The notes: generated by a model from the letters alone, not told the origin. Positions 1 through 64,000 are shown, numbered from the stretch's first letter. The stretch: 64,000 nucleotides of DNA from Bacillota bacterium (GCA_036830315.1 DAISOU010000001.1:14437-78436), one strand, 5' to 3'. Translations and numbers: made by a program.

Positions 1-34
1 TTGTAAGAATTATAGTAAACATCCAAGTGTTTGT

Positions 35-520
35 CTACTCCCAGATAATCATATCGTCATATTTTATGGTGAGAATCAGGTTATCCTCAATACCGGCTTT
101 ACCGCCATCGCTGGCCTTGAGGGTGATTTTTGTAGTGAAGAAAGGAATAGTATTAGATTCCAATTTCATCTTCTTGATAATCAATGCTCCGTTTCTGGAA
201 TTCTCGACTTTGACATACTGATTTTCCGGACAGGAATAATCAAAGAGAGACTGAGTGCAGTCAGAAGGAAGAACACGGGTAGAAAAGAAATACTGCATAT
301 ATTCCGTATCATCCCTGATGATATTCGTCTCATATTCGATAGTCATCTTCTTGTCTTTTCCCTCTTCAGCTTCTATTTCCTGACCAGTGCTGTCAAGGAT
401 AGAGACAGAATCAATATAGATAGTCGGAATGATACCAGCCGGGGCCACGCCAAAGAAGGCTATAAAGACAATCGAGAGAATGCAAAGACAGGCGATGATA
501 ATCAAAACACTTTTCTTCAT
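35..520 (-). CDS. Membrane-anchored protein with a degenerate Ig-like (Big_2-type) domain
   Basis: Start moved to MKKSVL (GGGGGA RBS, abuts upstream stop); N-terminal hydrophobic helix; VLPSDCTQ...VKVENSRNGALII resembles Big_2; last gene of a tightly packed operon. Confidence 0.6.
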   Translation of the reverse strand: MKKSVLIIIACLCILSIVFIAFFGVAPAGIIPTIYIDSVSILDSTGQEIEAEEGKDKKMTIEYETNIIRDDTEYMQYFFSTRVLPSDCTQSLFDYSCPENQYVKVENSRNGALIIKKMKLESNTIPFFTTKITLKASDGGKAGIEDNLILTIKYDDMIIWE

Positions 521-521
521 A

Positions 522-2225
522 TCAGATTCCCCCCTTAGCATAGACATCGGCCTTGTGGAAGAAATTCCAGGCCGTTGCCAGTAAGAAGATGGTTCCGAAT
601 ATAAACACCTTCAGTTCTGGTAAGAACCCGCTGTCTTCCCTTAAGAACCGATAATAGAGGAAGGCCATCAGAAAGGAAACGGCAAAGGAGATAAAAGTAG
701 CTACATTCTGATTCTTATCGGTGTTTTCCTCTAATGACATGAGATCGTTCTTGAAGCCAATATCCAAAGCGGAAGCAAACAGACATTGACCGATACCAAA
801 GAAAACGACGCCTATTGCCAGTAAGACAGCCGAAGCCACCGATATATCTGATCTAAAGAGAATCATGAGGACTGAAGACAAACCAGAGACAATAACTAAT
901 ATCACTGGAAAGAACAGTTTCATCGGAAGAATGATTTTCTGATTGACAGGCAGAGTTCTCGACAGGTTGAAGGCTATTCCCTCTTTGGAATAGAGAGTGC
1001 TAGTTACCGTGACTGAGTTCATGATAACTAGCATAGAAATCAAAAGAGACACAACCAAGGCAAGAATATTTCCGAAAGCGTCTATCTTCATGGAAGAATA
1101 GAATTTGCTCAGAAGAAGCAAAAGAACCGGAAGGAAAAGCAAAGGGGATGCAAAAGAGAAGAAAGTGCCGGGGTTATCGACAAGAGTGAGGAATTCTTTC
1201 TTGAGCTGAGCGACAAACAGGGAATGATACTTCGACTGGCGATCAGATTTTATCTTGCTGGCTTTAGGGCGAAGCTGCCTGCCAACCATCTTCTTATAAA
1301 AAGGAGTAAGGAAAAGAATAGACACGATGTAACATCCAAAGGCAATGCTTAATAAACTGGTGAAGACAGAAACAACTTTCTGATTGAAGAATATGATGGT
1401 CGTTCCATTATAAACTCCAATCTGGTAGCCTGTCAGATAAAACAGGAAAGAGAAATCTTTCTGATAAGCAGCTAAGAACAGCTGTATCTGGTTAAAATAC
1501 GGACCCCAGTTTGTGAATATGTCAATGTGATCAGGTATCAAGGAGAAGAGATAGACAGCCAGAAGAACCAAAGCCAAAAGCAGAACGAAAAGACAGATAC
1601 CTGAAAAAATTCTATGACGCCTGAAGATGTTGGCGATAAAGTAAAGCGGAACGGAAAGCAAGGTGCAGACACTGACTTCAAGGAAAACCAGAAGCAAAGT
1701 AGAAAGAATAAGCTGAACAAAAGAAAAGGCCGGAAAAGAGAAGAAGATAATATAGCCAAGAAGGAAAGGTATCTCAACAAAAAAAGTCATCAATAGCTGT
1801 TTGATATAGACAAAGAACAAACGGGCGGAGATGATAGTCACGGGATTTATCGGAAAGGCACTGACTATCGAGGAATCATCAGCATAGTAGAGACTTTTAA
1901 GAAGAGTGATAGTCAGAGGAATGAAACCAAAGAAGAAAACCAGATTGACAATAATCGATGGAACAGTCTCTGGAACAAAGGGGAATATGGAGAAGATATT
2001 GAGTTTGACAGCTACAAAGAAGAAGACAGCGGAAAGCAGGGTCAGAACTGAAAAGATAACGATCCAGGAAACTATTTTCAGAATGCCGTTCTTTTTCTTG
2101 GCTTTGAAATCAATCTTATAGTTCTCAGCCAAGAGCATTTTGACCATGGCAAAGAAGGTATGGATATCGAGTCCATATCTTTCGCCAAAGGTTTCCGTCT
2201 TTACGTTATCTTTTGTGTCCTTCAT
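522..2225 (-). CDS. ABC transporter/exporter permease (multi-TM)
   Basis: 567 aa with many hydrophobic segments in two halves; 3 bp downstream of the ABC ATPase fusion. Confidence 0.75.
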   Translation of the reverse strand: MKDTKDNVKTETFGERYGLDIHTFFAMVKMLLAENYKIDFKAKKKNGILKIVSWIVIFSVLTLLSAVFFFVAVKLNIFSIFPFVPETVPSIIVNLVFFFGFIPLTITLLKSLYYADDSSIVSAFPINPVTIISARLFFVYIKQLLMTFFVEIPFLLGYIIFFSFPAFSFVQLILSTLLLVFLEVSVCTLLSVPLYFIANIFRRHRIFSGICLFVLLLALVLLAVYLFSLIPDHIDIFTNWGPYFNQIQLFLAAYQKDFSFLFYLTGYQIGVYNGTTIIFFNQKVVSVFTSLLSIAFGCYIVSILFLTPFYKKMVGRQLRPKASKIKSDRQSKYHSLFVAQLKKEFLTLVDNPGTFFSFASPLLFLPVLLLLLSKFYSSMKIDAFGNILALVVSLLISMLVIMNSVTVTSTLYSKEGIAFNLSRTLPVNQKIILPMKLFFPVILVIVSGLSSVLMILFRSDISVASAVLLAIGVVFFGIGQCLFASALDIGFKNDLMSLEENTDKNQNVATFISFAVSFLMAFLYYRFLREDSGFLPELKVFIFGTIFLLATAWNFFHKADVYAKGGI

Positions 2226-2228
2226 CGT

Positions 2229-4613
2229 TTATGAATACTTCTTCTCTTCGGCAATTAGCTTTCTCGCCTCTTCTTTGTTGTCGGCAGTCAGAGTGAGAAA
2301 ATGTCTTTCCAAGTCGATTCCCTTCTTTTTGAGATCATCGACATCGTCTTCTTCTAAAAGTCTTCCGTTTTTGATAATAATGACCTTATCGCAGAGGTTG
2401 TTGACGACATCGATGATATGAGAGGAGAAGAAGACGATATTGCCTTTTTTGGCGTATTCGTGCATGGTCTCCTTGATTTGGAAAATTGAGTTAGGATCAA
2501 GACCGGTCATCGGCTCATCGAGAATCCAAACCTTGGGTTCATGAATAAGAGCGCCGATGATAGTGATTTTCTGTTTCATGCCATGAGAATAATCTCGCAT
2601 GGGAAGATCGTAGTTCTTCTCCATCTCTAAGGCCTTAACCAGTTTTCTGCTTCTCGTCTCCATCTCTTTTTTTCCGACTTTATAGATAGTAGCCATATAT
2701 TCGATATACTGTCTGCCAGTCAGATTTTCATATAAGGCGTAGTTGTCGGGGACATAGCCGATAGTCATCTTGGCTTTCTGAGGTTCGTTGACGACATCAA
2801 AGCCGCAGACATTTATCGACCCTCTCTCGAAAGGATGAATTCCGACAATAGCTTTCAAAGTCGTTGATTTGCCGGCACCGTTCTTGCCCAAGAATCCGTA
2901 GATATGACCTCTTTCCAGTTTGAAAGTCATATCGACCAGGGCGTCATTATCGCTTCCGGGATACTTTTTATAAAGGTGGCTTACTTCTAAAGAAGAAACG
3001 ATTTCATCCATATTCAGTGGTTTCATGATTTTGTCCTTTCCGATATTCTTTATATATTCTTCGTGTTGTGTCTCATAAGTCATCGTCTTGGATTTGATCA
3101 GAGAAATCTGATCAGTGGCTTTAAACAGCATCTCATAGACATACCAAATGACGAAAGAGAATCCGACATAGATGAGATAGAACAATACCAAATAAAGAGG
3201 ACGAACGGTCAATGTCTTTCCAAAGGCGTCAAAGGTTATCTCATCGTGGAAGATGTTGACTGCCCAGTCACCAAGTTTCTTGACGATGAAATTGGAATTG
3301 AGGAAGAAGAAATCCGTGTCATAGAACATGTTGAGGACCGTAACCAAAATGAAATAGGCTAAGAAACCAATCATCGAGTAGAAGAAATATTTCATCTTCG
3401 GTCTTTCATAGACACCTAGGAGAATAATAAGAACAGGCATAAAGAAAGCATAAAGATGGTTATTGAAGAATTCGATGATGGATGGGGAAAGAATCAAAAG
3501 ACTGGAAGAGTAATTTGGCATCAGCATAGCCAAAAAAGCGCCGATGACGTTCACAAACATGGTGAAATAGAAAAGCCCGTAATTCAAGAAAACCAAAGTA
3601 AAGGGCATGATATACATGGCGGTATTGCAAAGATGAAGAGGAAGAGAAACGACGGAAGTAAAGGAATCATATCTTCTGATTGCTGCATAGGAGAAGAAAA
3701 CAGCGAAGGCTATAAAGAAGAGGAAAGCCCGCCTGTTTTTAGAATCAAAGCGATATAGAAGCGAATAGTACAATATGGGAAGAAGGAAAGCGGCATAGAT
3801 AAAAAGACGATGTGAAAGATTGAAGTCAAGCGGAACATCAAGACTAAACATTTTCAAACCGAAGAGATTAGCGGGAAGATAATCTCCGATGGTGCAGAGA
3901 ACAAGAAGGATAAGACCTATGACTAAAGTATATATTTCTTTCTTGTCTATTTTGAAGCTGAGATTATTCTTCCAAGTATCAAGAGAGAAGGCAAAGCCCA
4001 TACCTAATTCAATTGCCATCAGCAAAACTCGGGGTACAAAAGCTGAACTTTCTCCGTTTATGCCGCCTGCAATATAAGGAAAGAAGAACAGACAGAGAAG
4101 GAGAACAGGGAAGGCCACAAAACGGACGATATTGTGAAAACTCCGACTATCAAAGAACTGACTTATCAAAACGAAAATAAGAGCACCTATCCAATAATTT
4201 GAAAGAAGGGCACCTATTCCTACTTGGAAAGGAGTCATGAAATCAGACTGCAGGCCAACGACATTCTCAAGATAATCATGATTCATATAGAATCTGGTCA
4301 TAAAGATTAATATCATAAAGAAAGCCAGACACTTCCGATAGAGTTTTATTCTGGATTCGGGAAGTGATATCCGGCTGACAAAATAATCATGAACTTTCTT
4401 TCCGTTAGTCTTAAGTCCCAGATCTTTAGTCACTATTTTCTTTTCAAAAGAGAGATAAGTGAAAAGAAGAAGAAATATCAAGACAAAAAACCACAGATAA
4501 AAACCATAGCCCATATTGATTGAGCCAAAAGACCAGACGGTAGCAGGTACAATCAAAAATAGAAGGGCAAGGGGAAGAAAGACAATAGTTTTGCGGTCAA
4601 CAGGAATTTTCAT
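2229..4613 (-). CDS. YwaF-family membrane protein fused to a C-terminal ABC ATP-binding domain
   Basis: About 500 aa of TM helices with LPLHLCN and FFNNHLY motifs; then Walker A GKNGAGKS, signature YSHGMKQ, Walker B ILDEP, H-loop SSH. Confidence 0.8.
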   Translation of the reverse strand: MKIPVDRKTIVFLPLALLFLIVPATVWSFGSINMGYGFYLWFFVLIFLLLFTYLSFEKKIVTKDLGLKTNGKKVHDYFVSRISLPESRIKLYRKCLAFFMILIFMTRFYMNHDYLENVVGLQSDFMTPFQVGIGALLSNYWIGALIFVLISQFFDSRSFHNIVRFVAFPVLLLCLFFFPYIAGGINGESSAFVPRVLLMAIELGMGFAFSLDTWKNNLSFKIDKKEIYTLVIGLILLVLCTIGDYLPANLFGLKMFSLDVPLDFNLSHRLFIYAAFLLPILYYSLLYRFDSKNRRAFLFFIAFAVFFSYAAIRRYDSFTSVVSLPLHLCNTAMYIMPFTLVFLNYGLFYFTMFVNVIGAFLAMLMPNYSSSLLILSPSIIEFFNNHLYAFFMPVLIILLGVYERPKMKYFFYSMIGFLAYFILVTVLNMFYDTDFFFLNSNFIVKKLGDWAVNIFHDEITFDAFGKTLTVRPLYLVLFYLIYVGFSFVIWYVYEMLFKATDQISLIKSKTMTYETQHEEYIKNIGKDKIMKPLNMDEIVSSLEVSHLYKKYPGSDNDALVDMTFKLERGHIYGFLGKNGAGKSTTLKAIVGIHPFERGSINVCGFDVVNEPQKAKMTIGYVPDNYALYENLTGRQYIEYMATIYKVGKKEMETRSRKLVKALEMEKNYDLPMRDYSHGMKQKITIIGALIHEPKVWILDEPMTGLDPNSIFQIKETMHEYAKKGNIVFFSSHIIDVVNNLCDKVIIIKNGRLLEEDDVDDLKKKGIDLERHFLTLTADNKEEARKLIAEEKKYS

Positions 4614-4619
4614 TGATAA

Positions 4620-7370
4620 TTAAGCTGAGTAATCAGAAAGAGTCACCACGACGCCAAAACAGTTAGCACCTTCATATTCGGAATACTTAGTAGGGTCAGC
4701 AGGATTACCGCCCTGAGCACTGCCTAAGGTATAGATACCCATATAGTTATCAGAGCCAGAACCAAAATCGGTTGAACCATTTGATAAGGTGACAGGATTA
4801 GAAGTCATATCGTAGGCAGGCTTTGTCAGACGGAGAGTACTAGTATCAGCCGGAGTAGCCGAATAGACAGAAGCATAGCTGGAGACACCAGCCTTTTGGG
4901 TTTTGAAAAGAGGAGTTGACGAAGCATTAGACAGCAAATACAGACTGCTATAATCGCTCTTTCCTAATTCTGCTGCATAAGAGGCACCGCTATCAGAAAG
5001 AACATTCGAGACCGCTGTTTCCAAAGCTTCACGGCCAGATTCATAATCGATGATATCATTTGAACCCATCTTAGTTCCGCCGTAGAAAGCACCGGTTTCG
5101 GTGTCAGAAGTCGAAGATGCCAACATATTGATGGCAACCAAATTGACTGTTGAAGTAGTCGTCTCACCGACAGTAGTCGATTTCAGGAAAGTCTTCTGAA
5201 GCTGGGCATTGAAGAGAGGATCAAGAGTCTTGAGCTGATTGATGCCGCTTTCTGCCCCATTGATTTTAAACCAGCCGCCCTGTCCTGTCACCTGATTTAC
5301 TAAGACAGTCGAAGAGTCGATGTTGATCCAAGAACCATGTCGGGGATCAGTTCCATTGGCCTTTTTATAGGCAGCAGCCAGTTTCCTATCAGTAGGATCA
5401 TAGTGAGCAGACTGATTGATGATCAAAGGTCCGCCTGAATCCCTCATTTCAGAATTGAAGATGTTGACATTAGTCTCCTTATAATTGAAGACGTGACAAT
5501 TGGAAGTGTCATAAATTCTCGTCGAAGTGATATTCAATTCCGGATTATTAGGTGCTGTATCAACATAGGTAGTATTAGAAGAGGCATTCGAGTCAAAATG
5601 ACCGCCGGTAAGATAGGCGAGATAATATTGACCCGAAATACAATTGATGACAGTAGTATCCACAAAGGTCTTCAAATAGCAGAGACCGGATTTAGTATAG
5701 TCGGCTGTTGCCGTTTTCTGCTGATTTCCGGTGGAAGAAAGATCGCGGACGAGGACCTTATAATCATCGAATCCGTCAATGATTCTAAACTGTTCAATAT
5801 CAAAGCCGAAGACAGCTGCATGAGATTCGACAGGTACACCGTTTTCTGGTCTTTTTGCATTGGCATCAGCCTCAACCATCGGCAGTTCGCTTAAGGATAT
5901 CTTATGACAGTTGCCATAGATTCCAAAAGTCTTCTGATTAAGACTTGGAATGTGATTGACCAAAAACAAATAATCCCTGAAGGTTCCGGCCAAAGTCATA
6001 TCACTACCACCGGCAGCCTTGATCGATTCTTCAGTCCAAAGGAAAGAAGAAGGGATGTTATTGGCATTCAGACTGATATCAGCCTGGATTATACCATTGG
6101 CAAAATTCTTGACAGGAAGATTGTTCTTTTCCTTAAAATCCTTCAGTCCGCCTGTCGGAGTAGACAAGTCCTCCTGGTTTCTGTTAACCAAGTCAGTATT
6201 GTCCAAAGCGAATAACTCAGTAGCATTATTGACGTTGTAACCATCGATGACGTCAAGATCATAAGATAGATCAGGGAAGCTTTCCTTGTTCTCAGAAGGA
6301 TAGATGAATTCAAGGGTGAACTTACCGGTGACTGTGTCTTTGAAATTCACTTCTCCTTTAGAGAGAAGGAGATTAACATCATCAAAATAATCGGCTAGAG
6401 TCAACTCGGTTTCTGATCCCTTAGTAAACAATTTTGCGGTGACATCATACATGCTCTGATAGGTAATGGACTTGTCGTTATCAGCCGAGTCAATGGCATT
6501 GATGACCGGCATCAGATTGACAGCATTGTAGTTTCCAAGATAGAAAGAGGTGGTTTCAAGGAAGGAAGTATTGTGCTGACCGTCTTTTTCCGTACTGACG
6601 TTTTTCAATTCATTTTGGAAAGTCGTATATTTGCTGTTTGCCATCCAATTGGTCGGAGTGAAACGTCTTTCTGCCTCATAGACGATGGTATTGATGGTCG
6701 AAGAAAGAGAACCATAGCTGAAAACAAGGGCGATATTGCCAGCTTTTGTCGAATCAAAACCGGTACAGGTGACTCCAGCGGCATTGCCTTTTACCTTTTC
6801 AAGTTCAATGGAATCCTTATTCTGAACGGAAACTGTAATCTTAGAAAGATCTAATTCATCGCCGACATAATACTTGTTGGATACACCCTGAACCACAATC
6901 TTAGTTGCGGTCTTATCGTAAGTCTTGGCGACAGAATATTTGACCGAAGCCGTGAAAACAATAGTATTGATAGTCACTTTTACCTCAAAAGTGGCATCAT
7001 TGACCTCAGCGGAAGTATCGATTCTATCAAAGGAAAAAGCGTTCTTGTTCTTGGCATAAGTCATCGTATGAATCAATTCATCGCTCTTGTTATAAGTCTC
7101 AATAGCCAAAGAATCATAATTGACTTCAGCATTGAGAATAAACTTGGTAGAAATGGATCCTTCTTTGATTTTGATATAGGTTATAACATCATCTTTGACG
7201 ATGACAGAAGAGGAAGAACCGGAACTAGGTATGACAGAAGAAGATGATGATGATGTTCCTCCTTGGCTTCCATTTGAGGAAGAACCAGAACTAGAAGAAG
7301 CATTACCGCAGGCTGAAAGTCCGATAGAACCCGCTAACAATAATGAAATAATCAACTGCTTGTTTTTCAT
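4620..7370 (-). CDS. Large lipoprotein with Ser-rich linker, bacterial Ig-like domain(s) and probable beta-helix domain
   Basis: Lipobox LSAC; poly-Ser linker; YYVGDELDLSKITV...TGFDSTKAG Ig-like signature. Confidence 0.7.
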   Translation of the reverse strand: MKNKQLIISLLLAGSIGLSACGNASSSSGSSSNGSQGGTSSSSSSVIPSSGSSSSVIVKDDVITYIKIKEGSISTKFILNAEVNYDSLAIETYNKSDELIHTMTYAKNKNAFSFDRIDTSAEVNDATFEVKVTINTIVFTASVKYSVAKTYDKTATKIVVQGVSNKYYVGDELDLSKITVSVQNKDSIELEKVKGNAAGVTCTGFDSTKAGNIALVFSYGSLSSTINTIVYEAERRFTPTNWMANSKYTTFQNELKNVSTEKDGQHNTSFLETTSFYLGNYNAVNLMPVINAIDSADNDKSITYQSMYDVTAKLFTKGSETELTLADYFDDVNLLLSKGEVNFKDTVTGKFTLEFIYPSENKESFPDLSYDLDVIDGYNVNNATELFALDNTDLVNRNQEDLSTPTGGLKDFKEKNNLPVKNFANGIIQADISLNANNIPSSFLWTEESIKAAGGSDMTLAGTFRDYLFLVNHIPSLNQKTFGIYGNCHKISLSELPMVEADANAKRPENGVPVESHAAVFGFDIEQFRIIDGFDDYKVLVRDLSSTGNQQKTATADYTKSGLCYLKTFVDTTVINCISGQYYLAYLTGGHFDSNASSNTTYVDTAPNNPELNITSTRIYDTSNCHVFNYKETNVNIFNSEMRDSGGPLIINQSAHYDPTDRKLAAAYKKANGTDPRHGSWINIDSSTVLVNQVTGQGGWFKINGAESGINQLKTLDPLFNAQLQKTFLKSTTVGETTTSTVNLVAINMLASSTSDTETGAFYGGTKMGSNDIIDYESGREALETAVSNVLSDSGASYAAELGKSDYSSLYLLSNASSTPLFKTQKAGVSSYASVYSATPADTSTLRLTKPAYDMTSNPVTLSNGSTDFGSGSDNYMGIYTLGSAQGGNPADPTKYSEYEGANCFGVVVTLSDYSA

Positions 7371-7416
7371 ATATAATTCCCCTTACATAAAATTTTTTTA
7401 ACTAAAATTAGAAAAC

Positions 7417-7441
7417 AAAAAAGCTCCGAGAAGGAGCTTTC
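7417..7441 (-). terminator. Rho-independent terminator
   Basis: AAAAGCTCC-ttctc-GGAGCTTTTTT on minus strand, just after the stop of 7450..7683. Confidence 0.7.
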
Positions 7442-7449
7442 AAACTTGA

Positions 7450-7683
7450 TTAATCGATCCAGAGAACCTTGCCAGAAGTGATAGTCGTAATGAGGTCGAC
7501 AATCCACAAGATTGTAGGGCATAAGAAGATGCAGAGAACAGCTAAGACAATACCCAAAGTATTTTTCTTAGAAATTGACTTGCAGAGACGATAGACAGCC
7601 CAGATAATATCAAGGGCCGGCAAAGCAAAAACAATCTTAAGAATCTTCGGACAAGAGTCTAACCAATTAGTTAATTCATCCAT
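7450..7683 (-). CDS. Small membrane protein
   Basis: 77 aa, hydrophobic, GGAG RBS, followed by a terminator. Confidence 0.7.
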   Translation of the reverse strand: MDELTNWLDSCPKILKIVFALPALDIIWAVYRLCKSISKKNTLGIVLAVLCIFLCPTILWIVDLITTITSGKVLWID

Positions 7684-7777
7684 TTTTATATTTCCTCCCT
7701 AGTGAAATATTTGTTTGACTATTGTAACGCAGTTTGAACATAAAATAAACACCGATTTTTTCATCTTGCCTTATCGT

Positions 7778-8737
7778 TTAGCGGTTCTTTTGTTCATCAT
7801 CTTTTATCGGACGGCCCTTCTTGTCATAGTTTTCTTCCGGAGATATTTCCGTCTTTGGATCAATCAGGAACATTTTCTTCAATTTAGTCATCCATTTGCC
7901 AGAAGACTTCATGGAAGAAGTCTCTAAATCATCCAGAGTATTCTTGACAGGCTTTGGAAGAGAAGCGAGAAAAGCTTTCTTTTTCAAAGCCAGTTTTTCT
8001 TTCTGTTCGTTTACCATTTTTTCATATCTGACAGTAATGTTATTTTTCTTAGCCCAAGAAGTGATTTTACTGAAAATACCAATTGACTGAATGAAATCGA
8101 TAAGAAGAACGCCATAAGCCAGACCAAGTATAAAGATCGATCCGAAATGAGCGGCCTGACTGCCGTCAGCCCGACCGAAGAGGAAGGCACAGACATTGAC
8201 ATAGAATTCATAGACAAAAGGGTCGATTGCATAATAGAAAAGCAAAGCCACTGCCAACCAGACAACATCGAATACAGGACAGATTATTCCCAGTATGTTG
8301 CCTTTCATGTTGCGGTAATCCCATAAGCGAACTTTAAAACCGCGGACAAATATCAGACCGGCCAAAAATTCCAAGGCGATCAGAGAAAGCCACATGATGG
8401 TAATAGGAATCAAGTCAAAGGCAGTTGGTCCGGATACAGGCCTATCGGTCCCGAATAGATTTCCCTGAGGATTATAAAAAACAAAATCTTCAGGAAGAAA
8501 GACTATCAGGATCCAACAGAAAGTAAACATGAGAATAAGACCAAAACCATAAAGAGGGAGCCAAGGTCCTTTCATAAAACCGGGATTCACCCATTTATGA
8601 GCGGAAAAGACACGTCTGAACAAAACTTCGATGCCATAACCTAACATCGAACCGAAAAGAAAGAGAAAAAGATACGATAAAAAGAAAGAACTACCAGTAA
8701 GACCGATGATGTCATCAGCAAAAAATATGTTGTTCAT
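7778..8737 (-). CDS. Putative ABC permease, CmpB/DUF1113-like family
   Basis: GYGIEV...NPGFMKGPWLPLYG and LWDY...NILGIICP motifs, TM segments, basic C-terminal coil. Confidence 0.7.
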   Translation of the reverse strand: MNNIFFADDIIGLTGSSFFLSYLFLFLFGSMLGYGIEVLFRRVFSAHKWVNPGFMKGPWLPLYGFGLILMFTFCWILIVFLPEDFVFYNPQGNLFGTDRPVSGPTAFDLIPITIMWLSLIALEFLAGLIFVRGFKVRLWDYRNMKGNILGIICPVFDVVWLAVALLFYYAIDPFVYEFYVNVCAFLFGRADGSQAAHFGSIFILGLAYGVLLIDFIQSIGIFSKITSWAKKNNITVRYEKMVNEQKEKLALKKKAFLASLPKPVKNTLDDLETSSMKSSGKWMTKLKKMFLIDPKTEISPEENYDKKGRPIKDDEQKNR

Positions 8738-8807
8738 TTAACTAAATCCCTGAGCAAAATTATGATACCATATTTATAGGTAAAAATAGGAAGAAAGAGG
8801 TGAAACA

Positions 8808-9740
8808 ATGGATAAAAAAAGAATCATATTCTTAGGAACACCTGAAATATCAGCGCGTCTGTTAAAAGGCCTCTATGACAATGGTTTCAACATCGTCGGG
8901 GTCGTGACCAAAGAAGACAAGGTTCGCGGTCGAAACAATCTAGTTGAGGCTTCACCGGTTGCAAAAGAAGCAGAAATGCTTAACATTCCAGTTCATAAGC
9001 CTCATAGACTCAATAAAGACTTTCAGTTCATCATCGATAAAAAGCCTGATCTTCTTCTGACTTTTGCCTATGGTCAGCTGATATCGGATGAAATATTAAA
9101 AATACCCGCTTATCGACCGATGAACCTTCACGCTTCGCTTCTACCTAAATACCGAGGTGCTGCTCCAATCCAATATGCCCTGAGAAACGGTGATGAGGAA
9201 ACAGGTGTCAGTTTTATGGAGATGGTCCACTCTATGGATGCCGGTGATGTGTTTGCAGTAGATAAAATCAAGATTGAAAGAGAGGACGATTACACGTCCT
9301 TATCGATCAAACTGTCTGATCTGGCCTTAAAGCTCTGCATCGATAATCTTCCCCTGTTCTTTGAAAACAAACTTATCGGAATAAAGCAAGATGAAACGAA
9401 AGTGACTTTCTGTCCCTCGATAAAGAAAGAAGAAGAAAAGCTCTCCCTTGACACCGACCCTGATTCCTTTGTCAATCAGGTGCGTTCTCTGTCTCTGACT
9501 CCTGGCGGTTATCTTTTATACAAGAATGAAATTCTCAAGATCTACAAAGCCGAAAAGCTAAATGATTTCGTAACCGGAAGAATCGGGCAGGTTTTAGTCG
9601 CCCACAAAAAAGATATCGTGCTTCAGCTTTCCAAAGGTCAGGTGAGATTATTGGAATTACAGCGTCCAGGCAAAAAGAGAATGAGCAGTTCTGATTTCAA
9701 CAACGGCGTTCACGACCTTACATCAAATGACTTAAAATGA
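8808..9740 (+). CDS. fmt: Methionyl-tRNA formyltransferase
   Basis: IIFLGTPE, NLHASLLPKYRGAAPIQ, MDAGD motifs. Confidence 0.95.
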   Translation: MDKKRIIFLGTPEISARLLKGLYDNGFNIVGVVTKEDKVRGRNNLVEASPVAKEAEMLNIPVHKPHRLNKDFQFIIDKKPDLLLTFAYGQLISDEILKIPAYRPMNLHASLLPKYRGAAPIQYALRNGDEETGVSFMEMVHSMDAGDVFAVDKIKIEREDDYTSLSIKLSDLALKLCIDNLPLFFENKLIGIKQDETKVTFCPSIKKEEEKLSLDTDPDSFVNQVRSLSLTPGGYLLYKNEILKIYKAEKLNDFVTGRIGQVLVAHKKDIVLQLSKGQVRLLELQRPGKKRMSSSDFNNGVHDLTSNDLK

Positions 9741-10248
9741 TCGGCTTATCAGGTACAAGAACTTTTTCTATTCGATAGACATAGACGTAATGAAGAGAAT
9801 TGCCGGTATAGTTAGAAGTAAAGACTTCCTTATCATTGAAATCGAAACGTTTAAGCTTAGTCGAGTATAGTTTCTTTCCGATAATAACCAGATTGCTGTT
9901 TTCGATATAGGGAGCAGCCTGACTATGATTGACAACAAGGCCTTTGTCCTTGAACTTGTCGTGATCACGGCCCGAGACAGTTCCAAAATAAGAAGTATAT
10001 TGGTGACCAATCTCATTAAGTCGGCAGAGTGAACAAAAGTCGCTTTCATCCAAAAGATGCTTAGTGAAGCGTTCTTTCCTGACAAATACTGTGAAGACAG
10101 GCTGATTCCATAGGTAGCCAAACTCACCCCAGGAAATAGTCATTCCGTTAGTGACACCTTCATGTTGGGCCATGAGAATCATAAAATCCTGCGAAAGCAT
10201 CGTAATCGGATTCTCTTTGACAAATGTCTCGCCGCTGATTTCTCTCAT
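9718..10248 (-). CDS. Flavin reductase-like protein
   Basis: NGMTISWG, VFVRKERFT, FGTVSGRDHDKF motifs; start reassigned to MREIS after GGAGG RBS; 3' end overlaps fmt by 23 bp. Confidence 0.8.
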   Translation of the reverse strand: MREISGETFVKENPITMLSQDFMILMAQHEGVTNGMTISWGEFGYLWNQPVFTVFVRKERFTKHLLDESDFCSLCRLNEIGHQYTSYFGTVSGRDHDKFKDKGLVVNHSQAAPYIENSNLVIIGKKLYSTKLKRFDFNDKEVFTSNYTGNSLHYVYVYRIEKVLVPDKPIILSHLM

Positions 10249-10334
10249 AGTTTTCCTCCATAAGCTGCTTTTCATATATTATATAGTAAATTTATTTGTA
10301 CATATCAATAAATAATCAGAAAAGGAGATACAAA

Positions 10335-10802
10335 ATGACTAAAACCAATGTCATGCGTCTATTAACACAGGAAAAAATCAACTATATTGTCAAAGACTAT
10401 ACTGATTCAAAAGCAGTCAGTGCCGAAGAAGTTGCCAAAGCCTTAGGAGAAGATGAAAAGACCGTCTTCAAGACCCTCGTCACTATTGGAAAAAGCCGTG
10501 ATCACTATGTGTTCGTCATTCCCGCCTTTGGAGAACTCAACCTGAAGAAAGCGGCCAAAGCCTGTGGAGAAAAGAACATCGAAATGATAACCCAGAAAGA
10601 ACTCCTTCCGCTCACTGGCTATGTTCACGGTGGCTGTTCTCCTATCGGCATGAAGAAAAAGTTTTCTACTTTCGTCGATATTTCCGCTCTGGATTATGAG
10701 CAGGTCTTCGTCTCCGGTGGTAAAATTGGATTGCAGGTTGGTCTGAATCCTAAAGACCTCGTCAAAGCCGCTTCGGTCACTTTTGTTTCCCTGATCGACT
10801 GA
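10335..10802 (+). CDS. ybaK: Cys-tRNA(Pro) deacylase, YbaK/EbsC family
   Basis: KTNVMRLL, VFKTLV, TGYVHGGCSPIG, VSGG motifs; start after AAGGAG. Confidence 0.9.
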   Translation: MTKTNVMRLLTQEKINYIVKDYTDSKAVSAEEVAKALGEDEKTVFKTLVTIGKSRDHYVFVIPAFGELNLKKAAKACGEKNIEMITQKELLPLTGYVHGGCSPIGMKKKFSTFVDISALDYEQVFVSGGKIGLQVGLNPKDLVKAASVTFVSLID

Positions 10803-10821
10803 TTGAAAGGAGTACATCAGT

Positions 10822-11736
10822 ATGAACAGCATTTATTCTGATAATCGTTTAGCCTTAGGTCTGATGAGATTAAAAGACATCTCAGTTGAAGAATTGGAGA
10901 ACATCATCGAAGGGGCCTTATCGATGGGCGTTTCTTTCTTTGATATCTCCGATGTCTATTGTCGCCATGAATCTGAAATCAAATTGGGAGAAGTCATCAA
11001 ACGAAACCCTGACTTACGAACCAGAATGATCATTCAAAGCAAATGCGGAATAGTCAAAGAAGATAACATCTTCCCCCATTATGACTTGTCGGAAGACCAT
11101 ATCAAAAACTCCTTGAAGGCCTCTTTGGAAAGAATGCATCTTTCCTATCTCGACAGTTATCTTCTGCATCGTCCTGATATCTTCATGGACAATAAAGAAA
11201 TAAGCCGTTCCTTCAACTCCTTATATGATAACGGCTTAGTGCATCACTTCGGTGTCTCCAATATGGACGTCAGTCAGATCGAATATCTCAAAAAGGAAGA
11301 TGGCGAGCATCCTCTTGAATGCTGTCAGCTGCAATTGGGATTAGGTCAGCTTTCCTTGCTCAGTCAGACTTTCAATGCCAATAACCCGGAAGAAAACCAT
11401 CTCAATACTGACGGTCTCTTCTTCTATATCAAGAAAGAAGGACTGGCTCTCCAGTGCTGGTCACCTTATCAATATGGCTTCTTCAAAGGTTCCATCTTCA
11501 AAGTTCCCGAACTCAAAAAGACTCAGGATCTTTTAAAGGAACTGGCTCTGAAATATAAGACCACCGACTGCGCTATCGCCACCTCCTTCTTGACGGACTT
11601 AGGGCCTTTTGTCCAGGTGATAACCGGAAGCATGAATCTCAGTCACATCAAAGAAAGCCTGGAAGGGACAAAGATCAAGCTCACCAAAGAAGACTGGTAC
11701 AGGCTCTATGCATCTACGGGTCATCTTCTTCCCTGA
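10822..11736 (+). CDS. Aldo/keto reductase
   Basis: LGLMRL, FFDISDVY, QSKCG, LLHRPD, GVSN motifs. Confidence 0.9.
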   Translation: MNSIYSDNRLALGLMRLKDISVEELENIIEGALSMGVSFFDISDVYCRHESEIKLGEVIKRNPDLRTRMIIQSKCGIVKEDNIFPHYDLSEDHIKNSLKASLERMHLSYLDSYLLHRPDIFMDNKEISRSFNSLYDNGLVHHFGVSNMDVSQIEYLKKEDGEHPLECCQLQLGLGQLSLLSQTFNANNPEENHLNTDGLFFYIKKEGLALQCWSPYQYGFFKGSIFKVPELKKTQDLLKELALKYKTTDCAIATSFLTDLGPFVQVITGSMNLSHIKESLEGTKIKLTKEDWYRLYASTGHLLP

Positions 11737-11751
11737 TAAAGGAAAAGAATA

Positions 11752-13302
11752 ATGTATACACATCCAGAATGGCTGAAAAAAGCCTGCTTCTATGAGATTT
11801 ATCCGCAATCATTTCTCGATACAAACGGCGATGGAATCGGTGATTTGGCCGGTATAATCAAAAAGCTCGATTATATCAAGAGCCTGGGTTTCAACGCTTT
11901 GTGGATCAACCCGATATTCGAATCTCCTTTTTATGATGCCGGCTATGATGTCACCGATTTCTATAAAGTAGCCAAAAGATACGGAACCAATGAACTTTGC
12001 TACACTCTCTTTTCCGAGTGCCACAAAAGAGGAATCAAAGTTCTTCTCGACTTAGTCCCTGGCCACACCTCCATCGAATCTAAATGGTTCAAAGAATCCT
12101 GCGACAATGACCATAATGAATTCAGCGACCGCTATATCTGGACTAAGTCCGTCTGGGATGCCACGGAGGATATACCATGCATCCGCGGTTTTACAAAAAG
12201 GTCCGGTTCAGTCGCCACTAATTTCTTCTCTATCCAACCGGCTTTAAATTACGGCTTTGGCGAAGTTAAGAATCCTAGCTACGAAGAAAAGATCACCGAC
12301 AAAGGTCCTCAGAAAACCATTCAGAGTATGATCGATGTCATTTTGTTCTGGTTAGATAAGGGCTGCGACGGCTTCCGCTGTGATATGGCAGGCTGGCTAG
12401 TCAAACGTGATGCCTTCTGTGCTGACACTATCAAAGTCTGGCAGCAGATATTCTCTTCAGTCAAAGAAAAGTATCCTGAATCGGCCTTTGTCTCGGAATG
12501 GAACGATCCTGAAAAATCCCTTCTAGCCGGATTCAACATGGATTTCCTCCTTCAGGACGGCTATACAAAATACAATAATGCGATGACCAGAAGCGATAAG
12601 CCGTATTTTCGTTTCACCGAAAAAGACAGCAATGCCCTGACCTTCCTCGATCACTTTGAAATCGTTCAGTCTTTTGGAAAGGAAAGACAGGACTATGTCA
12701 GTATGATCTCTGGCAATCACGACACCGACCGAATAAAGAAATGGCTCACGGACGAAGAACTCAAATTCTACTATACCTTCATGTATACGATTCCAAACGT
12801 TCCCTTCATGTATTACGGAGACGAAATCGGAATGAACTACCTTGATAACCTGGAGTCAGTCGAAGGCGGTTATCAGAGAACCGGAACAAGAACTCCCATG
12901 CAGTGGAACTCAGCTAGTAAAGCCGGTTTCACCAAGGCTAACTCTTCCTACATCAAGGTCAATCCTGACTATAGGAAGATAAATGTGGAAAAACAGGAAA
13001 ATAAAGACTCATCCCTTCTTTCTTTCGTCAAAAAGCTTCTGTCCTGCAAAAACAGAGAAATCGCCTTAGATAACGACGCCTCTTTCAAGCTTCTTCCCCT
13101 GAAAAGAAAAGACAGCGCCTTAGCCTACATCAGAGAAAAAGAAGGTCAGAAAGTCCTCGTTGTCATCAATCCCCGTCTAGAAGAAGAGACATTTGAAAAC
13201 ATAGCCGTCTCTAATGATGTCCTCCTCCAGATTGGTTCTTTCAAAATCGATAGCGGAAAGCTAGTCATTTCTCCAAAATCATTAGTCATCCTCAAGCTCT
13301 GA
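11752..13302 (+). CDS. GH13 alpha-amylase family glycoside hydrolase (alpha-glucosidase-like)
   Basis: FYEIYPQSF.D.NGDGIGDL, DGFRCDMA (nucleophile), SEW, NHD, YYGDEIGM motifs; no signal peptide. Confidence 0.9.
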   Translation: MYTHPEWLKKACFYEIYPQSFLDTNGDGIGDLAGIIKKLDYIKSLGFNALWINPIFESPFYDAGYDVTDFYKVAKRYGTNELCYTLFSECHKRGIKVLLDLVPGHTSIESKWFKESCDNDHNEFSDRYIWTKSVWDATEDIPCIRGFTKRSGSVATNFFSIQPALNYGFGEVKNPSYEEKITDKGPQKTIQSMIDVILFWLDKGCDGFRCDMAGWLVKRDAFCADTIKVWQQIFSSVKEKYPESAFVSEWNDPEKSLLAGFNMDFLLQDGYTKYNNAMTRSDKPYFRFTEKDSNALTFLDHFEIVQSFGKERQDYVSMISGNHDTDRIKKWLTDEELKFYYTFMYTIPNVPFMYYGDEIGMNYLDNLESVEGGYQRTGTRTPMQWNSASKAGFTKANSSYIKVNPDYRKINVEKQENKDSSLLSFVKKLLSCKNREIALDNDASFKLLPLKRKDSALAYIREKEGQKVLVVINPRLEEETFENIAVSNDVLLQIGSFKIDSGKLVISPKSLVILKL

Positions 13303-13321
13303 TAAGAAATATATCCAGAGT

Positions 13322-13385
13322 AAAAGCGGAGCTTTTGGCTCCGCTTTTTAAATGAAAAAGAGAACGGATTTCTCCGTTCCCTTTT
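13322..13385. terminator. Two adjacent hairpin terminators between the convergent GH13 gene and rplQ
   Basis: AAAAGCGGAGC/GCTCCGCTTTT (13322-13349) and AAAAGAGAACGGA/TCCGTTCCCTTTT (13356-13385). Confidence 0.8.
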
Positions 13386-13391
13386 AATGAA

Positions 13392-13799
13392 CTAGTCGAC
13401 GAAGGCGAGAAGAGCCATCGGGGCGTTGTCGCCACGACGGTTTTCAAGCTTCAGGACTCTGGTGTAGCCACCATTTCTGTCCTTATACTTGGGGCCATAG
13501 ACGTCGAAGAGCTTCTGTAAAGCATTCTTCTTGGTCTTGGGATCTTCAAAACCGACTTCACGGACAAACCTGGCGGCCTGTCTGCGAGCAGCTAAATCAC
13601 CCTTCTTGGCGTATGTGACCATACGCTCGGCCTTCTGCTGAGCACGCTTAGCGACAGTGAAAGTTACTTCAACCTGTCCTGAGATGATGAGCTGAGAGAC
13701 GACGTTTCTGAGCATGTTCTTCTCTTTATCAGAGGTGAAGCCCGCCTTGAAGCGGACACCGCCTTTGCCGTGTACATTCTTTCTACCGATAGTACCCAT
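13392..13799 (-). CDS. rplQ: 50S ribosomal protein L17
   Basis: RNGGYTRVLK...RRGDNAPMA; follows rpoA. Confidence 0.97.
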   Translation of the reverse strand: MGTIGRKNVHGKGGVRFKAGFTSDKEKNMLRNVVSQLIISGQVEVTFTVAKRAQQKAERMVTYAKKGDLAARRQAARFVREVGFEDPKTKKNALQKLFDVYGPKYKDRNGGYTRVLKLENRRGDNAPMALLAFVD

Positions 13800-13810
13800 A
13801 TGTCTTTACC

Positions 13811-14776
13811 TCACTTTTTAGTGTTATCGTCATGCTGGAGAGATAAGTTGATTCCGGCGAGCTTATCAAGAATTTCCTTGTAGGACTTCTTGCCTAAGTT
13901 ACGAACGGTCATCAACTCAGATTCCTTCATGTTGCAGAGATCCTGAACAGTCTTGAGACCATTTCTCTTAAGACAGTTGTAGGAACGAACGGAGAGATCA
14001 AGATCCTCAAGCGACATGGTGGTGAACTTGTTCTCCTGCTTGGTCTGAGCAGTAGCCATGACGGTAGCGCTCTTGACAGCTTCGTCAAGATTCTCAAAGA
14101 GCTTGAAGTGCTCATCGAGGATCTTAGCAGCTAAAGCAACAGCCTTACTAGGTTCGGTGGAACCATCGGTGTTGACTTCAATGACCAGCTTTTCGAAGTT
14201 GGCATCATGTCCGACACGGGTAGGCTCAACAGAGACGTTGACTTTGTCGATAGGAGAGAAATTGCTGTCAACAGCAATAAGTCCTAAAGGCCAAGCCGGA
14301 TCCTTGTTGTCTTCAGCAGTAACGAATCCACGGCCCTTCTTAGCATAGAGGGACATCTTAATGTGGCCGTTGGCGGCTAAATGGCAGATTGTCAGATCTT
14401 TATTGACGACACTGACCATATCGGGGCAGACGATGTCCCCGGCCTTGACTTCCTTCTCACCCTTGACTTCGAGTTTCAAAGTATAGCTGGCATCCTCATT
14501 ATCAGACTCATCCTTTAAGACGAGGTTCTTGATGTTGAGAACAATATCAGTCAGATCTTCAACAACGCCACTCAAGGGAGTGTACTCGTGATGAGCACCA
14601 TCGACTTCGATAGCGTAGACGGCAATTCCTGGTAAGGAAGAGAGCAAAACTCTTCTCATAGCATTACCGATTGTGACTCCATAGCCTTCTTCAAGAGGAG
14701 TGATGGTGAAGCGGCCAAAGCTTGGGGTTACATCGTTCTTGCTGATATCGAATTTCGGCTGTACGAATTGTTTCAT
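13811..14776 (-). CDS. rpoA: RNA polymerase alpha subunit
   Basis: PLEEGYGVTIGNAMRRVLLSS, LDLSVRSYNCLKR; start reassigned to MKQF after AAGGAG. Confidence 0.97.
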   Translation of the reverse strand: MKQFVQPKFDISKNDVTPSFGRFTITPLEEGYGVTIGNAMRRVLLSSLPGIAVYAIEVDGAHHEYTPLSGVVEDLTDIVLNIKNLVLKDESDNEDASYTLKLEVKGEKEVKAGDIVCPDMVSVVNKDLTICHLAANGHIKMSLYAKKGRGFVTAEDNKDPAWPLGLIAVDSNFSPIDKVNVSVEPTRVGHDANFEKLVIEVNTDGSTEPSKAVALAAKILDEHFKLFENLDEAVKSATVMATAQTKQENKFTTMSLEDLDLSVRSYNCLKRNGLKTVQDLCNMKESELMTVRNLGKKSYKEILDKLAGINLSLQHDDNTKK

Positions 14777-14802
14777 TGCGACTCTCCTTTTACCTTTCTC
14801 GA

Positions 14803-15264
14803 TCAACCACGAGGTCTCTTAGGCGGACGGCAGCCATTATGGGGAATAGGAGTGACATCGGAGATGGAAAGAACCTTAAGACCAGAAGCCTCAAGGGCTC
14901 TGACAGCAGTCTCACGTCCAGGGCCCGGGCCCTTGACTTCGACGTCAACAGTCTTCAAGCCGCGGTCAGCACAGGTCTTGGCGACAGTAGCCGCAGCAAC
15001 CTGAGCAGCGAACGGAGTGGACTTTTTGCTACCGGACATACCGCAGGTGCCAGCACTGGCCCAGGCGATAACCTTACCGGTCTCATCAGTGATAGAGATG
15101 ATGGTATTGGAATAGGAAGAGTGGATGTGGGCAATACCCTTAGTAAAGTTGAGTTTGGATTTCTTCTTACGGATAGTAGTCTTCTTGCCGCCCTTTTTGG
15201 CAGCGACAGTCGGAGTAGCAGACAGAATGCTGCTAGCAACTGATTTTTTCTCGGTTTCAGCCAT
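14803..15264 (-). CDS. rpsK: 30S ribosomal protein S11
   Basis: [32 protein letters not shown]. Confidence 0.97.
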
Positions 15265-15283
15265 TTTTCAATCTCCTCCCCGA

Positions 15284-15658
15284 TTACATCGTTGCCTTTT
15301 TGTGGTTGGCAACGGTCTTTCTCGGACCTTTTGAAGTACGAGCATTAGTCTTATCTCTTTGGCCACGGCAGGGAAGATTTCTCTTATGTCTCTGACCACG
15401 ATAGGTTCCGATTTCCTCGAGTCTCTTGATATTAAGAGCGACTTCGCGGCGCAGGTCACCTTCAACCTGATACTTAGTGATCTGAGTACGGACAGCAGTG
15501 AGTTCATCCTCGGAGCAGTCCTTTACTCTTTTAGTTCCATCGACTTTAGCGTCGACGCAGATCTTGTTAGCAAGAGTGTGTCCGATTCCGTAGATATAGG
15601 TCAGGGAATAGACCAGCTGCTTGTCGTTTGGAATATCAACTCCAGCGATTCTAGCCAT
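15284..15658 (-). CDS. rpsM: 30S ribosomal protein S13
   Basis: [21 protein letters not shown]. Confidence 0.97.
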
Positions 15659-15680
15659 ATTTTTAATCTTGTCCTTTCAT

Positions 15681-15794
15681 TTAGCCCTGTCTCTGCTTGT
15701 GTTTAGGGTTGGAGCAAATGACCATGACACGGCCTTTACGTTTGATGACGCGGCATTTATCACATATCGGCTTAACTGAAGATCTAACTTTCAT
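15681..15794 (-). CDS. rpmJ: 50S ribosomal protein L36 (absent from ORF track)
   Basis: Hand translation [37 protein letters not shown]. Confidence 0.97.
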
Positions 15795-15810
15795 ACGTTA
15801 GCTTTCTCCT

Positions 15811-16029
15811 TTATTTGTATCGGTAGACGATGCAGCCATTGGTGACATCATAAGGGGAGATTTCCACAGTGACCTTATCTCCTGGAAGAATACGGATCTT
15901 GTTCATCCTCATCTTACCTGAGATCCTGGCTCTGATCACTGCACCTCCGTCGAGTTGTACCGAATATTTCTCGGCGGGTAGGGACTCGAGAACCGTCCCT
16001 TCCATCTTGATGAAATCTTCTCTGCTCAT
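15811..16029 (-). CDS. infA: Translation initiation factor IF-1
   Basis: [25 protein letters not shown]. Confidence 0.97.
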
Positions 16030-16829
16030 TCTTGTTTCTCCAATTCATTGAGATGTCGTCTGACATTGGAATCGACAGAAGTGATCACAGCGCCATCATC
16101 AGTGATGATGATATCGTTCTCATAATGGCAAGTGAGTTTTCCGTCAGCTGATACTACACCCCAGCCATCATCAAGAGTCTTTATCTCAGAAGACCCCGAC
16201 AATACCATGGGTTCAATGGCAAGACACATGCCGGGACGTAAGAAGGGACCAAGTCCCAATTCCGGCGAATAGTAGTTGTAGATGAAGGGATCTTCGTGCA
16301 TGTCTTTGCCTAAGCCGTGACCGCCATATTCTTTACAGAGAGCAAAGCCGTATTTATCGGCTGTTCTCTGAATGGCTTTGGAGATTTCATAGAGGTGAAC
16401 TCCCGGCTTACATATCTTATAGGCTTCATAGAAGCACTCTTCGGTGCAGCGGATGAGCTTACTCGCTTCATCGGAGACACTTCCTACAGTGAAGGTCCGG
16501 CAGGCATCGCCCTGGAAACCTGTCGTGTCGACATTTCCCATATCGATGCTGAGGATATCACCGTCCTTGAGGATGACGTTTTTGGAGGGAATTCCGTGAA
16601 TCAGGACTTCATTCACAGAGGTGCAGACTGAACCGGGGAAGCCGTCGAATCCTTTGAAGGATGCTTTGCAGCCTGATTCCCGAATAAATCTGTCAGCCAG
16701 CTTGTCGATCTCATACGTGGTACGGCCTGGTCTGATTTCAGGAAGAAGCAAATCGAAGATCGCTCCTAATTTCAGTCCCGCCGCCTTCATCATTTCCTGT
16801 TCTCTAGGTGTTTTGATTGAGATCATCAC
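16026..16829 (-). CDS. map: Methionine aminopeptidase type I
   Basis: CTSVNE..IHGIP, GHGLG..MHEDP, EPMV, HYENDI. Confidence 0.95.
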
Positions 16830-17497
16830 TTGGCCTCTGAAAGTACCTTATCAACATCAGCGAAGACCTCATCGATGTCCTTGAGGGCGTCAACTTCAGC
16901 CAAGATGCCTTTCTTCTTGTAGAATTCAACAAGCGGAAGGGTCTTAGAGCTGTAGGCGTCAAGACGGACAACGAAGCTCTCAGCACGGTCATCAGGACGC
17001 TGGATCAATTCAGAACCGCAGCTGTCACAGATTCCGTCCTTTTGAGGCTTCTTGGTCTTCAAGTTATAGGAGGCACCGCATTTAGGGCAGACACGACGGG
17101 AAGAAATGCGTTCCACTAACTCCTTATCGTCAGCGACAAGAAGGATGACTTTGCTAAGCTTTCTGTTCTGAGAGCCTAACATCTTCTCTAGGGCTTCAGC
17201 CTGAGGAATGGTACGGGGGAAGCCATCGAGGAGGAATCCCTTCTCGCAGTCTTTCTGGCCTAATCTCTCTTCGACAAGGCCGATGGTGACACTGTCAGGA
17301 ACAAGCTTTCCTTCGGAGATGAAGGCCTGAGCCTCCAAACCGAGTTTGGTCTTGTTCTCGATAGCGCTGCGGAACATATCGCCAGTGGAGATGTGAGGGA
17401 TGCCGAATTCTCTGACGATAAGCTCGGATTGGGTTCCCTTGCCAGCGGCAGGGGGACCCATAAGGATAATATTCAACGGATGATTCAGATTTTTCAT
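16826..17497 (-). CDS. adk: Adenylate kinase
   Basis: GPPAAGKGTQ, STGDMFR, LDGFPRT, Zn LID CPKC...CDSC. Confidence 0.97.
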   Translation of the reverse strand: MKNLNHPLNIILMGPPAAGKGTQSELIVREFGIPHISTGDMFRSAIENKTKLGLEAQAFISEGKLVPDSVTIGLVEERLGQKDCEKGFLLDGFPRTIPQAEALEKMLGSQNRKLSKVILLVADDKELVERISSRRVCPKCGASYNLKTKKPQKDGICDSCGSELIQRPDDRAESFVVRLDAYSSKTLPLVEFYKKKGILAEVDALKDIDEVFADVDKVLSEAK

Positions 17498-17510
17498 TCA
17501 GTTTTCTCCT

Positions 17511-18851
17511 TTACATTTCGCTTTCAGCATAACCGTGACCGGCTAAGATTCCCGATATCTGGTTGTTGATTTCGAGAGCGACGCCGACGACGATGATGAG
17601 ACCAGTACCGCCTAAAGACAAGGAAGAGGGAACAGCTCCTGTCAGGGATAAGATGACAGGAATCAAGGCGATGATGGTAAGGGATAAGCTTCCGATGAAG
17701 GTGATACGGCTCAATATTCTCGAGATGTATCTTTCGGTTTCAGTTCCGGGCTTGATGCCGGTGATGTAAGTGCCGCTCGACTGGAAGTTCTCAGCTATTC
17801 TCTCAGGATTGATCTGCAGCTGTGAATAGAAGTAGGAGAAGGCGATGATGAGCACAGCGTAGATGATGGGACCCCAGGGGAAGGAGAAACTGTCGGTCAT
17901 CTGAGTCATCTTCTGATAGTTGAAGACATCTTCGAGGGTTTTAGCCCAGGCAGGTGTATCACCACCGGAGAAGAGGGAGATGACAATCGAAGGCGCAACC
18001 ATGATAGAGGAAGCGAAGATGACAGGCATGACGGAACTGGCATTGACCTTGATGGGAAGGAAGGAGGACTGAATAGAATTGGAGTCAGTAGACTGACTCG
18101 TGTTAGAGTGGCTGACTGGCAGCTTTCTAACTGATTTCTCAATGAAGGTAACGAAGACCACGATAAGGATGAACGCTAGGAGATAGACTGCGATTTGAAC
18201 TGATCCTTCAAGAATCAGAGTAGCATCACCTGTATTGACCTTGTCGCCTAAGTAAGTAGTGAAAGCAGTGGTTATCTGGCTAGGAAGAGAAGAGACGATA
18301 CCAGCGAAGATCAGCATGGAGATACCGTTTCCGATACCCTTGTCAGTCACCTGGTCACCCATCCAGTTAAGCATCATCGTGCCAGCCACCATGAAGATGA
18401 TGATCTTGGCATATCCCCAGGCCGAAGTATCAGCTAAGCTGATGCCATCGGAGTTGGAGAGAGAGACGATAATACCATAAGCCTGAACGGCGGCTAAGAC
18501 GACTGAGAGCATTCTGGTGACAACGTCTAATTTCTTTCTTCCGGTTTCGCCTTCCTTTGTCATTGATGTCAGGGATGGAAGTACATCCATCGATAACAGC
18601 TGAACGATAATCTGGGAGGTGATGTAAGGTGAGACACCTAACGCAAGAATAGAGAAGTTCTGAAGTGCGCCGCCACCCATCATATTCAGCAGTGAGAAAT
18701 TGGAAGTGGTGTCGCTCCAGATGTCCTCTTTGACAGTGACACCCGGAACTGTGATAGCCGATCCGATTCTGAAGACAAGGAAAATTGCTAACGTAAATAG
18801 TACACGGTTAAGAACTTCCTTGTTATGGAAAAATGCGGCTACCTTTTTCAT
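17511..18851 (-). CDS. secY: Preprotein translocase subunit SecY
   Basis: ALGVSPYITSQII, GIGNGISMLIFAGI, SVMPVIFASS. Confidence 0.97.
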   Translation of the reverse strand: MKKVAAFFHNKEVLNRVLFTLAIFLVFRIGSAITVPGVTVKEDIWSDTTSNFSLLNMMGGGALQNFSILALGVSPYITSQIIVQLLSMDVLPSLTSMTKEGETGRKKLDVVTRMLSVVLAAVQAYGIIVSLSNSDGISLADTSAWGYAKIIIFMVAGTMMLNWMGDQVTDKGIGNGISMLIFAGIVSSLPSQITTAFTTYLGDKVNTGDATLILEGSVQIAVYLLAFILIVVFVTFIEKSVRKLPVSHSNTSQSTDSNSIQSSFLPIKVNASSVMPVIFASSIMVAPSIVISLFSGGDTPAWAKTLEDVFNYQKMTQMTDSFSFPWGPIIYAVLIIAFSYFYSQLQINPERIAENFQSSGTYITGIKPGTETERYISRILSRITFIGSLSLTIIALIPVILSLTGAVPSSLSLGGTGLIIVVGVALEINNQISGILAGHGYAESEM

Positions 18852-19384
18852 TACTTGTCCTCAGAAACCTTTTCGTTTTGAGAATCAGCGGCATCTAATT
18901 TGGCAAGATACTCACGAGCGGCGATTCTGGCATCCTTAAGAGTAAGGACTTCAGCCTTGCCACCGGCGTTTTCGATGCTTTCCTTAGCACCTTTAGAGAA
19001 GGCCTGAGCGGAGATGGCGAACTTCTTAGTGAGTTTGCCCTTTCCTAAGACCTTGATAGGATTGTTGAAGTTCTTGATGATTCCAGCGCAGACTAAGGTG
19101 ATGTTGTTGATGACAGCGCCATCCTCGAAGACTTCTTCTAAATCCTCAATGTTGACGGGTAAGTAAGCGACGCGGTTAGGTGAAGTGAAGCCATGCTTAG
19201 GCAGACGTCTGTAAAGAGGTAACTGTCCGCCTTCGAAACCTTCAGGAACCTTACGTCCCTGACGGGCACCCTGACCTTTTTGACCTCTGGTGGAGGTCTT
19301 TCCCATACCAGAGCCGATACCTAAACCGACTCTCTTGGGTAAGTGACGGGAACCTTTGGCGATCTTAAGATTGCTTAATTCCAT
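18851..19384 (-). CDS. rplO: 50S ribosomal protein L15 (C-terminally extended)
   Basis: GIGSGMGKTSTRGQKGQ, FEGGQLPLYRRLPKHGF. Confidence 0.97.
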   Translation of the reverse strand: MELSNLKIAKGSRHLPKRVGLGIGSGMGKTSTRGQKGQGARQGRKVPEGFEGGQLPLYRRLPKHGFTSPNRVAYLPVNIEDLEEVFEDGAVINNITLVCAGIIKNFNNPIKVLGKGKLTKKFAISAQAFSKGAKESIENAGGKAEVLTLKDARIAAREYLAKLDAADSQNEKVSEDK

Positions 19385-19398
19385 TGGTATACTCCTCC

Positions 19399-20079
19399 TT
19401 ACTTGGCTTCAGGAGCCTTGGCGGCTTCTTCAGCATTCTTGTTAATATCAACGCCGTGACGGACAAGCTGGACATTAGCGAATGTCTTGAGCTGTCCTAA
19501 GCCATCGACGGTGGCTCTGACACAGTTGTTCTGAGTGCGGCTGCCATAGATCTTGGAGAAGACGTTCTTGACGCCTGATAACTCTAAGATGGCACGGACA
19601 GCACCACCGGCGATCAATCCAGTACCGGCAGGAGCAGGTTTTAAGAAGACCTTAGTAGCTCCGAAGTGACCGATAACGGTATGAGTGATGGTATCGCCCT
19701 TGGCGATCGAAATCTTGAACATATTCTTTCTAGCTGCGGCAAGAGCCTTCTTGATGGCATCCGGAACTTCGTTGGACTTTCCTAAGCCATAGCCGAATTT
19801 GCCCTTGTGGTCGCCGATGACGACTAAAGCAGTGAATCTGACACGCTTGCCGCCCTTGATGACCTTAGCAACACGGGAGATCTTGACGACTTTCTCGTCA
19901 TAGAGCTTCTCCTCGTCTCTTCTTCCAAAGCGTCCGCGGTTTCCGAATTTGCGGCCATCTCTCTGTCCCTGAGGACGTCCGCCATTGTTATAGCGGCCAT
20001 TGGGACGGGCGGAATGGTTAGCAGAATCAGTCTTAGCGGCACCGGCACTGGCCGGAGCAATATTTTTGTTTTCTTCCAT
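19399..20079 (-). CDS. rpsE: 30S ribosomal protein S5 (N-terminally extended)
   Basis: RVAKVIKGG, GTGLIAGGAVRAILEL. Confidence 0.97.
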   Translation of the reverse strand: MEENKNIAPASAGAAKTDSANHSARPNGRYNNGGRPQGQRDGRKFGNRGRFGRRDEEKLYDEKVVKISRVAKVIKGGKRVRFTALVVIGDHKGKFGYGLGKSNEVPDAIKKALAAARKNMFKISIAKGDTITHTVIGHFGATKVFLKPAPAGTGLIAGGAVRAILELSGVKNVFSKIYGSRTQNNCVRATVDGLGQLKTFANVQLVRHGVDINKNAEEAAKAPEAK

Positions 20080-20089
20080 GTTCTTCTCC

Positions 20090-20446
20090 TTAGAAGGCTA
20101 AGCCGCCTTCGCGGCAGGCATCAGCCAGGGCTTTCACCTGACCGTGATAGAGATAGCCGGAACGATCGAAGACAGCCTTGGCAATCTTGAGGTCCTTAGC
20201 CTTTTTGGCTAAGTCTTCACCGACAGCCGTAGCAGCAGCGACGTTTGAGGGATTGTCTAAACTGAGCTTAGCGCTACTAGAGGAGCAGAGAGTCTTATGA
20301 GCGACATCATCGATCAGAGCAGCATAGATGAACTTGTTGGAACGGAACACTGAGATCCTAGGACGATCAGCAGTTCCGGAGACCTTAGCTCTGATTCTGA
20401 CGTGACGATGTAATCTTTGTGCATTTCTGTCAAAAGCAGTATACAT
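20090..20446 (-). CDS. rplR: 50S ribosomal protein L18
   Basis: RPRISVFRSNK, VFDRSGYLYHG. Confidence 0.97.
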   Translation of the reverse strand: MYTAFDRNAQRLHRHVRIRAKVSGTADRPRISVFRSNKFIYAALIDDVAHKTLCSSSSAKLSLDNPSNVAAATAVGEDLAKKAKDLKIAKAVFDRSGYLYHGQVKALADACREGGLAF

Positions 20447-20460
20447 TAATTTCTCCTCCT

Positions 20461-21030
20461 TTACTTAGCAGCCGGAGCAGCAGCACCGACAGCAGACTTC
20501 TTAGCAGAAGCGGGCTGACGAAGTACGACAACCTCACCCTGATAACGGATACCTTTGCCATGATAGCATTCAGGTTTGCGGACATGTCTGATGACTGCAG
20601 CCATCTGTCCGACTTTCTGCTTATCAATACCGGTAACGGTAATGAAAGCCTGTTTGATGGAGATGGCGATGCCATCGATAGGATGGACGACATCTTCATG
20701 AGAGTGGCCAACGTGTAAGACGAGATCATTTCCTCTCATCTCACCACGATAACCGACACCCTTGATTTCGAGAGTCTTGGTGAAGCCAGTTGTGACACCG
20801 TTGACCATATCATTGATAAGGGCACGGGCAGTACCATGATTCATTCTCATCTTAATGGAATCATTAGGACGAGTGACATGGAAGTGGCCATCTTTGGTCT
20901 CGAAGCCAAGATGCTGATTAAACTTGTTAGTAAGTTCGCCTTTAGGTCCCTTGACGGTCACGACATTGTTGTTGACTGTGATGGTGACGCCTTCCGGGAT
21001 GGCGATAGGCATTCTTCCGATTCTTGACAT
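20461..21030 (-). CDS. rplF: 50S ribosomal protein L6
   Basis: MSRIGRMPI, GVGYR, KGIRY. Confidence 0.97.
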   Translation of the reverse strand: MSRIGRMPIAIPEGVTITVNNNVVTVKGPKGELTNKFNQHLGFETKDGHFHVTRPNDSIKMRMNHGTARALINDMVNGVTTGFTKTLEIKGVGYRGEMRGNDLVLHVGHSHEDVVHPIDGIAISIKQAFITVTGIDKQKVGQMAAVIRHVRKPECYHGKGIRYQGEVVVLRQPASAKKSAVGAAAPAAK

Positions 21031-21044
21031 TTCCAAACCCCTCC

Positions 21045-21446
21045 TTACCAGACGTAGGCGAGCACTTCGCCGCCAACGTTGATCTTACGAGCATGCTTGT
21101 CAGTCATGATGCCGCTGGAAGTAGAGATGATAGCGATTCCTAAGCCATTTAAGACTCTGGGAAGCTTGTCGGCAGAGACAGTGACACGTAAACCCGGCTT
21201 GGATATTCTGCGGATACCGGTGATAACACGGTTGCCGCGTGAATCGTACTTCAGATTAAGAGTTAAAGTCTTGTAAGGCTTTCCCTCTTCCTGAGAAACG
21301 GCGAAATCGTTGATGAAACCCTCATTTTTGAGGATTTTGGCGATCTGTTCGTTGGTCTTGGAAGTCGGGAGAGCGACGGATTCGGATTTGCTGAGATTTG
21401 CGTTGCGGATGCGGGTGAGCATATCAGCGATGGTATCATTAACCAT
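21045..21446 (-). CDS. rpsH: 30S ribosomal protein S8
   Basis: [29 protein letters not shown]. Confidence 0.97.
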
Positions 21447-21469
21447 AATTCTTTGTTCTCCTTTCTTCT

Positions 21470-21655
21470 TTACCAGCTAGACTTATGCATACCGGGGATT
21501 TCGCCCTTATATGCCATTTCACGAAGACAGATACGGCAGATGCCGAACTGTTTGATGATTCCGTGAACACGTCCACAGCGTGAGCAGCGGTTGTATTTCC
21601 TAGTGGAATACTTAGCCGGCTTAGCGCATTTGACGATCAATGCTTTTCTTGCCAT
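21470..21655 (-). CDS. rpsN: 30S ribosomal protein S14 type Z (Zn-binding)
   Basis: 61 aa; CSRC...CRIC. Confidence 0.97.
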
Positions 21656-21670
21656 CGATTAACTCCTCCT

Positions 21671-22282
21671 TTACTTAACAAAGGGCATTCCGAGCTTTGA
21701 AAGCAGGAAATATGCCTCTTTGTCTGTCGTGGCGGTCGTGACGATAATGACATCCATACCCTGGGTACGGCTGACCTTATCATACTGAATCTCGGGGAAG
21801 ATGAGCTGTTCCTTGATGCCGGTGGAATAGTTTCCACGTCCATCGAAGGAATCCTTACTGATACCTCTGAAGTCACGAACACGGGGAAGATCGATAGAGA
21901 CGAATTTATCGAGGAAATCATACATACGGATCTTTCTTAAGGTGACCTTGACGCCAACGGGGACTCCTTCACGGAGCTTGAAGTTAGCGATAGACTTCTT
22001 AGCACGAGTGACGATCGGATGCTGACCGGAGATGGTTTCCATTTCCTTGACAGCTTCTTCAACATTCTTCTCATTGCCGCCAGCCTCACCTAAACGCATA
22101 TTGAGGATGACTTTGACAAGCTTCGGACATTCCATGATGGACTTATATCCGAATTCTTTCATCATAGCCGGGGCTATTTCAGAAGTGTACTTCTCCTCAA
22201 GACGGGAGATGAACTTAGCTTTCTGGGCGCCTTGGTTGTGAGCTTTTTTGACGGAAACACCGTTTTTCTTTTCTTCAGCCAT
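21671..22282 (-). CDS. rplE: 50S ribosomal protein L5
   Basis: [24 protein letters not shown]. Confidence 0.97.
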
Positions 22283-22293
22283 TATATCTCTCC

Positions 22294-22602
22294 TTACTTG
22301 ATGGAAGTACCGCTCTTCTTAGCGAAGCGGACTTTCTTATCACCTTCCATCTTATATCCGACCTTAGTGGCTTTGCCGGTCTTGGGATCGACTAAAGCGA
22401 CTTTGGAGACATAGATAGGGCAGGTGATATCCTTGACTGAACCCTTAGGATCAGCCTGGGTAGGCTTAACATGCTTCTTCTTGACGTTGATGCCCTCAAC
22501 GACAACTTGGTTGTCCTTGGGGAGGGCTTTGATGACCTTGCCGGTCTTGCCCTTGAATTCACCGCTGATGACGATTACCTTATCGCCAGTTTTGATTTTC
22601 AT
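22294..22602 (-). CDS. rplX: 50S ribosomal protein L24
   Basis: [23 protein letters not shown]. Confidence 0.97.
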
Positions 22603-22622
22603 TAATTCAATCCTCCTTGCGA

Positions 22623-22997
22623 TTAAAGAACCTCAGTAGCCAATGAGACGATCTTCATATACTTATCGCCCTTCTCACGAAGTTCACGGGCAACAGGTCC
22701 GAATACACGTGTACCCTTAGGTGAACCATCTTCGTTGATGAGGACCACAGCATTGTCATCGAAGCGGATGGTGGAACCATCCTTTCTCTGATAACCCTTC
22801 TTGACACGGACGATGACGCCTTTGACGACGTCAGACTTCTTGACCTTGCCGTTAGGAATAGCATCCTTGACAGCGCAGACGACGACATCTCCGACACCAG
22901 CGCTCTTTCTGAAGCTTCCGCCTAAGAGACGGAAGACACGGACGGAACGGGCTCCGGAATTATCGGCGACCACCAGGTTAGTTTCATTCTGAACCAT
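22623..22997 (-). CDS. rplN: 50S ribosomal protein L14
   Basis: [27 protein letters not shown]. Confidence 0.97.
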
Positions 22998-23000
22998 GGA

Positions 23001-23282
23001 TTACTCTCCCTTCTTCACGATAGAGACAAGACGGAAACGCTTATCGTGGGACAGAGGACGGCATTCCTCGAAGATAACGACATCGCCAGGCTTGGCGCTG
23101 TTGTTTCTGTCATCTACCTTGTACTTCTTACGAATAGAGACACGCTTCTTGTAGATAGGATGGGCTTTGTAGTTCTCAGTCTCGACAACGATGGTTTTCT
23201 CCATCTTGTTAGAGACGACAGTGCCCTGAAGGCGTCTTCTAGTAGTAGAGGTCTTATTGACCTGTTCATTTTCAGTAGCCAT
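23001..23282 (-). CDS. rpsQ: 30S ribosomal protein S17
   Basis: [23 protein letters not shown]. Confidence 0.97.
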
Positions 23283-23296
23283 TGTGACCTCCTCCT

Positions 23297-23512
23297 TTAC
23301 TTAGTCTCAGCTTTAGCAGCTGAAGCATTCTTACGTTCATTTTCGACAGTCAGACATCTTGCGATATCCTTGCGGCAGGAAGTGATCTTCGCACCGTTAT
23401 CGAGCTGACCGGCCTTAGCCTGGAAGCGGAGTGATAAGAGGGACTCTTTCAGTTCGTAGACCTTAGCGGAGAGGTCTTTATCAGATAATTTTCTTACATC
23501 TTCAATTGTCAT
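23297..23512 (-). CDS. rpmC: 50S ribosomal protein L29
   Basis: [10 protein letters not shown]...RKDIARCLT; position after rplP. Confidence 0.95.
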
Positions 23513-23931
23513 AACTTGATCTCCTCGCCTTTCTTGACGACACGGCTGGTGACGGAGAGCTTGTAGCCGGCCTGATGGAGAGCTTCCATGGCATCAGCAG
23601 CTGCGACGCCGCCGATCTCGAACATGATAGCACCCTTCTCAATGACGGCATCCCAGGTCTCGATGGAGCCCTTGCCGTTACCCATACGGACTTCAGCAGG
23701 CTTCTTGGTGATTCCTAAGTAAGGGAATACACGGATATAAAGCTTACCGGTCTTCTTGGTGAAACGTGAGAGGACTACACGGGCTGACTCGATCTGACGG
23801 TTAGAGATATAGCCCGCCTCAGTGGCGATAAGACCATATTCTCCGAAGGCGACAGTGTTGCCACGGCTAGCGGCAGCTTTGGGCCAGATTAAGTGGCTTC
23901 TGCGCCACTTGGTTCTTTTAGGCTGTAACAT
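23509..23931 (-). CDS. rplP: 50S ribosomal protein L16
   Basis: [23 protein letters not shown]. Confidence 0.97.
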
Positions 23932-23934
23932 TGG

Positions 23935-24750
23935 TTATTCTCCTTTCGTATCGGCAGTTTTGTTGTCGCTGTCTTTGCCAGGATTTGGAGTAGTGGCAGG
24001 AGCAGCAGGCTTATTGCCGAAGCTGTTAGGACGGAAAGGACGACGATTTCTATCTCCGAAACGACCACGGCCCATACGTCCTTCATCAGGACGACGTTCT
24101 CTTAATTCTTTATAGTTCTCAGGGAGAGCGATCCAGCACTTGACACCGATGACACCATAAGTTGTCTGGCAGTGAGTAAGAGCATAATCGACAGGCTGAC
24201 GGAGAGTATGAAGTGAGAGAACACCTTCACGGTATTCTTCATAACGGGCAATTTCGGCACCGCCGATACGGCCCTTGACCATGGTCTTGCAGCCCATAGC
24301 TCCGGCTCTCATGACTCTCTGAATGGCCTTCTTGCAGACCATACGGTAAGAGGCACGTTCCTGAAGCTGTTTGCTGATGTCCTTGGTGACTAAGACGGCA
24401 TCGAGGTCGGGATTCTTGATCTCGACGATGTTGATCTTGATATTGTCAGCGTTCTTCTTGAGGATCTTGACCAAAGTGGCCTTGATGCTCTTGATAGTAG
24501 CGGAATCAGTACCGATGACCAAGGAAGGCTGAGATACATATAAGGAAATAGTGATGTCCTTCTTGATTCTTTCAATATCGACGTGGCTGAGACCGGCACC
24601 GAGAGTGTCGAGCTTGGGCTCGAGGAACTTTCTGATGGCGATATCTTCCTTGAGATAGACCGAGTAGGTCTTCTTATCGGCATACCAATGACTGGACCAT
24701 TCGCGGTTGATACCTAAGCGAAGTCCATTTGGATTGACTTTCTGACCCAT
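23935..24750 (-). CDS. rpsC: 30S ribosomal protein S3 (C-terminally extended)
   Basis: MGQKVNPNGLRLGI, GRIGGAEIAR, TTYGVIGVKCWI. Confidence 0.97.
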   Translation of the reverse strand: MGQKVNPNGLRLGINREWSSHWYADKKTYSVYLKEDIAIRKFLEPKLDTLGAGLSHVDIERIKKDITISLYVSQPSLVIGTDSATIKSIKATLVKILKKNADNIKINIVEIKNPDLDAVLVTKDISKQLQERASYRMVCKKAIQRVMRAGAMGCKTMVKGRIGGAEIARYEEYREGVLSLHTLRQPVDYALTHCQTTYGVIGVKCWIALPENYKELRERRPDEGRMGRGRFGDRNRRPFRPNSFGNKPAAPATTPNPGKDSDNKTADTKGE

Positions 24751-24754
24751 GTTT

Positions 24755-25309
24755 TTACTTGGCCTCCCGATTCTTGACAGTAACGTAGATATTGCACCAT
24801 CTCTTGACTAATCCACTGGCAGAGCCCTTAGCTCTGGGAAGGATTCTCTTGAGTTTGGCAGCATCGCCGACTTCGATAGTGGCGATGAATAAGCTATCTT
24901 CATCCATATGGAAGTTGTTAATAGCATTAGCAGCTGCAGACTTGATAAGTTTTTCAACATCACGAGCGCAGAGCTTTTCGCAGTTTTCGAGGATAGCATA
25001 AGCGGTAGGAAGATCCTTGCCGCGGATTAAGTCGACAACTAAGCGGACCTTTCTAGGGGTGACGCCGTAATTGAGCAACTCAGCTTTGGCTTCAGTTCTA
25101 AGAGGTTTGTTTTCCTCTTTCTTCTCTTCAGCCTTCGTAGCTGTCTTCTTAGAAGCAGCGGCCTTTTTAGGAGCAGCGGCCTTCTTAGGAGCGGCAGCCT
25201 TCTTAGGGGCAGCAGCCTTCTTGGCAGCAGTCTTCTTAGCAGGAGCCTTTTTGGCAGGGGCAGCCGGAGCTACGACTTCTTCGGTTACTTTATTTTCATT
25301 TTCAGCCAT
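24755..25309 (-). CDS. rplV: 50S ribosomal protein L22 with Lys/Ala-rich N-terminal extension
   Basis: TPRKVRLVVDLIRG, SAAANA..N, PRAKG; preceded by about 70 aa of AAPKK repeats. Confidence 0.96.
   Translation of the reverse strand: MAENENKVTEEVVAPAAPAKKAPAKKTAAKKAAAPKKAAAPKKAAAPKKAAASKKTATKAEEKKEENKPLRTEAKAELLNYGVTPRKVRLVVDLIRGKDLPTAYAILENCEKLCARDVEKLIKSAAANAINNFHMDEDSLFIATIEVGDAAKLKRILPRAKGSASGLVKRWCNIYVTVKNREAK
25141..25270 (-). repeat. In-frame 18-bp tandem repeats encoding AAAPKK within rplV
   Basis: gcagcggcctttttagga / gcagcggccttcttagga / gcggcagccttcttaggg units; protein KKAAAPKKAAAPKKAAAPKKAAASKK. Confidence 0.85.
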
Positions 25310-25321
25310 TGTTCAGTCTCC

Positions 25322-25639
25322 TTACTTCTTGGCAGCACTAGGAGCTGCAGCCTTAGGGGCAGATTCGGTAGTGGTATCAGAACCGGATCTGTGATGTGTG
25401 AAGGTACGAGTGAAGACGAATTCGCCTAACTTATGACCGACCATATCCTCGGTTACATAGACCGGCACGAAGGCGCGGCCATTGTGAACGGAGATTGTAT
25501 GCTGGATGAATTCGGGGAAGATAGTGGAGCGACGGCTCCAGGTCTTGATAACTTCTTTCTTACCTGATTCGTTCTGTTCCTGAACTCTCTTCAGGAGTTT
25601 AGGATCGCAATACGGTCCTTTTTTAAGACTTCTTGACAT
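25322..25639 (-). CDS. rpsS: 30S ribosomal protein S19
   Basis: [28 protein letters not shown]. Confidence 0.97.
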
Positions 25640-25658
25640 TTGTCATTCTCCTCCTGGT

Positions 25659-26489
25659 TTACTTGCCGTTGCGACGTCTGACAATCAGACGGTTGCTTCT
25701 GGCTTTATCGGAACGGGTCTTAACACCCATGAGTCTTCTGCCCCAAGGTGATCTAGGAGCATCGTGGCCGACAGGGCACTTACCTTCACCACCACCATGC
25801 GGATGGTCGTTAGGGTTCATGGCAGCACCACGGACAGTAGGACGGACGCCTAACCAACGAGTCTTACCGGCCTTGCCCTTGTGAACAAGGTTGAAGTCTT
25901 CATTGCCGACAGTGCCGATTGTGGCTCTGCAGGTTAAGAGGAACTTTCTGACTTCGCCGGAGGCTAATCTTAAGATGGCGTATTTGCCTTCCTTACCTAA
26001 GATCTGAGCACCAGTTCCGGCAGAACGGCAGACTTGTCCGCCCTTGCCAGGTTCTAACTCGATGTTGTGAATCATGATACCTTCAGGGATAGCGTTGATT
26101 TCCATGCAGTTGCCATTGGCGATTTCGCCGACTTTGCCATCGGTGACTTTGGCGCCAACCACCAAGCCCTTAGGGCAGATGATATAACGCTTGACACCAT
26201 ACTGGTTGGCGATTAAGGCGATACGGCAGTTTCTGTTAGGATCATATTCGATAGCCTTGACGGTCGAAACTTCTTCACCGTTTCTCTTGAAGTCGATAAT
26301 ACGGTACTTTCTCTTGTTACCACCGCCGATGTGACGGCAGGTGATGTAGCCTTGGTTATTTCTTCCGCCGGTTTTGCTCAGCGTTTTAGTCAAAGCCTTT
26401 TCAGGAGCCTTATTAGTGAGATCATTGGTAGCTAAGGTGGTGAGATGTCTCATGCCCGGAGTAAGCGGGTTATATTGTTTGATTGCCAT
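25659..26489 (-). CDS. rplB: 50S ribosomal protein L2
   Basis: GGRNNQG, EYDPNR, AMNPNDHPHGGGEG. Confidence 0.97.
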   Translation of the reverse strand: MAIKQYNPLTPGMRHLTTLATNDLTNKAPEKALTKTLSKTGGRNNQGYITCRHIGGGNKRKYRIIDFKRNGEEVSTVKAIEYDPNRNCRIALIANQYGVKRYIICPKGLVVGAKVTDGKVGEIANGNCMEINAIPEGIMIHNIELEPGKGGQVCRSAGTGAQILGKEGKYAILRLASGEVRKFLLTCRATIGTVGNEDFNLVHKGKAGKTRWLGVRPTVRGAAMNPNDHPHGGGEGKCPVGHDAPRSPWGRRLMGVKTRSDKARSNRLIVRRRNGK

Positions 26490-26514
26490 ACTTTTCTCCT
26501 ATAATGTGCTTTCT

Positions 26515-27036
26515 TTACTTCTTTTCGCTATCTTCGGCCTTATCAGCCTTGGTAGCCTTAGTCTCTTCGGAGGCGATGGCATCAGTGATCTTTCCTAAAT
26601 CGAAGGAAGAATCGAATCTGACGATGGCCTTCTTGTAAGCGGCAAGAGTTCCGACATAACGGCCGACTCTCTTCTTCTTAGGAATTACGTGAACAGTGTT
26701 TACGCTCTTGACCTTAGCAGAGAAGATAGCCTGGACGGCTCTCTTGATTTCGGATTTGGTAGCCTTGGTATCGACAGCGAAGACAAGTGCGTTCTCTTCA
26801 GCCTGAAGACGACGTGTTTCTTCGGTGGCGATCATATGCTTGATGATGGAGAAGTCCTTGATGATAGCGGCACGGTATTTGAATTCGCCGGTAGCCTTGA
26901 CACCCTTCTCAGCTAATTTCTCAGCCTTGGTGGGTTCAGCCTTAGCGGCGGTCTTCTTAGCAGCCTTCTTGGCAGGAGCTTTCTTGCTCTCAGCTTCAGA
27001 AGCGACCTGTTCGGTCTTCTTTGTTTCTTCAGCCAT
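26515..27036 (-). CDS. rplW: 50S ribosomal protein L23 with N- and C-terminal extensions
   Basis: ATKSEIKRAVQAIF..KV.SVNT, YKKAIV; long Lys/Ala/Glu-rich ends. Confidence 0.94.
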   Translation of the reverse strand: MAEETKKTEQVASEAESKKAPAKKAAKKTAAKAEPTKAEKLAEKGVKATGEFKYRAAIIKDFSIIKHMIATEETRRLQAEENALVFAVDTKATKSEIKRAVQAIFSAKVKSVNTVHVIPKKKRVGRYVGTLAAYKKAIVRFDSSFDLGKITDAIASEETKATKADKAEDSEKK

Positions 27037-27698
27037 TACTTAGCTTCCTCCTCAGTTTCGTCCTCTTCAGTCGGGATGACACCCTTAGAGAGAATGAGCT
27101 TGTCGGCATTCAAGACATCATAGACGGAGCAGTTATCAGAGCCATAGACATGGACATTCTGAAGGTTGCTGGCGGCTAAGCTGAGGTTCTCATCGGCGTT
27201 GAGGGTAATGATGAGGGTTTTCTTGTCAGCCTTGAGGGCCTTAAGAACTTCGACGAGATCCTTGGTCTTGTGACTATCGAAGGGCTTGTCATCGATGACG
27301 ATGAGGTCCTTTTCCTTAACCTTGTCAGACATGACAGAAGAGAAGGCGATAGCATATTCTTTCTTATTCATCTTAAGCTTGAAGTTCTGATTGCCATCCG
27401 GTCCATGAACGACACCGCCATGTCTCCAAAGCGGAGAATTGGTAGTACCGGCACGAGCGCGGCCAGTTCCCTTCTGAGCATAAGGTTTGCGGTTGGAACC
27501 GTGAACGTTAGCTCTGTCGAGGGTGCAGGCAGTGGCGACACGGCGATTAGCCAAGTCGACTCTGACAGCTCTCTGAACGACGACTTCGTTGATGTCAGCA
27601 TTGAAGAGATAGCCAGGAAGAACGACTTCTCCGACCTTGGCGCCTTTATAGTCGACGACCGGCCAGGTGAGGTTCTTGTTTTCTTTTTCGTTAGCCAT
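27036..27698 (-). CDS. rplD: 50S ribosomal protein L4
   Basis: RKPYAQKGTGRARAG, PLWRHGGVVHGP. Confidence 0.97.
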   Translation of the reverse strand: MANEKENKNLTWPVVDYKGAKVGEVVLPGYLFNADINEVVVQRAVRVDLANRRVATACTLDRANVHGSNRKPYAQKGTGRARAGTTNSPLWRHGGVVHGPDGNQNFKLKMNKKEYAIAFSSVMSDKVKEKDLIVIDDKPFDSHKTKDLVEVLKALKADKKTLIITLNADENLSLAASNLQNVHVYGSDNCSVYDVLNADKLILSKGVIPTEEDETEEEAK

Positions 27699-27718
27699 AG
27701 TGTTTCTCCTTACCCGCT

Positions 27719-28519
27719 TTACTTGCTGGCGTTGCTGTGAGCCTTGTTAGAGACGGCGGTACGCTTCTTACCGGAGTTCTCTTCAGCCTTAACAGCAATC
27801 TTAGACAAAGCTTCAGCGTTCTTCTTTTCGATATCGGCAATAGATTCCTTGCCATAATCGACGATGTTGCCGATATTCATCGGCTTGCCCTTCTTGACAG
27901 CGGATCTGATTTTAATGATAGAGAGATCCGGTCCAGGGACAGAGCCCTTGATGACGAGGCAGTTCTTAGAAGGATCGACAGAGACAACGGCGAGATTAAG
28001 AACAGTTCTGGTCTTAGGTCTCCACTGTCCGCCCATCTTCTTGCCAGCGTGGACACGGTTGTTGCATCTTCCGTTGGTAGCTAAGGAACCGATCTGTCTG
28101 TGATAGCCGGAACCATGACCCTTAGGTCCGATGGTGGCATGGTATCTCTTGATGACGCCAGAGAATCCATGACCCTTGCTCATACCGGTGACATCGATGA
28201 TTTCACCAGCAGAGAAGATAGAACAATCAACGGCAGAACCTACTTCATGATTTCCATAGATTTCGTCGCCGTCTAATTCGCGGATAACATACTTGGGAGC
28301 AGTATTGGCTTTCTTGACGATGCCCTGCTCGCACTTGTTAGCGCGGCTGACCTTCTTGTCTTCATAACCAATCTGAAGGGCTTCATAACCGTCCTTAGCC
28401 TTGGTCTTCTTCTGAAGTACAACGTTGGGTAAGACCTCAACGACTGTTACCGGGTAGCTGATGCCATCTTCGTTGAAGACGGTGGTCATTCCGATTTTTC
28501 TTCCGATTATTGATTTCAT
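27719..28519 (-). CDS. rplC: 50S ribosomal protein L3 (C-terminally extended)
   Basis: GRKIGMT, DVTGMSKGHGFSG, IKGSVPG. Confidence 0.97.
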   Translation of the reverse strand: MKSIIGRKIGMTTVFNEDGISYPVTVVEVLPNVVLQKKTKAKDGYEALQIGYEDKKVSRANKCEQGIVKKANTAPKYVIRELDGDEIYGNHEVGSAVDCSIFSAGEIIDVTGMSKGHGFSGVIKRYHATIGPKGHGSGYHRQIGSLATNGRCNNRVHAGKKMGGQWRPKTRTVLNLAVVSVDPSKNCLVIKGSVPGPDLSIIKIRSAVKKGKPMNIGNIVDYGKESIADIEKKNAEALSKIAVKAEENSGKKRTAVSNKAHSNASK

Positions 28520-28539
28520 AATAAGATGTGGCCTCCTCC

Positions 28540-28851
28540 TTAGAGCTTAATCTCAACATCGACACCAGCGGGAAGATCGAGATTCTTGAGAACATCGATA
28601 GTCTGCTTTGTCGGGCGGTTGATGTCGATGAGTCTCTTGTGAGTTCTGATTTCGAACTGTTCACGAGAATCCTTATCGACGAACGGAGAACGTAAGATTG
28701 TGAAGATCTGCTTCTCAGTAGGTAGCGGAATAGGTCCGACTACTTGAGCGCCAGTCTTCTTGGCGGCTTCGACGATCTTGGCGACCGCCTGATCAAGGAC
28801 TGCGTGATCATAGCCCTTGAGACGAACACGAATTGTTTTGTTTTCTGCCAT
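28540..28851 (-). CDS. rpsJ: 30S ribosomal protein S10
   Basis: [25 protein letters not shown]; start reassigned to MAENK after AAGGAAGG. Confidence 0.97.
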
Positions 28852-28984
28852 TGTGATGTGTTTCCTTCCTTGCTCACGATCTAGTGTGAGCATCCGTTCG
28901 GTATGAATTACCCGAAGCGTGACAACCTTTGTCGGCGTTTCGGCAACTTCACACGTCAATACGGGCTGAAATGGCATTCAGCGT
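28852..28984 (-). promoter_or_regulatory. Structured 5' leader of the S10 operon
   Basis: About 130-nt UTR with hairpins GCTGAA/TTCAGC, GACAA/TTGTC, TTCGG/CCGAA and TGCTCAC/GTGAGCA. Confidence 0.55.
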
Positions 28985-28989
28985 TTTAT

Positions 28990-29018
28990 AGTTTACTATT
29001 CCAAGGACCCTGTGTCAA
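28990..29018 (-). promoter_or_regulatory. Sigma-A promoter of the S10 operon
   Basis: TTGACA (29018-29013), 17 bp, TAAACT (28995-28990). Confidence 0.8.
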
Positions 29019-29116
29019 CGTTTTTTTTATTAATATTTTGAGCAATTTCAAAACGTATATATAAGGATATATAGTATCATTTGATATTGCAACCCTTAAT
29101 GGCGTTCCCAAACAGA

Positions 29117-29959
29117 TTATTTTTTCATTTTCCGTTCTTCTATTATCTTCATAACGTATTTATATCCGTCGCCGACTCCTCTGTTTATTGTTTTTTTGGT
29201 AAATTCAGTCTGACTGATGCCAAAATCAAGTTTCAGATACAGGCCTTTGTTTTCCTCGCTGAAAAAAAGGAATCGGTTATGGTCATTGGCAAGAATTTTC
29301 AGATTGAAAGAGTCCAAACCGACAAAATAGGTTTTCTTAAAGGAAGGGATGACATCAAAAGCGATGTCGAAATAATTCTTTTGATCAAAGGACGGGTTTT
29401 CTTTTCTGATCAGCTTCAGAAGTTCAAAAGGAACATTAGAGCTATAGCAGCTGTCCTTAAGGTAGAGAACACGGCCGTGACCGATAACACCTTCCGTCTG
29501 TTCGATTATCTGCTTTTTGATGGCAATATCATTCACCAGGTACTTTCTTATCAGGTAGGAGGAAGTAGAAGCAGCTATCACATTGTCGATTCTTCCTTTT
29601 CTCAAAATTATCCGTAACCCAGAATCTGGGAGTGTGGTCGGTATATAAACCTTGATTGGCAGGTCTTCGAGATTGCGGTAGCCTTTCAAAGAACATAACT
29701 CCAGACAGGCCTTGGCTAAAGGCCTGTTATCGACTTTGAAGAAACCCAGCCTGAAAAGTCCGAACCTTTTCTTCTTCTTATAGAAACATATGATTTCCCG
29801 GACGCTGTAGCCGGCTGACAGAAGGACGGCATTGACGGCTCCCATGCTGGAACCAGAAAAATAGGACGGTAAAACGCCGCATTCAGCAAAGGCTTTAATA
29901 GCGCCTAGCTGAGCAAAAGACTTTGCTCCGCCTCCGCCTAAGGCAAAACCATATTCCAT
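29117..29959 (-). CDS. Patatin-like phospholipase
   Basis: LGGGGAKS glycine loop, GSSMG nucleophile elbow, DSC in place of DGG. Confidence 0.8.
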   Translation of the reverse strand: MEYGFALGGGGAKSFAQLGAIKAFAECGVLPSYFSGSSMGAVNAVLLSAGYSVREIICFYKKKKRFGLFRLGFFKVDNRPLAKACLELCSLKGYRNLEDLPIKVYIPTTLPDSGLRIILRKGRIDNVIAASTSSYLIRKYLVNDIAIKKQIIEQTEGVIGHGRVLYLKDSCYSSNVPFELLKLIRKENPSFDQKNYFDIAFDVIPSFKKTYFVGLDSFNLKILANDHNRFLFFSEENKGLYLKLDFGISQTEFTKKTINRGVGDGYKYVMKIIEERKMKK

Positions 29960-30045
29960 GCCCTGTTTCTCTCTTTTATCTAAATTATAATCCCGTTTGA
30001 CATTTTGGTCTATGACCTAAGACATGATTGTATTAAAATCATCGT

Positions 30046-31158
30046 ATGAAAATATCATTAAATGAAAAAGACCAAAAAGAGATGCTCCGTCTATTCGAAC
30101 AGAAAGACAGGAACATTCAATGTTCTGATCTTTTAAACAAATACCTGACTGAGGGGTATACTTCAATAACATCGGATATCATCCGTGAGAAGGAAAAAGA
30201 AAACAGCGATGAAGAGGAGTGCTTTGAAGAAGCCTTCTTGGAATATCTGGATGTCGATCCAAACGATGATGAACTGAAAATGATGAGAAGACGAAATTCC
30301 TTTGGCAGCTGCAAGAGAATGGATTACCAGTCTTTTTCTGATAACCCTTATTCTAAGAGAATACAAATTCACGACTTCAGTTTCGGAAATTGGAGACTCA
30401 TAGACAACTACTTCGCTCCCTACGAAGGCTTCCTCTTTGACGATATCGAAGCTGACGAAACAAATTATTATTCAGAAAAATCACCTTTAGGCTTCTTCAA
30501 CAGAAAGTCACCTTATCTTACAGTCGAAGAAAACTCCCAGGTTTGGATGAGCATCACTCCTCATGAGATCAACACCATGAGAGAACCGATAAGAAAAGCC
30601 TGTGGAAAAGTAGTCACTTATGGTTTAGGTCTAGGGTATTTTGCCTATATGTGTTCACTGAAGAAAAGCGTAAGCAGAATAGATGTGATTGAAAAAGACA
30701 ATAAAGTAATCCGTCTTTTCAGGGAAATCATCCTGCCGCATTTCGAATACAGAGAAAAGATCAACATCATTCCTTTCGACGCCTTCAAATACGCAGAAAA
30801 AAAAGCCCCTCAGGAAAAATATGATTACTCTTTCTTCGATATCTATCATTCAACTGAAGAAGCACTTCCGCTCTACTTGAAGATGAAGGCGATGGAAAAA
30901 CTATCACCCAAAACCATTCATGACTACTGGATAGAAGACTCGATACTCTGTCTTTTGAGAAGATACGTCATCACACTCTTGGAAGAAAATCTTAACGGCT
31001 ATGACAAAGAAGATTATCAGTCAGTCGAAGAAGAAGATCGCCTCATCAACAGCATTTATAAAGCAATTGAGAATGAAGAATTCAAGTCTTTTGATGAAGT
31101 GATGGCCTTTTTATCAAAAGACAATATGAAAAAACTGGCCGAAAGAATCGTTTTGTAA
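30046..31158 (+). CDS. Spermidine-synthase-like SAM-dependent methyltransferase-fold protein
   Basis: VVTYGLGLGY motif I, VIEKD, DAFKY, FFDIY. Confidence 0.6.
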   Translation: MKISLNEKDQKEMLRLFEQKDRNIQCSDLLNKYLTEGYTSITSDIIREKEKENSDEEECFEEAFLEYLDVDPNDDELKMMRRRNSFGSCKRMDYQSFSDNPYSKRIQIHDFSFGNWRLIDNYFAPYEGFLFDDIEADETNYYSEKSPLGFFNRKSPYLTVEENSQVWMSITPHEINTMREPIRKACGKVVTYGLGLGYFAYMCSLKKSVSRIDVIEKDNKVIRLFREIILPHFEYREKINIIPFDAFKYAEKKAPQEKYDYSFFDIYHSTEEALPLYLKMKAMEKLSPKTIHDYWIEDSILCLLRRYVITLLEENLNGYDKEDYQSVEEEDRLINSIYKAIENEEFKSFDEVMAFLSKDNMKKLAERIVL

Positions 31159-31212
31159 CTTACTTTCACATATAAAAATTGTCTTTTGCAAATCTTGGCA
31201 ATTCAAAATTAA

Positions 31213-33594
31213 TTATTCGACTTCAACAGTGCAAGAAGTATTTCCGAAAGAAGAAGAAAGATCAATATTTATCGTGCCCTTGGAAGAAGGTTTTACAATC
31301 ATCAGACATTCTCCAAAATAGGTATCGGATTTATTGTTGTCGGCATAATTCATTTTATAATAAGAACAGCCGGAACCAAATCCCAGAAGTTCGCCGTTTT
31401 CAATCTTTGTCGCTTCGATTATCGCTCTTTCTTCTGGGCGAGTCTTCAATTCATCGTCAGCTAAACGGATACGAATATAAGCTAAGTCATTTTTTCTGAT
31501 CTTGGGGTTTTCAGAGGTGGCGACAAGTCTTGTCTTTCCTTTGCCAGTCGTCAGAGAAGTCCTAGCAATTTCTTTGTTGTCTTCATCATAGCCGATAGCC
31601 AGAACTTCTCCATTATGGTAGCGGGTATCAAAAGTGAACAGACAGTTCTTTTTGAACTTCTTCGTTCCGACTTTCTTTGAATTGACAAAGAGAGATACCT
31701 TCTTAGCACGGCTATATACTTCAACTTGGGTTTTCAGGCCCTCGTCTTCAGGATAATTCCAGCTGTTTTCAGCACGGCTCATCTTCCAGGCGGAAGCGGA
31801 GTACTTCATCTTGTAGTGTCGGGGTGGAATTACTCCGATGGCGATCTTCTGTTTTTCGAAAGCTACCCTGGTATAAGCCATCTCAGAGAGTTCTTTGCCA
31901 GTGATATCGATTCTTCCTGAGCCAGCAGTGACCCAGCCAACCAGATGACTGAAATCATTGTCACAGTAAGATTCATCAGTCCAAGAGCCAATGCCTACTT
32001 CTCCAAGATAATCAAATCCGGCCCAGACAAAATCACCGATTATGCGCTTGTTTTTCTTAGCCATCTCATAGAAATCATAGGCGTCATCACAAAAGGTCTC
32101 ACTTCCCAAAATCAAACGGTTAGGATACTGGCGGATATCGTGTTTATATCTTTTGATTCCGTAATTGTATCCGGCAATATCCATGTTGGCGAAAGCGTCT
32201 CTGGTCTTGACGTCAGACCCGTGAAGGCTGGCTCCCATCTTCATGAAACCGGCGCCGGCTATCGTCGTAAGCTTGTTGAAGAATTCGCTCCCGACAGATT
32301 TTTTCTTTTCTTTGGCTTTCTTTTCAGAATCTTTGTCAGCTTTCTTATCAGAATATATTCCGAATCCGATGGAAGAGAGGAAATTGAAGAAGATATTAAT
32401 TCCGCAGGTCACCGGTCTTGTTCCATCAAGACGATGAAGTTCTTCGGTCAGAGTCTTAGTAAAGGCTATGCCTTTGCTCTGACTGGTTTCACTGACTTCA
32501 TTACCGGTGGAATACATGATCACCGAAGGATGGTTATAGTCTTTGTCAACCATCTCCTTCAAATCAGAGCGGTAGTTTTTCATCACATAGGTTGAGTAAT
32601 CATACTTGGTCTTATGGATATACCAGCAGTCGACATATTCATCAAGGACCAGCATTCCTAAACGGTCACAGGCATCAAGAAGAGCTTTGCTGCAGGGGTT
32701 ATGAGCGCTTCTGATAGCGTTATAGCCGGCTTCTTTGAGAATGCGTATTTTTCTCTCTTCGGCAAAAGGATAGGCGCAGGCTCCTAGAAGACCGTTGTCG
32801 TGATGGATACAGGCTCCTTTGATTATTGTTCTCTTTCCATTGATCAAAAGACCTTCCTGTCCATACTCTATCTTTCTGATGCCAAAGGGAATAAGACGGA
32901 CATCATCGTAAAACCGTATTTTGAAAGTGTAAAGATAAGGATTGGATTCACTCCAAAGCCTGGCATTTTCAAGTTCGACAGTAACAGAGGAATTTCCGTC
33001 AGTTTCCATATTTGAAGAATAAACAACTTTTTCTTCATTATCTAAGACATCAATAGATATAAGGCCTTTGTCATTTGTCTTTATTTCGGTCTTTATTATG
33101 GCCGGCTGATAACTAATTGTAGTAAGTCTCACTCCATCTATGTCGATGCTCTTTTGCTCAAAGCCGTAGATATAGACATCACGGTAAATTCCCGATCCCG
33201 AATACCAGCGGGAATTAGGCTCTTCTTTATTATGGGCTAACACCTTTATCTGGTTGACGCCGTCTTTTTTTATCAGAGAGGTGATGTCCAGATAAAAATC
33301 TGTATAGCCGTATTCACGTCTGCCGGCTTCCACTCCGTTTACATAAATAACAGGTTCCCGATAGACGCCTTCGAATTCAAGGACGATCTTTTTGTCTTTC
33401 AGGTCTTCGTCAAGTGTGAATTCTTTGACATATTCATAATCAAAGCCTTCAAAATATGAAATGTTGTGTGCGCCTTTGGCATCAATGCTTCTTTTTTCAT
33501 GGATCATGGCATCATGAGGAAGAGTAACAGCCATATATTTTTCTTCTCCGACTCTGCGATAGGCCCAGCCCTCATTGAACAGTTTCTTTATCAT
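31213..33594 (-). CDS. GH2 glycoside hydrolase (beta-galactosidase-like)
   Basis: FEGVY, SRWYSGSGIYRDV, GACIHHDNG, IRSAHNP, TGNE (acid/base), GSET (nucleophile); start reassigned to MIKK after GGAG. Confidence 0.9.
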   Translation of the reverse strand: MIKKLFNEGWAYRRVGEEKYMAVTLPHDAMIHEKRSIDAKGAHNISYFEGFDYEYVKEFTLDEDLKDKKIVLEFEGVYREPVIYVNGVEAGRREYGYTDFYLDITSLIKKDGVNQIKVLAHNKEEPNSRWYSGSGIYRDVYIYGFEQKSIDIDGVRLTTISYQPAIIKTEIKTNDKGLISIDVLDNEEKVVYSSNMETDGNSSVTVELENARLWSESNPYLYTFKIRFYDDVRLIPFGIRKIEYGQEGLLINGKRTIIKGACIHHDNGLLGACAYPFAEERKIRILKEAGYNAIRSAHNPCSKALLDACDRLGMLVLDEYVDCWYIHKTKYDYSTYVMKNYRSDLKEMVDKDYNHPSVIMYSTGNEVSETSQSKGIAFTKTLTEELHRLDGTRPVTCGINIFFNFLSSIGFGIYSDKKADKDSEKKAKEKKKSVGSEFFNKLTTIAGAGFMKMGASLHGSDVKTRDAFANMDIAGYNYGIKRYKHDIRQYPNRLILGSETFCDDAYDFYEMAKKNKRIIGDFVWAGFDYLGEVGIGSWTDESYCDNDFSHLVGWVTAGSGRIDITGKELSEMAYTRVAFEKQKIAIGVIPPRHYKMKYSASAWKMSRAENSWNYPEDEGLKTQVEVYSRAKKVSLFVNSKKVGTKKFKKNCLFTFDTRYHNGEVLAIGYDEDNKEIARTSLTTGKGKTRLVATSENPKIRKNDLAYIRIRLADDELKTRPEERAIIEATKIENGELLGFGSGCSYYKMNYADNNKSDTYFGECLMIVKPSSKGTINIDLSSSFGNTSCTVEVE

Positions 33595-33715
33595 GTTTGT
33601 CAGTCTCCGTAAACAATAATAGCAAAAAGCCCTTACACTGGCATTACTTTTGCCATTTTTTGTCGAATTTTGTACATACTTTGCACTAGTCACCATTCTT
33701 CTATTGCTTTACAAT

Positions 33716-34870
33716 ATGGTTATGAAAAAAGAGACCACTAACATTACTACTTATGTAAATGAGGAATTCCGCCCTTTTTCTGTTCTTCCTCTATCCGAAG
33801 TGGACTTGGCCTGTTTTGCCAAACTCAGCTATTTCAATTTTGGAGTTTTCCTTCCAGATTTCAATTCTGAGAGAACTCTGGTTTCTTTTTATCAGCTCAA
33901 TAAGATTAGTTCGTTTCTAGACATACCCGGCAAAAATGATGAAGATCGAGACTTCGTATTAGGAATGATTGGCAATCCCCGTTTTCAGAATATCAAAGTA
34001 TTCGGTTTCCGTTCCGTCTTTTCCAAAGAGGAAACGGAACAGTTTGCTGCTGTATCTTTTCAATTGGAAGACTCGAGAATAATCCTAGCCTTTAGGGGAA
34101 CCGATTCTAGCTGGGTAGGATGGAAAGAAGATTTTGAGATGGCAACTAAAGCCCCCATACCAGCTCAAACCAGGGCCTCTCTATACTTGAATGATATCTT
34201 CAGAAAATTTCGGTTCAAAAAGAATCGTTTCACTTTAGTCGGTCATTCAAAAGGAGGCAATCTCGCCTTCTATTCTTATCTCACCTTCAAAGAGAAATTT
34301 AAGAAGAGAATCGACCAGGTAGTGTCTCTGGATGGCCCGGGTCTCAATCAAGATCTTCGCCGAAAGCTATCTTATCAGGACAATCGTGCAAAACTTTATA
34401 AACTAGTTCCGGAAGAATCGATAATAGGACAGATTTATGATACAGACTATAAAGCCCATATTATCCAGTCTGATGCAGTTTTGCTCTTGCAGCACTCTTT
34501 GTACAGCTGGAAAGTTGTCAATGACAGTTTTCTCACTGGCGTAATGAAAGATTCAGTTGCACAGACTGCTAAAACTCTCAATGATTGGATCGAACAGTCT
34601 TCAGGCGATGAGAAGGACCTTCTAATAGAGACCCTCTTCTCCCTGGTTTCTGGAACCGACATCAAAACCATGGCTGACCTTGGCCGTCACAAGATCCAGT
34701 CTTTCTTTAAAATCTACAAGCAGATTCAAAAGCTCGATCCTAAAACTAAGAAGGCTTTTACTTCTCTTCTCAAAAAGACTTACAGATATTTCAAGGACTT
34801 CAGCAAAGTACGTCCTGAAAGTGATATTGACGAAGACCGTTTTCTCTCTGATTCCAGAGAGACAGATTAA
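33716..34870 (+). CDS. DUF2974/Mbeg1-like alpha/beta hydrolase (lipase-like)
   Basis: FSVLPLSEVDLACFAKLSY, AFRGTD..WVGWKEDF, GHSKGG, DGPG. Confidence 0.85.
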   Translation: MVMKKETTNITTYVNEEFRPFSVLPLSEVDLACFAKLSYFNFGVFLPDFNSERTLVSFYQLNKISSFLDIPGKNDEDRDFVLGMIGNPRFQNIKVFGFRSVFSKEETEQFAAVSFQLEDSRIILAFRGTDSSWVGWKEDFEMATKAPIPAQTRASLYLNDIFRKFRFKKNRFTLVGHSKGGNLAFYSYLTFKEKFKKRIDQVVSLDGPGLNQDLRRKLSYQDNRAKLYKLVPEESIIGQIYDTDYKAHIIQSDAVLLLQHSLYSWKVVNDSFLTGVMKDSVAQTAKTLNDWIEQSSGDEKDLLIETLFSLVSGTDIKTMADLGRHKIQSFFKIYKQIQKLDPKTKKAFTSLLKKTYRYFKDFSKVRPESDIDEDRFLSDSRETD

Positions 34871-34873
34871 AAC

Positions 34874-36586
34874 TCAGTTTGTCTTGATAATGAATTCACT
34901 CCCCTGTCCGAAAACAGAATTTACTTTGATCTGATACCCGTATAATTCACAGGTATGTCTGACAATAGCAAGACCTAAGCCGGTCCCTTCGACGTTGTCT
35001 TTTCCGCGGGAATTGTCAACCCGGTAAAATCTTTCAAATATCCGCGATAGGTTTTCTTCCTTGATGCCGATTCCAGTATCACTGACCGATATTTCCCTTT
35101 TTTCCTTATCCATCTTAATCACGATACTTCCGCCTTCTTTGTTGTATTTGACGGCATTGGAAATCAGATTGCTGAAGAGCTTATCTAAGTCTTTTCTGTC
35201 AGCCTTCAACTGATAATCAGTCAATTCGGCTTTTAAGGCTATTTTCTTTTCTCTCATCGGCGGAAGCTGACCGTCTAAAGCTAGTTTTATTGAATCTCTG
35301 GCATTTATGTTCTCCACATTCCTGCCTTCTTTGTTTTCCAAAGTATTGATAGTCAGCATATCGGCGATGATGTCTTTCATTCTCTTGGCTTCAAAGATGG
35401 TCTTTTTAATCGCCTCTTCTTTATCTTCTTCAGAACTCAGTATGCCTTCCTCTATCATCTGCAGATAACCGATAATTGAAGTAAGAGGGGACTTGAGTTC
35501 GTGGCTGGCATTGCTGAAGAAATCATTCTTGGTCTTAGCAAGATTTCTCTCATTGGTCACTTCCATCAAGAGGATGGCAAGACCGGATATTGAGCTGTCA
35601 TCCAGAGGATATGATAGAGGCATGATACTGACTTTATAGATCAGCCCCTGTCTTTCATAATCAAACGAAAGGTTATCTTCCTTGGTTTTGATGCAAAGTT
35701 CAATCTTATTCTGAAATTCTTTGTTTAAGACTAAGACATCAAATCTTTTATTAATGACATCTTTTTCCTCATATCCGAAAATAGAGCCGGCTTTTTTATT
35801 GAAAAGAACTATTTCACCCTCACCGGACAAAGCCATGAACCCTTGAGAAATAGAATCGAGAATCATCTGAGTTTTGGCTCTTTCCCGTTCGAGATCAGTT
35901 ATTTTTCTATCCAAAGAAGAAGAGACTTTGTTTACTGATTCCGTAAGCGTAAACAAGTCGCTTCCGTCATCAAAGGATTCCTTGTTTTCGCCGGCCACAT
36001 AGGAAAGCCTCTGTATCTGCTCTTTCAAAGGCCGGATCGATTTCTTATATTCGTTGACTTTATAAAACACATACATGGTAAGTAAAACTGAAAGTATAAC
36101 CGATCCGTAAATTAGGAAGTTCTTAGATAGCCTAGTGGCCGTGCTTTCCTTGATAGCCACTCTCACATAATAAAGAGGATTCTCCTTGTCCTTAATAGCT
36201 TTATAGATCATCGAATAGCCATAGCTGGATTTTCTGGTCACCTCTTTGTCAAGGTTAACAGCTTCCAGTTCATCGGCTTTCTCAGTCGACTCATAAAGAC
36301 CTTGCGAATCATAGACTATCGTATAATCGCTATCGCTTTCACGAGTAATGATGCTGACACGTATTTTGCTGTTTTCATCACCTTTGAAACTGTCAACGGT
36401 CTTTTCACCCGTGACCTTTGCATCAGTTCCGACAAATATGCTTTCGGCGACCTGCAAGTCAGTTGAAAGCTCTTCGCCGGTATTGCTTTGGCTGGTGAAG
36501 AAGACCACTAAAAAGAATGAGACAAAAAGTAAAAGAAAGCTCGTGCAGAAAGCGATTATCTCACCGATGTATCTTTTCTGACTCAT
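34874..36586 (-). CDS. phoR: Phosphate-regulon sensor histidine kinase (PAS-HisKA-HATPase)
   Basis: Two TMs, PAS, ASHELKSPL H-box, NLISNAVKY, DTGIG, GTGLGL; in pst-phoU operon. Confidence 0.85.
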   Translation of the reverse strand: MSQKRYIGEIIAFCTSFLLLFVSFFLVVFFTSQSNTGEELSTDLQVAESIFVGTDAKVTGEKTVDSFKGDENSKIRVSIITRESDSDYTIVYDSQGLYESTEKADELEAVNLDKEVTRKSSYGYSMIYKAIKDKENPLYYVRVAIKESTATRLSKNFLIYGSVILSVLLTMYVFYKVNEYKKSIRPLKEQIQRLSYVAGENKESFDDGSDLFTLTESVNKVSSSLDRKITDLERERAKTQMILDSISQGFMALSGEGEIVLFNKKAGSIFGYEEKDVINKRFDVLVLNKEFQNKIELCIKTKEDNLSFDYERQGLIYKVSIMPLSYPLDDSSISGLAILLMEVTNERNLAKTKNDFFSNASHELKSPLTSIIGYLQMIEEGILSSEEDKEEAIKKTIFEAKRMKDIIADMLTINTLENKEGRNVENINARDSIKLALDGQLPPMREKKIALKAELTDYQLKADRKDLDKLFSNLISNAVKYNKEGGSIVIKMDKEKREISVSDTGIGIKEENLSRIFERFYRVDNSRGKDNVEGTGLGLAIVRHTCELYGYQIKVNSVFGQGSEFIIKTN

Positions 36587-37251
36587 AAGACAAAGCGATA
36601 GCCGATTCCGTAGACAGCGACTATCTTTTTCCCTTCTTCACCTAATTTTGATCTCAATGAATTGATATGAACATCGATAGTTCTAGACTCACAGGCCTGA
36701 CTGTCTCCCCAGAGCTTGGAAAGAAGTTCATCCCGACTGACTACCTGATTGTTTTTCTTCATCAGAGTAAAGAGAATTGTGAATTCGGCATTAGTGAGAC
36801 TTATCTCTTTATCATGTATCTGACAGATATGTTTTCTGTTGTCGATTCTGAGGTTTCCAGACTCCACCACCTGTTGGTTTTCATAGCGGCGGAACTTGGC
36901 AGAGACTCTTGATATCAGTTCTAAGATATCAAAGGGCTTTTCAAGATAATCATCAGCCCCCAGGTCAAGACCGTCTACTTTGTCGATGATCTGATTTTTG
37001 GCTGAGACGATCATGATCTGCATTTCATCATTAGTTTTGTCGGAACGGATCTTTCTAATGATGTCAAAGCCGTTATAGTCAGGAAGCATCAGGTCCAAAA
37101 GAAGAAGATCGGGTTTTTTCTCTTTCATCTTAGTCAGAAAAAGAGAGCCGGTAGAAAAAGTCTCCACCGTATATCCTTGTTTAGTCAAAGTCAGATTGAT
37201 GATTCTGGCGATGTCAGAATCATCTTCGACAGAATAAATCAGGTATGACAT
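36583..37251 (-). CDS. phoP: OmpR-family response regulator PhoP/PhoB
   Basis: VEDD, LDLMLP, GADDYLEKPF, RTIDVHI.SLR.KL. Confidence 0.85.
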   Translation of the reverse strand: MSYLIYSVEDDSDIARIINLTLTKQGYTVETFSTGSLFLTKMKEKKPDLLLLDLMLPDYNGFDIIRKIRSDKTNDEMQIMIVSAKNQIIDKVDGLDLGADDYLEKPFDILELISRVSAKFRRYENQQVVESGNLRIDNRKHICQIHDKEISLTNAEFTILFTLMKKNNQVVSRDELLSKLWGDSQACESRTIDVHINSLRSKLGEEGKKIVAVYGIGYRFVL

Positions 37252-37284
37252 ATTGGTTTATCTCTTTTCTTTCACTCTACTATT

Positions 37285-37935
37285 TTAAATTATCACCTTG
37301 TCTTTGTGGTATCCGTTTATCATATATATCACCCATTCGGCAATATTTGTCGCCTCATCTCCGATTCTTTCGAGGAATTTGTCAATGTGGATCTGATAGA
37401 TGGAATTAAGAGAGGTTATTTCTTTTTTATCAGCTAAGACTGCCAATAATCCGACAATCTGCCAATATTTCTTATCGGCATTGTCATCTTCGCTGATGAC
37501 ATTCATTGCCAAAGTCTCATCCATAGTCACAAAAGAAGTCATGCTTTCCTTGATCATGGAATTGACAATGCAGATGAGCTCTTCTATTTCGCTGATCTTA
37601 TCTAAATCATGGAGTTTCTTGATGTCATCGCTCATCCATTTGATATCAAAGGCGTGGTCGCTGATTCTTTCGATATCCTGAATCATCTTTAAGCCACCAG
37701 TTACTTTTCTCAAGTCGGCGGAGTAGATTTTTTCTTTCAGCATCACCTGCATGCAAAGAGATTCTATTTCTCTTTCCAGGGCATTGATTTCATCATCGTC
37801 TATTACGATTTTCTCATCATATCCAGAATCTGAAAGATAATATGAGAAGGCAATGCGACAGTTTTCTATCGACTTTGAAAGCATCTGATAGATCTTCTCA
37901 TTGATGCGATTTATCTCTTCATCAAGTTTATACAT
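37285..37935 (-). CDS. phoU: Phosphate transport system regulator PhoU
   Basis: DDEINALE, DIERISDHA, FLERIGDEATNIAE. Confidence 0.93.
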   Translation of the reverse strand: MYKLDEEINRINEKIYQMLSKSIENCRIAFSYYLSDSGYDEKIVIDDDEINALEREIESLCMQVMLKEKIYSADLRKVTGGLKMIQDIERISDHAFDIKWMSDDIKKLHDLDKISEIEELICIVNSMIKESMTSFVTMDETLAMNVISEDDNADKKYWQIVGLLAVLADKKEITSLNSIYQIHIDKFLERIGDEATNIAEWVIYMINGYHKDKVII

Positions 37936-37952
37936 AAATTTACTCTCCTCTT

Positions 37953-38750
37953 TTAACTGAATCTTCCGGTTATATAATCGTTTGACTCCTTCTCTTTAGG
38001 ATGAGAGAAGAAGTTCTCGGTCTGATTGAATTCAACTAGCCTTCCTAGCATGAAGAAGGCAGTATAGTCACTGATTCTTGTCGCCTGCTGCATATTGTGA
38101 GTGACGATGACAATGGTGTAGTTTTTCTTGAGATTGTTCATGAGTTCTTCAATCTTTGAAGTAGCGATAGGATCTAAAGCCGAGGTCGGTTCATCCATCA
38201 GGATGACATCCGGTCTCATAGCCAGACATCTGGCTATGCATAATCTCTGCTGCTGTCCCCCTGAGAGAGAAAGACCATTAGTCTTCAGCCTGTCTTTGAC
38301 TTCTTCAAAGAGAGCAGCTTCCTTAAGTGATTTCTCTACGATCTCATCAAGTTCCTGTCTTTTTTTGATACCCTGAAGACGAGGTCCATAAACGATGTTT
38401 TCATAAATTGACATAGGGAAAGGATTAGGCTGCTGGAAGACCATTCCTACTTTGGTTCTCAGGTAGATAGGATTCATCTCTCGGATATTCTTTCCTAAGA
38501 AGGTGATGTCACCGATTATCCTGCAGTCATCAATTAAGTCATTCATCCGATTAAGGCAGCGTAAGAATGTTGATTTGCCGCATCCTGAAGGGCCGATCAA
38601 TGCTGTGACCTGGTTTTTGAATATCTTCATGTCGATATCAGTCAGAGCCTGTTTCTTCCCATAATATAGATTCAGTTTATCTGCTTTAAAGACGATTTCA
38701 TTTAGATTGTTCTTCAAAGCGTCATTTGTCAATTCATCCGTTATATCCAT
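37953..38750 (-). CDS. pstB: Phosphate ABC transporter ATPase
   Basis: [36 protein letters not shown]. Confidence 0.96.
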
Positions 38751-38752
38751 AA

Positions 38753-40018
38753 TTATTTTCCTTTCTGGAACCTGGTAAAGCGACTGGAAACTATCTTTAT
38801 CAGAATACTTAGAACCAAGATCACAAACAGTATCACGATTGATACGGCACAGCTGGCTTCGATGTTCTGGCTGTCACCTGACATCAGAGACCAGATATGG
38901 ACAGCTAAAGTCGCACTGCCTTTAGTTGGGATAATATAATCCTGGATTGAAGCCCCGGAAGTGTAAATCAAGGCTGCCGACTCTCCGATAACCCGACCTA
39001 TTCCTAAAAGTGCCGAAGTCAGAATACCCGGGAGCGCATTAGGAATCACAATCTTAAAAGCAGTCTCGGTTTCGCTGGCTCCCAAAGCCAAAGAGGCCAA
39101 GGACATGCTTTTAGGAATAGTCCTTATAGATTCTTCCGTTGACTTGATGATGATAGGAAGAATCATACAGGCCAGAGTCAAAGAACCGGATATGAGATTT
39201 CCTTTTCCGCCGACAAAAGGGAGAAAAATTACACCGCCTACTAAACCGAAGATTATGGAGGGAATTCCCGTTATCATATCGATCATGTTTCTCAGAAATT
39301 TTGATAACCGATTGACAGTCTTTCCCATCTTGTCGGAAAAAACACCTAAAAACAAAGCCGCCAGGATACCTAGTGGCAAAGCGATAGACATCGTTATCAG
39401 AATCATATAGAGAGTAGAAATCAGAGAACCTCTGATTCCTCCTCCGCCATAGGACAAAGTCATGACTTTCAGGTAATCGCAGGAATCAAACCCTTTTTCA
39501 AATGCCAAAGCTCCGTCAGAGGAAGAAAGAACTACGACTGAGGCTGTCTCTTTGTCATCAGTCGTCCAAAGCTGTACCGAAGAGACTGTCAGTCCTTCCC
39601 TGATTGAAAAAGGAGTAGAATCCGAACTATCAATCCAATTATTAGTATTAGAATTGCTATCTACATAACTTATTGAGACTATCGGAAGGCCTTCATTGTC
39701 TTTTTCATCTTTGAAGGCGATTCCCCACCTGGATGAGAAGTGTTCGTCTTCTCCCTCTTCATAGGAAAACTCATTAGAGCTTTTGATGATTTCCATATTG
39801 GTCTCGACATTATAGACAACACTTTGATAATCTCCGAATAAGAAATCCAAACTCAGAGTTGAATAACCTTTTGAAAAAACAAAAATGACAATAGCAATCA
39901 ATGCCATGATTGAAAAGGAAGAAAACAGATAAGTGGAAGCTGTTCTCAATATGTCTTTCAGTTTCAGAGATATCTTTCTCTTCATATTGACTGATAAAGA
40001 AGAGTTATCACCTGACAT
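38753..40018 (-). CDS. pstA: Phosphate ABC transporter permease PstA
   Basis: [25 protein letters not shown]; long extracytoplasmic loop after TM1. Confidence 0.92.
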
Positions 40019-41087
40019 AATTCTTAATTCTCGCTTTCAGTTTGGAAGAATACTGTCTAATAAATAGATAAGCTCTTGTTATCATCAAAGGCTTAGACTC
40101 CGCATCAGAAACGTGATTCTTGATATCGTTGAGAACAAGATTAGTAACTATGATTATCAGCATCAGAGCAATCCCGGCTGAAAACCTTATGTCATAATTC
40201 AAGGAATCAGGTATGCATTCTCCAAGAGAAAGAAGCATCTGACTGGTCAAAGTCACTGTAGGATCAAATAATCCCGTCGTTATTCCGTAAGTCGGAGAAC
40301 CACAGACCATCGATATGGCAGTCGCTTCTCCTAAGGCTCTTCCAAGACCTAAGATAATTCCGGCAAAAATACCGGACTTAGCGCTTCTGAGGCAAATCTT
40401 GAAATTAGTCTCAGCCTTACTCGCCCCTAAAGCCAAAGAACCTTTTATCAGGTTTTCGTCAACAGCTTTAAGAGCTGTAACCGCTACTGAAATCATAGTT
40501 GGCATTGACATCAAAGCCAAAATAATGGCCCCTGATAAAAGAGAGATACCAGAAGAAGAACTGTTTCCGAACACGTTTCTAGCCAAAGACTTAATCAGGG
40601 GAACAATCACGCCGACTCCGAAAACACCATAAATAACTGAAGGAATGGCTGCCAAAAGATCCACACCCGATTGGATTATCCTGGCTAAGAATTTCGGAGC
40701 TACATGAGATATGAATAAAGCCGTCAGAATTGCTGTCGGGACTGAGATAAAGGCGGCTACGAGATTGAGTGAGAGCGTATTGACAACTAGATAAAACACC
40801 CCGTACAGATATTTGCCTAAATCGGCGTCATAGCCGTTATTAAATCGAAGTCCAGTCAGGAAATAGGACAGACTGGCTTTACCTGTTTCCCCGTTTTCAG
40901 TATAGTCCTTGACAAAAGGAAGGACGCCTTTGAAAAGGATGAATACTGTTACGATGATAATCACGGAAGAACAGAGTAAAGTCACTGAAAGAAGAACAAT
41001 TTTGATTATTTTATCTAAATTGTTCTTCCTTTCAAATATTGCTGTATCGCTTTGATTGCTTAAATAACTTATATTATTCATTTTCAT
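40008..41087 (-). CDS. pstC: Phosphate ABC transporter permease PstC
   Basis: LAAIPSVIYG, GSLALGASK, GRALGEATA; start reassigned to MKMNN (the longer ORF overlaps pstS). Confidence 0.9.
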   Translation of the reverse strand: MKMNNISYLSNQSDTAIFERKNNLDKIIKIVLLSVTLLCSSVIIIVTVFILFKGVLPFVKDYTENGETGKASLSYFLTGLRFNNGYDADLGKYLYGVFYLVVNTLSLNLVAAFISVPTAILTALFISHVAPKFLARIIQSGVDLLAAIPSVIYGVFGVGVIVPLIKSLARNVFGNSSSSGISLLSGAIILALMSMPTMISVAVTALKAVDENLIKGSLALGASKAETNFKICLRSAKSGIFAGIILGLGRALGEATAISMVCGSPTYGITTGLFDPTVTLTSQMLLSLGECIPDSLNYDIRFSAGIALMLIIIVTNLVLNDIKNHVSDAESKPLMITRAYLFIRQYSSKLKARIKNYVR

Positions 41088-41115
41088 AAAGGCTAAGCTT
41101 TTGCTTAGCTGAAAA

Positions 41116-42099
41116 TCACTTGATATCAGACCAGACTTCCGAAGTTCCTTCTTTGGAGTAGATAGCAAGGCATTGTTCTCCGGTGATATTCTCAATCGGG
41201 TTTTGATCCTGTACTCCAATAACGATGCCATCGACACAGACTCTTCCATAAGTTCCTTCAGCCAAAGGCTCACTGTCAGTTACTTTGAATTCTCTTGAGG
41301 CAAAGGCAATATCCAAAGAAAGCTTATTAGCTCCCTGAGTAGATTTATAGGCATCTCCGCTTCCGGTATGGTTGTGGTTAGCCTGGAAATTACCGGCTCT
41401 GGTTTTGAAATCTGCGCTTAAGGCCTTAGCTATTTTCTCAACTGAAGTCGAACCGCCGAAGTTGATAGTCACATTGCTATGATCGTCGCCTATTCCATCA
41501 TAAGTGTTCTTGATATCATTCCAGGAGGGAGTAGTTGTCTTGATTTCGACAACACCGCCATTTGATTTGACAGTGGTCAAACCTTCGCTTGTTCCCATAT
41601 AGGCGACAAAGGCACTGACTATCAGTTTCCTGACGGAATCAGTTTCCTGGGCAAAGCAGTAGTTGAAATTTCTGCTTAAGGTATAAGAACCCGAAAGGAT
41701 GTTTTTCTCAGTTGCCTCGATTCCTTCATAAGTCAGAGTCTTTACTCCTAATGCCTTGGCATCGCTTATAGAATCGTGGGAGAAATAACCGATTCCATAT
41801 TCATCAGCCGCAAGCTTCTGAACCATATCTCCGTTAGAGGTTACCTGCTGAACAGTTGTCTTCAAAGACGAATCGTCCTTGCTGGCATTACTTAAGCCGA
41901 TCTTCTGCATGAATCCTTCTCTTGTACCGGAAGTAGTATCTCTGGTATAGGGGACGATCTTCTTAGCTGAGTCAAAGACAACAACAGAAGAACTTCCCTC
42001 AGTTCCACTAGTTACAGAAGAAGTAACTGACTCACCGCATCCTGCTAACAGCATCATTCCTAACAGTCCTAAAGACAGCATACCTTTGTTTCTTTTCAT
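41116..42099 (-). CDS. pstS: Phosphate-binding lipoprotein PstS (lobe order permuted)
   Basis: Lipobox LAGC; TRDTTSGTREGF, GGSTSV, GSGDA, DIAFASRE motifs. Confidence 0.88.
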   Translation of the reverse strand: MKRNKGMLSLGLLGMMLLAGCGESVTSSVTSGTEGSSSVVVFDSAKKIVPYTRDTTSGTREGFMQKIGLSNASKDDSSLKTTVQQVTSNGDMVQKLAADEYGIGYFSHDSISDAKALGVKTLTYEGIEATEKNILSGSYTLSRNFNYCFAQETDSVRKLIVSAFVAYMGTSEGLTTVKSNGGVVEIKTTTPSWNDIKNTYDGIGDDHSNVTINFGGSTSVEKIAKALSADFKTRAGNFQANHNHTGSGDAYKSTQGANKLSLDIAFASREFKVTDSEPLAEGTYGRVCVDGIVIGVQDQNPIENITGEQCLAIYSKEGTSEVWSDIK

Positions 42100-42166
42100 T
42101 TTCTTGGTCCTTTATTTGATACGGGTCAAGTTTAACGGAAAGAAAAACGGGGATAAATCTGGATGC

Positions 42167-42193
42167 TGTTAATAATTGTTAAGAAACGGTAAA
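42167..42193 (-). promoter_or_regulatory. Candidate Pho box upstream of pstS
   Basis: Minus strand TTTACC-N5-TTAACA-N4-TTAACA, matching the Bacillota PhoP repeat TT(A/T/C)ACA. Confidence 0.6.
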
Positions 42194-42225
42194 GAAAAAA
42201 GAACCGGTTTCCCGATTCTTCGTTT

Positions 42226-43083
42226 TTATTCTCTGTCCTTGAGATGAAGAGGAACGTTTTCGATAATCTGCTGCAGAGAAGAAGGCAGACGTTTACGGCA
42301 TTCTTCGATCATAAAAGAAGGAATAGAACGATAGTAGGCACTAGCTATAGCGCAGGCCATCGCACCGATTGTATCGGTATCACCGCCGATATAGTTCACC
42401 CGTCTTAGACAGTCTTCGAAATTCTTGGATGAGAGGAAACAGTAAAGAGCCTCAGGAACACTGGTCTGACAGATCTCGCTATGTTCGTAATTCTTTCTCA
42501 GCTCTTCCAAGTCGAAATTGATATTGTAATTGCTGACAGCAATCTTTCTAAGATAGGAAAGGTCCTTGCCCTGTAACGAATGATAGATCAAAAGCGACAC
42601 AACCCGGGCCGCCTTCATTCCCTCATAGTGATTATGAGTGACTTCTGTGACTTTGTCAGACAAACGGATGCAGTCGTCTTCGTTCTTAGCAAAGTATCCG
42701 ACACTGCTGACTCTCATGCCGGCACCGTTTCCGCAGGAATTATAGGCTTCGGCTTTAGGATTATTGAGCCAGTCCTGGAATCTAGTCCCATATCCTCCTG
42801 ACTGACAGACATAATCCCTTGAGAACTGACGCATTGTCTCACTGACATCTTTTTTCTCCAGCAAGGCAGAGGCGATGGCGCAGGTCATTATGGTGTCATC
42901 GGTATAAGCGGAGGAAGAAGAGAAAAGAGGAAAATCAAAGCTTTCAGGCTTATTTCTGAAGACCGGTGAAAACTCATAGGCTGAACCTACGATGTCACCG
43001 ATAATAGCACCATACATCAATGTGTTTCCCATTTTCTTTTGCCTCATTGTTTTTATTGTATCATCTTTATTCTTTTTTGACAT
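42226..43083 (-). CDS. ADP-ribosylglycohydrolase family protein
   Basis: GAIIGDIVGS, YTDDT, SCGNGAGMR, GGDTDTIGAMA. Confidence 0.9.
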   Translation of the reverse strand: MSKKNKDDTIKTMRQKKMGNTLMYGAIIGDIVGSAYEFSPVFRNKPESFDFPLFSSSSAYTDDTIMTCAIASALLEKKDVSETMRQFSRDYVCQSGGYGTRFQDWLNNPKAEAYNSCGNGAGMRVSSVGYFAKNEDDCIRLSDKVTEVTHNHYEGMKAARVVSLLIYHSLQGKDLSYLRKIAVSNYNINFDLEELRKNYEHSEICQTSVPEALYCFLSSKNFEDCLRRVNYIGGDTDTIGAMACAIASAYYRSIPSFMIEECRKRLPSSLQQIIENVPLHLKDRE

Positions 43084-43158
43084 TTATACTCTTTGATAAA
43101 AACAATGTCTTTTTAATCAAATTACTTTACAATATTATGGTATTAAGGAGAACATCTC

Positions 43159-44145
43159 ATGGAAAACAAAGAAGCTTACCGCCAGTATGAAGAAGAACTT
43201 CTAAGAGAAAGAAAAGACAAACTCTCGACTTTGAAGAAGGCATATGAGGACCAAATTAATCTGAAAAACAAGGAAAGACTGACCTGTAAGGAACAATATG
43301 TCAGAGAAAGAAGACAGATCATTAATAATACTTCTTCATCTCTTTGTGAATTAAAGAAGAGAAGAAGAGAAAACAATGATGAATGGATAAACTCCAAAGT
43401 ATTGACTGATAACCTGGAAGAAAAGAAACCGCTTACCAATGAAGAATTGGCATTGAAAAGAAAACAGGAAAAGCTTCCCCGTTATACAAAAGGAGAAGAA
43501 ATCTTCAACTCCGTCACTCATATGGTGGGTGGCGGATTCGGTGTCATTTTTCTTGTAGTCGGCATCGTCTGTGCCGTCATCTTCAAAAATGATCCAGTGA
43601 CAGTGACTTCAATGACTGTCTTTGGCATCTGCTCCGTCTTCCTCTATACGATGTCTTCAATCTATCACGCTCTTCACATCAACAAGGCCAAGAAAGTATT
43701 TCAGATCATCGATCACTGCACTATCTATGTCCTGATAGCCGGTACCTATGTTCCTGTCTGCCTGATGCAGCTCACGCAGATCTTCCCCTACAACTATGTC
43801 CTTCTAGGATCGATTGTCCTGATGGCGGCTCTAGGTATCTCTCTTAACGGAACCATGATGGACAAAATTCCCGTCAAAATCGTCTCTTATACATTATATA
43901 TAGCTATGGGCTGGGCAATCATCTTCTTCTATCCTTATCTCGTCCAAACTCTTACCATACCTGGAACCTGGCTATTCATCGGCGGAGGCATCTCCTACAC
44001 CGTCGGAGCAATACTGTTTGCCATTGGCAAAAACGTTCCTTATTTTCATTCTATCTTCCATCTGTTTGTCAATGCCGCCACCCTTCTTCAGTTCCTGTCA
44101 ATCCTTCTCTACGGCATAATATTCCCCGCTTTGGGAATGATCTAA
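43159..44145 (+). CDS. Hemolysin III/PAQR family membrane protein with N-terminal coiled coil
   Basis: EEIFNSVTH, SSIYHA, DHCTIYVLIAGTY, HSIFHLFV. Confidence 0.88.
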   Translation: MENKEAYRQYEEELLRERKDKLSTLKKAYEDQINLKNKERLTCKEQYVRERRQIINNTSSSLCELKKRRRENNDEWINSKVLTDNLEEKKPLTNEELALKRKQEKLPRYTKGEEIFNSVTHMVGGGFGVIFLVVGIVCAVIFKNDPVTVTSMTVFGICSVFLYTMSSIYHALHINKAKKVFQIIDHCTIYVLIAGTYVPVCLMQLTQIFPYNYVLLGSIVLMAALGISLNGTMMDKIPVKIVSYTLYIAMGWAIIFFYPYLVQTLTIPGTWLFIGGGISYTVGAILFAIGKNVPYFHSIFHLFVNAATLLQFLSILLYGIIFPALGMI

Positions 44146-44161
44146 GGAGAAAAGTACAATT

Positions 44162-44200
44162 GAAAGCAATTCTTAGTATCTGAAAGAATTGCTTTCTTTT
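44162..44200 (+). terminator. Rho-independent terminator
   Basis: GAAAGCAATTCTT/AAGAATTGCTTTC followed by TTTT. Confidence 0.75.
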
Positions 44201-44314
44201 TGTTTTTCATTTTGAATAGTTATAGTTTTGCTATTTAATTGTTTCAAAATAAAGCATTTGCAAGCCTTGTCTTTACTCGATATAATCCAAGAGTAAATAT
44301 AAGGAAGGTTATCT

Positions 44315-45583
44315 ATGGTCATTACTTTTGTCGTTGACATGTTTGGTTCCACAAATAACGGAACCACTGTCACTTGTATGAGAACAGCCAAAGTCCTCAG
44401 AGAACTTGGAAATGAAGTAAGAATAATCGCTCACGTACCAGAGATCCACGATGATCTTACCGGATTCAAAGTCCTGAACTGCAAGATGTTCAAGTTCCCG
44501 ATTTTTCAGCCTCTTATCGAAAAAAACGGCATGACCTTTGCAACCGGAGATGAAAAGCAAATAGCGGAATTTATCCAAGGCTCTGATATCGTCCATCTCT
44601 TCACACCGTTTTCTCTGGAAATCAAAGTAAGAAGAGTCGCAAATGTCCTAAATATTCCTGTCACATCGGCTTTTCATGTTCAGCCTGAAAACGTCTCCTA
44701 CAATATCAACATGGGGAAGATCAAAGCCGTCAATTCTCTCGTCTTCAAGATCTTCAATTCCATGATGTACAAGCACACGAAGTTTGTTCATACGCCAAGC
44801 AAGATGATGAGAGACATGATGATGCTCCACGGATACAAGAACAATATCTTCCCGATTTCAAACGGTGTCTCCGAATATTTCCGTCCTCTGTCTGTTCCTA
44901 AGCCTGAGGACCTTCAAGACAAGTACGTCATTTTGATGATAGGAAGACTGTCCCGTGAAAAAAGACAGGATCTTATTTTCAAAGCCATCGGCCATTCTCA
45001 ATACAACAGTCAGATTCAGCTGATACTCTGTGGTAAAGGACCGATGAGAAAGAAGTACGAAAAGTACTCAAAGAAGTACCTGAAGAATCCCTGTCGCTTT
45101 GAATTCATCTCCCAGAAAGAACTCCTTGATGTCATCAACTATTCCGACCTCTATATTCATAGTTCCGACGCTGAAAGCGAAGCCATTGCCTGCATCGAAG
45201 CTTTTTCCTGCGGAAAAGTCCCGATAATATCCGACTCCAAAGTCAGTGCCACCAACAGTTTTGCCCTCGATTCAAAATGCCTCTTCAAAAACGGAGACTA
45301 CCAGTCCCTTCAAAACCGAATCGAGTACTTCATCGAACATCCGGAAGTCAAAAAAGAACTGAGTCCCAAATATATCGAATTCAGCCGCCAGTTCTCACTC
45401 AAAGCCTGTGTCAGACAATTGGAGCAGATGTTCATTCTCTCAATCAGCGACTATAACCGAGAACAGGAAGAGCATACGGTCTTCTTCACTTCCCATCACG
45501 AAAGAAGAATGTTGAAGAAAACGGCTAAGAAAATAGGCGTAAGCTATCAGCCGCCGGTTCTAATCGAAGAAAAAGCTATCTAA
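44315..45583 (+). CDS. GT4 glycosyltransferase (possible glycolipid synthase)
   Basis: NNGTT, IGRLSREKRQ, ESEAIACIEA (EX7E). Confidence 0.85.
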   Translation: MVITFVVDMFGSTNNGTTVTCMRTAKVLRELGNEVRIIAHVPEIHDDLTGFKVLNCKMFKFPIFQPLIEKNGMTFATGDEKQIAEFIQGSDIVHLFTPFSLEIKVRRVANVLNIPVTSAFHVQPENVSYNINMGKIKAVNSLVFKIFNSMMYKHTKFVHTPSKMMRDMMMLHGYKNNIFPISNGVSEYFRPLSVPKPEDLQDKYVILMIGRLSREKRQDLIFKAIGHSQYNSQIQLILCGKGPMRKKYEKYSKKYLKNPCRFEFISQKELLDVINYSDLYIHSSDAESEAIACIEAFSCGKVPIISDSKVSATNSFALDSKCLFKNGDYQSLQNRIEYFIEHPEVKKELSPKYIEFSRQFSLKACVRQLEQMFILSISDYNREQEEHTVFFTSHHERRMLKKTAKKIGVSYQPPVLIEEKAI

Positions 45584-45609
45584 AAAAAAGCAGCCTCGGC
45601 TGCTTTTTT
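45582..45609. terminator. Bidirectional terminator between the GT4 gene and tRNA-Arg
   Basis: A8-GCAGC-ctcg-GCTGC-T6. Confidence 0.8.
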
Positions 45610-45617
45610 AAGTTTCA

Positions 45618-45695
45618 TGGTGCTCCCAAACGGATTTGAACCGTTGGCCTACCGCTTAGGAGGCGGTCGCTCTATCCAGGCTGAGCTACGGAAGC
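45618..45695 (-). tRNA. tRNA-Arg(CCT)
   Basis: Hand-folded cloverleaf; anticodon loop CTCCTAA, T-loop TTCAAAT, encoded CCA. Confidence 0.95.
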
Positions 45696-45758
45696 AAGTA
45701 GGCTTATTATAGGCTAACAATTAAAGCTTAACAATAACTATCTTATTAGTTTTTGCTC

Positions 45759-46880
45759 TTAGTTATCAGCTTTTTTCTTCTTGTCCTCATATAAAAGTTT
45801 ATCGGTGATCATTATCGCCTCTTCAAAGGGAAGAGGGTTGTCTTCCAAAGACAGTGAACCATAACTGAAGTTGATTTTTTCCTTGCCGGGATCAAGATTG
45901 GCATTCTTAGTGATTTTGTTCATTATCTGAGAAATACTTTTTCCGTTTCCGACCTGACAGATCAAGACAAACTCATCTCCGCCGTATCGGGAGACAAACG
46001 ATCTTCGGCTGACGGATTTTACCAGAGCCTGACTGAGTCTTATCAGTGCCTGGTCACCTTCCGTATGACCTTTTTCATCATTGATCCTTTTAAAATCATC
46101 GATGTCGATGAAAACAAGATATGTGTTCTTCTGGAGACGGGGGTGTTTTAATCTGGCATCATAGTATTTTTTGAGTTTGAGGCGATTATTAAGACCAGTC
46201 AGTGTATCTAAAGACATATGATATTCAAAGATGGTGATGAAGTTCATGAAAAGACCTAAGGTCAGTCCCATAATGCCTAAAGGAGTTTCAGGATAGAAAA
46301 ACTGAAGAAGCATTCCAATAGCCGGATAGAGAGGAAAAGTCGAAAAGACATAAGCTTCCTTTCTGATAAAGAGATTGTTGGTCTTCTTAGCCTGATAGAG
46401 AATATAGAAGGAACCGACCAGCATATAGGCAAAGATCAAGATGAGCTGCATATAAATGAAGGGACCTCTTTTATAGGCTCCGTTATCGGTGATAGTGAAG
46501 ACATATCCTGTAAAGGGGCTTGATATTGCAAGCCCTGAAAAAACCAGGACAGGAAGAGAAAACAGAAAGCTGATAAGCTTAATGTTTTTTATCTTTGCCG
46601 GACTGGAGCTAAGAGAAAAAAGAAACCACAGATAGGATATTATGACTGACCCGATAAGATAGATAATGCTGAAGACATAGTTTCCTATAACTGAGACCAA
46701 CCCATCATTTCCATTTAGGACAATGCTCAGAATATCAGAAACACCGATTATCATTGCCATCATCAGTACAGACAATACCAAAGGCTGGCCCTTGATTTCA
46801 AAATCAGGGCTGACAGTCTTCAAAGATACAACGGCAAGAATGATGAGACAGAAGACAATGACAACTATATATGTGGTCAT
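45759..46880 (-). CDS. Membrane-bound GGDEF diguanylate cyclase
   Basis: About seven TM segments, DTLTGLNNR, FIDIDDFK..ND..GH..GD, RYGGDEF. Confidence 0.9.
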   Translation of the reverse strand: MTTYIVVIVFCLIILAVVSLKTVSPDFEIKGQPLVLSVLMMAMIIGVSDILSIVLNGNDGLVSVIGNYVFSIIYLIGSVIISYLWFLFSLSSSPAKIKNIKLISFLFSLPVLVFSGLAISSPFTGYVFTITDNGAYKRGPFIYMQLILIFAYMLVGSFYILYQAKKTNNLFIRKEAYVFSTFPLYPAIGMLLQFFYPETPLGIMGLTLGLFMNFITIFEYHMSLDTLTGLNNRLKLKKYYDARLKHPRLQKNTYLVFIDIDDFKRINDEKGHTEGDQALIRLSQALVKSVSRRSFVSRYGGDEFVLICQVGNGKSISQIMNKITKNANLDPGKEKINFSYGSLSLEDNPLPFEEAIMITDKLLYEDKKKKADN

Positions 46881-46997
46881 CCGTTTGGTCCTTTTATGAC
46901 ATTATTATACATATCAGAAATAAGTCAGAAATATTTTTTGCTCATTTTTTATAGAAAACCCTTCCTCTGGCTTAATAATAAGTGAGGAGCTAATCTT

Positions 46998-48875
46998 ATG
47001 AAAAAAGCCAAGCTTAGTTTGTTTATTCTCTCTTTATCATTACTGCTTCCGGGAATTCCTGTCATCAGACAGGAAAACGGAACCAGAAAAAACCTGACTG
47101 TCAACTCTGATTACGATACGGTCTGTGTCAAAGGCGATTTCACCCAATATCAGACAGAGAAGACCCTGCTTCCTAATGGCTACTACGGAAACTATCCCGA
47201 CGAGGGCATTGCCGAAATCGGAGGAAAAGCCGGTGATCCAAATGGAATCACCATGCCCAGTTTTTTCATCGGGACTCAATTATCCTCCATGTTTTATTTC
47301 ACATTCAGTGATGATATCAGAAATTTCAGTTCTTTTTCCGCCACGACTAAAATAGGATTCAGGATATCTTATGACTCTGACAAGGGCAAAGACCAAGTCT
47401 ATGAACTCTACAATGAGGCTAAAAAATTCAAAGATGCTTTTGACTTCCGCAATGAAGATTTCGCGTTAAGCAACATGAGAATCTATGGTGACAACTCCAT
47501 TGTCTTAAGCTATTCCATCCCGACAAAATCAGTCGTTCTGACTTTCAATTTTCAAAGCGATTATAAAATAAATTCTGTAAAACTGTTTTACGGAGATAAG
47601 CCAGAAGGTCTGGTCCGCTGTGGAATAGTCGAAGGCGGCAGCAATTTCAAGGAGAATATACTTCTTGATTATAAAGGAAATGACTGCTCAGCCAGGAAAT
47701 ATACAGAAAGCATCGGTAAGAATCCTGTCTACAGAATGAAAAGTCAGATAGGAACCGTCTATTCCAAGCACTATCTTCTCAACAGCTTCATCTACGAAGA
47801 TGACTATGACGGGGAAAAACTCCACCCGACTGTAATTCAGGATCCGGAAGACTATTTCGGAACTGGAGACAAAGCCGCTTTGGGAACTGAATTCACTTTG
47901 AAGATACAGGCAACTGACAATTCCGGAAACAGCTCTTACCTGACTTTGATCATCACTGTTGTCGACACCAAGGGTCCAAAGACGGTCCTAAGAAACAACA
48001 TACCAATAGAGGTACCTTACAATACTGACCTCCTATCAAAGGAATTCTTGGAAAAGCATTTTCTTCTCAGTGACAATAACGGCGGAGAGATCATAACTAC
48101 TATAGGCTTAGAAAACGGCTTAGAAGTACCAAAGAACCAGATCGGTGATTTCAGCTGTCTTTTAACAGCTAAGGACACCAATGACAATCAGACGACTCTT
48201 CCCTTTAAACTGAACCTCTATGACAATGTTCTCCCGGCGATAACAGCCGAGCAGGAAGAACTTAATCTCACTCCCAACAATCGTATGAGCAAAGATACCC
48301 TCTTGGCTCTTTTCACAGTGACCGATGAAGTAGACGGCAGTCTATTACCCGAAATTGTCGAGAACACCTACCAAGGAAACGAAGGGAAGACAGGAAACTA
48401 TGTCTTCAAGGTCAAAGGAACTGATAAAAGCGGCAATATGGCAGAAAAAAGCATCGTTATCAAGGTGTCGGATACTGAAGGCCCGGTCTGGTTTGCCAAG
48501 GAGTCATTTCTGACAGTGACAGAAGGTGATGTTCCGACCCTAACCCAAGTGACCGAAGCCCTGATCAGACAGAAAGTAATCGAAGATAAGAAATACACTG
48601 AAGCCGAAATCATCGAAGGCGAAAAACTGGATAACAGCTTATCTTTAGGTCTTCATCAGCTGAAACTGAGACTGACGGATGAAGAAGAAAACTCAATTTT
48701 TGTCAATCTGACGGTCAAAGTCATAGAAAAAGACAAAATCAATTCTACTGCAAAGGATACTTCTTTCTTTGCGTCAGTCTCCCTCTTCTTCACCGATATG
48801 TGGACTGAGGTCTGCAAATTTTTCCAGGACCTTTGGAAAAACATCGTTTCTTTCTTCACTGGAAGCAATAATTAG
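46998..48875 (+). CDS. Secreted/surface protein with tandem Ig-like repeats
   Basis: Signal peptide; repeats ATDNSGN...VVDTKGP, AKDTNDN...YDNVLP, GTDKSGN...VSDTEGP; aromatic amphipathic C-terminus. Confidence 0.65.
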   Translation: MKKAKLSLFILSLSLLLPGIPVIRQENGTRKNLTVNSDYDTVCVKGDFTQYQTEKTLLPNGYYGNYPDEGIAEIGGKAGDPNGITMPSFFIGTQLSSMFYFTFSDDIRNFSSFSATTKIGFRISYDSDKGKDQVYELYNEAKKFKDAFDFRNEDFALSNMRIYGDNSIVLSYSIPTKSVVLTFNFQSDYKINSVKLFYGDKPEGLVRCGIVEGGSNFKENILLDYKGNDCSARKYTESIGKNPVYRMKSQIGTVYSKHYLLNSFIYEDDYDGEKLHPTVIQDPEDYFGTGDKAALGTEFTLKIQATDNSGNSSYLTLIITVVDTKGPKTVLRNNIPIEVPYNTDLLSKEFLEKHFLLSDNNGGEIITTIGLENGLEVPKNQIGDFSCLLTAKDTNDNQTTLPFKLNLYDNVLPAITAEQEELNLTPNNRMSKDTLLALFTVTDEVDGSLLPEIVENTYQGNEGKTGNYVFKVKGTDKSGNMAEKSIVIKVSDTEGPVWFAKESFLTVTEGDVPTLTQVTEALIRQKVIEDKKYTEAEIIEGEKLDNSLSLGLHQLKLRLTDEEENSIFVNLTVKVIEKDKINSTAKDTSFFASVSLFFTDMWTEVCKFFQDLWKNIVSFFTGSNN

Positions 48876-48915
48876 TTGAAAGCCCCGGCGGTTTAGGTTA
48901 TGATTATTAATCGCT

Positions 48916-48999
48916 GGGGTTATGGCGGAATTGGTAGACGCGCTAGATTCAGGTTCTAGTGACAATATCATGGGGGTTCGAGTCCCCCTAACCCCACCA
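48916..48999 (+). tRNA. tRNA-Leu(CAG)
   Basis: GGGGTTA/TAACCCC acceptor, loop TTCAGGT, long variable arm, encoded CCA. Confidence 0.95.
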
Positions 49000-49010
49000 C
49001 ATATCAAATT

Positions 49011-49040
49011 GAGCCCTTGATTAAGGGCTTTTTTCTTTTT
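49011..49040 (+). terminator. Terminator after tRNA-Leu(CAG)
   Basis: GAGCCCTT-gatt-AAGGGCTT followed by a T-run. Confidence 0.75.
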
Positions 49041-49184
49041 TTGGCGCAAAAGTGGTACAAAATCAGTGTAGGGTGTAGGTTAAAAATCTACACCCCTTCA
49101 AAGAAAAAGCTGAGGTCCTCTTGAAATATTCCCTGCAAAGCGGATATTTCAGTCGTATGCCTCAGATTTTTTATCGGTGAGTCG

Positions 49185-49217
49185 AAAAACCGCCAGTGGC
49201 GGAATCTGGCGGTTTTT
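49185..49217. terminator. Orphan bidirectional terminator-like inverted repeat
   Basis: AAAAACCGCCAG-N9-CTGGCGGTTTTT, perfect 12-bp arms. Confidence 0.6.
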
Positions 49218-49569
49218 AGATTATTTCTAATCCATACTGAGAAGCAGAAGGCTCTTTATAGGATCCGTATTAACAATCGATATGCCCACTCGAAATACTA
49301 CCTGACATCTTGACCATTGATCTAAAAGGTCGTCATGATCAAGCGCGGCTTCTCGGTGAACAGGGCCTGGTGAAAGAGCACGATGTCTAGAAGACCTAAA
49401 TGAAAACGAAAAGACTGAAAATAATCTTTCCTTTCTTCTGGAAATTCATGATATTAATACCCGAGAATTCCTTGAATCAATAAAGAAACATCGTTTTTTT
49501 CATTGTCTAGTCTTTAAATCCAGCCTGATAAACGTTAAAATACTTTATGCCCATAAAAAGGAGCCACCT

Positions 49570-49647
49570 GCGCCCGTAGCTCAGCCCAGATAGAGCACAA
49601 GCCTCCGAAGCTTGGGGCCAAGGGTGCGAATCCCTTCGGGCGCACCA
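49570..49647 (+). tRNA. tRNA-Arg(CCG) with atypical D and T loops
   Basis: GCGCCCG/CGGGCGC acceptor, loop CTCCGAA, D-loop AGCCCAGATA, T-loop TGCGAAT, encoded CCA. Confidence 0.9.
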
Positions 49648-49655
49648 TAATTTGT

Positions 49656-49958
49656 ATGATAACTGCATTGATAAAGAAAATTCTTAACGCCATTGCCTCT
49701 ATGTCGCAAAAAGCCAGCATCGTTTATTGCTGGATTCTTACGACTTTGTTTTTCACTGCCATTGCAATCCTTCTTTCCGGAGTTATCAATCTAATGCCGG
49801 GCCATACTCCTACCTATGCGATAACGCTTTCGACTGTCGGTGGTTTTCTTTTGCTGGCTGTCACTTTTGTTATCTGTCTGACAACTATCTCTTCAAACTA
49901 TGTCAAACGAAAAGAGAAGAAAGAAAAGAAGCAGTCATCTGAAGACGAATCGAAGTAA
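49656..49958 (+). CDS. Small two-TM membrane protein between two tRNAs
   Basis: Two hydrophobic helices and a charged tail; no clear RBS, start uncertain. Confidence 0.5.
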   Translation: MITALIKKILNAIASMSQKASIVYCWILTTLFFTAIAILLSGVINLMPGHTPTYAITLSTVGGFLLLAVTFVICLTTISSNYVKRKEKKEKKQSSEDESK

Positions 49959-49974
49959 TCTTATCCTATTAACT

Positions 49975-50054
49975 GCGGACGTGGTGGAACTGGTAGACAC
50001 GTGGGACTTAGGATCCCATGAGCAATCATGCAGGTTCAAGTCCTGTCGTCCGCA
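49975..50054 (+). tRNA. tRNA-Leu(TAG), CCA not encoded
   Basis: GCGGACG/CGTCCGC acceptor, loop CTTAGGA, T-loop TTCAAGT; discriminator A followed by CGT. Confidence 0.92.
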
Positions 50055-50068
50055 CGTATTAAATGACT

Positions 50069-50098
50069 AATGTGATGCAATCTGTATCACATTTTTTT
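50069..50098 (+). terminator. Terminator after tRNA-Leu(TAG)
   Basis: AATGTGATGCA/TGTATCACATT followed by a T-run. Confidence 0.65.
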
Positions 50099-50241
50099 AT
50101 TTTACAGGGCAACGTCGATCAAGTTTTTTAATTCGAGGATGGGACGGACTGGACGTTTTTTTCTTTTTGTAGACTAAATTAAAACTTGACCTTTATTCTA
50201 TATCGACCAAAACAAAAAAGTTTTTGAATTCTTCCCATAAG

Positions 50242-50282
50242 AAAAAGCGTGCGACTGATAATCAATTAATCGCACGCTTTTT
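50242..50282 (-). terminator. Terminator after the GH81 gene
   Basis: AAAAAGCGTGCGA/TCGCACGCTTTTT. Confidence 0.8.
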
Positions 50283-50295
50283 AAAGAATTTCCAG

Positions 50296-53205
50296 TTACA
50301 GATCGACAGAGGTAAACCCACTTACAGCCACTACTTCCTTAATTTTATTACCGCCATAATGAATAGTGACAGTCTTATTGTTCTTACCAGCATTCCAAAG
50401 AAGAACAACTTCTTTAAAACCATTATCGTAGACACTTCCTGCAACATTTGAGGTTATCTCAGCGTAAGAAGCTGAAGAATGATTCTTCAGCCCGTCCATC
50501 GCCTCCACCATCCAATAGGCACCGGACAATTCATTTGGATAATCATCACCAAGTATCTTATTATCGTCAAAGTTATAGATGGCTGTTGAAGAAGAACAGA
50601 GAGACTGGATGGACCACATATTGGAAAACCAGGTTTTAGGTGCTCCGCCTCTTTCTTTCAAAAAGGTATTATAGATCTTTGTCAGTTTCTTCTGCTCATC
50701 GTTTCCCAAAGCATAGGATGATAAGTATTCACCGGTTGGAAGCCAATGAATTCCATAGATGAATTCCGGACTTGGTCCAAACCAAGTCTGGTATTCGTTC
50801 TTGCCACCCCAGACCATGCCTAGAGCATGGACATTGGCACTTGCCGGTATGCCGCTGTCATACCAGTTAGTCTCATCATAATCAAACCAGTACTGTTTAA
50901 CAGAATATAGTTCAGTAGTGTATCCGTAGATGCTGGTATCTACTAATTCTGTATCGCCTGTTGCCAATCCAAACAGATAACCTGCCACCCAGGAATTAAG
51001 GGCTTCACCGCAGGATTCCTGATTATTGCCATCTCCGGCATCTCCGAATCCATCCGACCAACTATGGCCGGAATATGTGTCAAAAGTTCGTAGATATGGA
51101 TACATCTCATCATCTTCGTGATCATAGCTTTCATAGTCTTTCAGTAAGAGAGAAACCATACCTTTGTAGCTAGTCAGGAATGCAGAATCAAACATAGACA
51201 AAACTGCGCTGGCAAAAACCAGGTATCCGTGGGTGAAATGATGATCGCTTAATCTAGTTCCAGTCGAGAAGGCATCATCGCTATAGTACATGCTTCCCCA
51301 AGTATCGTTATAGTAAAGATAACGGGAATCATTTTCACCACTATAGGTGAACCAGTCATCTAAGATAAGACGGATCTTCTCAATAAAGTTGGCCTTGAGT
51401 CTTTCTTCATTCAACTGACTGGCGATAATAAGGCCTTGACTTAACGGATATAGAGCTTTGCTGTTCCAATATGGAGCCGTATTATCGAGATAGTCTTTAG
51501 AATCGACTTTATCGTCATAGACACCATCTGAGACCAAGTTATCATTGAGGCGGTTAAGATAAGAAACCATCTTGATCTTATCAAAGGTAGAAGAAGTCGG
51601 AGTCGTGAAGGAAGGGAGGACGCCTGCAAAACTCATGCTGGTATCAAAGCTATCGTCTGCCAGCATTTTAATCGTTCCTCTCATTGCTTCAACCGAATAT
51701 GGGGAAGGAGTCGAAGCTGTTTTCTTCCACTGATGAGGAAGAAGACCGAAAACGGAAGTCGCATCTGTTTTATCAATATGCTGGACATTGACAGAATAAT
51801 GAGTGTTGACTAAGCTCTTTTTATGGTCGACTGTGAAAGAGGAATTGGACCTGCAAGCCATTGAATAAGCATGCTGATGATAGAAGCTGACCATTTCCTT
51901 CGAGAAGGACTCCCCTAAAGGTGTAACGGAAAAATAATTTCCTTTTGTCGGAGCAATGGTCAGACGATCCAGGAAAGAACTGTCAGGATGAGAATTATGT
52001 TTGGGTGTAAAGACTGTGTTTTCAGGTGCATTGATCAGGAAAAACACATCCTTATATATAGGAGCGCCAAAGGAGACACCATTGCTGACACCATTGTCCT
52101 GATAACTATAACCGCGATGTCTTGATACCAAGGAGACGATTATTCCCTCAGAGGTTATAGGAGTCAGTCCATCTATCTGAGTGCCGTCAAGATTAAAGTA
52201 GCGATAACCGCCAGTCACGCCATCGATTGACAGATCGATATCAGTAGGAGCAGTTCCTTTGGTTTCAAAGAAGACATAAGGAGAACCCTGAGCATAGGTA
52301 ACAACCAAATCATCAATGTTATCGGCCTGATTCTTCAAAGCAACCCTCAAGCCGTTTTCGGAATATGACTGAACTTCAATTTTTGTATTACCGCTTTTAG
52401 CCGGCTTGATCTTCAGATCTCGAAAAGTGGGAGTGAAGTTTGAGATGGTCTTACTAGTATAGGAACCGTTATCAGCCATATCCTTATTAGTACGGTAAAC
52501 CTGGTCACCTCCGACTCCGACATCGGAGATTTCAACTCCGCCATCGATAAAACTGGAACGATACTGATTTATATATAGACCAGTATTAGATGGATTGGTA
52601 AAAAGTCCGCTATACCAAGAATTGGTAGGTATTGGGTTCTCTAATAAATCAGCCCGGATATTGTTAGGGTTGGCAGGGTTGGGGGCCTTAGTCGTACCGG
52701 TTGCATAAGAGCCATCTCCAATATTTACCTGAGTATTGGAAGAATGAGCCTTATTGTTAACTGGCGCCGTATAGGTTCCATTATCACTTACAGTAATAGT
52801 TCTTTGATTAGTTTCAGTCTTAGAATTGTAATCAAGAGTATAAGTCAAAACATAGGACCCGACTGTTCCATAATCCACATAACCGCTGCAACTTATATTA
52901 TCGGTTATATCTATACCAGTTGAAGAAGTAGCTGATACGCCTTCGAAAGCATCAAAATAGTGACCGGTCTTGATTGTAATATCATCGATGCCTTTAATCG
53001 AAGTGGGATCACCTGGTTCAACTGATGATGATGAATTCTGAGATTCTGAATCCTCACCTGTCGATATAGAAGAATCTACATTATTTGAATTTTCACAACT
53101 AGAGGGTGAACTATCAGTCCCTGAGCTTATGATACTTGAATTATTTCCGCAGCTGCAAAGTAAAAACACAGTAAGTAAGCTGATTGCTTTTCGAAGTTTT
53201 TTCAT
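50296..53205 (-). CDS. GH81 endo-beta-1,3-glucanase lipoprotein with DUF5011-type Ig domain
   Basis: Start MKKLRK after AGGAG; lipobox LCSC; Ser linker; PIPTNSWYS, SDHHFTHGY, RTFDTYSGHSW, NNQESCGEALN, GIHWLP motifs. Confidence 0.88.
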   Translation of the reverse strand: MKKLRKAISLLTVFLLCSCGNNSSIISSGTDSSPSSCENSNNVDSSISTGEDSESQNSSSSVEPGDPTSIKGIDDITIKTGHYFDAFEGVSATSSTGIDITDNISCSGYVDYGTVGSYVLTYTLDYNSKTETNQRTITVSDNGTYTAPVNNKAHSSNTQVNIGDGSYATGTTKAPNPANPNNIRADLLENPIPTNSWYSGLFTNPSNTGLYINQYRSSFIDGGVEISDVGVGGDQVYRTNKDMADNGSYTSKTISNFTPTFRDLKIKPAKSGNTKIEVQSYSENGLRVALKNQADNIDDLVVTYAQGSPYVFFETKGTAPTDIDLSIDGVTGGYRYFNLDGTQIDGLTPITSEGIIVSLVSRHRGYSYQDNGVSNGVSFGAPIYKDVFFLINAPENTVFTPKHNSHPDSSFLDRLTIAPTKGNYFSVTPLGESFSKEMVSFYHQHAYSMACRSNSSFTVDHKKSLVNTHYSVNVQHIDKTDATSVFGLLPHQWKKTASTPSPYSVEAMRGTIKMLADDSFDTSMSFAGVLPSFTTPTSSTFDKIKMVSYLNRLNDNLVSDGVYDDKVDSKDYLDNTAPYWNSKALYPLSQGLIIASQLNEERLKANFIEKIRLILDDWFTYSGENDSRYLYYNDTWGSMYYSDDAFSTGTRLSDHHFTHGYLVFASAVLSMFDSAFLTSYKGMVSLLLKDYESYDHEDDEMYPYLRTFDTYSGHSWSDGFGDAGDGNNQESCGEALNSWVAGYLFGLATGDTELVDTSIYGYTTELYSVKQYWFDYDETNWYDSGIPASANVHALGMVWGGKNEYQTWFGPSPEFIYGIHWLPTGEYLSSYALGNDEQKKLTKIYNTFLKERGGAPKTWFSNMWSIQSLCSSSTAIYNFDDNKILGDDYPNELSGAYWMVEAMDGLKNHSSASYAEITSNVAGSVYDNGFKEVVLLWNAGKNNKTVTIHYGGNKIKEVVAVSGFTSVDL

Positions 53206-53280
53206 TTGATTACTCCTAATGATGAATATTGAACGACTATAGGGCAAACTATTATAGACCATTGAATACCTATAGACTTA

Positions 53281-53311
53281 AAAGGCCCCATGAAGTTAAA
53301 ATGGGGCCTTT
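53281..53311 (-). terminator. Intergenic hairpin between lipoprotein and GH81 genes
   Basis: AAAGGCCCCAT-N9-ATGGGGCCTTT with a short U-tail. Confidence 0.65.
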
Positions 53312-53329
53312 CAAGAATACAGATTTTAA

Positions 53330-55510
53330 TTATTCAGCCAGAACACAGGACTGTGAGACGACTTCAAAGTAAGCGTCGGTGGTATCGGCCTTACCGGTGA
53401 AAACCTCACAAAGCTTGCAAGTCACATCATTCAAGGTGACATTGACAGTGAAAGTGTGATCGGCAGCAGCGACAAATTCAGCGCTGGGGAAACCTAATCC
53501 CATGACGATTTCAGTCGCACTGACGACAGTTTCTCCAACTAAGCCAGTTGAAGTCAAGGTAGCTCCGGTCGAAGTGACGATTTTTGCCGTGGTGTTATCA
53601 ACACAGCCAGCAGTCAGAGTATAGCCTTCAGCCCAAGTGACATGAGCCTTGAGCCAGGCTCCGCCGACACCCGAAGATAGTTTTACAGCAAAGCGAGTGG
53701 AGACATCTTCATCAGGGCCAGCAGCTTTGACAGTGATTTCAACTGTGGCCTTATATTCCTTAGAATCGATTGTCACAGAGGCAGTTATTATAGCTGTTCC
53801 TTCCTTGATACCAGTGACTACGCCAGTAGCAGAATCGACAGTTGCAATAGCTTCATCAGACGAAAGGAAGGCAATCGTTCCGGCACCGTATTTGATTTCA
53901 GCTGTCAAAGTGATGGTTTCACCGACTTTGACGGACTTCTTAGTAGAAGTGAAGTTCACTTCCGGACTTAAGACATCAAAGACATCTTCATCATGTTTTA
54001 AGACAGGCATGGTATTATCGGCAAAAGTGAAAACCGTATCCGATAAGGAAGCAAAGCTATCCTTGGTGCAGGAAGCAAAATCAACATTGTTTAAATTGGA
54101 GACGTGAGTATCAGCAATGGTTCCGCCGTTAGGATTGAAGGGCTTGAAGTTTTCATTAGCGGTATCGTGTGCAATATTGGTATAGCCGTTCTGAATCTTA
54201 AATTCACCAGCATCTGCAAATGAATAAGCAAAGAAGGGGAAACACATGGCATCGGGAGCCATCAAATTGGTGACGATGTTATTGATCTTGGCAGCACCGG
54301 AGATGCAGCTGGCAATAACTCCGTTTCTTCCCCAAGTCCAATCTGAAGCTGTACGAGTGTGAGCGGCTTCAAAAATACAATTTTCAATGCTTCCGCCATT
54401 GACTTCCTTAGCTAACAGACCAGAGAAACCAGCGGCATCGATGGCACCGATAAGATGAATATTTCTCATTACGCCGTTGAACAGCCAGAAGATACCAGTG
54501 GCTTTTTCTTTTTCGTTTTCGGAATCATTCCTGACATTGAAATTCTTGACCGTATAACCACAGCCATCTAAAGTGCCGGAGAAGACATTTCCTTCATTAG
54601 AGTTATTTTTAGCGCGTCCGTTTAAAACAGCACCATTCAAATCGATATTCTTTCCTAAAGCATACTTGCCATTGATTGTTCCTTTAGTCTCAACCATAGC
54701 CAAAAACTCGGAAGCAGTATTGATCTTAGTATAGCTATCATAATTAGCGGCAACAGTAAACTCCATTGAAGCGGGATATTCTTTGCCCTCATAAGTGGCA
54801 GTACAGGTGATAGTGGAAGATCCATAGTTTGTCGGTGTGACCCACTGGGAGTTTTCTTTAAATCCCGCAGCTACGGCTGAGCCGATAGCCACTGCATTTG
54901 AACTAGTCGCCCAAGCATAAGTAATAGAGGCATCAGCTTTGGCATTAACTAAAGTAGCAGTGACTAAGTTAGCGCCGCCCCCTTCAGTCAAATTGTTCTT
55001 ATCACCCTCTCTTAAAGCCAAAGTCAGACTGATCACAGCCTTTGCTTCTACCTTGACTGTCAAAGTACCAAACTTACTGGTATCAAAAACAGAAGTGGCT
55101 TTGATGACAGCAGTTCCATCACCGATACCAGTGACCACGCCATTATTATCAACAGTGGCTACTGTTTCCGTATCACTGGACCAAGTCACCTTCTGACTGG
55201 CCTCATCGACAACGACGACAGAAGCAGTAAAGGTAGCAGTGTCTCCGACTTCAATAGTATCCTTACCGGTAACAGTTACCGAAGTAACACTGGGATTCTT
55301 AATAGCTGTAGAACTAGAAGAATCGGGAGCAGGAGTAGATGATTCAATAGATGAAGCCGTAGTCTTATCAGATAAAACAGAACTTTGAGATGAAGAGGCT
55401 GCAGAAGAAGTAGGTGAAGAGCTTAATTTCTCCGATAAGGATGAAATATCTCCGCAACTCGCCAAGGACAATAAGCCTGAAGCTAAAACTAAAAGGATTT
55501 TCTTTTTCAT
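53330..55510 (-). CDS. Lipoprotein with Big_2 Ig domains and a central GLUG-like beta-helix domain
   Basis: Lipobox LASC; Big_2 VTWSSDTETVATVDNNGVVTG and FLSSDEAIATVDSATGVVTG; YTKINTASEF...YALGKNIDL...FSGTLDGCGYTV. Confidence 0.72.
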   Translation of the reverse strand: MKKKILLVLASGLLSLASCGDISSLSEKLSSSPTSSAASSSQSSVLSDKTTASSIESSTPAPDSSSSTAIKNPSVTSVTVTGKDTIEVGDTATFTASVVVVDEASQKVTWSSDTETVATVDNNGVVTGIGDGTAVIKATSVFDTSKFGTLTVKVEAKAVISLTLALREGDKNNLTEGGGANLVTATLVNAKADASITYAWATSSNAVAIGSAVAAGFKENSQWVTPTNYGSSTITCTATYEGKEYPASMEFTVAANYDSYTKINTASEFLAMVETKGTINGKYALGKNIDLNGAVLNGRAKNNSNEGNVFSGTLDGCGYTVKNFNVRNDSENEKEKATGIFWLFNGVMRNIHLIGAIDAAGFSGLLAKEVNGGSIENCIFEAAHTRTASDWTWGRNGVIASCISGAAKINNIVTNLMAPDAMCFPFFAYSFADAGEFKIQNGYTNIAHDTANENFKPFNPNGGTIADTHVSNLNNVDFASCTKDSFASLSDTVFTFADNTMPVLKHDEDVFDVLSPEVNFTSTKKSVKVGETITLTAEIKYGAGTIAFLSSDEAIATVDSATGVVTGIKEGTAIITASVTIDSKEYKATVEITVKAAGPDEDVSTRFAVKLSSGVGGAWLKAHVTWAEGYTLTAGCVDNTTAKIVTSTGATLTSTGLVGETVVSATEIVMGLGFPSAEFVAAADHTFTVNVTLNDVTCKLCEVFTGKADTTDAYFEVVSQSCVLAE

Positions 55511-55565
55511 TGTAATCTCCCTTTTACCAGCCTTTCAAAGAAAACTGGTTCAATGAACAGCAGTC

Positions 55566-55615
55566 ATTTTATAAAGGAAAAATAATAAAGTCAACGCAAT
55601 AAAAAAGGGCTTTCA
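55566..55615 (-). promoter_or_regulatory. Promoter of 53330..55510 with upstream operator
   Basis: TTGACT (55594-55589), 17 bp, TAAAAT (55571-55566); TGAAAGCCCTT at 55615-55605. Confidence 0.75.
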
Positions 55616-55619
55616 ATTA

Positions 55620-57005
55620 GTGGCAATTATTTGATTTCATTCTTGAAACAGCAAAAGCAAAGAAATGCAAAATAATAAGTTTAGATGATTATATTTATTT
55701 TACATATTGTAATTAATTCAAAAATACAAAAATCATAATCAAATGGCTTTTTTCATAAAATAGAAGCAATTATCAAAAAACATTTGGGTCCTGTTATTAA
55801 GAATGGTTTTTTCCGTTTTCCCTTCATTATAATTTTTGAATAAACGAACATACTTTAAGTTAAACAGCAGAGGTGCAAAAAAATAATGAATTGCTTATCA
55901 AAAGCCGATGTAATTTAAATAAATTTTCTTTTAATAATCATTTTATTTCCTGTAATTATCGTGTAAACCAACTTTATAATTTAAATTAAATGTTTATCAT
56001 TAAATAATTAAAAAAATTTATTTGTATGATTTCCAAATAACCCGAAATTAAATAAGTCTCAAGTGAAAAGCAAAAACAATTTTACTATAGAAAAATTAAA
56101 AAAGCTTAGTTATGTATTCAGTTTTTTTGCCTTATAACACTATTATTTATAATTTTTTTATTAATCGTGTTTTTTTAGGAAACTAGCTTTCATAAATATA
56201 TAATTTGTAACATGTTTTTAAGGATTTTTTCTATTTTTTTATTTCTGCTTCTGATCAAAAATTGACATATAAAATGGTATTATTTTCTTATAAAATTGTA
56301 GCCCTTTCTTGGTCTTGAGCAAAAGGTGTACATTATTTAAACTCAAACTTCAAAAATCTTACCAATCAAGTAAAAAAACATGTCTTCGGCGAAAAAGAAA
56401 AATTCAAATCTTTTTTGTCTTTTGTTCGATAATGTCTATTTTTTGAGATTTACATTCACTTTTAGATCGATTGATTGCAATCTGAAGATAAAGTTTTTTG
56501 GAAAATTTATAAATATAACAAACCAATGATTTTTCATTATGATCAAACCATTTTTGGCGTATGTTCTCCATTCCGTTTCTTTGGTTTCAAAATCAATCGC
56601 AAAGGCTCAACAGCGTTTACCAGCCGTTTATTCGATAATGTGACTTTTGTTAATATACTATTTCATAAAACAATTTCTGTTCAACAAACACACCAGAAAA
56701 GGCTTTCTTTATTAATAGTATTGAAGTATACGATCGTTGTTATTAAGTAATTCTCAATCAAAAAAGCAGTCATCAATTTACTTTTGAAACACATGAATTA
56801 TTATTGAAAAATAAGAAGGCTTGTTCTCTTGATTTCCTTTCCTTTTCAAATAATCTTTTACGACTTGCATTAATTAAAAGCCACAAAAAAAGAGCATGTC
56901 CATGCCCTTTTTCTTCGTCTGCTGAAGATAGTCAGAAAATATAGAAACCACTATTGAAGCTTACAATTCTAAACTTCAGTAAGATAGAAACACGCAAAAA
57001 AAGTT
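55620..57005. other. Very AT-rich, apparently non-coding spacer
   Basis: Two hand-counted 60-nt lines had 11 and 6 G+C; no credible ORF. Confidence 0.7.
56885..56912 (-). terminator. Terminator after the GH16 gene
   Basis: Minus strand AAAAAGGGCAT-ggac-ATGCTCTTTTTTT. Confidence 0.65.
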
Positions 57006-57009
57006 AATC

Positions 57010-57987
57010 CTAACTAATCCAATCATAGATTCTGACGTAATCAATCAACATTTCAGCACTAGTGAAAGAATCAGGAGGCATAACTCCATTATCAAAATTT
57101 CCGCCGACTGCCATATTCAGAAGGATGTGGAAAGGCTGATTAAAAGGAGAAGAATCATTTGTGGAATAAGAATCAGTATGCCAGGTAGAAGATGAAACTG
57201 TCATGAATTGGTTATCATCACAATACCAGGTAATGCCTTGTTCATTCCAAATGATGCCATAATTATGGTATTCGCCGATGGTAGTGTAATCTGTAAGTTT
57301 AAACACATTGGTACCTGCTTCATAAGCGTGTTGATTGTTGTCATTTGAATAATGAAGAGCTCCGGAAGTCTGATTAGTCAGCCTTCCTTTTGCTTCCATG
57401 ATATCGATTTCACCAGAATGAGGCCATCCCTGATTCTCATAGTTCTTTTCAGGCAACATCCAGAAAGCCGGCCATAATCCCTTGACTGCGGGAAGAGATA
57501 TACGCGCTTCAATCTTCCCATAAGTAGCTTTTACCTTCCCTTTAGTCCTCAGTCTTGAGGAAGTATAGGAATAACCGCCTACTGACTCTTTCTTAGCCGT
57601 AATAACTAATTTTCCGTCTCTGACTGAAGAATTGTTCCCCTGATAATATTCAGCCTCATTATTTCCCCAGCCCGAGATTCCGTAGGCATCACCGTTACCT
57701 GTCATGTTTTCCCAGATATTGGTATTCAGACTAGCTGAAGAAAATTCATCTGACCAGGATAGTTTCCATCCGGTCTCTTCACCTACTGAAGAAGATGAAG
57801 ATGATGTTGATGAACTTGCTTCAGAGCTGATTTCTGATGAAGAATCCTCCCCTATGCTGGATAGAGAACTATTTGAAGTAGACTCAGTGGAACTTTCAGA
57901 ACTCGAATTGGAATTACCTGAAAAGAGCATCTCACAGGAGTTAAGACTCATAAGGCTGATTAAGATTAAGGAACTGATTCTTTTCAT
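57010..57987 (-). CDS. GH16 beta-1,3-glucanase (laminarinase-type) lipoprotein
   Basis: Lipobox LNSC; Ser linker; WSDEF, GWGNNEAEYY, YTSSRL, WPAFWMLP, WPHSGEIDIME catalytic motif. Confidence 0.92.
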   Translation of the reverse strand: MKRISSLILISLMSLNSCEMLFSGNSNSSSESSTESTSNSSLSSIGEDSSSEISSEASSSTSSSSSSVGEETGWKLSWSDEFSSASLNTNIWENMTGNGDAYGISGWGNNEAEYYQGNNSSVRDGKLVITAKKESVGGYSYTSSRLRTKGKVKATYGKIEARISLPAVKGLWPAFWMLPEKNYENQGWPHSGEIDIMEAKGRLTNQTSGALHYSNDNNQHAYEAGTNVFKLTDYTTIGEYHNYGIIWNEQGITWYCDDNQFMTVSSSTWHTDSYSTNDSSPFNQPFHILLNMAVGGNFDNGVMPPDSFTSAEMLIDYVRIYDWIS

Positions 57988-58007
57988 GGTATATATTATC
58001 CTTTAAA

Positions 58008-58040
58008 CAAATAAGGCTGATTATTCATCAGCCTTATTTG
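58008..58040 (-). terminator. Intergenic hairpin between lipoprotein and GH16 genes
   Basis: CAAATAAGGCTGAT-N5-ATCAGCCTTATTTG. Confidence 0.7.
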
Positions 58041-58082
58041 AGCATTCTAACGGCAAAAGACAAACAAAACTAATAGATGCTT

Positions 58083-59516
58083 TTAAGCCAGGGCCTTAAT
58101 AGTAGGCATCTGATTTTCTTTGATATCAAAGATATGAGAATCCAAATCAGCATAAGAAGCGACAGTGGCATTAGTCCAATTGATTCCAGTGTGATAAGTG
58201 GTCTGATCTTCGACAGGGCTTCCCCATTCCCAGACAGATCCACCGACGACTGTAGAATCAGTATAGAAGTTGACAACTGAGAAAGCCTGAGTACTTTGTG
58301 CATTTGTTCCCTGAGAACCGCCAGCTGGATAAGCGACATCGGCAAAGATTGTCTTAAAGCCGGCTTCCGGAGTCTTGTTGACATTGACGACAATGTTGCG
58401 ATAAGTGCTGCCTTCCTTGAAGACACCAACTAAAGCGGAGTTGAAGGGGAACCACTTGTTGGCATCAATCAAAGACGAATTATCAAAAGTATGGGTTACC
58501 GAAACAAAGATGTTCTCTAAACTTCCAGAACAGGCCGCACAGATAGAAGAAGTGCCCCAGCCAGATCCCTTTTCTCCGATAGTAACGCCGTCAAATCCGA
58601 TGTTGGCGATGATTGATCCTGATTCAGTGGCGGAGAAGAAGCCGCCATTTGAATACTTGTCGGCAGTATTGCCAGTGACGGTGTAATTCTTAATTGAATA
58701 ACCCTGTCCGTCTAAAACACCGGCAAAGGAACTGTTGGTATAGGGAATGGTGTAATTTCCTAAATCAATATCAGAGGTAAGATAATAATTTCCGCTGATA
58801 GTAGCTCCTGTCAAGAGTTTGGTCTTAACATCGTCAGCTGTCGATAATGCGGTCCATCCAGTAGTGTGATCAGCCTTGACGAAGACAGGAATCGTCTTCT
58901 TGAAAGTATCCGAACCAACCTGGAAAGAAACCTGTATGGTATCGGAGCCAAAATTGTTGCAGCTATAGTTGACTGCGTTTGAAGTAGTGGAGCCAGTGAA
59001 GGTTCCCTTAGAATAAAGTGACTTCCAGTTATAAGTGATGGCGCCATCATAATCGGTGACAGTCGCAGTTAAGGCAATAGTATCCTTCTGGGTAGCCAAA
59101 GTCTTATCCGCTTCAATGGTGATGACAGGATTGACGACCGATATGACGTTGATATCTAAACTTGCAGAAACTGTGGCATCAGCTTTGGCAGTAGCCGTAA
59201 ACTTAGTTGTTCCGACTTTTTTTCCTGTAATCAAAACGGAACCATCGTTATTGATTGAACAAGTGGCGATAGAATCATCAGCCATCGCAATATCAAACCC
59301 GGCTTTAGTCGTATCACGGGTAAGAGTGACAGTTAAGTTAGTGGTTTTCCCAACCATGACAGTGCCTTCGCCAGTCAATTTGATCTTAATTTCCTGAGTA
59401 GTAGCTGAAGTTGAAGTACCAGATAAGTCGCCGCTATTGACAGAAGTACCGTTTTCACCACAACCAGTAACTAAGATTAATGAGGCAATAGCTAAGAATA
59501 AACCTGATTTTTTCAT
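58083..59516 (-). CDS. Lipoprotein with Ig-like domains and a GLUG-like beta-helix domain (paralogue-like to 53330..55510)
   Basis: Lipobox VTGC; Big_2 DDSIATCSINNDGSVLITG; WTALSTADD...YYLTSDIDL...FAGVLDGQGYSI. Confidence 0.72.
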   Translation of the reverse strand: MKKSGLFLAIASLILVTGCGENGTSVNSGDLSGTSTSATTQEIKIKLTGEGTVMVGKTTNLTVTLTRDTTKAGFDIAMADDSIATCSINNDGSVLITGKKVGTTKFTATAKADATVSASLDINVISVVNPVITIEADKTLATQKDTIALTATVTDYDGAITYNWKSLYSKGTFTGSTTSNAVNYSCNNFGSDTIQVSFQVGSDTFKKTIPVFVKADHTTGWTALSTADDVKTKLLTGATISGNYYLTSDIDLGNYTIPYTNSSFAGVLDGQGYSIKNYTVTGNTADKYSNGGFFSATESGSIIANIGFDGVTIGEKGSGWGTSSICAACSGSLENIFVSVTHTFDNSSLIDANKWFPFNSALVGVFKEGSTYRNIVVNVNKTPEAGFKTIFADVAYPAGGSQGTNAQSTQAFSVVNFYTDSTVVGGSVWEWGSPVEDQTTYHTGINWTNATVASYADLDSHIFDIKENQMPTIKALA

Positions 59517-59580
59517 TATTTACGTCCTCCCATAATAATGATGAAGAATAGAATCTGATGATTTCTATTTCATTGACCTG

Positions 59581-59631
59581 ATTATATTTTGGAACTTGGA
59601 AAAAAGTCCCAATATTTCGTAAGGGCTTTCA
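59581..59631 (-). promoter_or_regulatory. Promoter of 58083..59516 with the same upstream operator
   Basis: TATAAT (59586-59581); weak -35 GGGACT (59610-59605, 18-bp spacer); TGAAAGCCCTT at 59631-59621. Confidence 0.7.
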
Positions 59632-59650
59632 TTTTTTTCTTATTTGGTAA

Positions 59651-61492
59651 TCAACTTCTAGTCAAGACGAAATTGTCGAGCTGATAAACGACGCCTTTAT
59701 TGTTTATTCTAAGAATGTTCATCCCCTGATTGAAGGCAATTTCTCCAAAAGCGACGTCTTTGAACTGATCGACAGCGTTGGAAGTCAGTATCTCCACTCC
59801 TTCTTCTTTAATGGTCACATTGTTGAGAGTCATATCAAAGAGATTTACTGAATTTGTCTTAACCAGATTCAGATAGGATAAGGCCATGGTCAGTTTCAAA
59901 CTATAGCTTTCTTTCAGATACACGTATAAGAGAATTGAGGAATAGGAACTGGAATTGGAGATGAATAGACTGTTTGAGGCTTTACGGCTATAGTTTCTGA
60001 CCTCGTCTCCTAAAAGGATCAAGTCTTCTCCTTCCATCTTCAAAGTGGTGGTGGCTTCATCGATTCTGGTATTGAACAAAGTAAGACAATCCAAATCATA
60101 ATTGCCAGTGACAGAGATTACCTTCAAAGAGTGCTTTCCTTCCTGGATGACTATATTATTGACTAAGACATCGAAGAAATTGTAATAATCTGTCGGAACC
60201 AGGTTATAAGCTAAAGGAATTAAATCTTCGTCGTCCAGAGTAAATCTGATGACGTGAGAAATATCAAGCTCTTCTCCGACATAGGATAACCTGATAGCCA
60301 AACGTGAATAACAGGCTTCCAGAGTATGGAGAGTGAAGTCGACATAGGTACTTGGCCCGTTAAAGCCGACAATATCATGATTCGGGCCTGAGATCAAACA
60401 GCCGTTGACTAAGATAGCATCCTCGGCTTCAAACCTCTGATTGGAGATAACCGATGAGAGGTTGATGTCGCTGTTGAGAGTAATAGAATCCAAATAGAAG
60501 AATCCGCCCAGGTTTTTGAGAGTAATAGTGTTGCTTCCCTTGATCAAATTAATATACCCAAAGTCAAGACTGCTATAAGAATCCGTCATCGAGGAAAAAG
60601 GCTGATTGTTTATCTTCACATCATTGACAGTGATTTCAACACCCGGCGTATTACTGGATTCGCTCTTTTTCCGGGCTTGGATAGCTAATGAGCTTGTCGT
60701 TTTCTCATCGCTTGAGAAATAAAAGGAAATAGAATCATCCGGGCTTGTAAAGAAGACAGAGTATTTTGTCGAGGCCTTGTCATCAGTGACAATGACAGCA
60801 CCTTGGATATTCTGCTGTCTTTCAGCTTCAAAGACTTGTTTTTTCTCTCGGCTCTTAAAATCACCGCTTTGATAGCCGATCGATGTTTCCTTGGTTGTTT
60901 TTTCCTTTGAGGAAACCAATAAAAGATAATCGATAGAATAAGTGTTAGATAAGGCTGTTATCTTGATTTCGTTTTTTCCGGCACTGAGATTGACCAAAGC
61001 CAGAGTATTCTCCATGAAATCATATTCATCAAAGGAGGGATTGATTTTCAAAGGAAGTTTCACTTCGTTTGAATTCACGTTCAAAGTCATCAAGTTTGAA
61101 GCGGCAATCGCCTTTCCAGTCTGAGAAACATATGATGTCGCAACCACTAGTTTCGCTTCCATAGAATAGGAAACTGACACTTCCAAAGTCAGGGAGGAAC
61201 CGGTAAATAATTCGGTGACCACCTCTTGGTTAGAAGCGTGTATATTGTCCTTCACTTCCGCCGAGCCTGAGAGTTTTGCCGATTCGGCCTCATAAATCTG
61301 ACCCCCAGAGTCTTCTTTGAAAATCTTGGTGTCGCTGCGGTCAATGTATTCGTGATAGGAATAAGTCGGATAATCAGCCAGTGACATCTTCTGCATTATT
61401 GAAACACCGACAATAGAAAGGCAGATTGCAAAAGCGATGATGGTTCCGATGATAGAGAAGATAATATAAAACCGCGATGATTTCTTTTTCAT
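59651..61492 (-). CDS. Membrane-anchored protein with four CBM6/CBM35-like modules
   Basis: N-terminal TM; repeats start YEAESAKL, FEAERQQ, FEAEDAIL, MEGEDLIL and end ..IDYL / ..LDSI / ..LDCL / ..LDNF; no catalytic domain seen. Confidence 0.7.
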   Translation of the reverse strand: MKKKSSRFYIIFSIIGTIIAFAICLSIVGVSIMQKMSLADYPTYSYHEYIDRSDTKIFKEDSGGQIYEAESAKLSGSAEVKDNIHASNQEVVTELFTGSSLTLEVSVSYSMEAKLVVATSYVSQTGKAIAASNLMTLNVNSNEVKLPLKINPSFDEYDFMENTLALVNLSAGKNEIKITALSNTYSIDYLLLVSSKEKTTKETSIGYQSGDFKSREKKQVFEAERQQNIQGAVIVTDDKASTKYSVFFTSPDDSISFYFSSDEKTTSSLAIQARKKSESSNTPGVEITVNDVKINNQPFSSMTDSYSSLDFGYINLIKGSNTITLKNLGGFFYLDSITLNSDINLSSVISNQRFEAEDAILVNGCLISGPNHDIVGFNGPSTYVDFTLHTLEACYSRLAIRLSYVGEELDISHVIRFTLDDEDLIPLAYNLVPTDYYNFFDVLVNNIVIQEGKHSLKVISVTGNYDLDCLTLFNTRIDEATTTLKMEGEDLILLGDEVRNYSRKASNSLFISNSSSYSSILLYVYLKESYSLKLTMALSYLNLVKTNSVNLFDMTLNNVTIKEEGVEILTSNAVDQFKDVAFGEIAFNQGMNILRINNKGVVYQLDNFVLTRS

Positions 61493-62805
61493 TTGTTTTT
61501 GCCTCTGCTAATTGGAATAACACAGTCAACCTGAAACATTTTATCCGCTAGGAAAAGATATATGGTCCCCTTGTATTTATCAACGATCTTCCCCATAGAC
61601 CTAGTTCCAAAGCCATGGTTTTCCTTATCGGCCTTGTCAGTCTTGAGAAAATCGGAGGAATTGCTGTTTTCTTCCGCAAAGAAATTTTCACAGTGAATGA
61701 AGACCTTATTGTCGATGGCCTTGATTGTCAAAGATATAAAACGTTTAGTCGGATCAGTTATCTTGCTTTCATAATCAAGGGCATTGTCAAGCATATTGCC
61801 AAAGAGAGAATAGATATCCTGAGTATCCATAAAGTCGATGGCTTTTCCATCTGTCATACAGGTCAGGACAATCTTGTTTTTCTGACAGCGAAGAGATACG
61901 GAGGAGAGAATGACATCCAGAACTTCGTTTCCAGTTTGAACAATGGACTGATAGATATCGGCTGATTCCTCTAACTGATTGACGATTTTTTCATTCACAA
62001 TGCCAGTTGTCTTGATATCTTCAATCTGATGTTTCAAATCATGAACTTTGATGTTGATCATTTCCATGTTCTCTTTCTGAATCTCATAGTGCTTTCGGTC
62101 TTCTACCCAGATTTGTTTGATAACGGCTATTTCATCTTCTGACTCACCCTGATTCAATAAGGAATAGCAAATCAGGAACATCATCAGTCCATAGAAGACC
62201 TCGCAGATTATAAGCATCATGATATAGGAGGTTGTCGTCGCCTGGATATAAATTTCTATGGCTTCCATCGCTAGTGAGACAACTGAGAAGAAGATACTGA
62301 AGAATAGCAGGTCTTTTAGACCAATCTTATCGATTTTTTCCTGATATCGGGAAATAAAGAATCTCTGAGTGAAGGCTATGACAATGCAAAAGGACAACAA
62401 TTCGATCAGCAGATTGTAATATTCGTTAATGGTTGAAAAAGCATTGTTCAGGGAAATGACGATCAAAGATCCTATCTGTCTGGCCAGGAAGTGAGTCAAA
62501 CCCAAAGCACTTTCCGAAAAACAGGCATAGGCAATACTTGTCTCGTATAAGCTGACTATGGCAGCTGAATCCAGAATATAGAAAAGAAAGACAGTAACTA
62601 AAAGCCAATATGATTGCTGGTTTTCAGGAGCAAAAGAATAAAAATAAGGTAAGAGGAGAACGATTAAAAGACTCAAGGCAAAAAACAAAAAAGCCTTTAA
62701 GAGAAACAGTTTCCTTTTCTTTAATTCCTTTGCAGACAAAAAGAAGGAAATTAAAAACTCCACAAAGAACAATGATGAGTAGGCGACTAAATATAGATAG
62801 TTCAA
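61489..62805 (-). CDS. AgrC-like membrane sensor histidine kinase (GHKL domain)
   Basis: About seven TM segments; KVHDLKHQI H-box, LFGNMLDNA N-box, HGFGTRSM. Confidence 0.88.
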   Translation of the reverse strand: MNYLYLVAYSSLFFVEFLISFFLSAKELKKRKLFLLKAFLFFALSLLIVLLLPYFYSFAPENQQSYWLLVTVFLFYILDSAAIVSLYETSIAYACFSESALGLTHFLARQIGSLIVISLNNAFSTINEYYNLLIELLSFCIVIAFTQRFFISRYQEKIDKIGLKDLLFFSIFFSVVSLAMEAIEIYIQATTTSYIMMLIICEVFYGLMMFLICYSLLNQGESEDEIAVIKQIWVEDRKHYEIQKENMEMINIKVHDLKHQIEDIKTTGIVNEKIVNQLEESADIYQSIVQTGNEVLDVILSSVSLRCQKNKIVLTCMTDGKAIDFMDTQDIYSLFGNMLDNALDYESKITDPTKRFISLTIKAIDNKVFIHCENFFAEENSNSSDFLKTDKADKENHGFGTRSMGKIVDKYKGTIYLFLADKMFQVDCVIPISRGKNK

Positions 62806-63515
62806 GACAGAGACACTTTCTTTTCGTTCAGCTTGTTCAGGACATCTTTCTTTTTGTTACGGGAAAAAGAAATTGGAATCTTCCTGTTAGTCAGATAAGC
62901 TTTGTCTTTGTCAATCGATGTCACTTTCTGAATATTGATAATAACGGAATTGCTGCAACGGGAAAACATATCATCGGGAAGGGACGCTTTCGCGTTAGCC
63001 AAAGTTCCCCAGACTTCTACTTCTTCCTCATTATCGAGATAATAAATCAATAAGTGGTCTTTGATTTCGACATAGAGAATTGAAGACAAGGAAACTTTTT
63101 TAGCTCCGCCGGTGGTCTTGAGAATGATTTCCTGATCTTTGTTTGATCCGACTATCTTCATTGTTTTGATCATCAAAGATTCAAAACGTGCATATTGAAT
63201 AGGTTTCAAAACATAGTCGATAGCATCGACTTGGTAGCCTTGAATCGCATACTGAACCAAGTTGGTAATAAAGATCAAAGGGACATTGCGGTCTTTTTCA
63301 CGTAATTTTTTAGCTACTTCCATACCATTCATATGAGGCATCTCAATATCCATGAAAATCAAATCAAAGTTCTTGCTTTCGTCTAAAAAAGAAAGACCTT
63401 CCTTATAGTGGGTGATGCTGAAAAGAAAATTATTATCCTCTCCAAATTTTAAAAGAAAGCCCTTAAGCGTTTCAAAAGCTTCGTCCTCGTCTTCGACAAT
63501 TGCAGTTTTAATCAT
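62802..63515 (-). CDS. LytTR-family (AgrA-like) response regulator
   Basis: IVEDE, FMDIEM, IDYVLKP receiver; ILYVE...H, FSRCSNSVIIN LytTR domain. Confidence 0.92.
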   Translation of the reverse strand: MIKTAIVEDEDEAFETLKGFLLKFGEDNNFLFSITHYKEGLSFLDESKNFDLIFMDIEMPHMNGMEVAKKLREKDRNVPLIFITNLVQYAIQGYQVDAIDYVLKPIQYARFESLMIKTMKIVGSNKDQEIILKTTGGAKKVSLSSILYVEIKDHLLIYYLDNEEEVEVWGTLANAKASLPDDMFSRCSNSVIINIQKVTSIDKDKAYLTNRKIPISFSRNKKKDVLNKLNEKKVSLS

Positions 63516-63556
63516 AATGAAAAGTCAGCACTCTCTTTCCTAATTTTACCAAGGGA

Positions 63557-63565
63557 ATTATAACA
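63557..63565 (-). promoter_or_regulatory. Extended -10 promoter of the LytTR-kinase-CBM operon
   Basis: TGtTATAAT on the minus strand about 40 nt upstream of the start codon. Confidence 0.55.
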
Positions 63566-63648
63566 CAAATAGTTTTCCTGATTTTTTGCAAACTGATCAA
63601 TATTGGAAAAGAACAAGCATAGTGTTAATGAAGTACACTGCTGTTTCC

Positions 63649-64000
63649 TTATTCGATCTTATTGTCCTTCAGTTTTTCGATATCATCCTTGACAAGTCTG
63701 AAAATAATCCATTCATCCATACTTTTGGCATTCATCGATTTATAGAACTTTATCGATGGGGCATTCCAATTCAAACAGACCCACTCCATCCTTTCACATC
63801 CGTTATCAAGAGCAATCTGAGCTAAGAAACTGAAGGCTTTTCTACCTAAACCCAGATGTCGGTATTCAGGGAGAATATAGATATCTTCTACATATAAACC
63901 TCGGTGTCCTTTAAAGGTTGAGAAATTATAAAAATAAACTATATATCCGACTTTCTTTGAATCTAGTTTAATGAAGTAGACATAAGCCGCTTCTTTTTTG
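63649..64000 (-). CDS. GNAT diamine/spermidine N-acetyltransferase-like protein (5' end cut by window edge; absent from ORF track)
   Basis: Hand translation ...YFYNFSTFKGHRGLYVEDIYILPEYRHLGLGRK...MEWVCLNWNAPSIKFY...KIE*. Confidence 0.88.
   Translation of the reverse strand, partial: KKEAAYVYFIKLDSKKVGYIVYFYNFSTFKGHRGLYVEDIYILPEYRHLGLGRKAFSFLAQIALDNGCERMEWVCLNWNAPSIKFYKSMNAKSMDEWIIFRLVKDDIEKLKDNKIE

Follow-up and report, generated by a model that had tools for sequence, protein, structure and literature searches.

Organization of the locus

The window, that is, the whole 64,000-nucleotide stretch of Bacillota DNA that was analysed, harbors on its minus strand three adjoining genes, which encode a LytTR-type response regulator, a polytopic histidine kinase and a membrane protein with four carbohydrate-binding module (CBM)-like domains, the last termed the partner below. 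All three reading frames were recovered at the positions given in the initial annotation (Table 1). The same annotation had claimed ATGA stop/start overlaps at both junctions, which holds for the kinase and the partner (61489-61492), whereas the regulator and the kinase are joined through TTGA, in which a TTG at 62805 constitutes the kinase start and overlaps the TGA of the regulator. One database copy of the kinase comprises 416 aa, with the start called at codon 23. Nevertheless, the long form of the kinase and the 4-nt overlap with the regulator are likely to be real, because the alignments with homologues begin at residues 1-4 and E16 is conserved among them. At the kinase/partner junction, AGAGG is located 8 nt 5' of the partner start, and an NTGA overlap accompanied by an upstream GGAGG-like site is present in nearly all related loci, which suggests stoichiometric co-expression of the two proteins.

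The presumed regulated unit lies 3' of the partner gene and begins with a 477-aa surface lipoprotein, for which only a single weak Ig-like Pfam match was obtained and no PDB match was found by sequence. Among related loci of the closer clade, the identity of this lipoprotein amounts to 54-59% (91% for L010, a near-identical locus), and it always follows the partner gene there. It is followed by a GH16 lipoprotein of the laminarinase type, which matches the PDB laminarinases 6jh5 (2.5e-54) and 2vy0 (3.8e-52), and by a terminator-like hairpin that ends the unit. Further along the window, a second unit (50296..55510), composed of a Big_2 lipoprotein and a GH81 enzyme, displays the same substrate theme as the GH16 unit.

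Table 1. Features of the locus, with positions counted from the first nucleotide of the window
Feature	Position	Strand	Size, residues or sequence	Basis or remark
Regulator gene	62802..63515	-	237 aa	
Kinase gene	61489..62805	-	438 aa	
Partner gene	59651..61492	-	613 aa	
Partner TM helix	61397..61474	-	residues 7-32	hydropathy, AF2
Juxtamembrane motif	61334..61372	-	residues 41-53, YPTYSYHEYIDRS	42 family representatives
CBM6/35-like module 1	60914..61303	-	residues 64-193	AF2, Foldseek, cross-match
CBM6/35-like module 2	60470..60841	-	residues 218-341	PDB profile, AF2, cross-match
CBM6/35-like module 3	60074..60442	-	residues 351-473	PDB profile, AF2, cross-match
CBM6/35-like module 4	59657..60046	-	residues 483-612	AF2, cross-match
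Candidate LytTR operator	59614..59650	-		directly 3' of partner stop; footprint, PWM in relatives
Operator proximal half-site	59614-59622	-	TTACGAAAT	perfect
Operator distal half-site	59635-59643	-	ATAAGAAAA	degenerate; 21 bp from proximal
-10-like element of presumed regulated promoter	59581..59586	-	TATAAT	~27 bp 3' of operator; poor -35
Stem-loop/palindrome between -10 and lipoprotein-gene ribosome-binding site	59541..59573	-		predicted fold
Surface lipoprotein, first gene of presumed regulated unit	58083..59516	-	477 aa	lipobox LVTGC
GH16 laminarinase-type endo-β-1,3-glucanase lipoprotein	57010..57987	-		Pfam GH16 2.2e-20
Intrinsic-terminator-like hairpin ending lipoprotein-GH16 unit	56885..56914	-		
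Big_2 surface lipoprotein	53330-55510	-		Pfam
GH81 endo-β-1,3-glucanase	50296-53262	-		Pfam; PDB 6fop 9.5e-65

Sensor kinase and response regulator

The AF2 model of the kinase (pLDDT 83) contains seven membrane helices within residues 3-215, which are connected by loops of at most 8 residues, so that the earlier description of a multi-TM protein devoid of a large extracellular domain is borne out. The modelled helices span residues 3-25, 34-56, 61-86, 91-122, 128-154, 163-187 and 192-267, and past the membrane region a long DHp helix bearing H255 leads into an alpha/beta GHKL ATPase domain (Pfam HATPase_c_5, 3.8e-21). H255 is located in the motif HDLKH, while an N-box (GNMLDNALD, 336-344) and a G-box (GFG, 398-400) were also recognized, and H255, D256, H259, N337, N341, G398 and G400 are invariant among 36 kinase homologues. 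No PDB match was found by sequence; in Foldseek, the top match was the cytoplasmic module of S. aureus AgrC (6e52/6e95), only marginally ahead of other kinases. Conservation of the membrane region is low (mean top-residue fraction 0.33), with E16, F34, F96, F150 and Y205 as the only residues reaching at least 70%.

The regulator consists of Response_reg (2.4e-19) and LytTR (9.2e-15) Pfam domains, with the acceptor Asp56 in FMDIEMP and Lys104 in VLKP. It is a member of the LytTR family and an orthologue of no named one, because its scores against the NCBIfam models of BtsR, LytR and AgrA all fall far under the cut-offs. Systems of the HdrRM/BrsRM type, in which a LytTR protein lacking a receiver is accompanied by a membrane inhibitor and a kinase is missing, were ruled out, as a receiver domain and a kinase are both present.

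The CBM partner protein

In the AF2 model of the partner (pLDDT 77), a short cytoplasmic N-terminus of approximately 6 residues precedes a helix (residues 7-32) and four all-beta modules. The helix is an uncleaved signal anchor, and the protein is not a lipoprotein, because no conserved Cys was found in the column counts of 42 family members. Directly outside the membrane lies a Tyr-rich motif with the family consensus [YF]PxYxYx[ED]Y[VI]DR[ST], in which Y44, Y46 and Y49 each reach a conservation of at least 90% among the 42 representatives. Short partners with only two modules retain both the TM helix and this motif, and lipoprotein paralogues of the CBM array lack the motif in this form. The membrane region of the kinase shows no obvious conserved docking surface that would suit so highly conserved a motif.

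The four modules are mutually homologous, with cross-matches at E 1e-20 to 1e-34, and fold as CBM6/35-type β-sandwiches in the model. A single module superimposes on the CBM35 of 2w1w (Foldseek TM 0.79, rmsd 3.1 A), with 3zm8, 2w47 and 4qaw also matched, and the CBM35 of 3zm8 was likewise retrieved by profile (E 4e-6). The window partner itself reaches 17.2 bits against Pfam CBM_35, for which the cut-off is 28, and among its 42 homologues CBM_6 was detected in 17 (best 6.7e-11) and CBM_35 in 15 (best 3e-10). Each module conserves a pattern EAE...GxN...D, whose positions we take to resemble the calcium site of CBM6/35 domains. No catalytic domain was found by profile searches, and the proposed architecture of one N-terminal TM segment followed by four CBM6/35-like modules is upheld by the model, by Foldseek and by the family Pfam matches. 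The modules are presumably glycan binders, with a putative specificity for β-glucan.

Candidate operator and promoter

Immediately 3' of the partner stop, and upstream of the enzyme genes, two 9-bp direct repeats with a 21-bp period (consensus GTTAYGAAAT) were found. Known LytTR sites share this geometry, with about 12 bp separating their two 9-bp direct repeats, and the repeats found here are putatively the binding site of the regulator. The DNA of this stretch is nearly invariant in 8 loci with protein identities of 38-60%, and distant loci carry the same 21-bp paired repeat at the same position. When scored with a position weight matrix built from other loci, the held-out L016, L018, L019, L039 and L040 gave 30.7-34.4, compared with a shuffle maximum of 21.7; the window operator scored 11.9 with the distant-locus matrix, which is at chance level. 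No site above chance was detected upstream of the regulator gene or of the GH81 unit in the window. The partner gene is situated upstream of the candidate operator and therefore belongs to the regulator unit. Between the operator and the lipoprotein gene, the -10 element has its T, A, A, A and T invariant in the alignment of related loci, and a hairpin is predicted at an equivalent position in the window and six related loci (the eighth, L010, was left unfolded), with z from -0.2 to -4.1.

The stretch also contains a 16-codon ORF, MKALTKYWDFFPSSKI, at 59582-59632. Since the kinase and regulator belong to families of the AgrC/AgrA type, this ORF might be regarded as a missed peptide gene of an ordinary Agr-like quorum-sensing pair, with the CBM protein as unrelated cargo. 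Such a reading is very improbable: conservation of the ORF is confined to its overlap with the DNA footprint, its second codon is a stop in L008, a start is lacking in L003, and the ORF is missing from distant loci; neither AgrB nor a peptidase-type ABC exporter nor an AgrD-like gene occurs in any annotated related locus. The earlier remark that no agrB/agrD-like ORF is nearby thus stands, for the 485 nt upstream in the window as well as for approximately 8 kb in the annotated related loci.

Conservation among related loci

In all related loci for which upstream DNA is available (L001-L023, L026-L042), the three genes adjoin one another in an unchanged order, corresponding to approximately 26 distinct loci with partner identity down to 25%, so that the suggested triplet is indeed a conserved one. 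Since all informative related loci show this arrangement, it goes far beyond what chance would produce. These loci come from MAGs labelled Bacilli, Clostridia, Eubacteriales and Bacillota, and the hosts include many uncultured gut and digester Firmicutes. The neighbours of the triplet are always β-glucan genes; the 3' genes are the lipoprotein and GH16 in the close clade and, elsewhere, a permuted membrane-anchored GH3, either alone or together with CBM6 lipoproteins. The partner gene accompanies the kinase even where the enzyme genes differ. The same CBM array is also borne by enzymes and surface lipoproteins of related loci, and the lipoprotein paralogues are likely to be surface glycan binders.

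Sensor-less kinases are commonly accompanied by single-pass accessory inhibitors, such as LiaF for LiaS and YycHI for WalK. By analogy with these, and given that the window partner remains under the Pfam CBM cut-off, the partner could act as a constitutive brake or scaffold of the kinase, whose β-sandwiches serve, for example, wall or capsule contact instead of nutrient-glycan sensing. This is considered quite unlikely, as the partner fold matches CBM35, family members match CBM_6 and CBM_35 at 1e-10 to 1e-11, and the triplet is always embedded in β-glucan-degrading loci in which enzymes and lipoproteins display the same array.

Two loci, L024 (29% identity) and L025, possess kinase-regulator pairs of the same broad family beside a GH3 of the same kind, without a partner. 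The kinase lineage can therefore function in the absence of a partner, and for the same reason the partner may be an accessory co-sensor instead of the sole receptor.

Proposed signalling mechanism

On the whole, it is moderately probable that the three proteins form a signalling module that controls surface β-1,3-glucan-degrading genes via the CBM partner. The seven-TM kinase has no outside domain of its own, and the partner would be anchored next to it in the membrane through a single helix, with the four CBM6/35 modules displayed outside the cell. Polymeric β-glucan captured by the modules might alter the contact between the TM/juxtamembrane segment of the partner and the helix bundle of the kinase, which would set the autophosphorylation of H255 and the phosphotransfer to D56 of the LytTR regulator. 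The phosphorylated regulator would then bind the two direct repeats 3' of the partner gene and drive the weak promoter of the lipoprotein-GH16 unit, and in relatives the regulated target would be the membrane-anchored GH3. We infer both the physical contact of partner and kinase and the sign of its effect on the kinase, whether activation or inhibition.

In agreement with such a contact, residues 1-63 of the partner co-vary with the TM domain of the kinase once its cytoplasmic domain is accounted for (partial Spearman 0.35, p<=0.0005), a measure that, being based on distance matrices, can be inflated where two regions evolve at similar rates. The reverse relationship was not seen for these residues (0.03, p=0.35), and the regulator, which served as positive control, follows the cytoplasmic domain of the kinase (0.70).

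Alternatively, the partner might merely be a co-transcribed surface protein that holds glycan near the enzymes, while the kinase senses, for example, released oligosaccharide through its helix bundle. Partner-less kinase-regulator pairs adjoin GH3, lipoprotein versions of the array in related loci exemplify a non-signalling use, and the kinase TM domain offers few conserved residues for docking, all of which would suit this explanation. It is nonetheless held to be rather unlikely, because the reading frames of partner and kinase overlap in almost every locus, and because the partner gene moves with the kinase as the enzyme genes change and lies upstream of the candidate operator and outside the regulated unit. 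Moreover, the partner is TM-anchored whereas lipoproteins make up the remaining surface proteins of these loci, its motif is not shared by the lipoprotein paralogues, and co-variation links its N-terminus to the TM domain of the kinase. The favoured reading of the partner as a sensory component accords with the initial proposal of a CBM receptor for the kinase insofar as the conserved triplet, the co-variation and the operator position fit, so that this proposal is supported in part; a role as sole receptor is put in question by L024 and L025.

Comparison with known systems

AgrC/AgrA, ComD/ComE and PlnB/PlnCD, in which an HPK10-type kinase is coupled with a LytTR regulator, are devoted to peptide quorum sensing. 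The present unit shares with the AgrC/AgrA type a polytopic kinase without an outside domain, whose seven helices lie within the 5-8 of such membrane sensors, HATPase_c_5, a cytoplasmic module closest to AgrC and a REC-LytTR regulator. The candidate operator, with paired 9-bp repeats and a 21-bp period, resembles that of this type most clearly in relatives, the distal half-site of the window being degenerate. It differs in that no peptide precursor or processing/export gene was found (in the 485 nt upstream in the window and in annotated related loci), in the third, translationally coupled gene for a CBM-array membrane protein, and in its targets, which are glycoside hydrolase genes.

The glycan sensors of Bacteroidetes, namely hybrid two-component systems and SusR-type proteins, have been reviewed without mention of LytTR/AgrC-type systems (PMC10766802). 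Dedicated glycan sensing tied to a polysaccharide utilisation locus would be common to both, but the Bacteroidetes sensors belong to different protein families, have the sensor domain fused to the kinase and bind oligosaccharides in the periplasm. The XylFII-LytS-YesN systems of Clostridia are binding-protein-dependent three-component sugar sensors (PMC11847368, PMC3656788), which, as proposed for the present unit, encode an extracytoplasmic sugar-binding protein together with a kinase-regulator pair, employ a kinase without its own ligand domain and control carbohydrate-use genes. There, a periplasmic-binding-protein fold for mono-/oligosaccharides is combined with a LytS/YesM-type kinase and an AraC-type regulator, whereas here a TM-tethered CBM6/35 array, whose fold generally recognizes polymers or the ends of chains, is combined with a 7-TM kinase of the AgrC type and a LytTR regulator. 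None of the Pfam domains of XylFII-LytS-YesN was found in the triplet, and that type was ruled out.

RsgI/SigI of Clostridium thermocellum are anti-sigma polysaccharide sensors (PMC6852018, PMC10328401). As in RsgI, a single-pass membrane protein with external carbohydrate-binding modules would link insoluble polysaccharide to the transcription of degradative enzymes, and sensor and enzymes share module types. RsgI, however, signals through a cytoplasmic anti-sigma domain and regulated proteolysis to SigI, in contrast with the histidine kinase and LytTR regulator here. An RsgI-type system was ruled out, given the partner's cytoplasmic tail of about 6 residues, no adjacent sigI, and the adjoining kinase and regulator.

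LytTR regulators adjoin membrane-anchored GH3 in PUL7, 21 and 33 of Butyrivibrio proteoclasticus (PMC2914790), and a LytTR regulator with TM-anchored GH3 has also been found in Roseburia gpPUL Ros-7 (PMC5320581); the same combination of a LytTR two-component system and TM-anchored GH3 recurs here in L001, L006, L007 and L014-L025. The Butyrivibrio and Roseburia reports deal with adjacency only, and mention neither a third CBM component nor an operator or mechanism. The novelty initially suggested as possible for the wiring is therefore narrowed, since the link between LytTR and membrane-anchored GH3 was known from Butyrivibrio, while the third component and the wiring itself appear undescribed. 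The unit probably represents a hitherto undescribed way for Gram-positive bacteria to sense polysaccharide.

Organization and conservation of the triplet

The triplet consists of three consecutive minus-strand reading frames, found where the initial annotation had placed them, which encode a LytTR regulator, a 7-TM kinase and a membrane-anchored partner protein. ATGA overlaps had been described at both junctions, and this holds for the kinase/partner junction, where AAATGA is preceded by AGAGG and the ATG (61492-61490) overlaps the TGA (61491-61489), whereas the regulator/kinase junction reads TCTTGA, the four bases shared at 62802-62805 being TTGA and the kinase start being TTG. One database copy of the kinase begins at codon 23 and is thus 22 codons shorter (416 aa), but the longer form was retained because the alignment of kinase homologues begins at residues 1-4 and Glu16 of the first helix is conserved. 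Across the related loci, an NTGA overlap with an upstream GGAGG-like sequence was observed at the kinase/partner junction in nearly all cases, and the regulator/kinase junction is the more variable of the two.

A word-indexed search retrieved only six relatives of the partner, while an exhaustive profile search recovered some 40 full-length cluster representatives (599-628 aa) and also located modules of this type in large multidomain proteins. Neighbourhoods were examined for the partner relatives and for kinase homologues at 51, 48, 45, 39, 36 and 46% identity, and further loci were taken from species-representative genomes and from metagenomes, the latter scanned with a 15-sequence subset, as the full 42-sequence alignment was too diverse. 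In every locus with upstream DNA, the regulator, kinase and partner genes are contiguous, co-directional and in the same order (tblastn of the window proteins), as would be expected of the functional unit first proposed. About 26 distinct triplet loci were obtained, with partner identity down to 25%, all from metagenome-assembled genomes labelled Bacilli, Clostridia, Eubacteriales or Bacillota and derived from digester, rumen and gut samples, and there is good support for the triplet being a conserved module.

Downstream of the triplet, the window's clade carries genes for a 477-aa lipoprotein and a GH16 enzyme, and other clades carry a domain-permuted GH3 of about 1000 or 1700 aa, in which an N-terminal membrane anchor is present and the C-terminal domain lies ahead of the N-terminal domain. 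Some of the latter loci add CBM6 to the GH3, together with lipoproteins containing CBM6/35 or Big_3. This permuted, membrane-anchored GH3 subfamily is that of a rumen enzyme (PMC5104943). Two kinase-regulator pairs of the same broad family (L024 and L025) lie beside a divergent GH3 gene of the kind found at the triplets, without any partner, their kinases showing 29% identity (P0120) and 40% identity over the cytoplasmic half (P0074), and in L025 two TTACGAAA repeats, 21 bp apart, are directed toward the GH3 gene. Three LytTR regulators, each near a secreted, TM-anchored GH3, were reported in the 2010 genome paper of Butyrivibrio proteoclasticus (PMC2914790), and a survey of Roseburia lists one Gram-positive PUL with such a regulator (PMC5320581). 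Taken with the partner-less pairs, these reports indicate that the association of LytTR regulators with glycoside hydrolase genes predates the partner and extends beyond it, the partner being an addition in part of the lineage.

Coordinates of the triplet, neighbouring genes and candidate regulatory elements
Feature	Sequence	Position	Strand	Remarks
LytTR regulator	window	62802-63515	-	237 aa
7-TM kinase	window	61489-62805	-	438 aa
Partner	window	59651-61492	-	613 aa
Candidate operator	window	59614-59650	-	between partner stop and lipoprotein gene
Proximal half-site	window	59614-59622	-	TTACGAAAT, perfect
Distal half-site	window	59635-59643	-	ATAAGAAAA, degenerate
Stem-loop or DNA palindrome	window	59541-59573	-	AGAAATC-ATCA-GATTCT, between -10 box and lipoprotein-gene ribosome-binding site
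Lipoprotein, 477 aa	window	58083-59516
GH16	window	57010-57987
Terminator-like hairpin after GH16	window	56914-56885	-
Big_2 lipoprotein, 726 aa	window	53330-55510
GH81	window	50296-53262
Permuted GH3 beside triplet	L014	5604-8711
Permuted GH3 beside triplet	L015	9915-15128
Permuted GH3 beside triplet	L017	9944-12925
Permuted GH3 beside triplet	L018	9244-12219
Permuted GH3 beside triplet	L020	9250-12288
Partner-less kinase-regulator pair	L024	6288-8323
Partner-less kinase-regulator pair	L025	6286-8362

Substrate genes and the remaining window

Among solved structures, the window GH16 is closest to laminarinases (6jh5, 2.5e-54) and the GH81 to endo-beta-1,3-glucanases (6fop, BH0236), and the relatives carry GH3; as a substrate theme, these genes share beta-1,3- or mixed-linkage glucan. 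Both the 477-aa and the 726-aa lipoprotein have Ig-like domains, and they are distant paralogues of each other, with 24% identity over 450 aa; no recognised catalytic or binding domain and no PDB sequence match was found for either.

A 1.5-kb non-coding stretch of 23-26% GC (55511-57009) separates the GH16 terminator from the gene for the Big_2 lipoprotein and gave no Rfam match; at this position the close relative L010 harbors a gene for a 1025-aa lipoprotein, the common patch being only 132 bp (56292-56423). Just upstream of the GH81 gene, a 625-aa reading frame is flanked by tRNA genes for Arg-CCT, Leu-CAG, Arg-CCG and Leu-TAG (45618-50055). Ordinary chromosomal genes make up the remaining window, including SecY, GH13 (Pfam Alpha-amylase), GH2, a PAS/HisKA histidine kinase and an ABC transporter with two BPD_transp_1 permeases.

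Transcription units and a candidate operator

Within the 134-bp spacer that follows the partner gene, one element, TACCnAnnAnGnAAAAnnTGnAAGnCCTTACGAAA, is nearly invariant as DNA across eight loci with just 38-60% identity between their proteins, and an invariant TAnAAT is located about 27 bp beyond it. The register of the candidate operator was settled by the distant loci, in which two GTTAYGAAAT copies, 21 bp start to start, are oriented toward the enzyme gene and sit directly after the partner stop or in the spacer facing a divergent GH3/surface-protein gene; a first model of 14-bp units on the opposite strand was accordingly replaced by the 9-bp sense-strand register. LytTR sites, such as those of AgrA, ComE and PlnC/D, are 9-bp direct repeats with a 12-bp spacer. 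A weight matrix (PWM) for the paired repeats, trained only on L009, L017, L020, L023 and L025, gave its top match at the expected position in each of the held-out loci L016, L018, L019, L039 and L040 (30.7-34.4), where none of 200 shuffles of a 64-kb sequence scored above 21.7, and weaker repeat sites occupy the same position in L015, L029, L031 and L033. The half-site pair of the window scores 11.9, which is chance level over the whole window, and the element is put forward there as a candidate operator on the strength of the phylogenetic footprint and its position instead of the PWM score. The top PWM score in the window (18.2) belongs to GGTTATGAAG, repeated 21 bp apart at 28359-28390 (-), which is coding, falls within the shuffle range and is probably a chance match.

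An explanation of the conserved element as a plain terminator was discarded, since in L001, L003, L008 and L010 its 3' arm lacks complementarity and its 5' part is invariant, which favors a candidate protein-binding site. A stem with a T-run is found at the element in L005-L007 and weakly in the window, and in some lineages it perhaps doubles as a terminator. The position of the candidate operator and the terminator-like hairpin after GH16 point to two likely units, namely regulator-kinase-partner and a regulated lipoprotein-GH16. No repeat site was detected upstream of the window's regulator or of its Big_2-GH81 genes. Synteny with the 83%-identical L010 ends at window position 63592; upstream of the regulator (63516-64000 in the window, 5700-5965 in L010), L010 and other relatives possess another site of paired repeats together with a GH3 or surface-protein gene in divergent orientation, in place of which the window has a GNAT acetyltransferase gene. 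The hairpin preceding the lipoprotein gene recurs at the same position in 6/6 other related loci folded, with differing sequences and z values of -0.2 to -4.1, and might stabilise the 5' end of the mRNA or serve as a second operator; these calls come from single folds, RNAalifold having given no consensus on the poorly aligned 5'UTR, and an Rfam scan of 55400-64000 returned nothing relevant.

AgrC/AgrA-type pairs usually sense peptides, for which the AgrC-type helix bundle is an established receptor, so that the pair might belong to a hidden peptide system. The 16-codon frame at 59582-59632 (-), MKALTKYWDFFPSSKI (MKALTK...), was considered as the peptide gene and rejected: distant loci lack it, L008 and L003 have it in broken form, and it overlaps the candidate operator, its conservation being confined to the first six codons, over the DNA footprint. 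The frame is thus unlikely to be a gene, and the peptide reading is judged very improbable, well behind the surface-binder explanation discussed below.

Architecture of the three proteins

The regulator comprises a receiver and a LytTR domain, with the acceptor Asp56 and Lys104 present, and its NCBIfam scores for BtsR, LytR and AgrA fall far under the cut-offs; judged by sequence, it is a LytTR-family member and not an orthologue of a named one. An AlphaFold model of the kinase built from 36 homologues (pLDDT 83) bears out the multi-TM topology without a large extracellular domain, displaying seven helices over residues 3-215 with loops of <=8 residues. Helix seven extends into a long helix bearing the invariant HDLKH (H255), which is followed by a second helix and the alpha/beta ATPase domain, a GHKL domain of the HATPase_c_5 type. 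No PDB match was obtained for the kinase by sequence search; among structures, it matches the S. aureus AgrC cytoplasmic module best (6e52, 6e95), by a slight margin over other kinases.

For the partner, the predicted structure (pLDDT 77) consists of about six cytoplasmic residues, a helix at 7-32 and four mutually homologous all-beta modules. The single N-terminal TM helix and CBM6/35-like modules read from the sequence by the initial annotation agree with this fold, and a catalytic domain is absent, as had been stated. Single modules superpose on CBM35 structures (2w1w, TM 0.79; also 3zm8 and 2w47), and the family profile matches the CBM35 of 3zm8 by sequence; Pfam CBM_6 is reached by 17/42 and CBM_35 by 15/42 family representatives, the window partner itself being sub-threshold. 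Gene context suggests that the modules may bind beta-1,3- or mixed-linkage glucan.

Between the helix and module 1 lies a segment [YF]PxYxYx[ED]Y[VI]DR[ST], followed by GAQLYEAE, in which Y44, Y46 and Y49 are >=90% conserved among the 42 representatives. Partners with two modules (340-380 aa) occur in several loci and retain both the helix and this segment, while lipoprotein paralogues of the four-module CBM array, likely surface glycan binders, are encoded alongside the kinase-coupled partner in, for example, L017 (12971-15022), L015 (3892-5928) and L009 (5178-7199) and do not contain the exact segment; in the window, no paralogue of the array was found. Hence, the membrane-proximal part of the partner is constant, and the array varies and is common to non-signalling proteins of the cell surface.

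Co-variation and proposed mechanism

Pairwise distance matrices were compared over 21 non-redundant triplets. Partner residues 1-63 track the kinase membrane domain with the cytoplasmic domain controlled (partial Spearman 0.35, permutation p<=0.0005) and do not track the cytoplasmic domain with the membrane domain controlled (0.03, p=0.35); the regulator, taken as positive control, tracks the kinase cytoplasmic domain (0.70) far above the membrane domain (0.22). Such a pattern fits contact of the partner N-terminus with the kinase helix bundle, and is regarded as suggestive because a shared evolutionary rate can yield part of the signal.

These data bear on a rival explanation, in which a soluble product is what the kinase senses and the partner is a surface binder transcribed along with it; this would accommodate both the partner-less systems and the poor conservation of the kinase membrane domain among homologues. 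It accounts less readily for a partner gene that overlaps the kinase gene and lies upstream of the candidate operator, for a TM-anchored product with a private juxtamembrane motif, and for the co-variation, and is therefore considered unlikely, if still the main competitor. That the partner serves as a ligand-independent brake is less likely again. The best reading, which we hold with somewhat more belief than doubt, is a partner-assisted kinase that senses polymer via the CBM array. The array would bind polymer outside the cell, the TM/juxtamembrane part would modulate the 7-TM bundle, and the kinase would phosphorylate the LytTR regulator, which would activate the enzyme promoter from the paired repeats. 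A broader proposal is offered tentatively, and we lean against it at present: that the triplet represents a widespread and so far undescribed class of polysaccharide sensors in Gram-positive bacteria, in which a membrane-tethered CBM array makes an AgrC-type 7-TM kinase, a type that normally senses peptides, a glycan sensor, the invariant Tyr-rich segment (YPxYxYxEY[VI]DRS) acts on the kinase helix bundle as tethered pseudo-ligand or lever, and module number (two or four) is matched to the polymer.

Significance and comparison with known systems

The detection of polymeric or insoluble glycans is far less understood in Firmicutes than in Bacteroidetes, and the RsgI anti-sigma factors of cellulosome producers are, to our knowledge, the only well-studied CBM-bearing sensors. 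If the proposed mechanism is true, a second route would run from a CBM array through an AgrC-type kinase to a LytTR regulator, in Bacilli and Clostridia of the rumen, gut and digesters that lack cultured representatives, and a partner protein would be able to drive the AgrC-type helix bundle. With three genes and a candidate operator, the unit is compact and directly testable, and might be reused as a beta-glucan-responsive switch. Full-text literature searches yielded no description of the triplet, and a 2024 review of bacterial hemicellulase regulation leaves LytTR and AgrC-type systems unmentioned (PMC10766802).

In its proposed working, the triplet resembles both the RsgI/SigI sensors, where CBMs on a single-pass membrane regulator report extracellular polysaccharide (PMC6852018, PMC10328401), and the three-component sugar sensors of Clostridia that depend on a binding protein (PMC11847368, PMC3656788), but it is a member of neither group, as their defining domains are absent. 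Its domain families place it among the AgrC/AgrA-type two-component systems, but genes for their defining peptide signal were found neither in the window, with 485 nt upstream of the regulator, nor in the annotated related loci.
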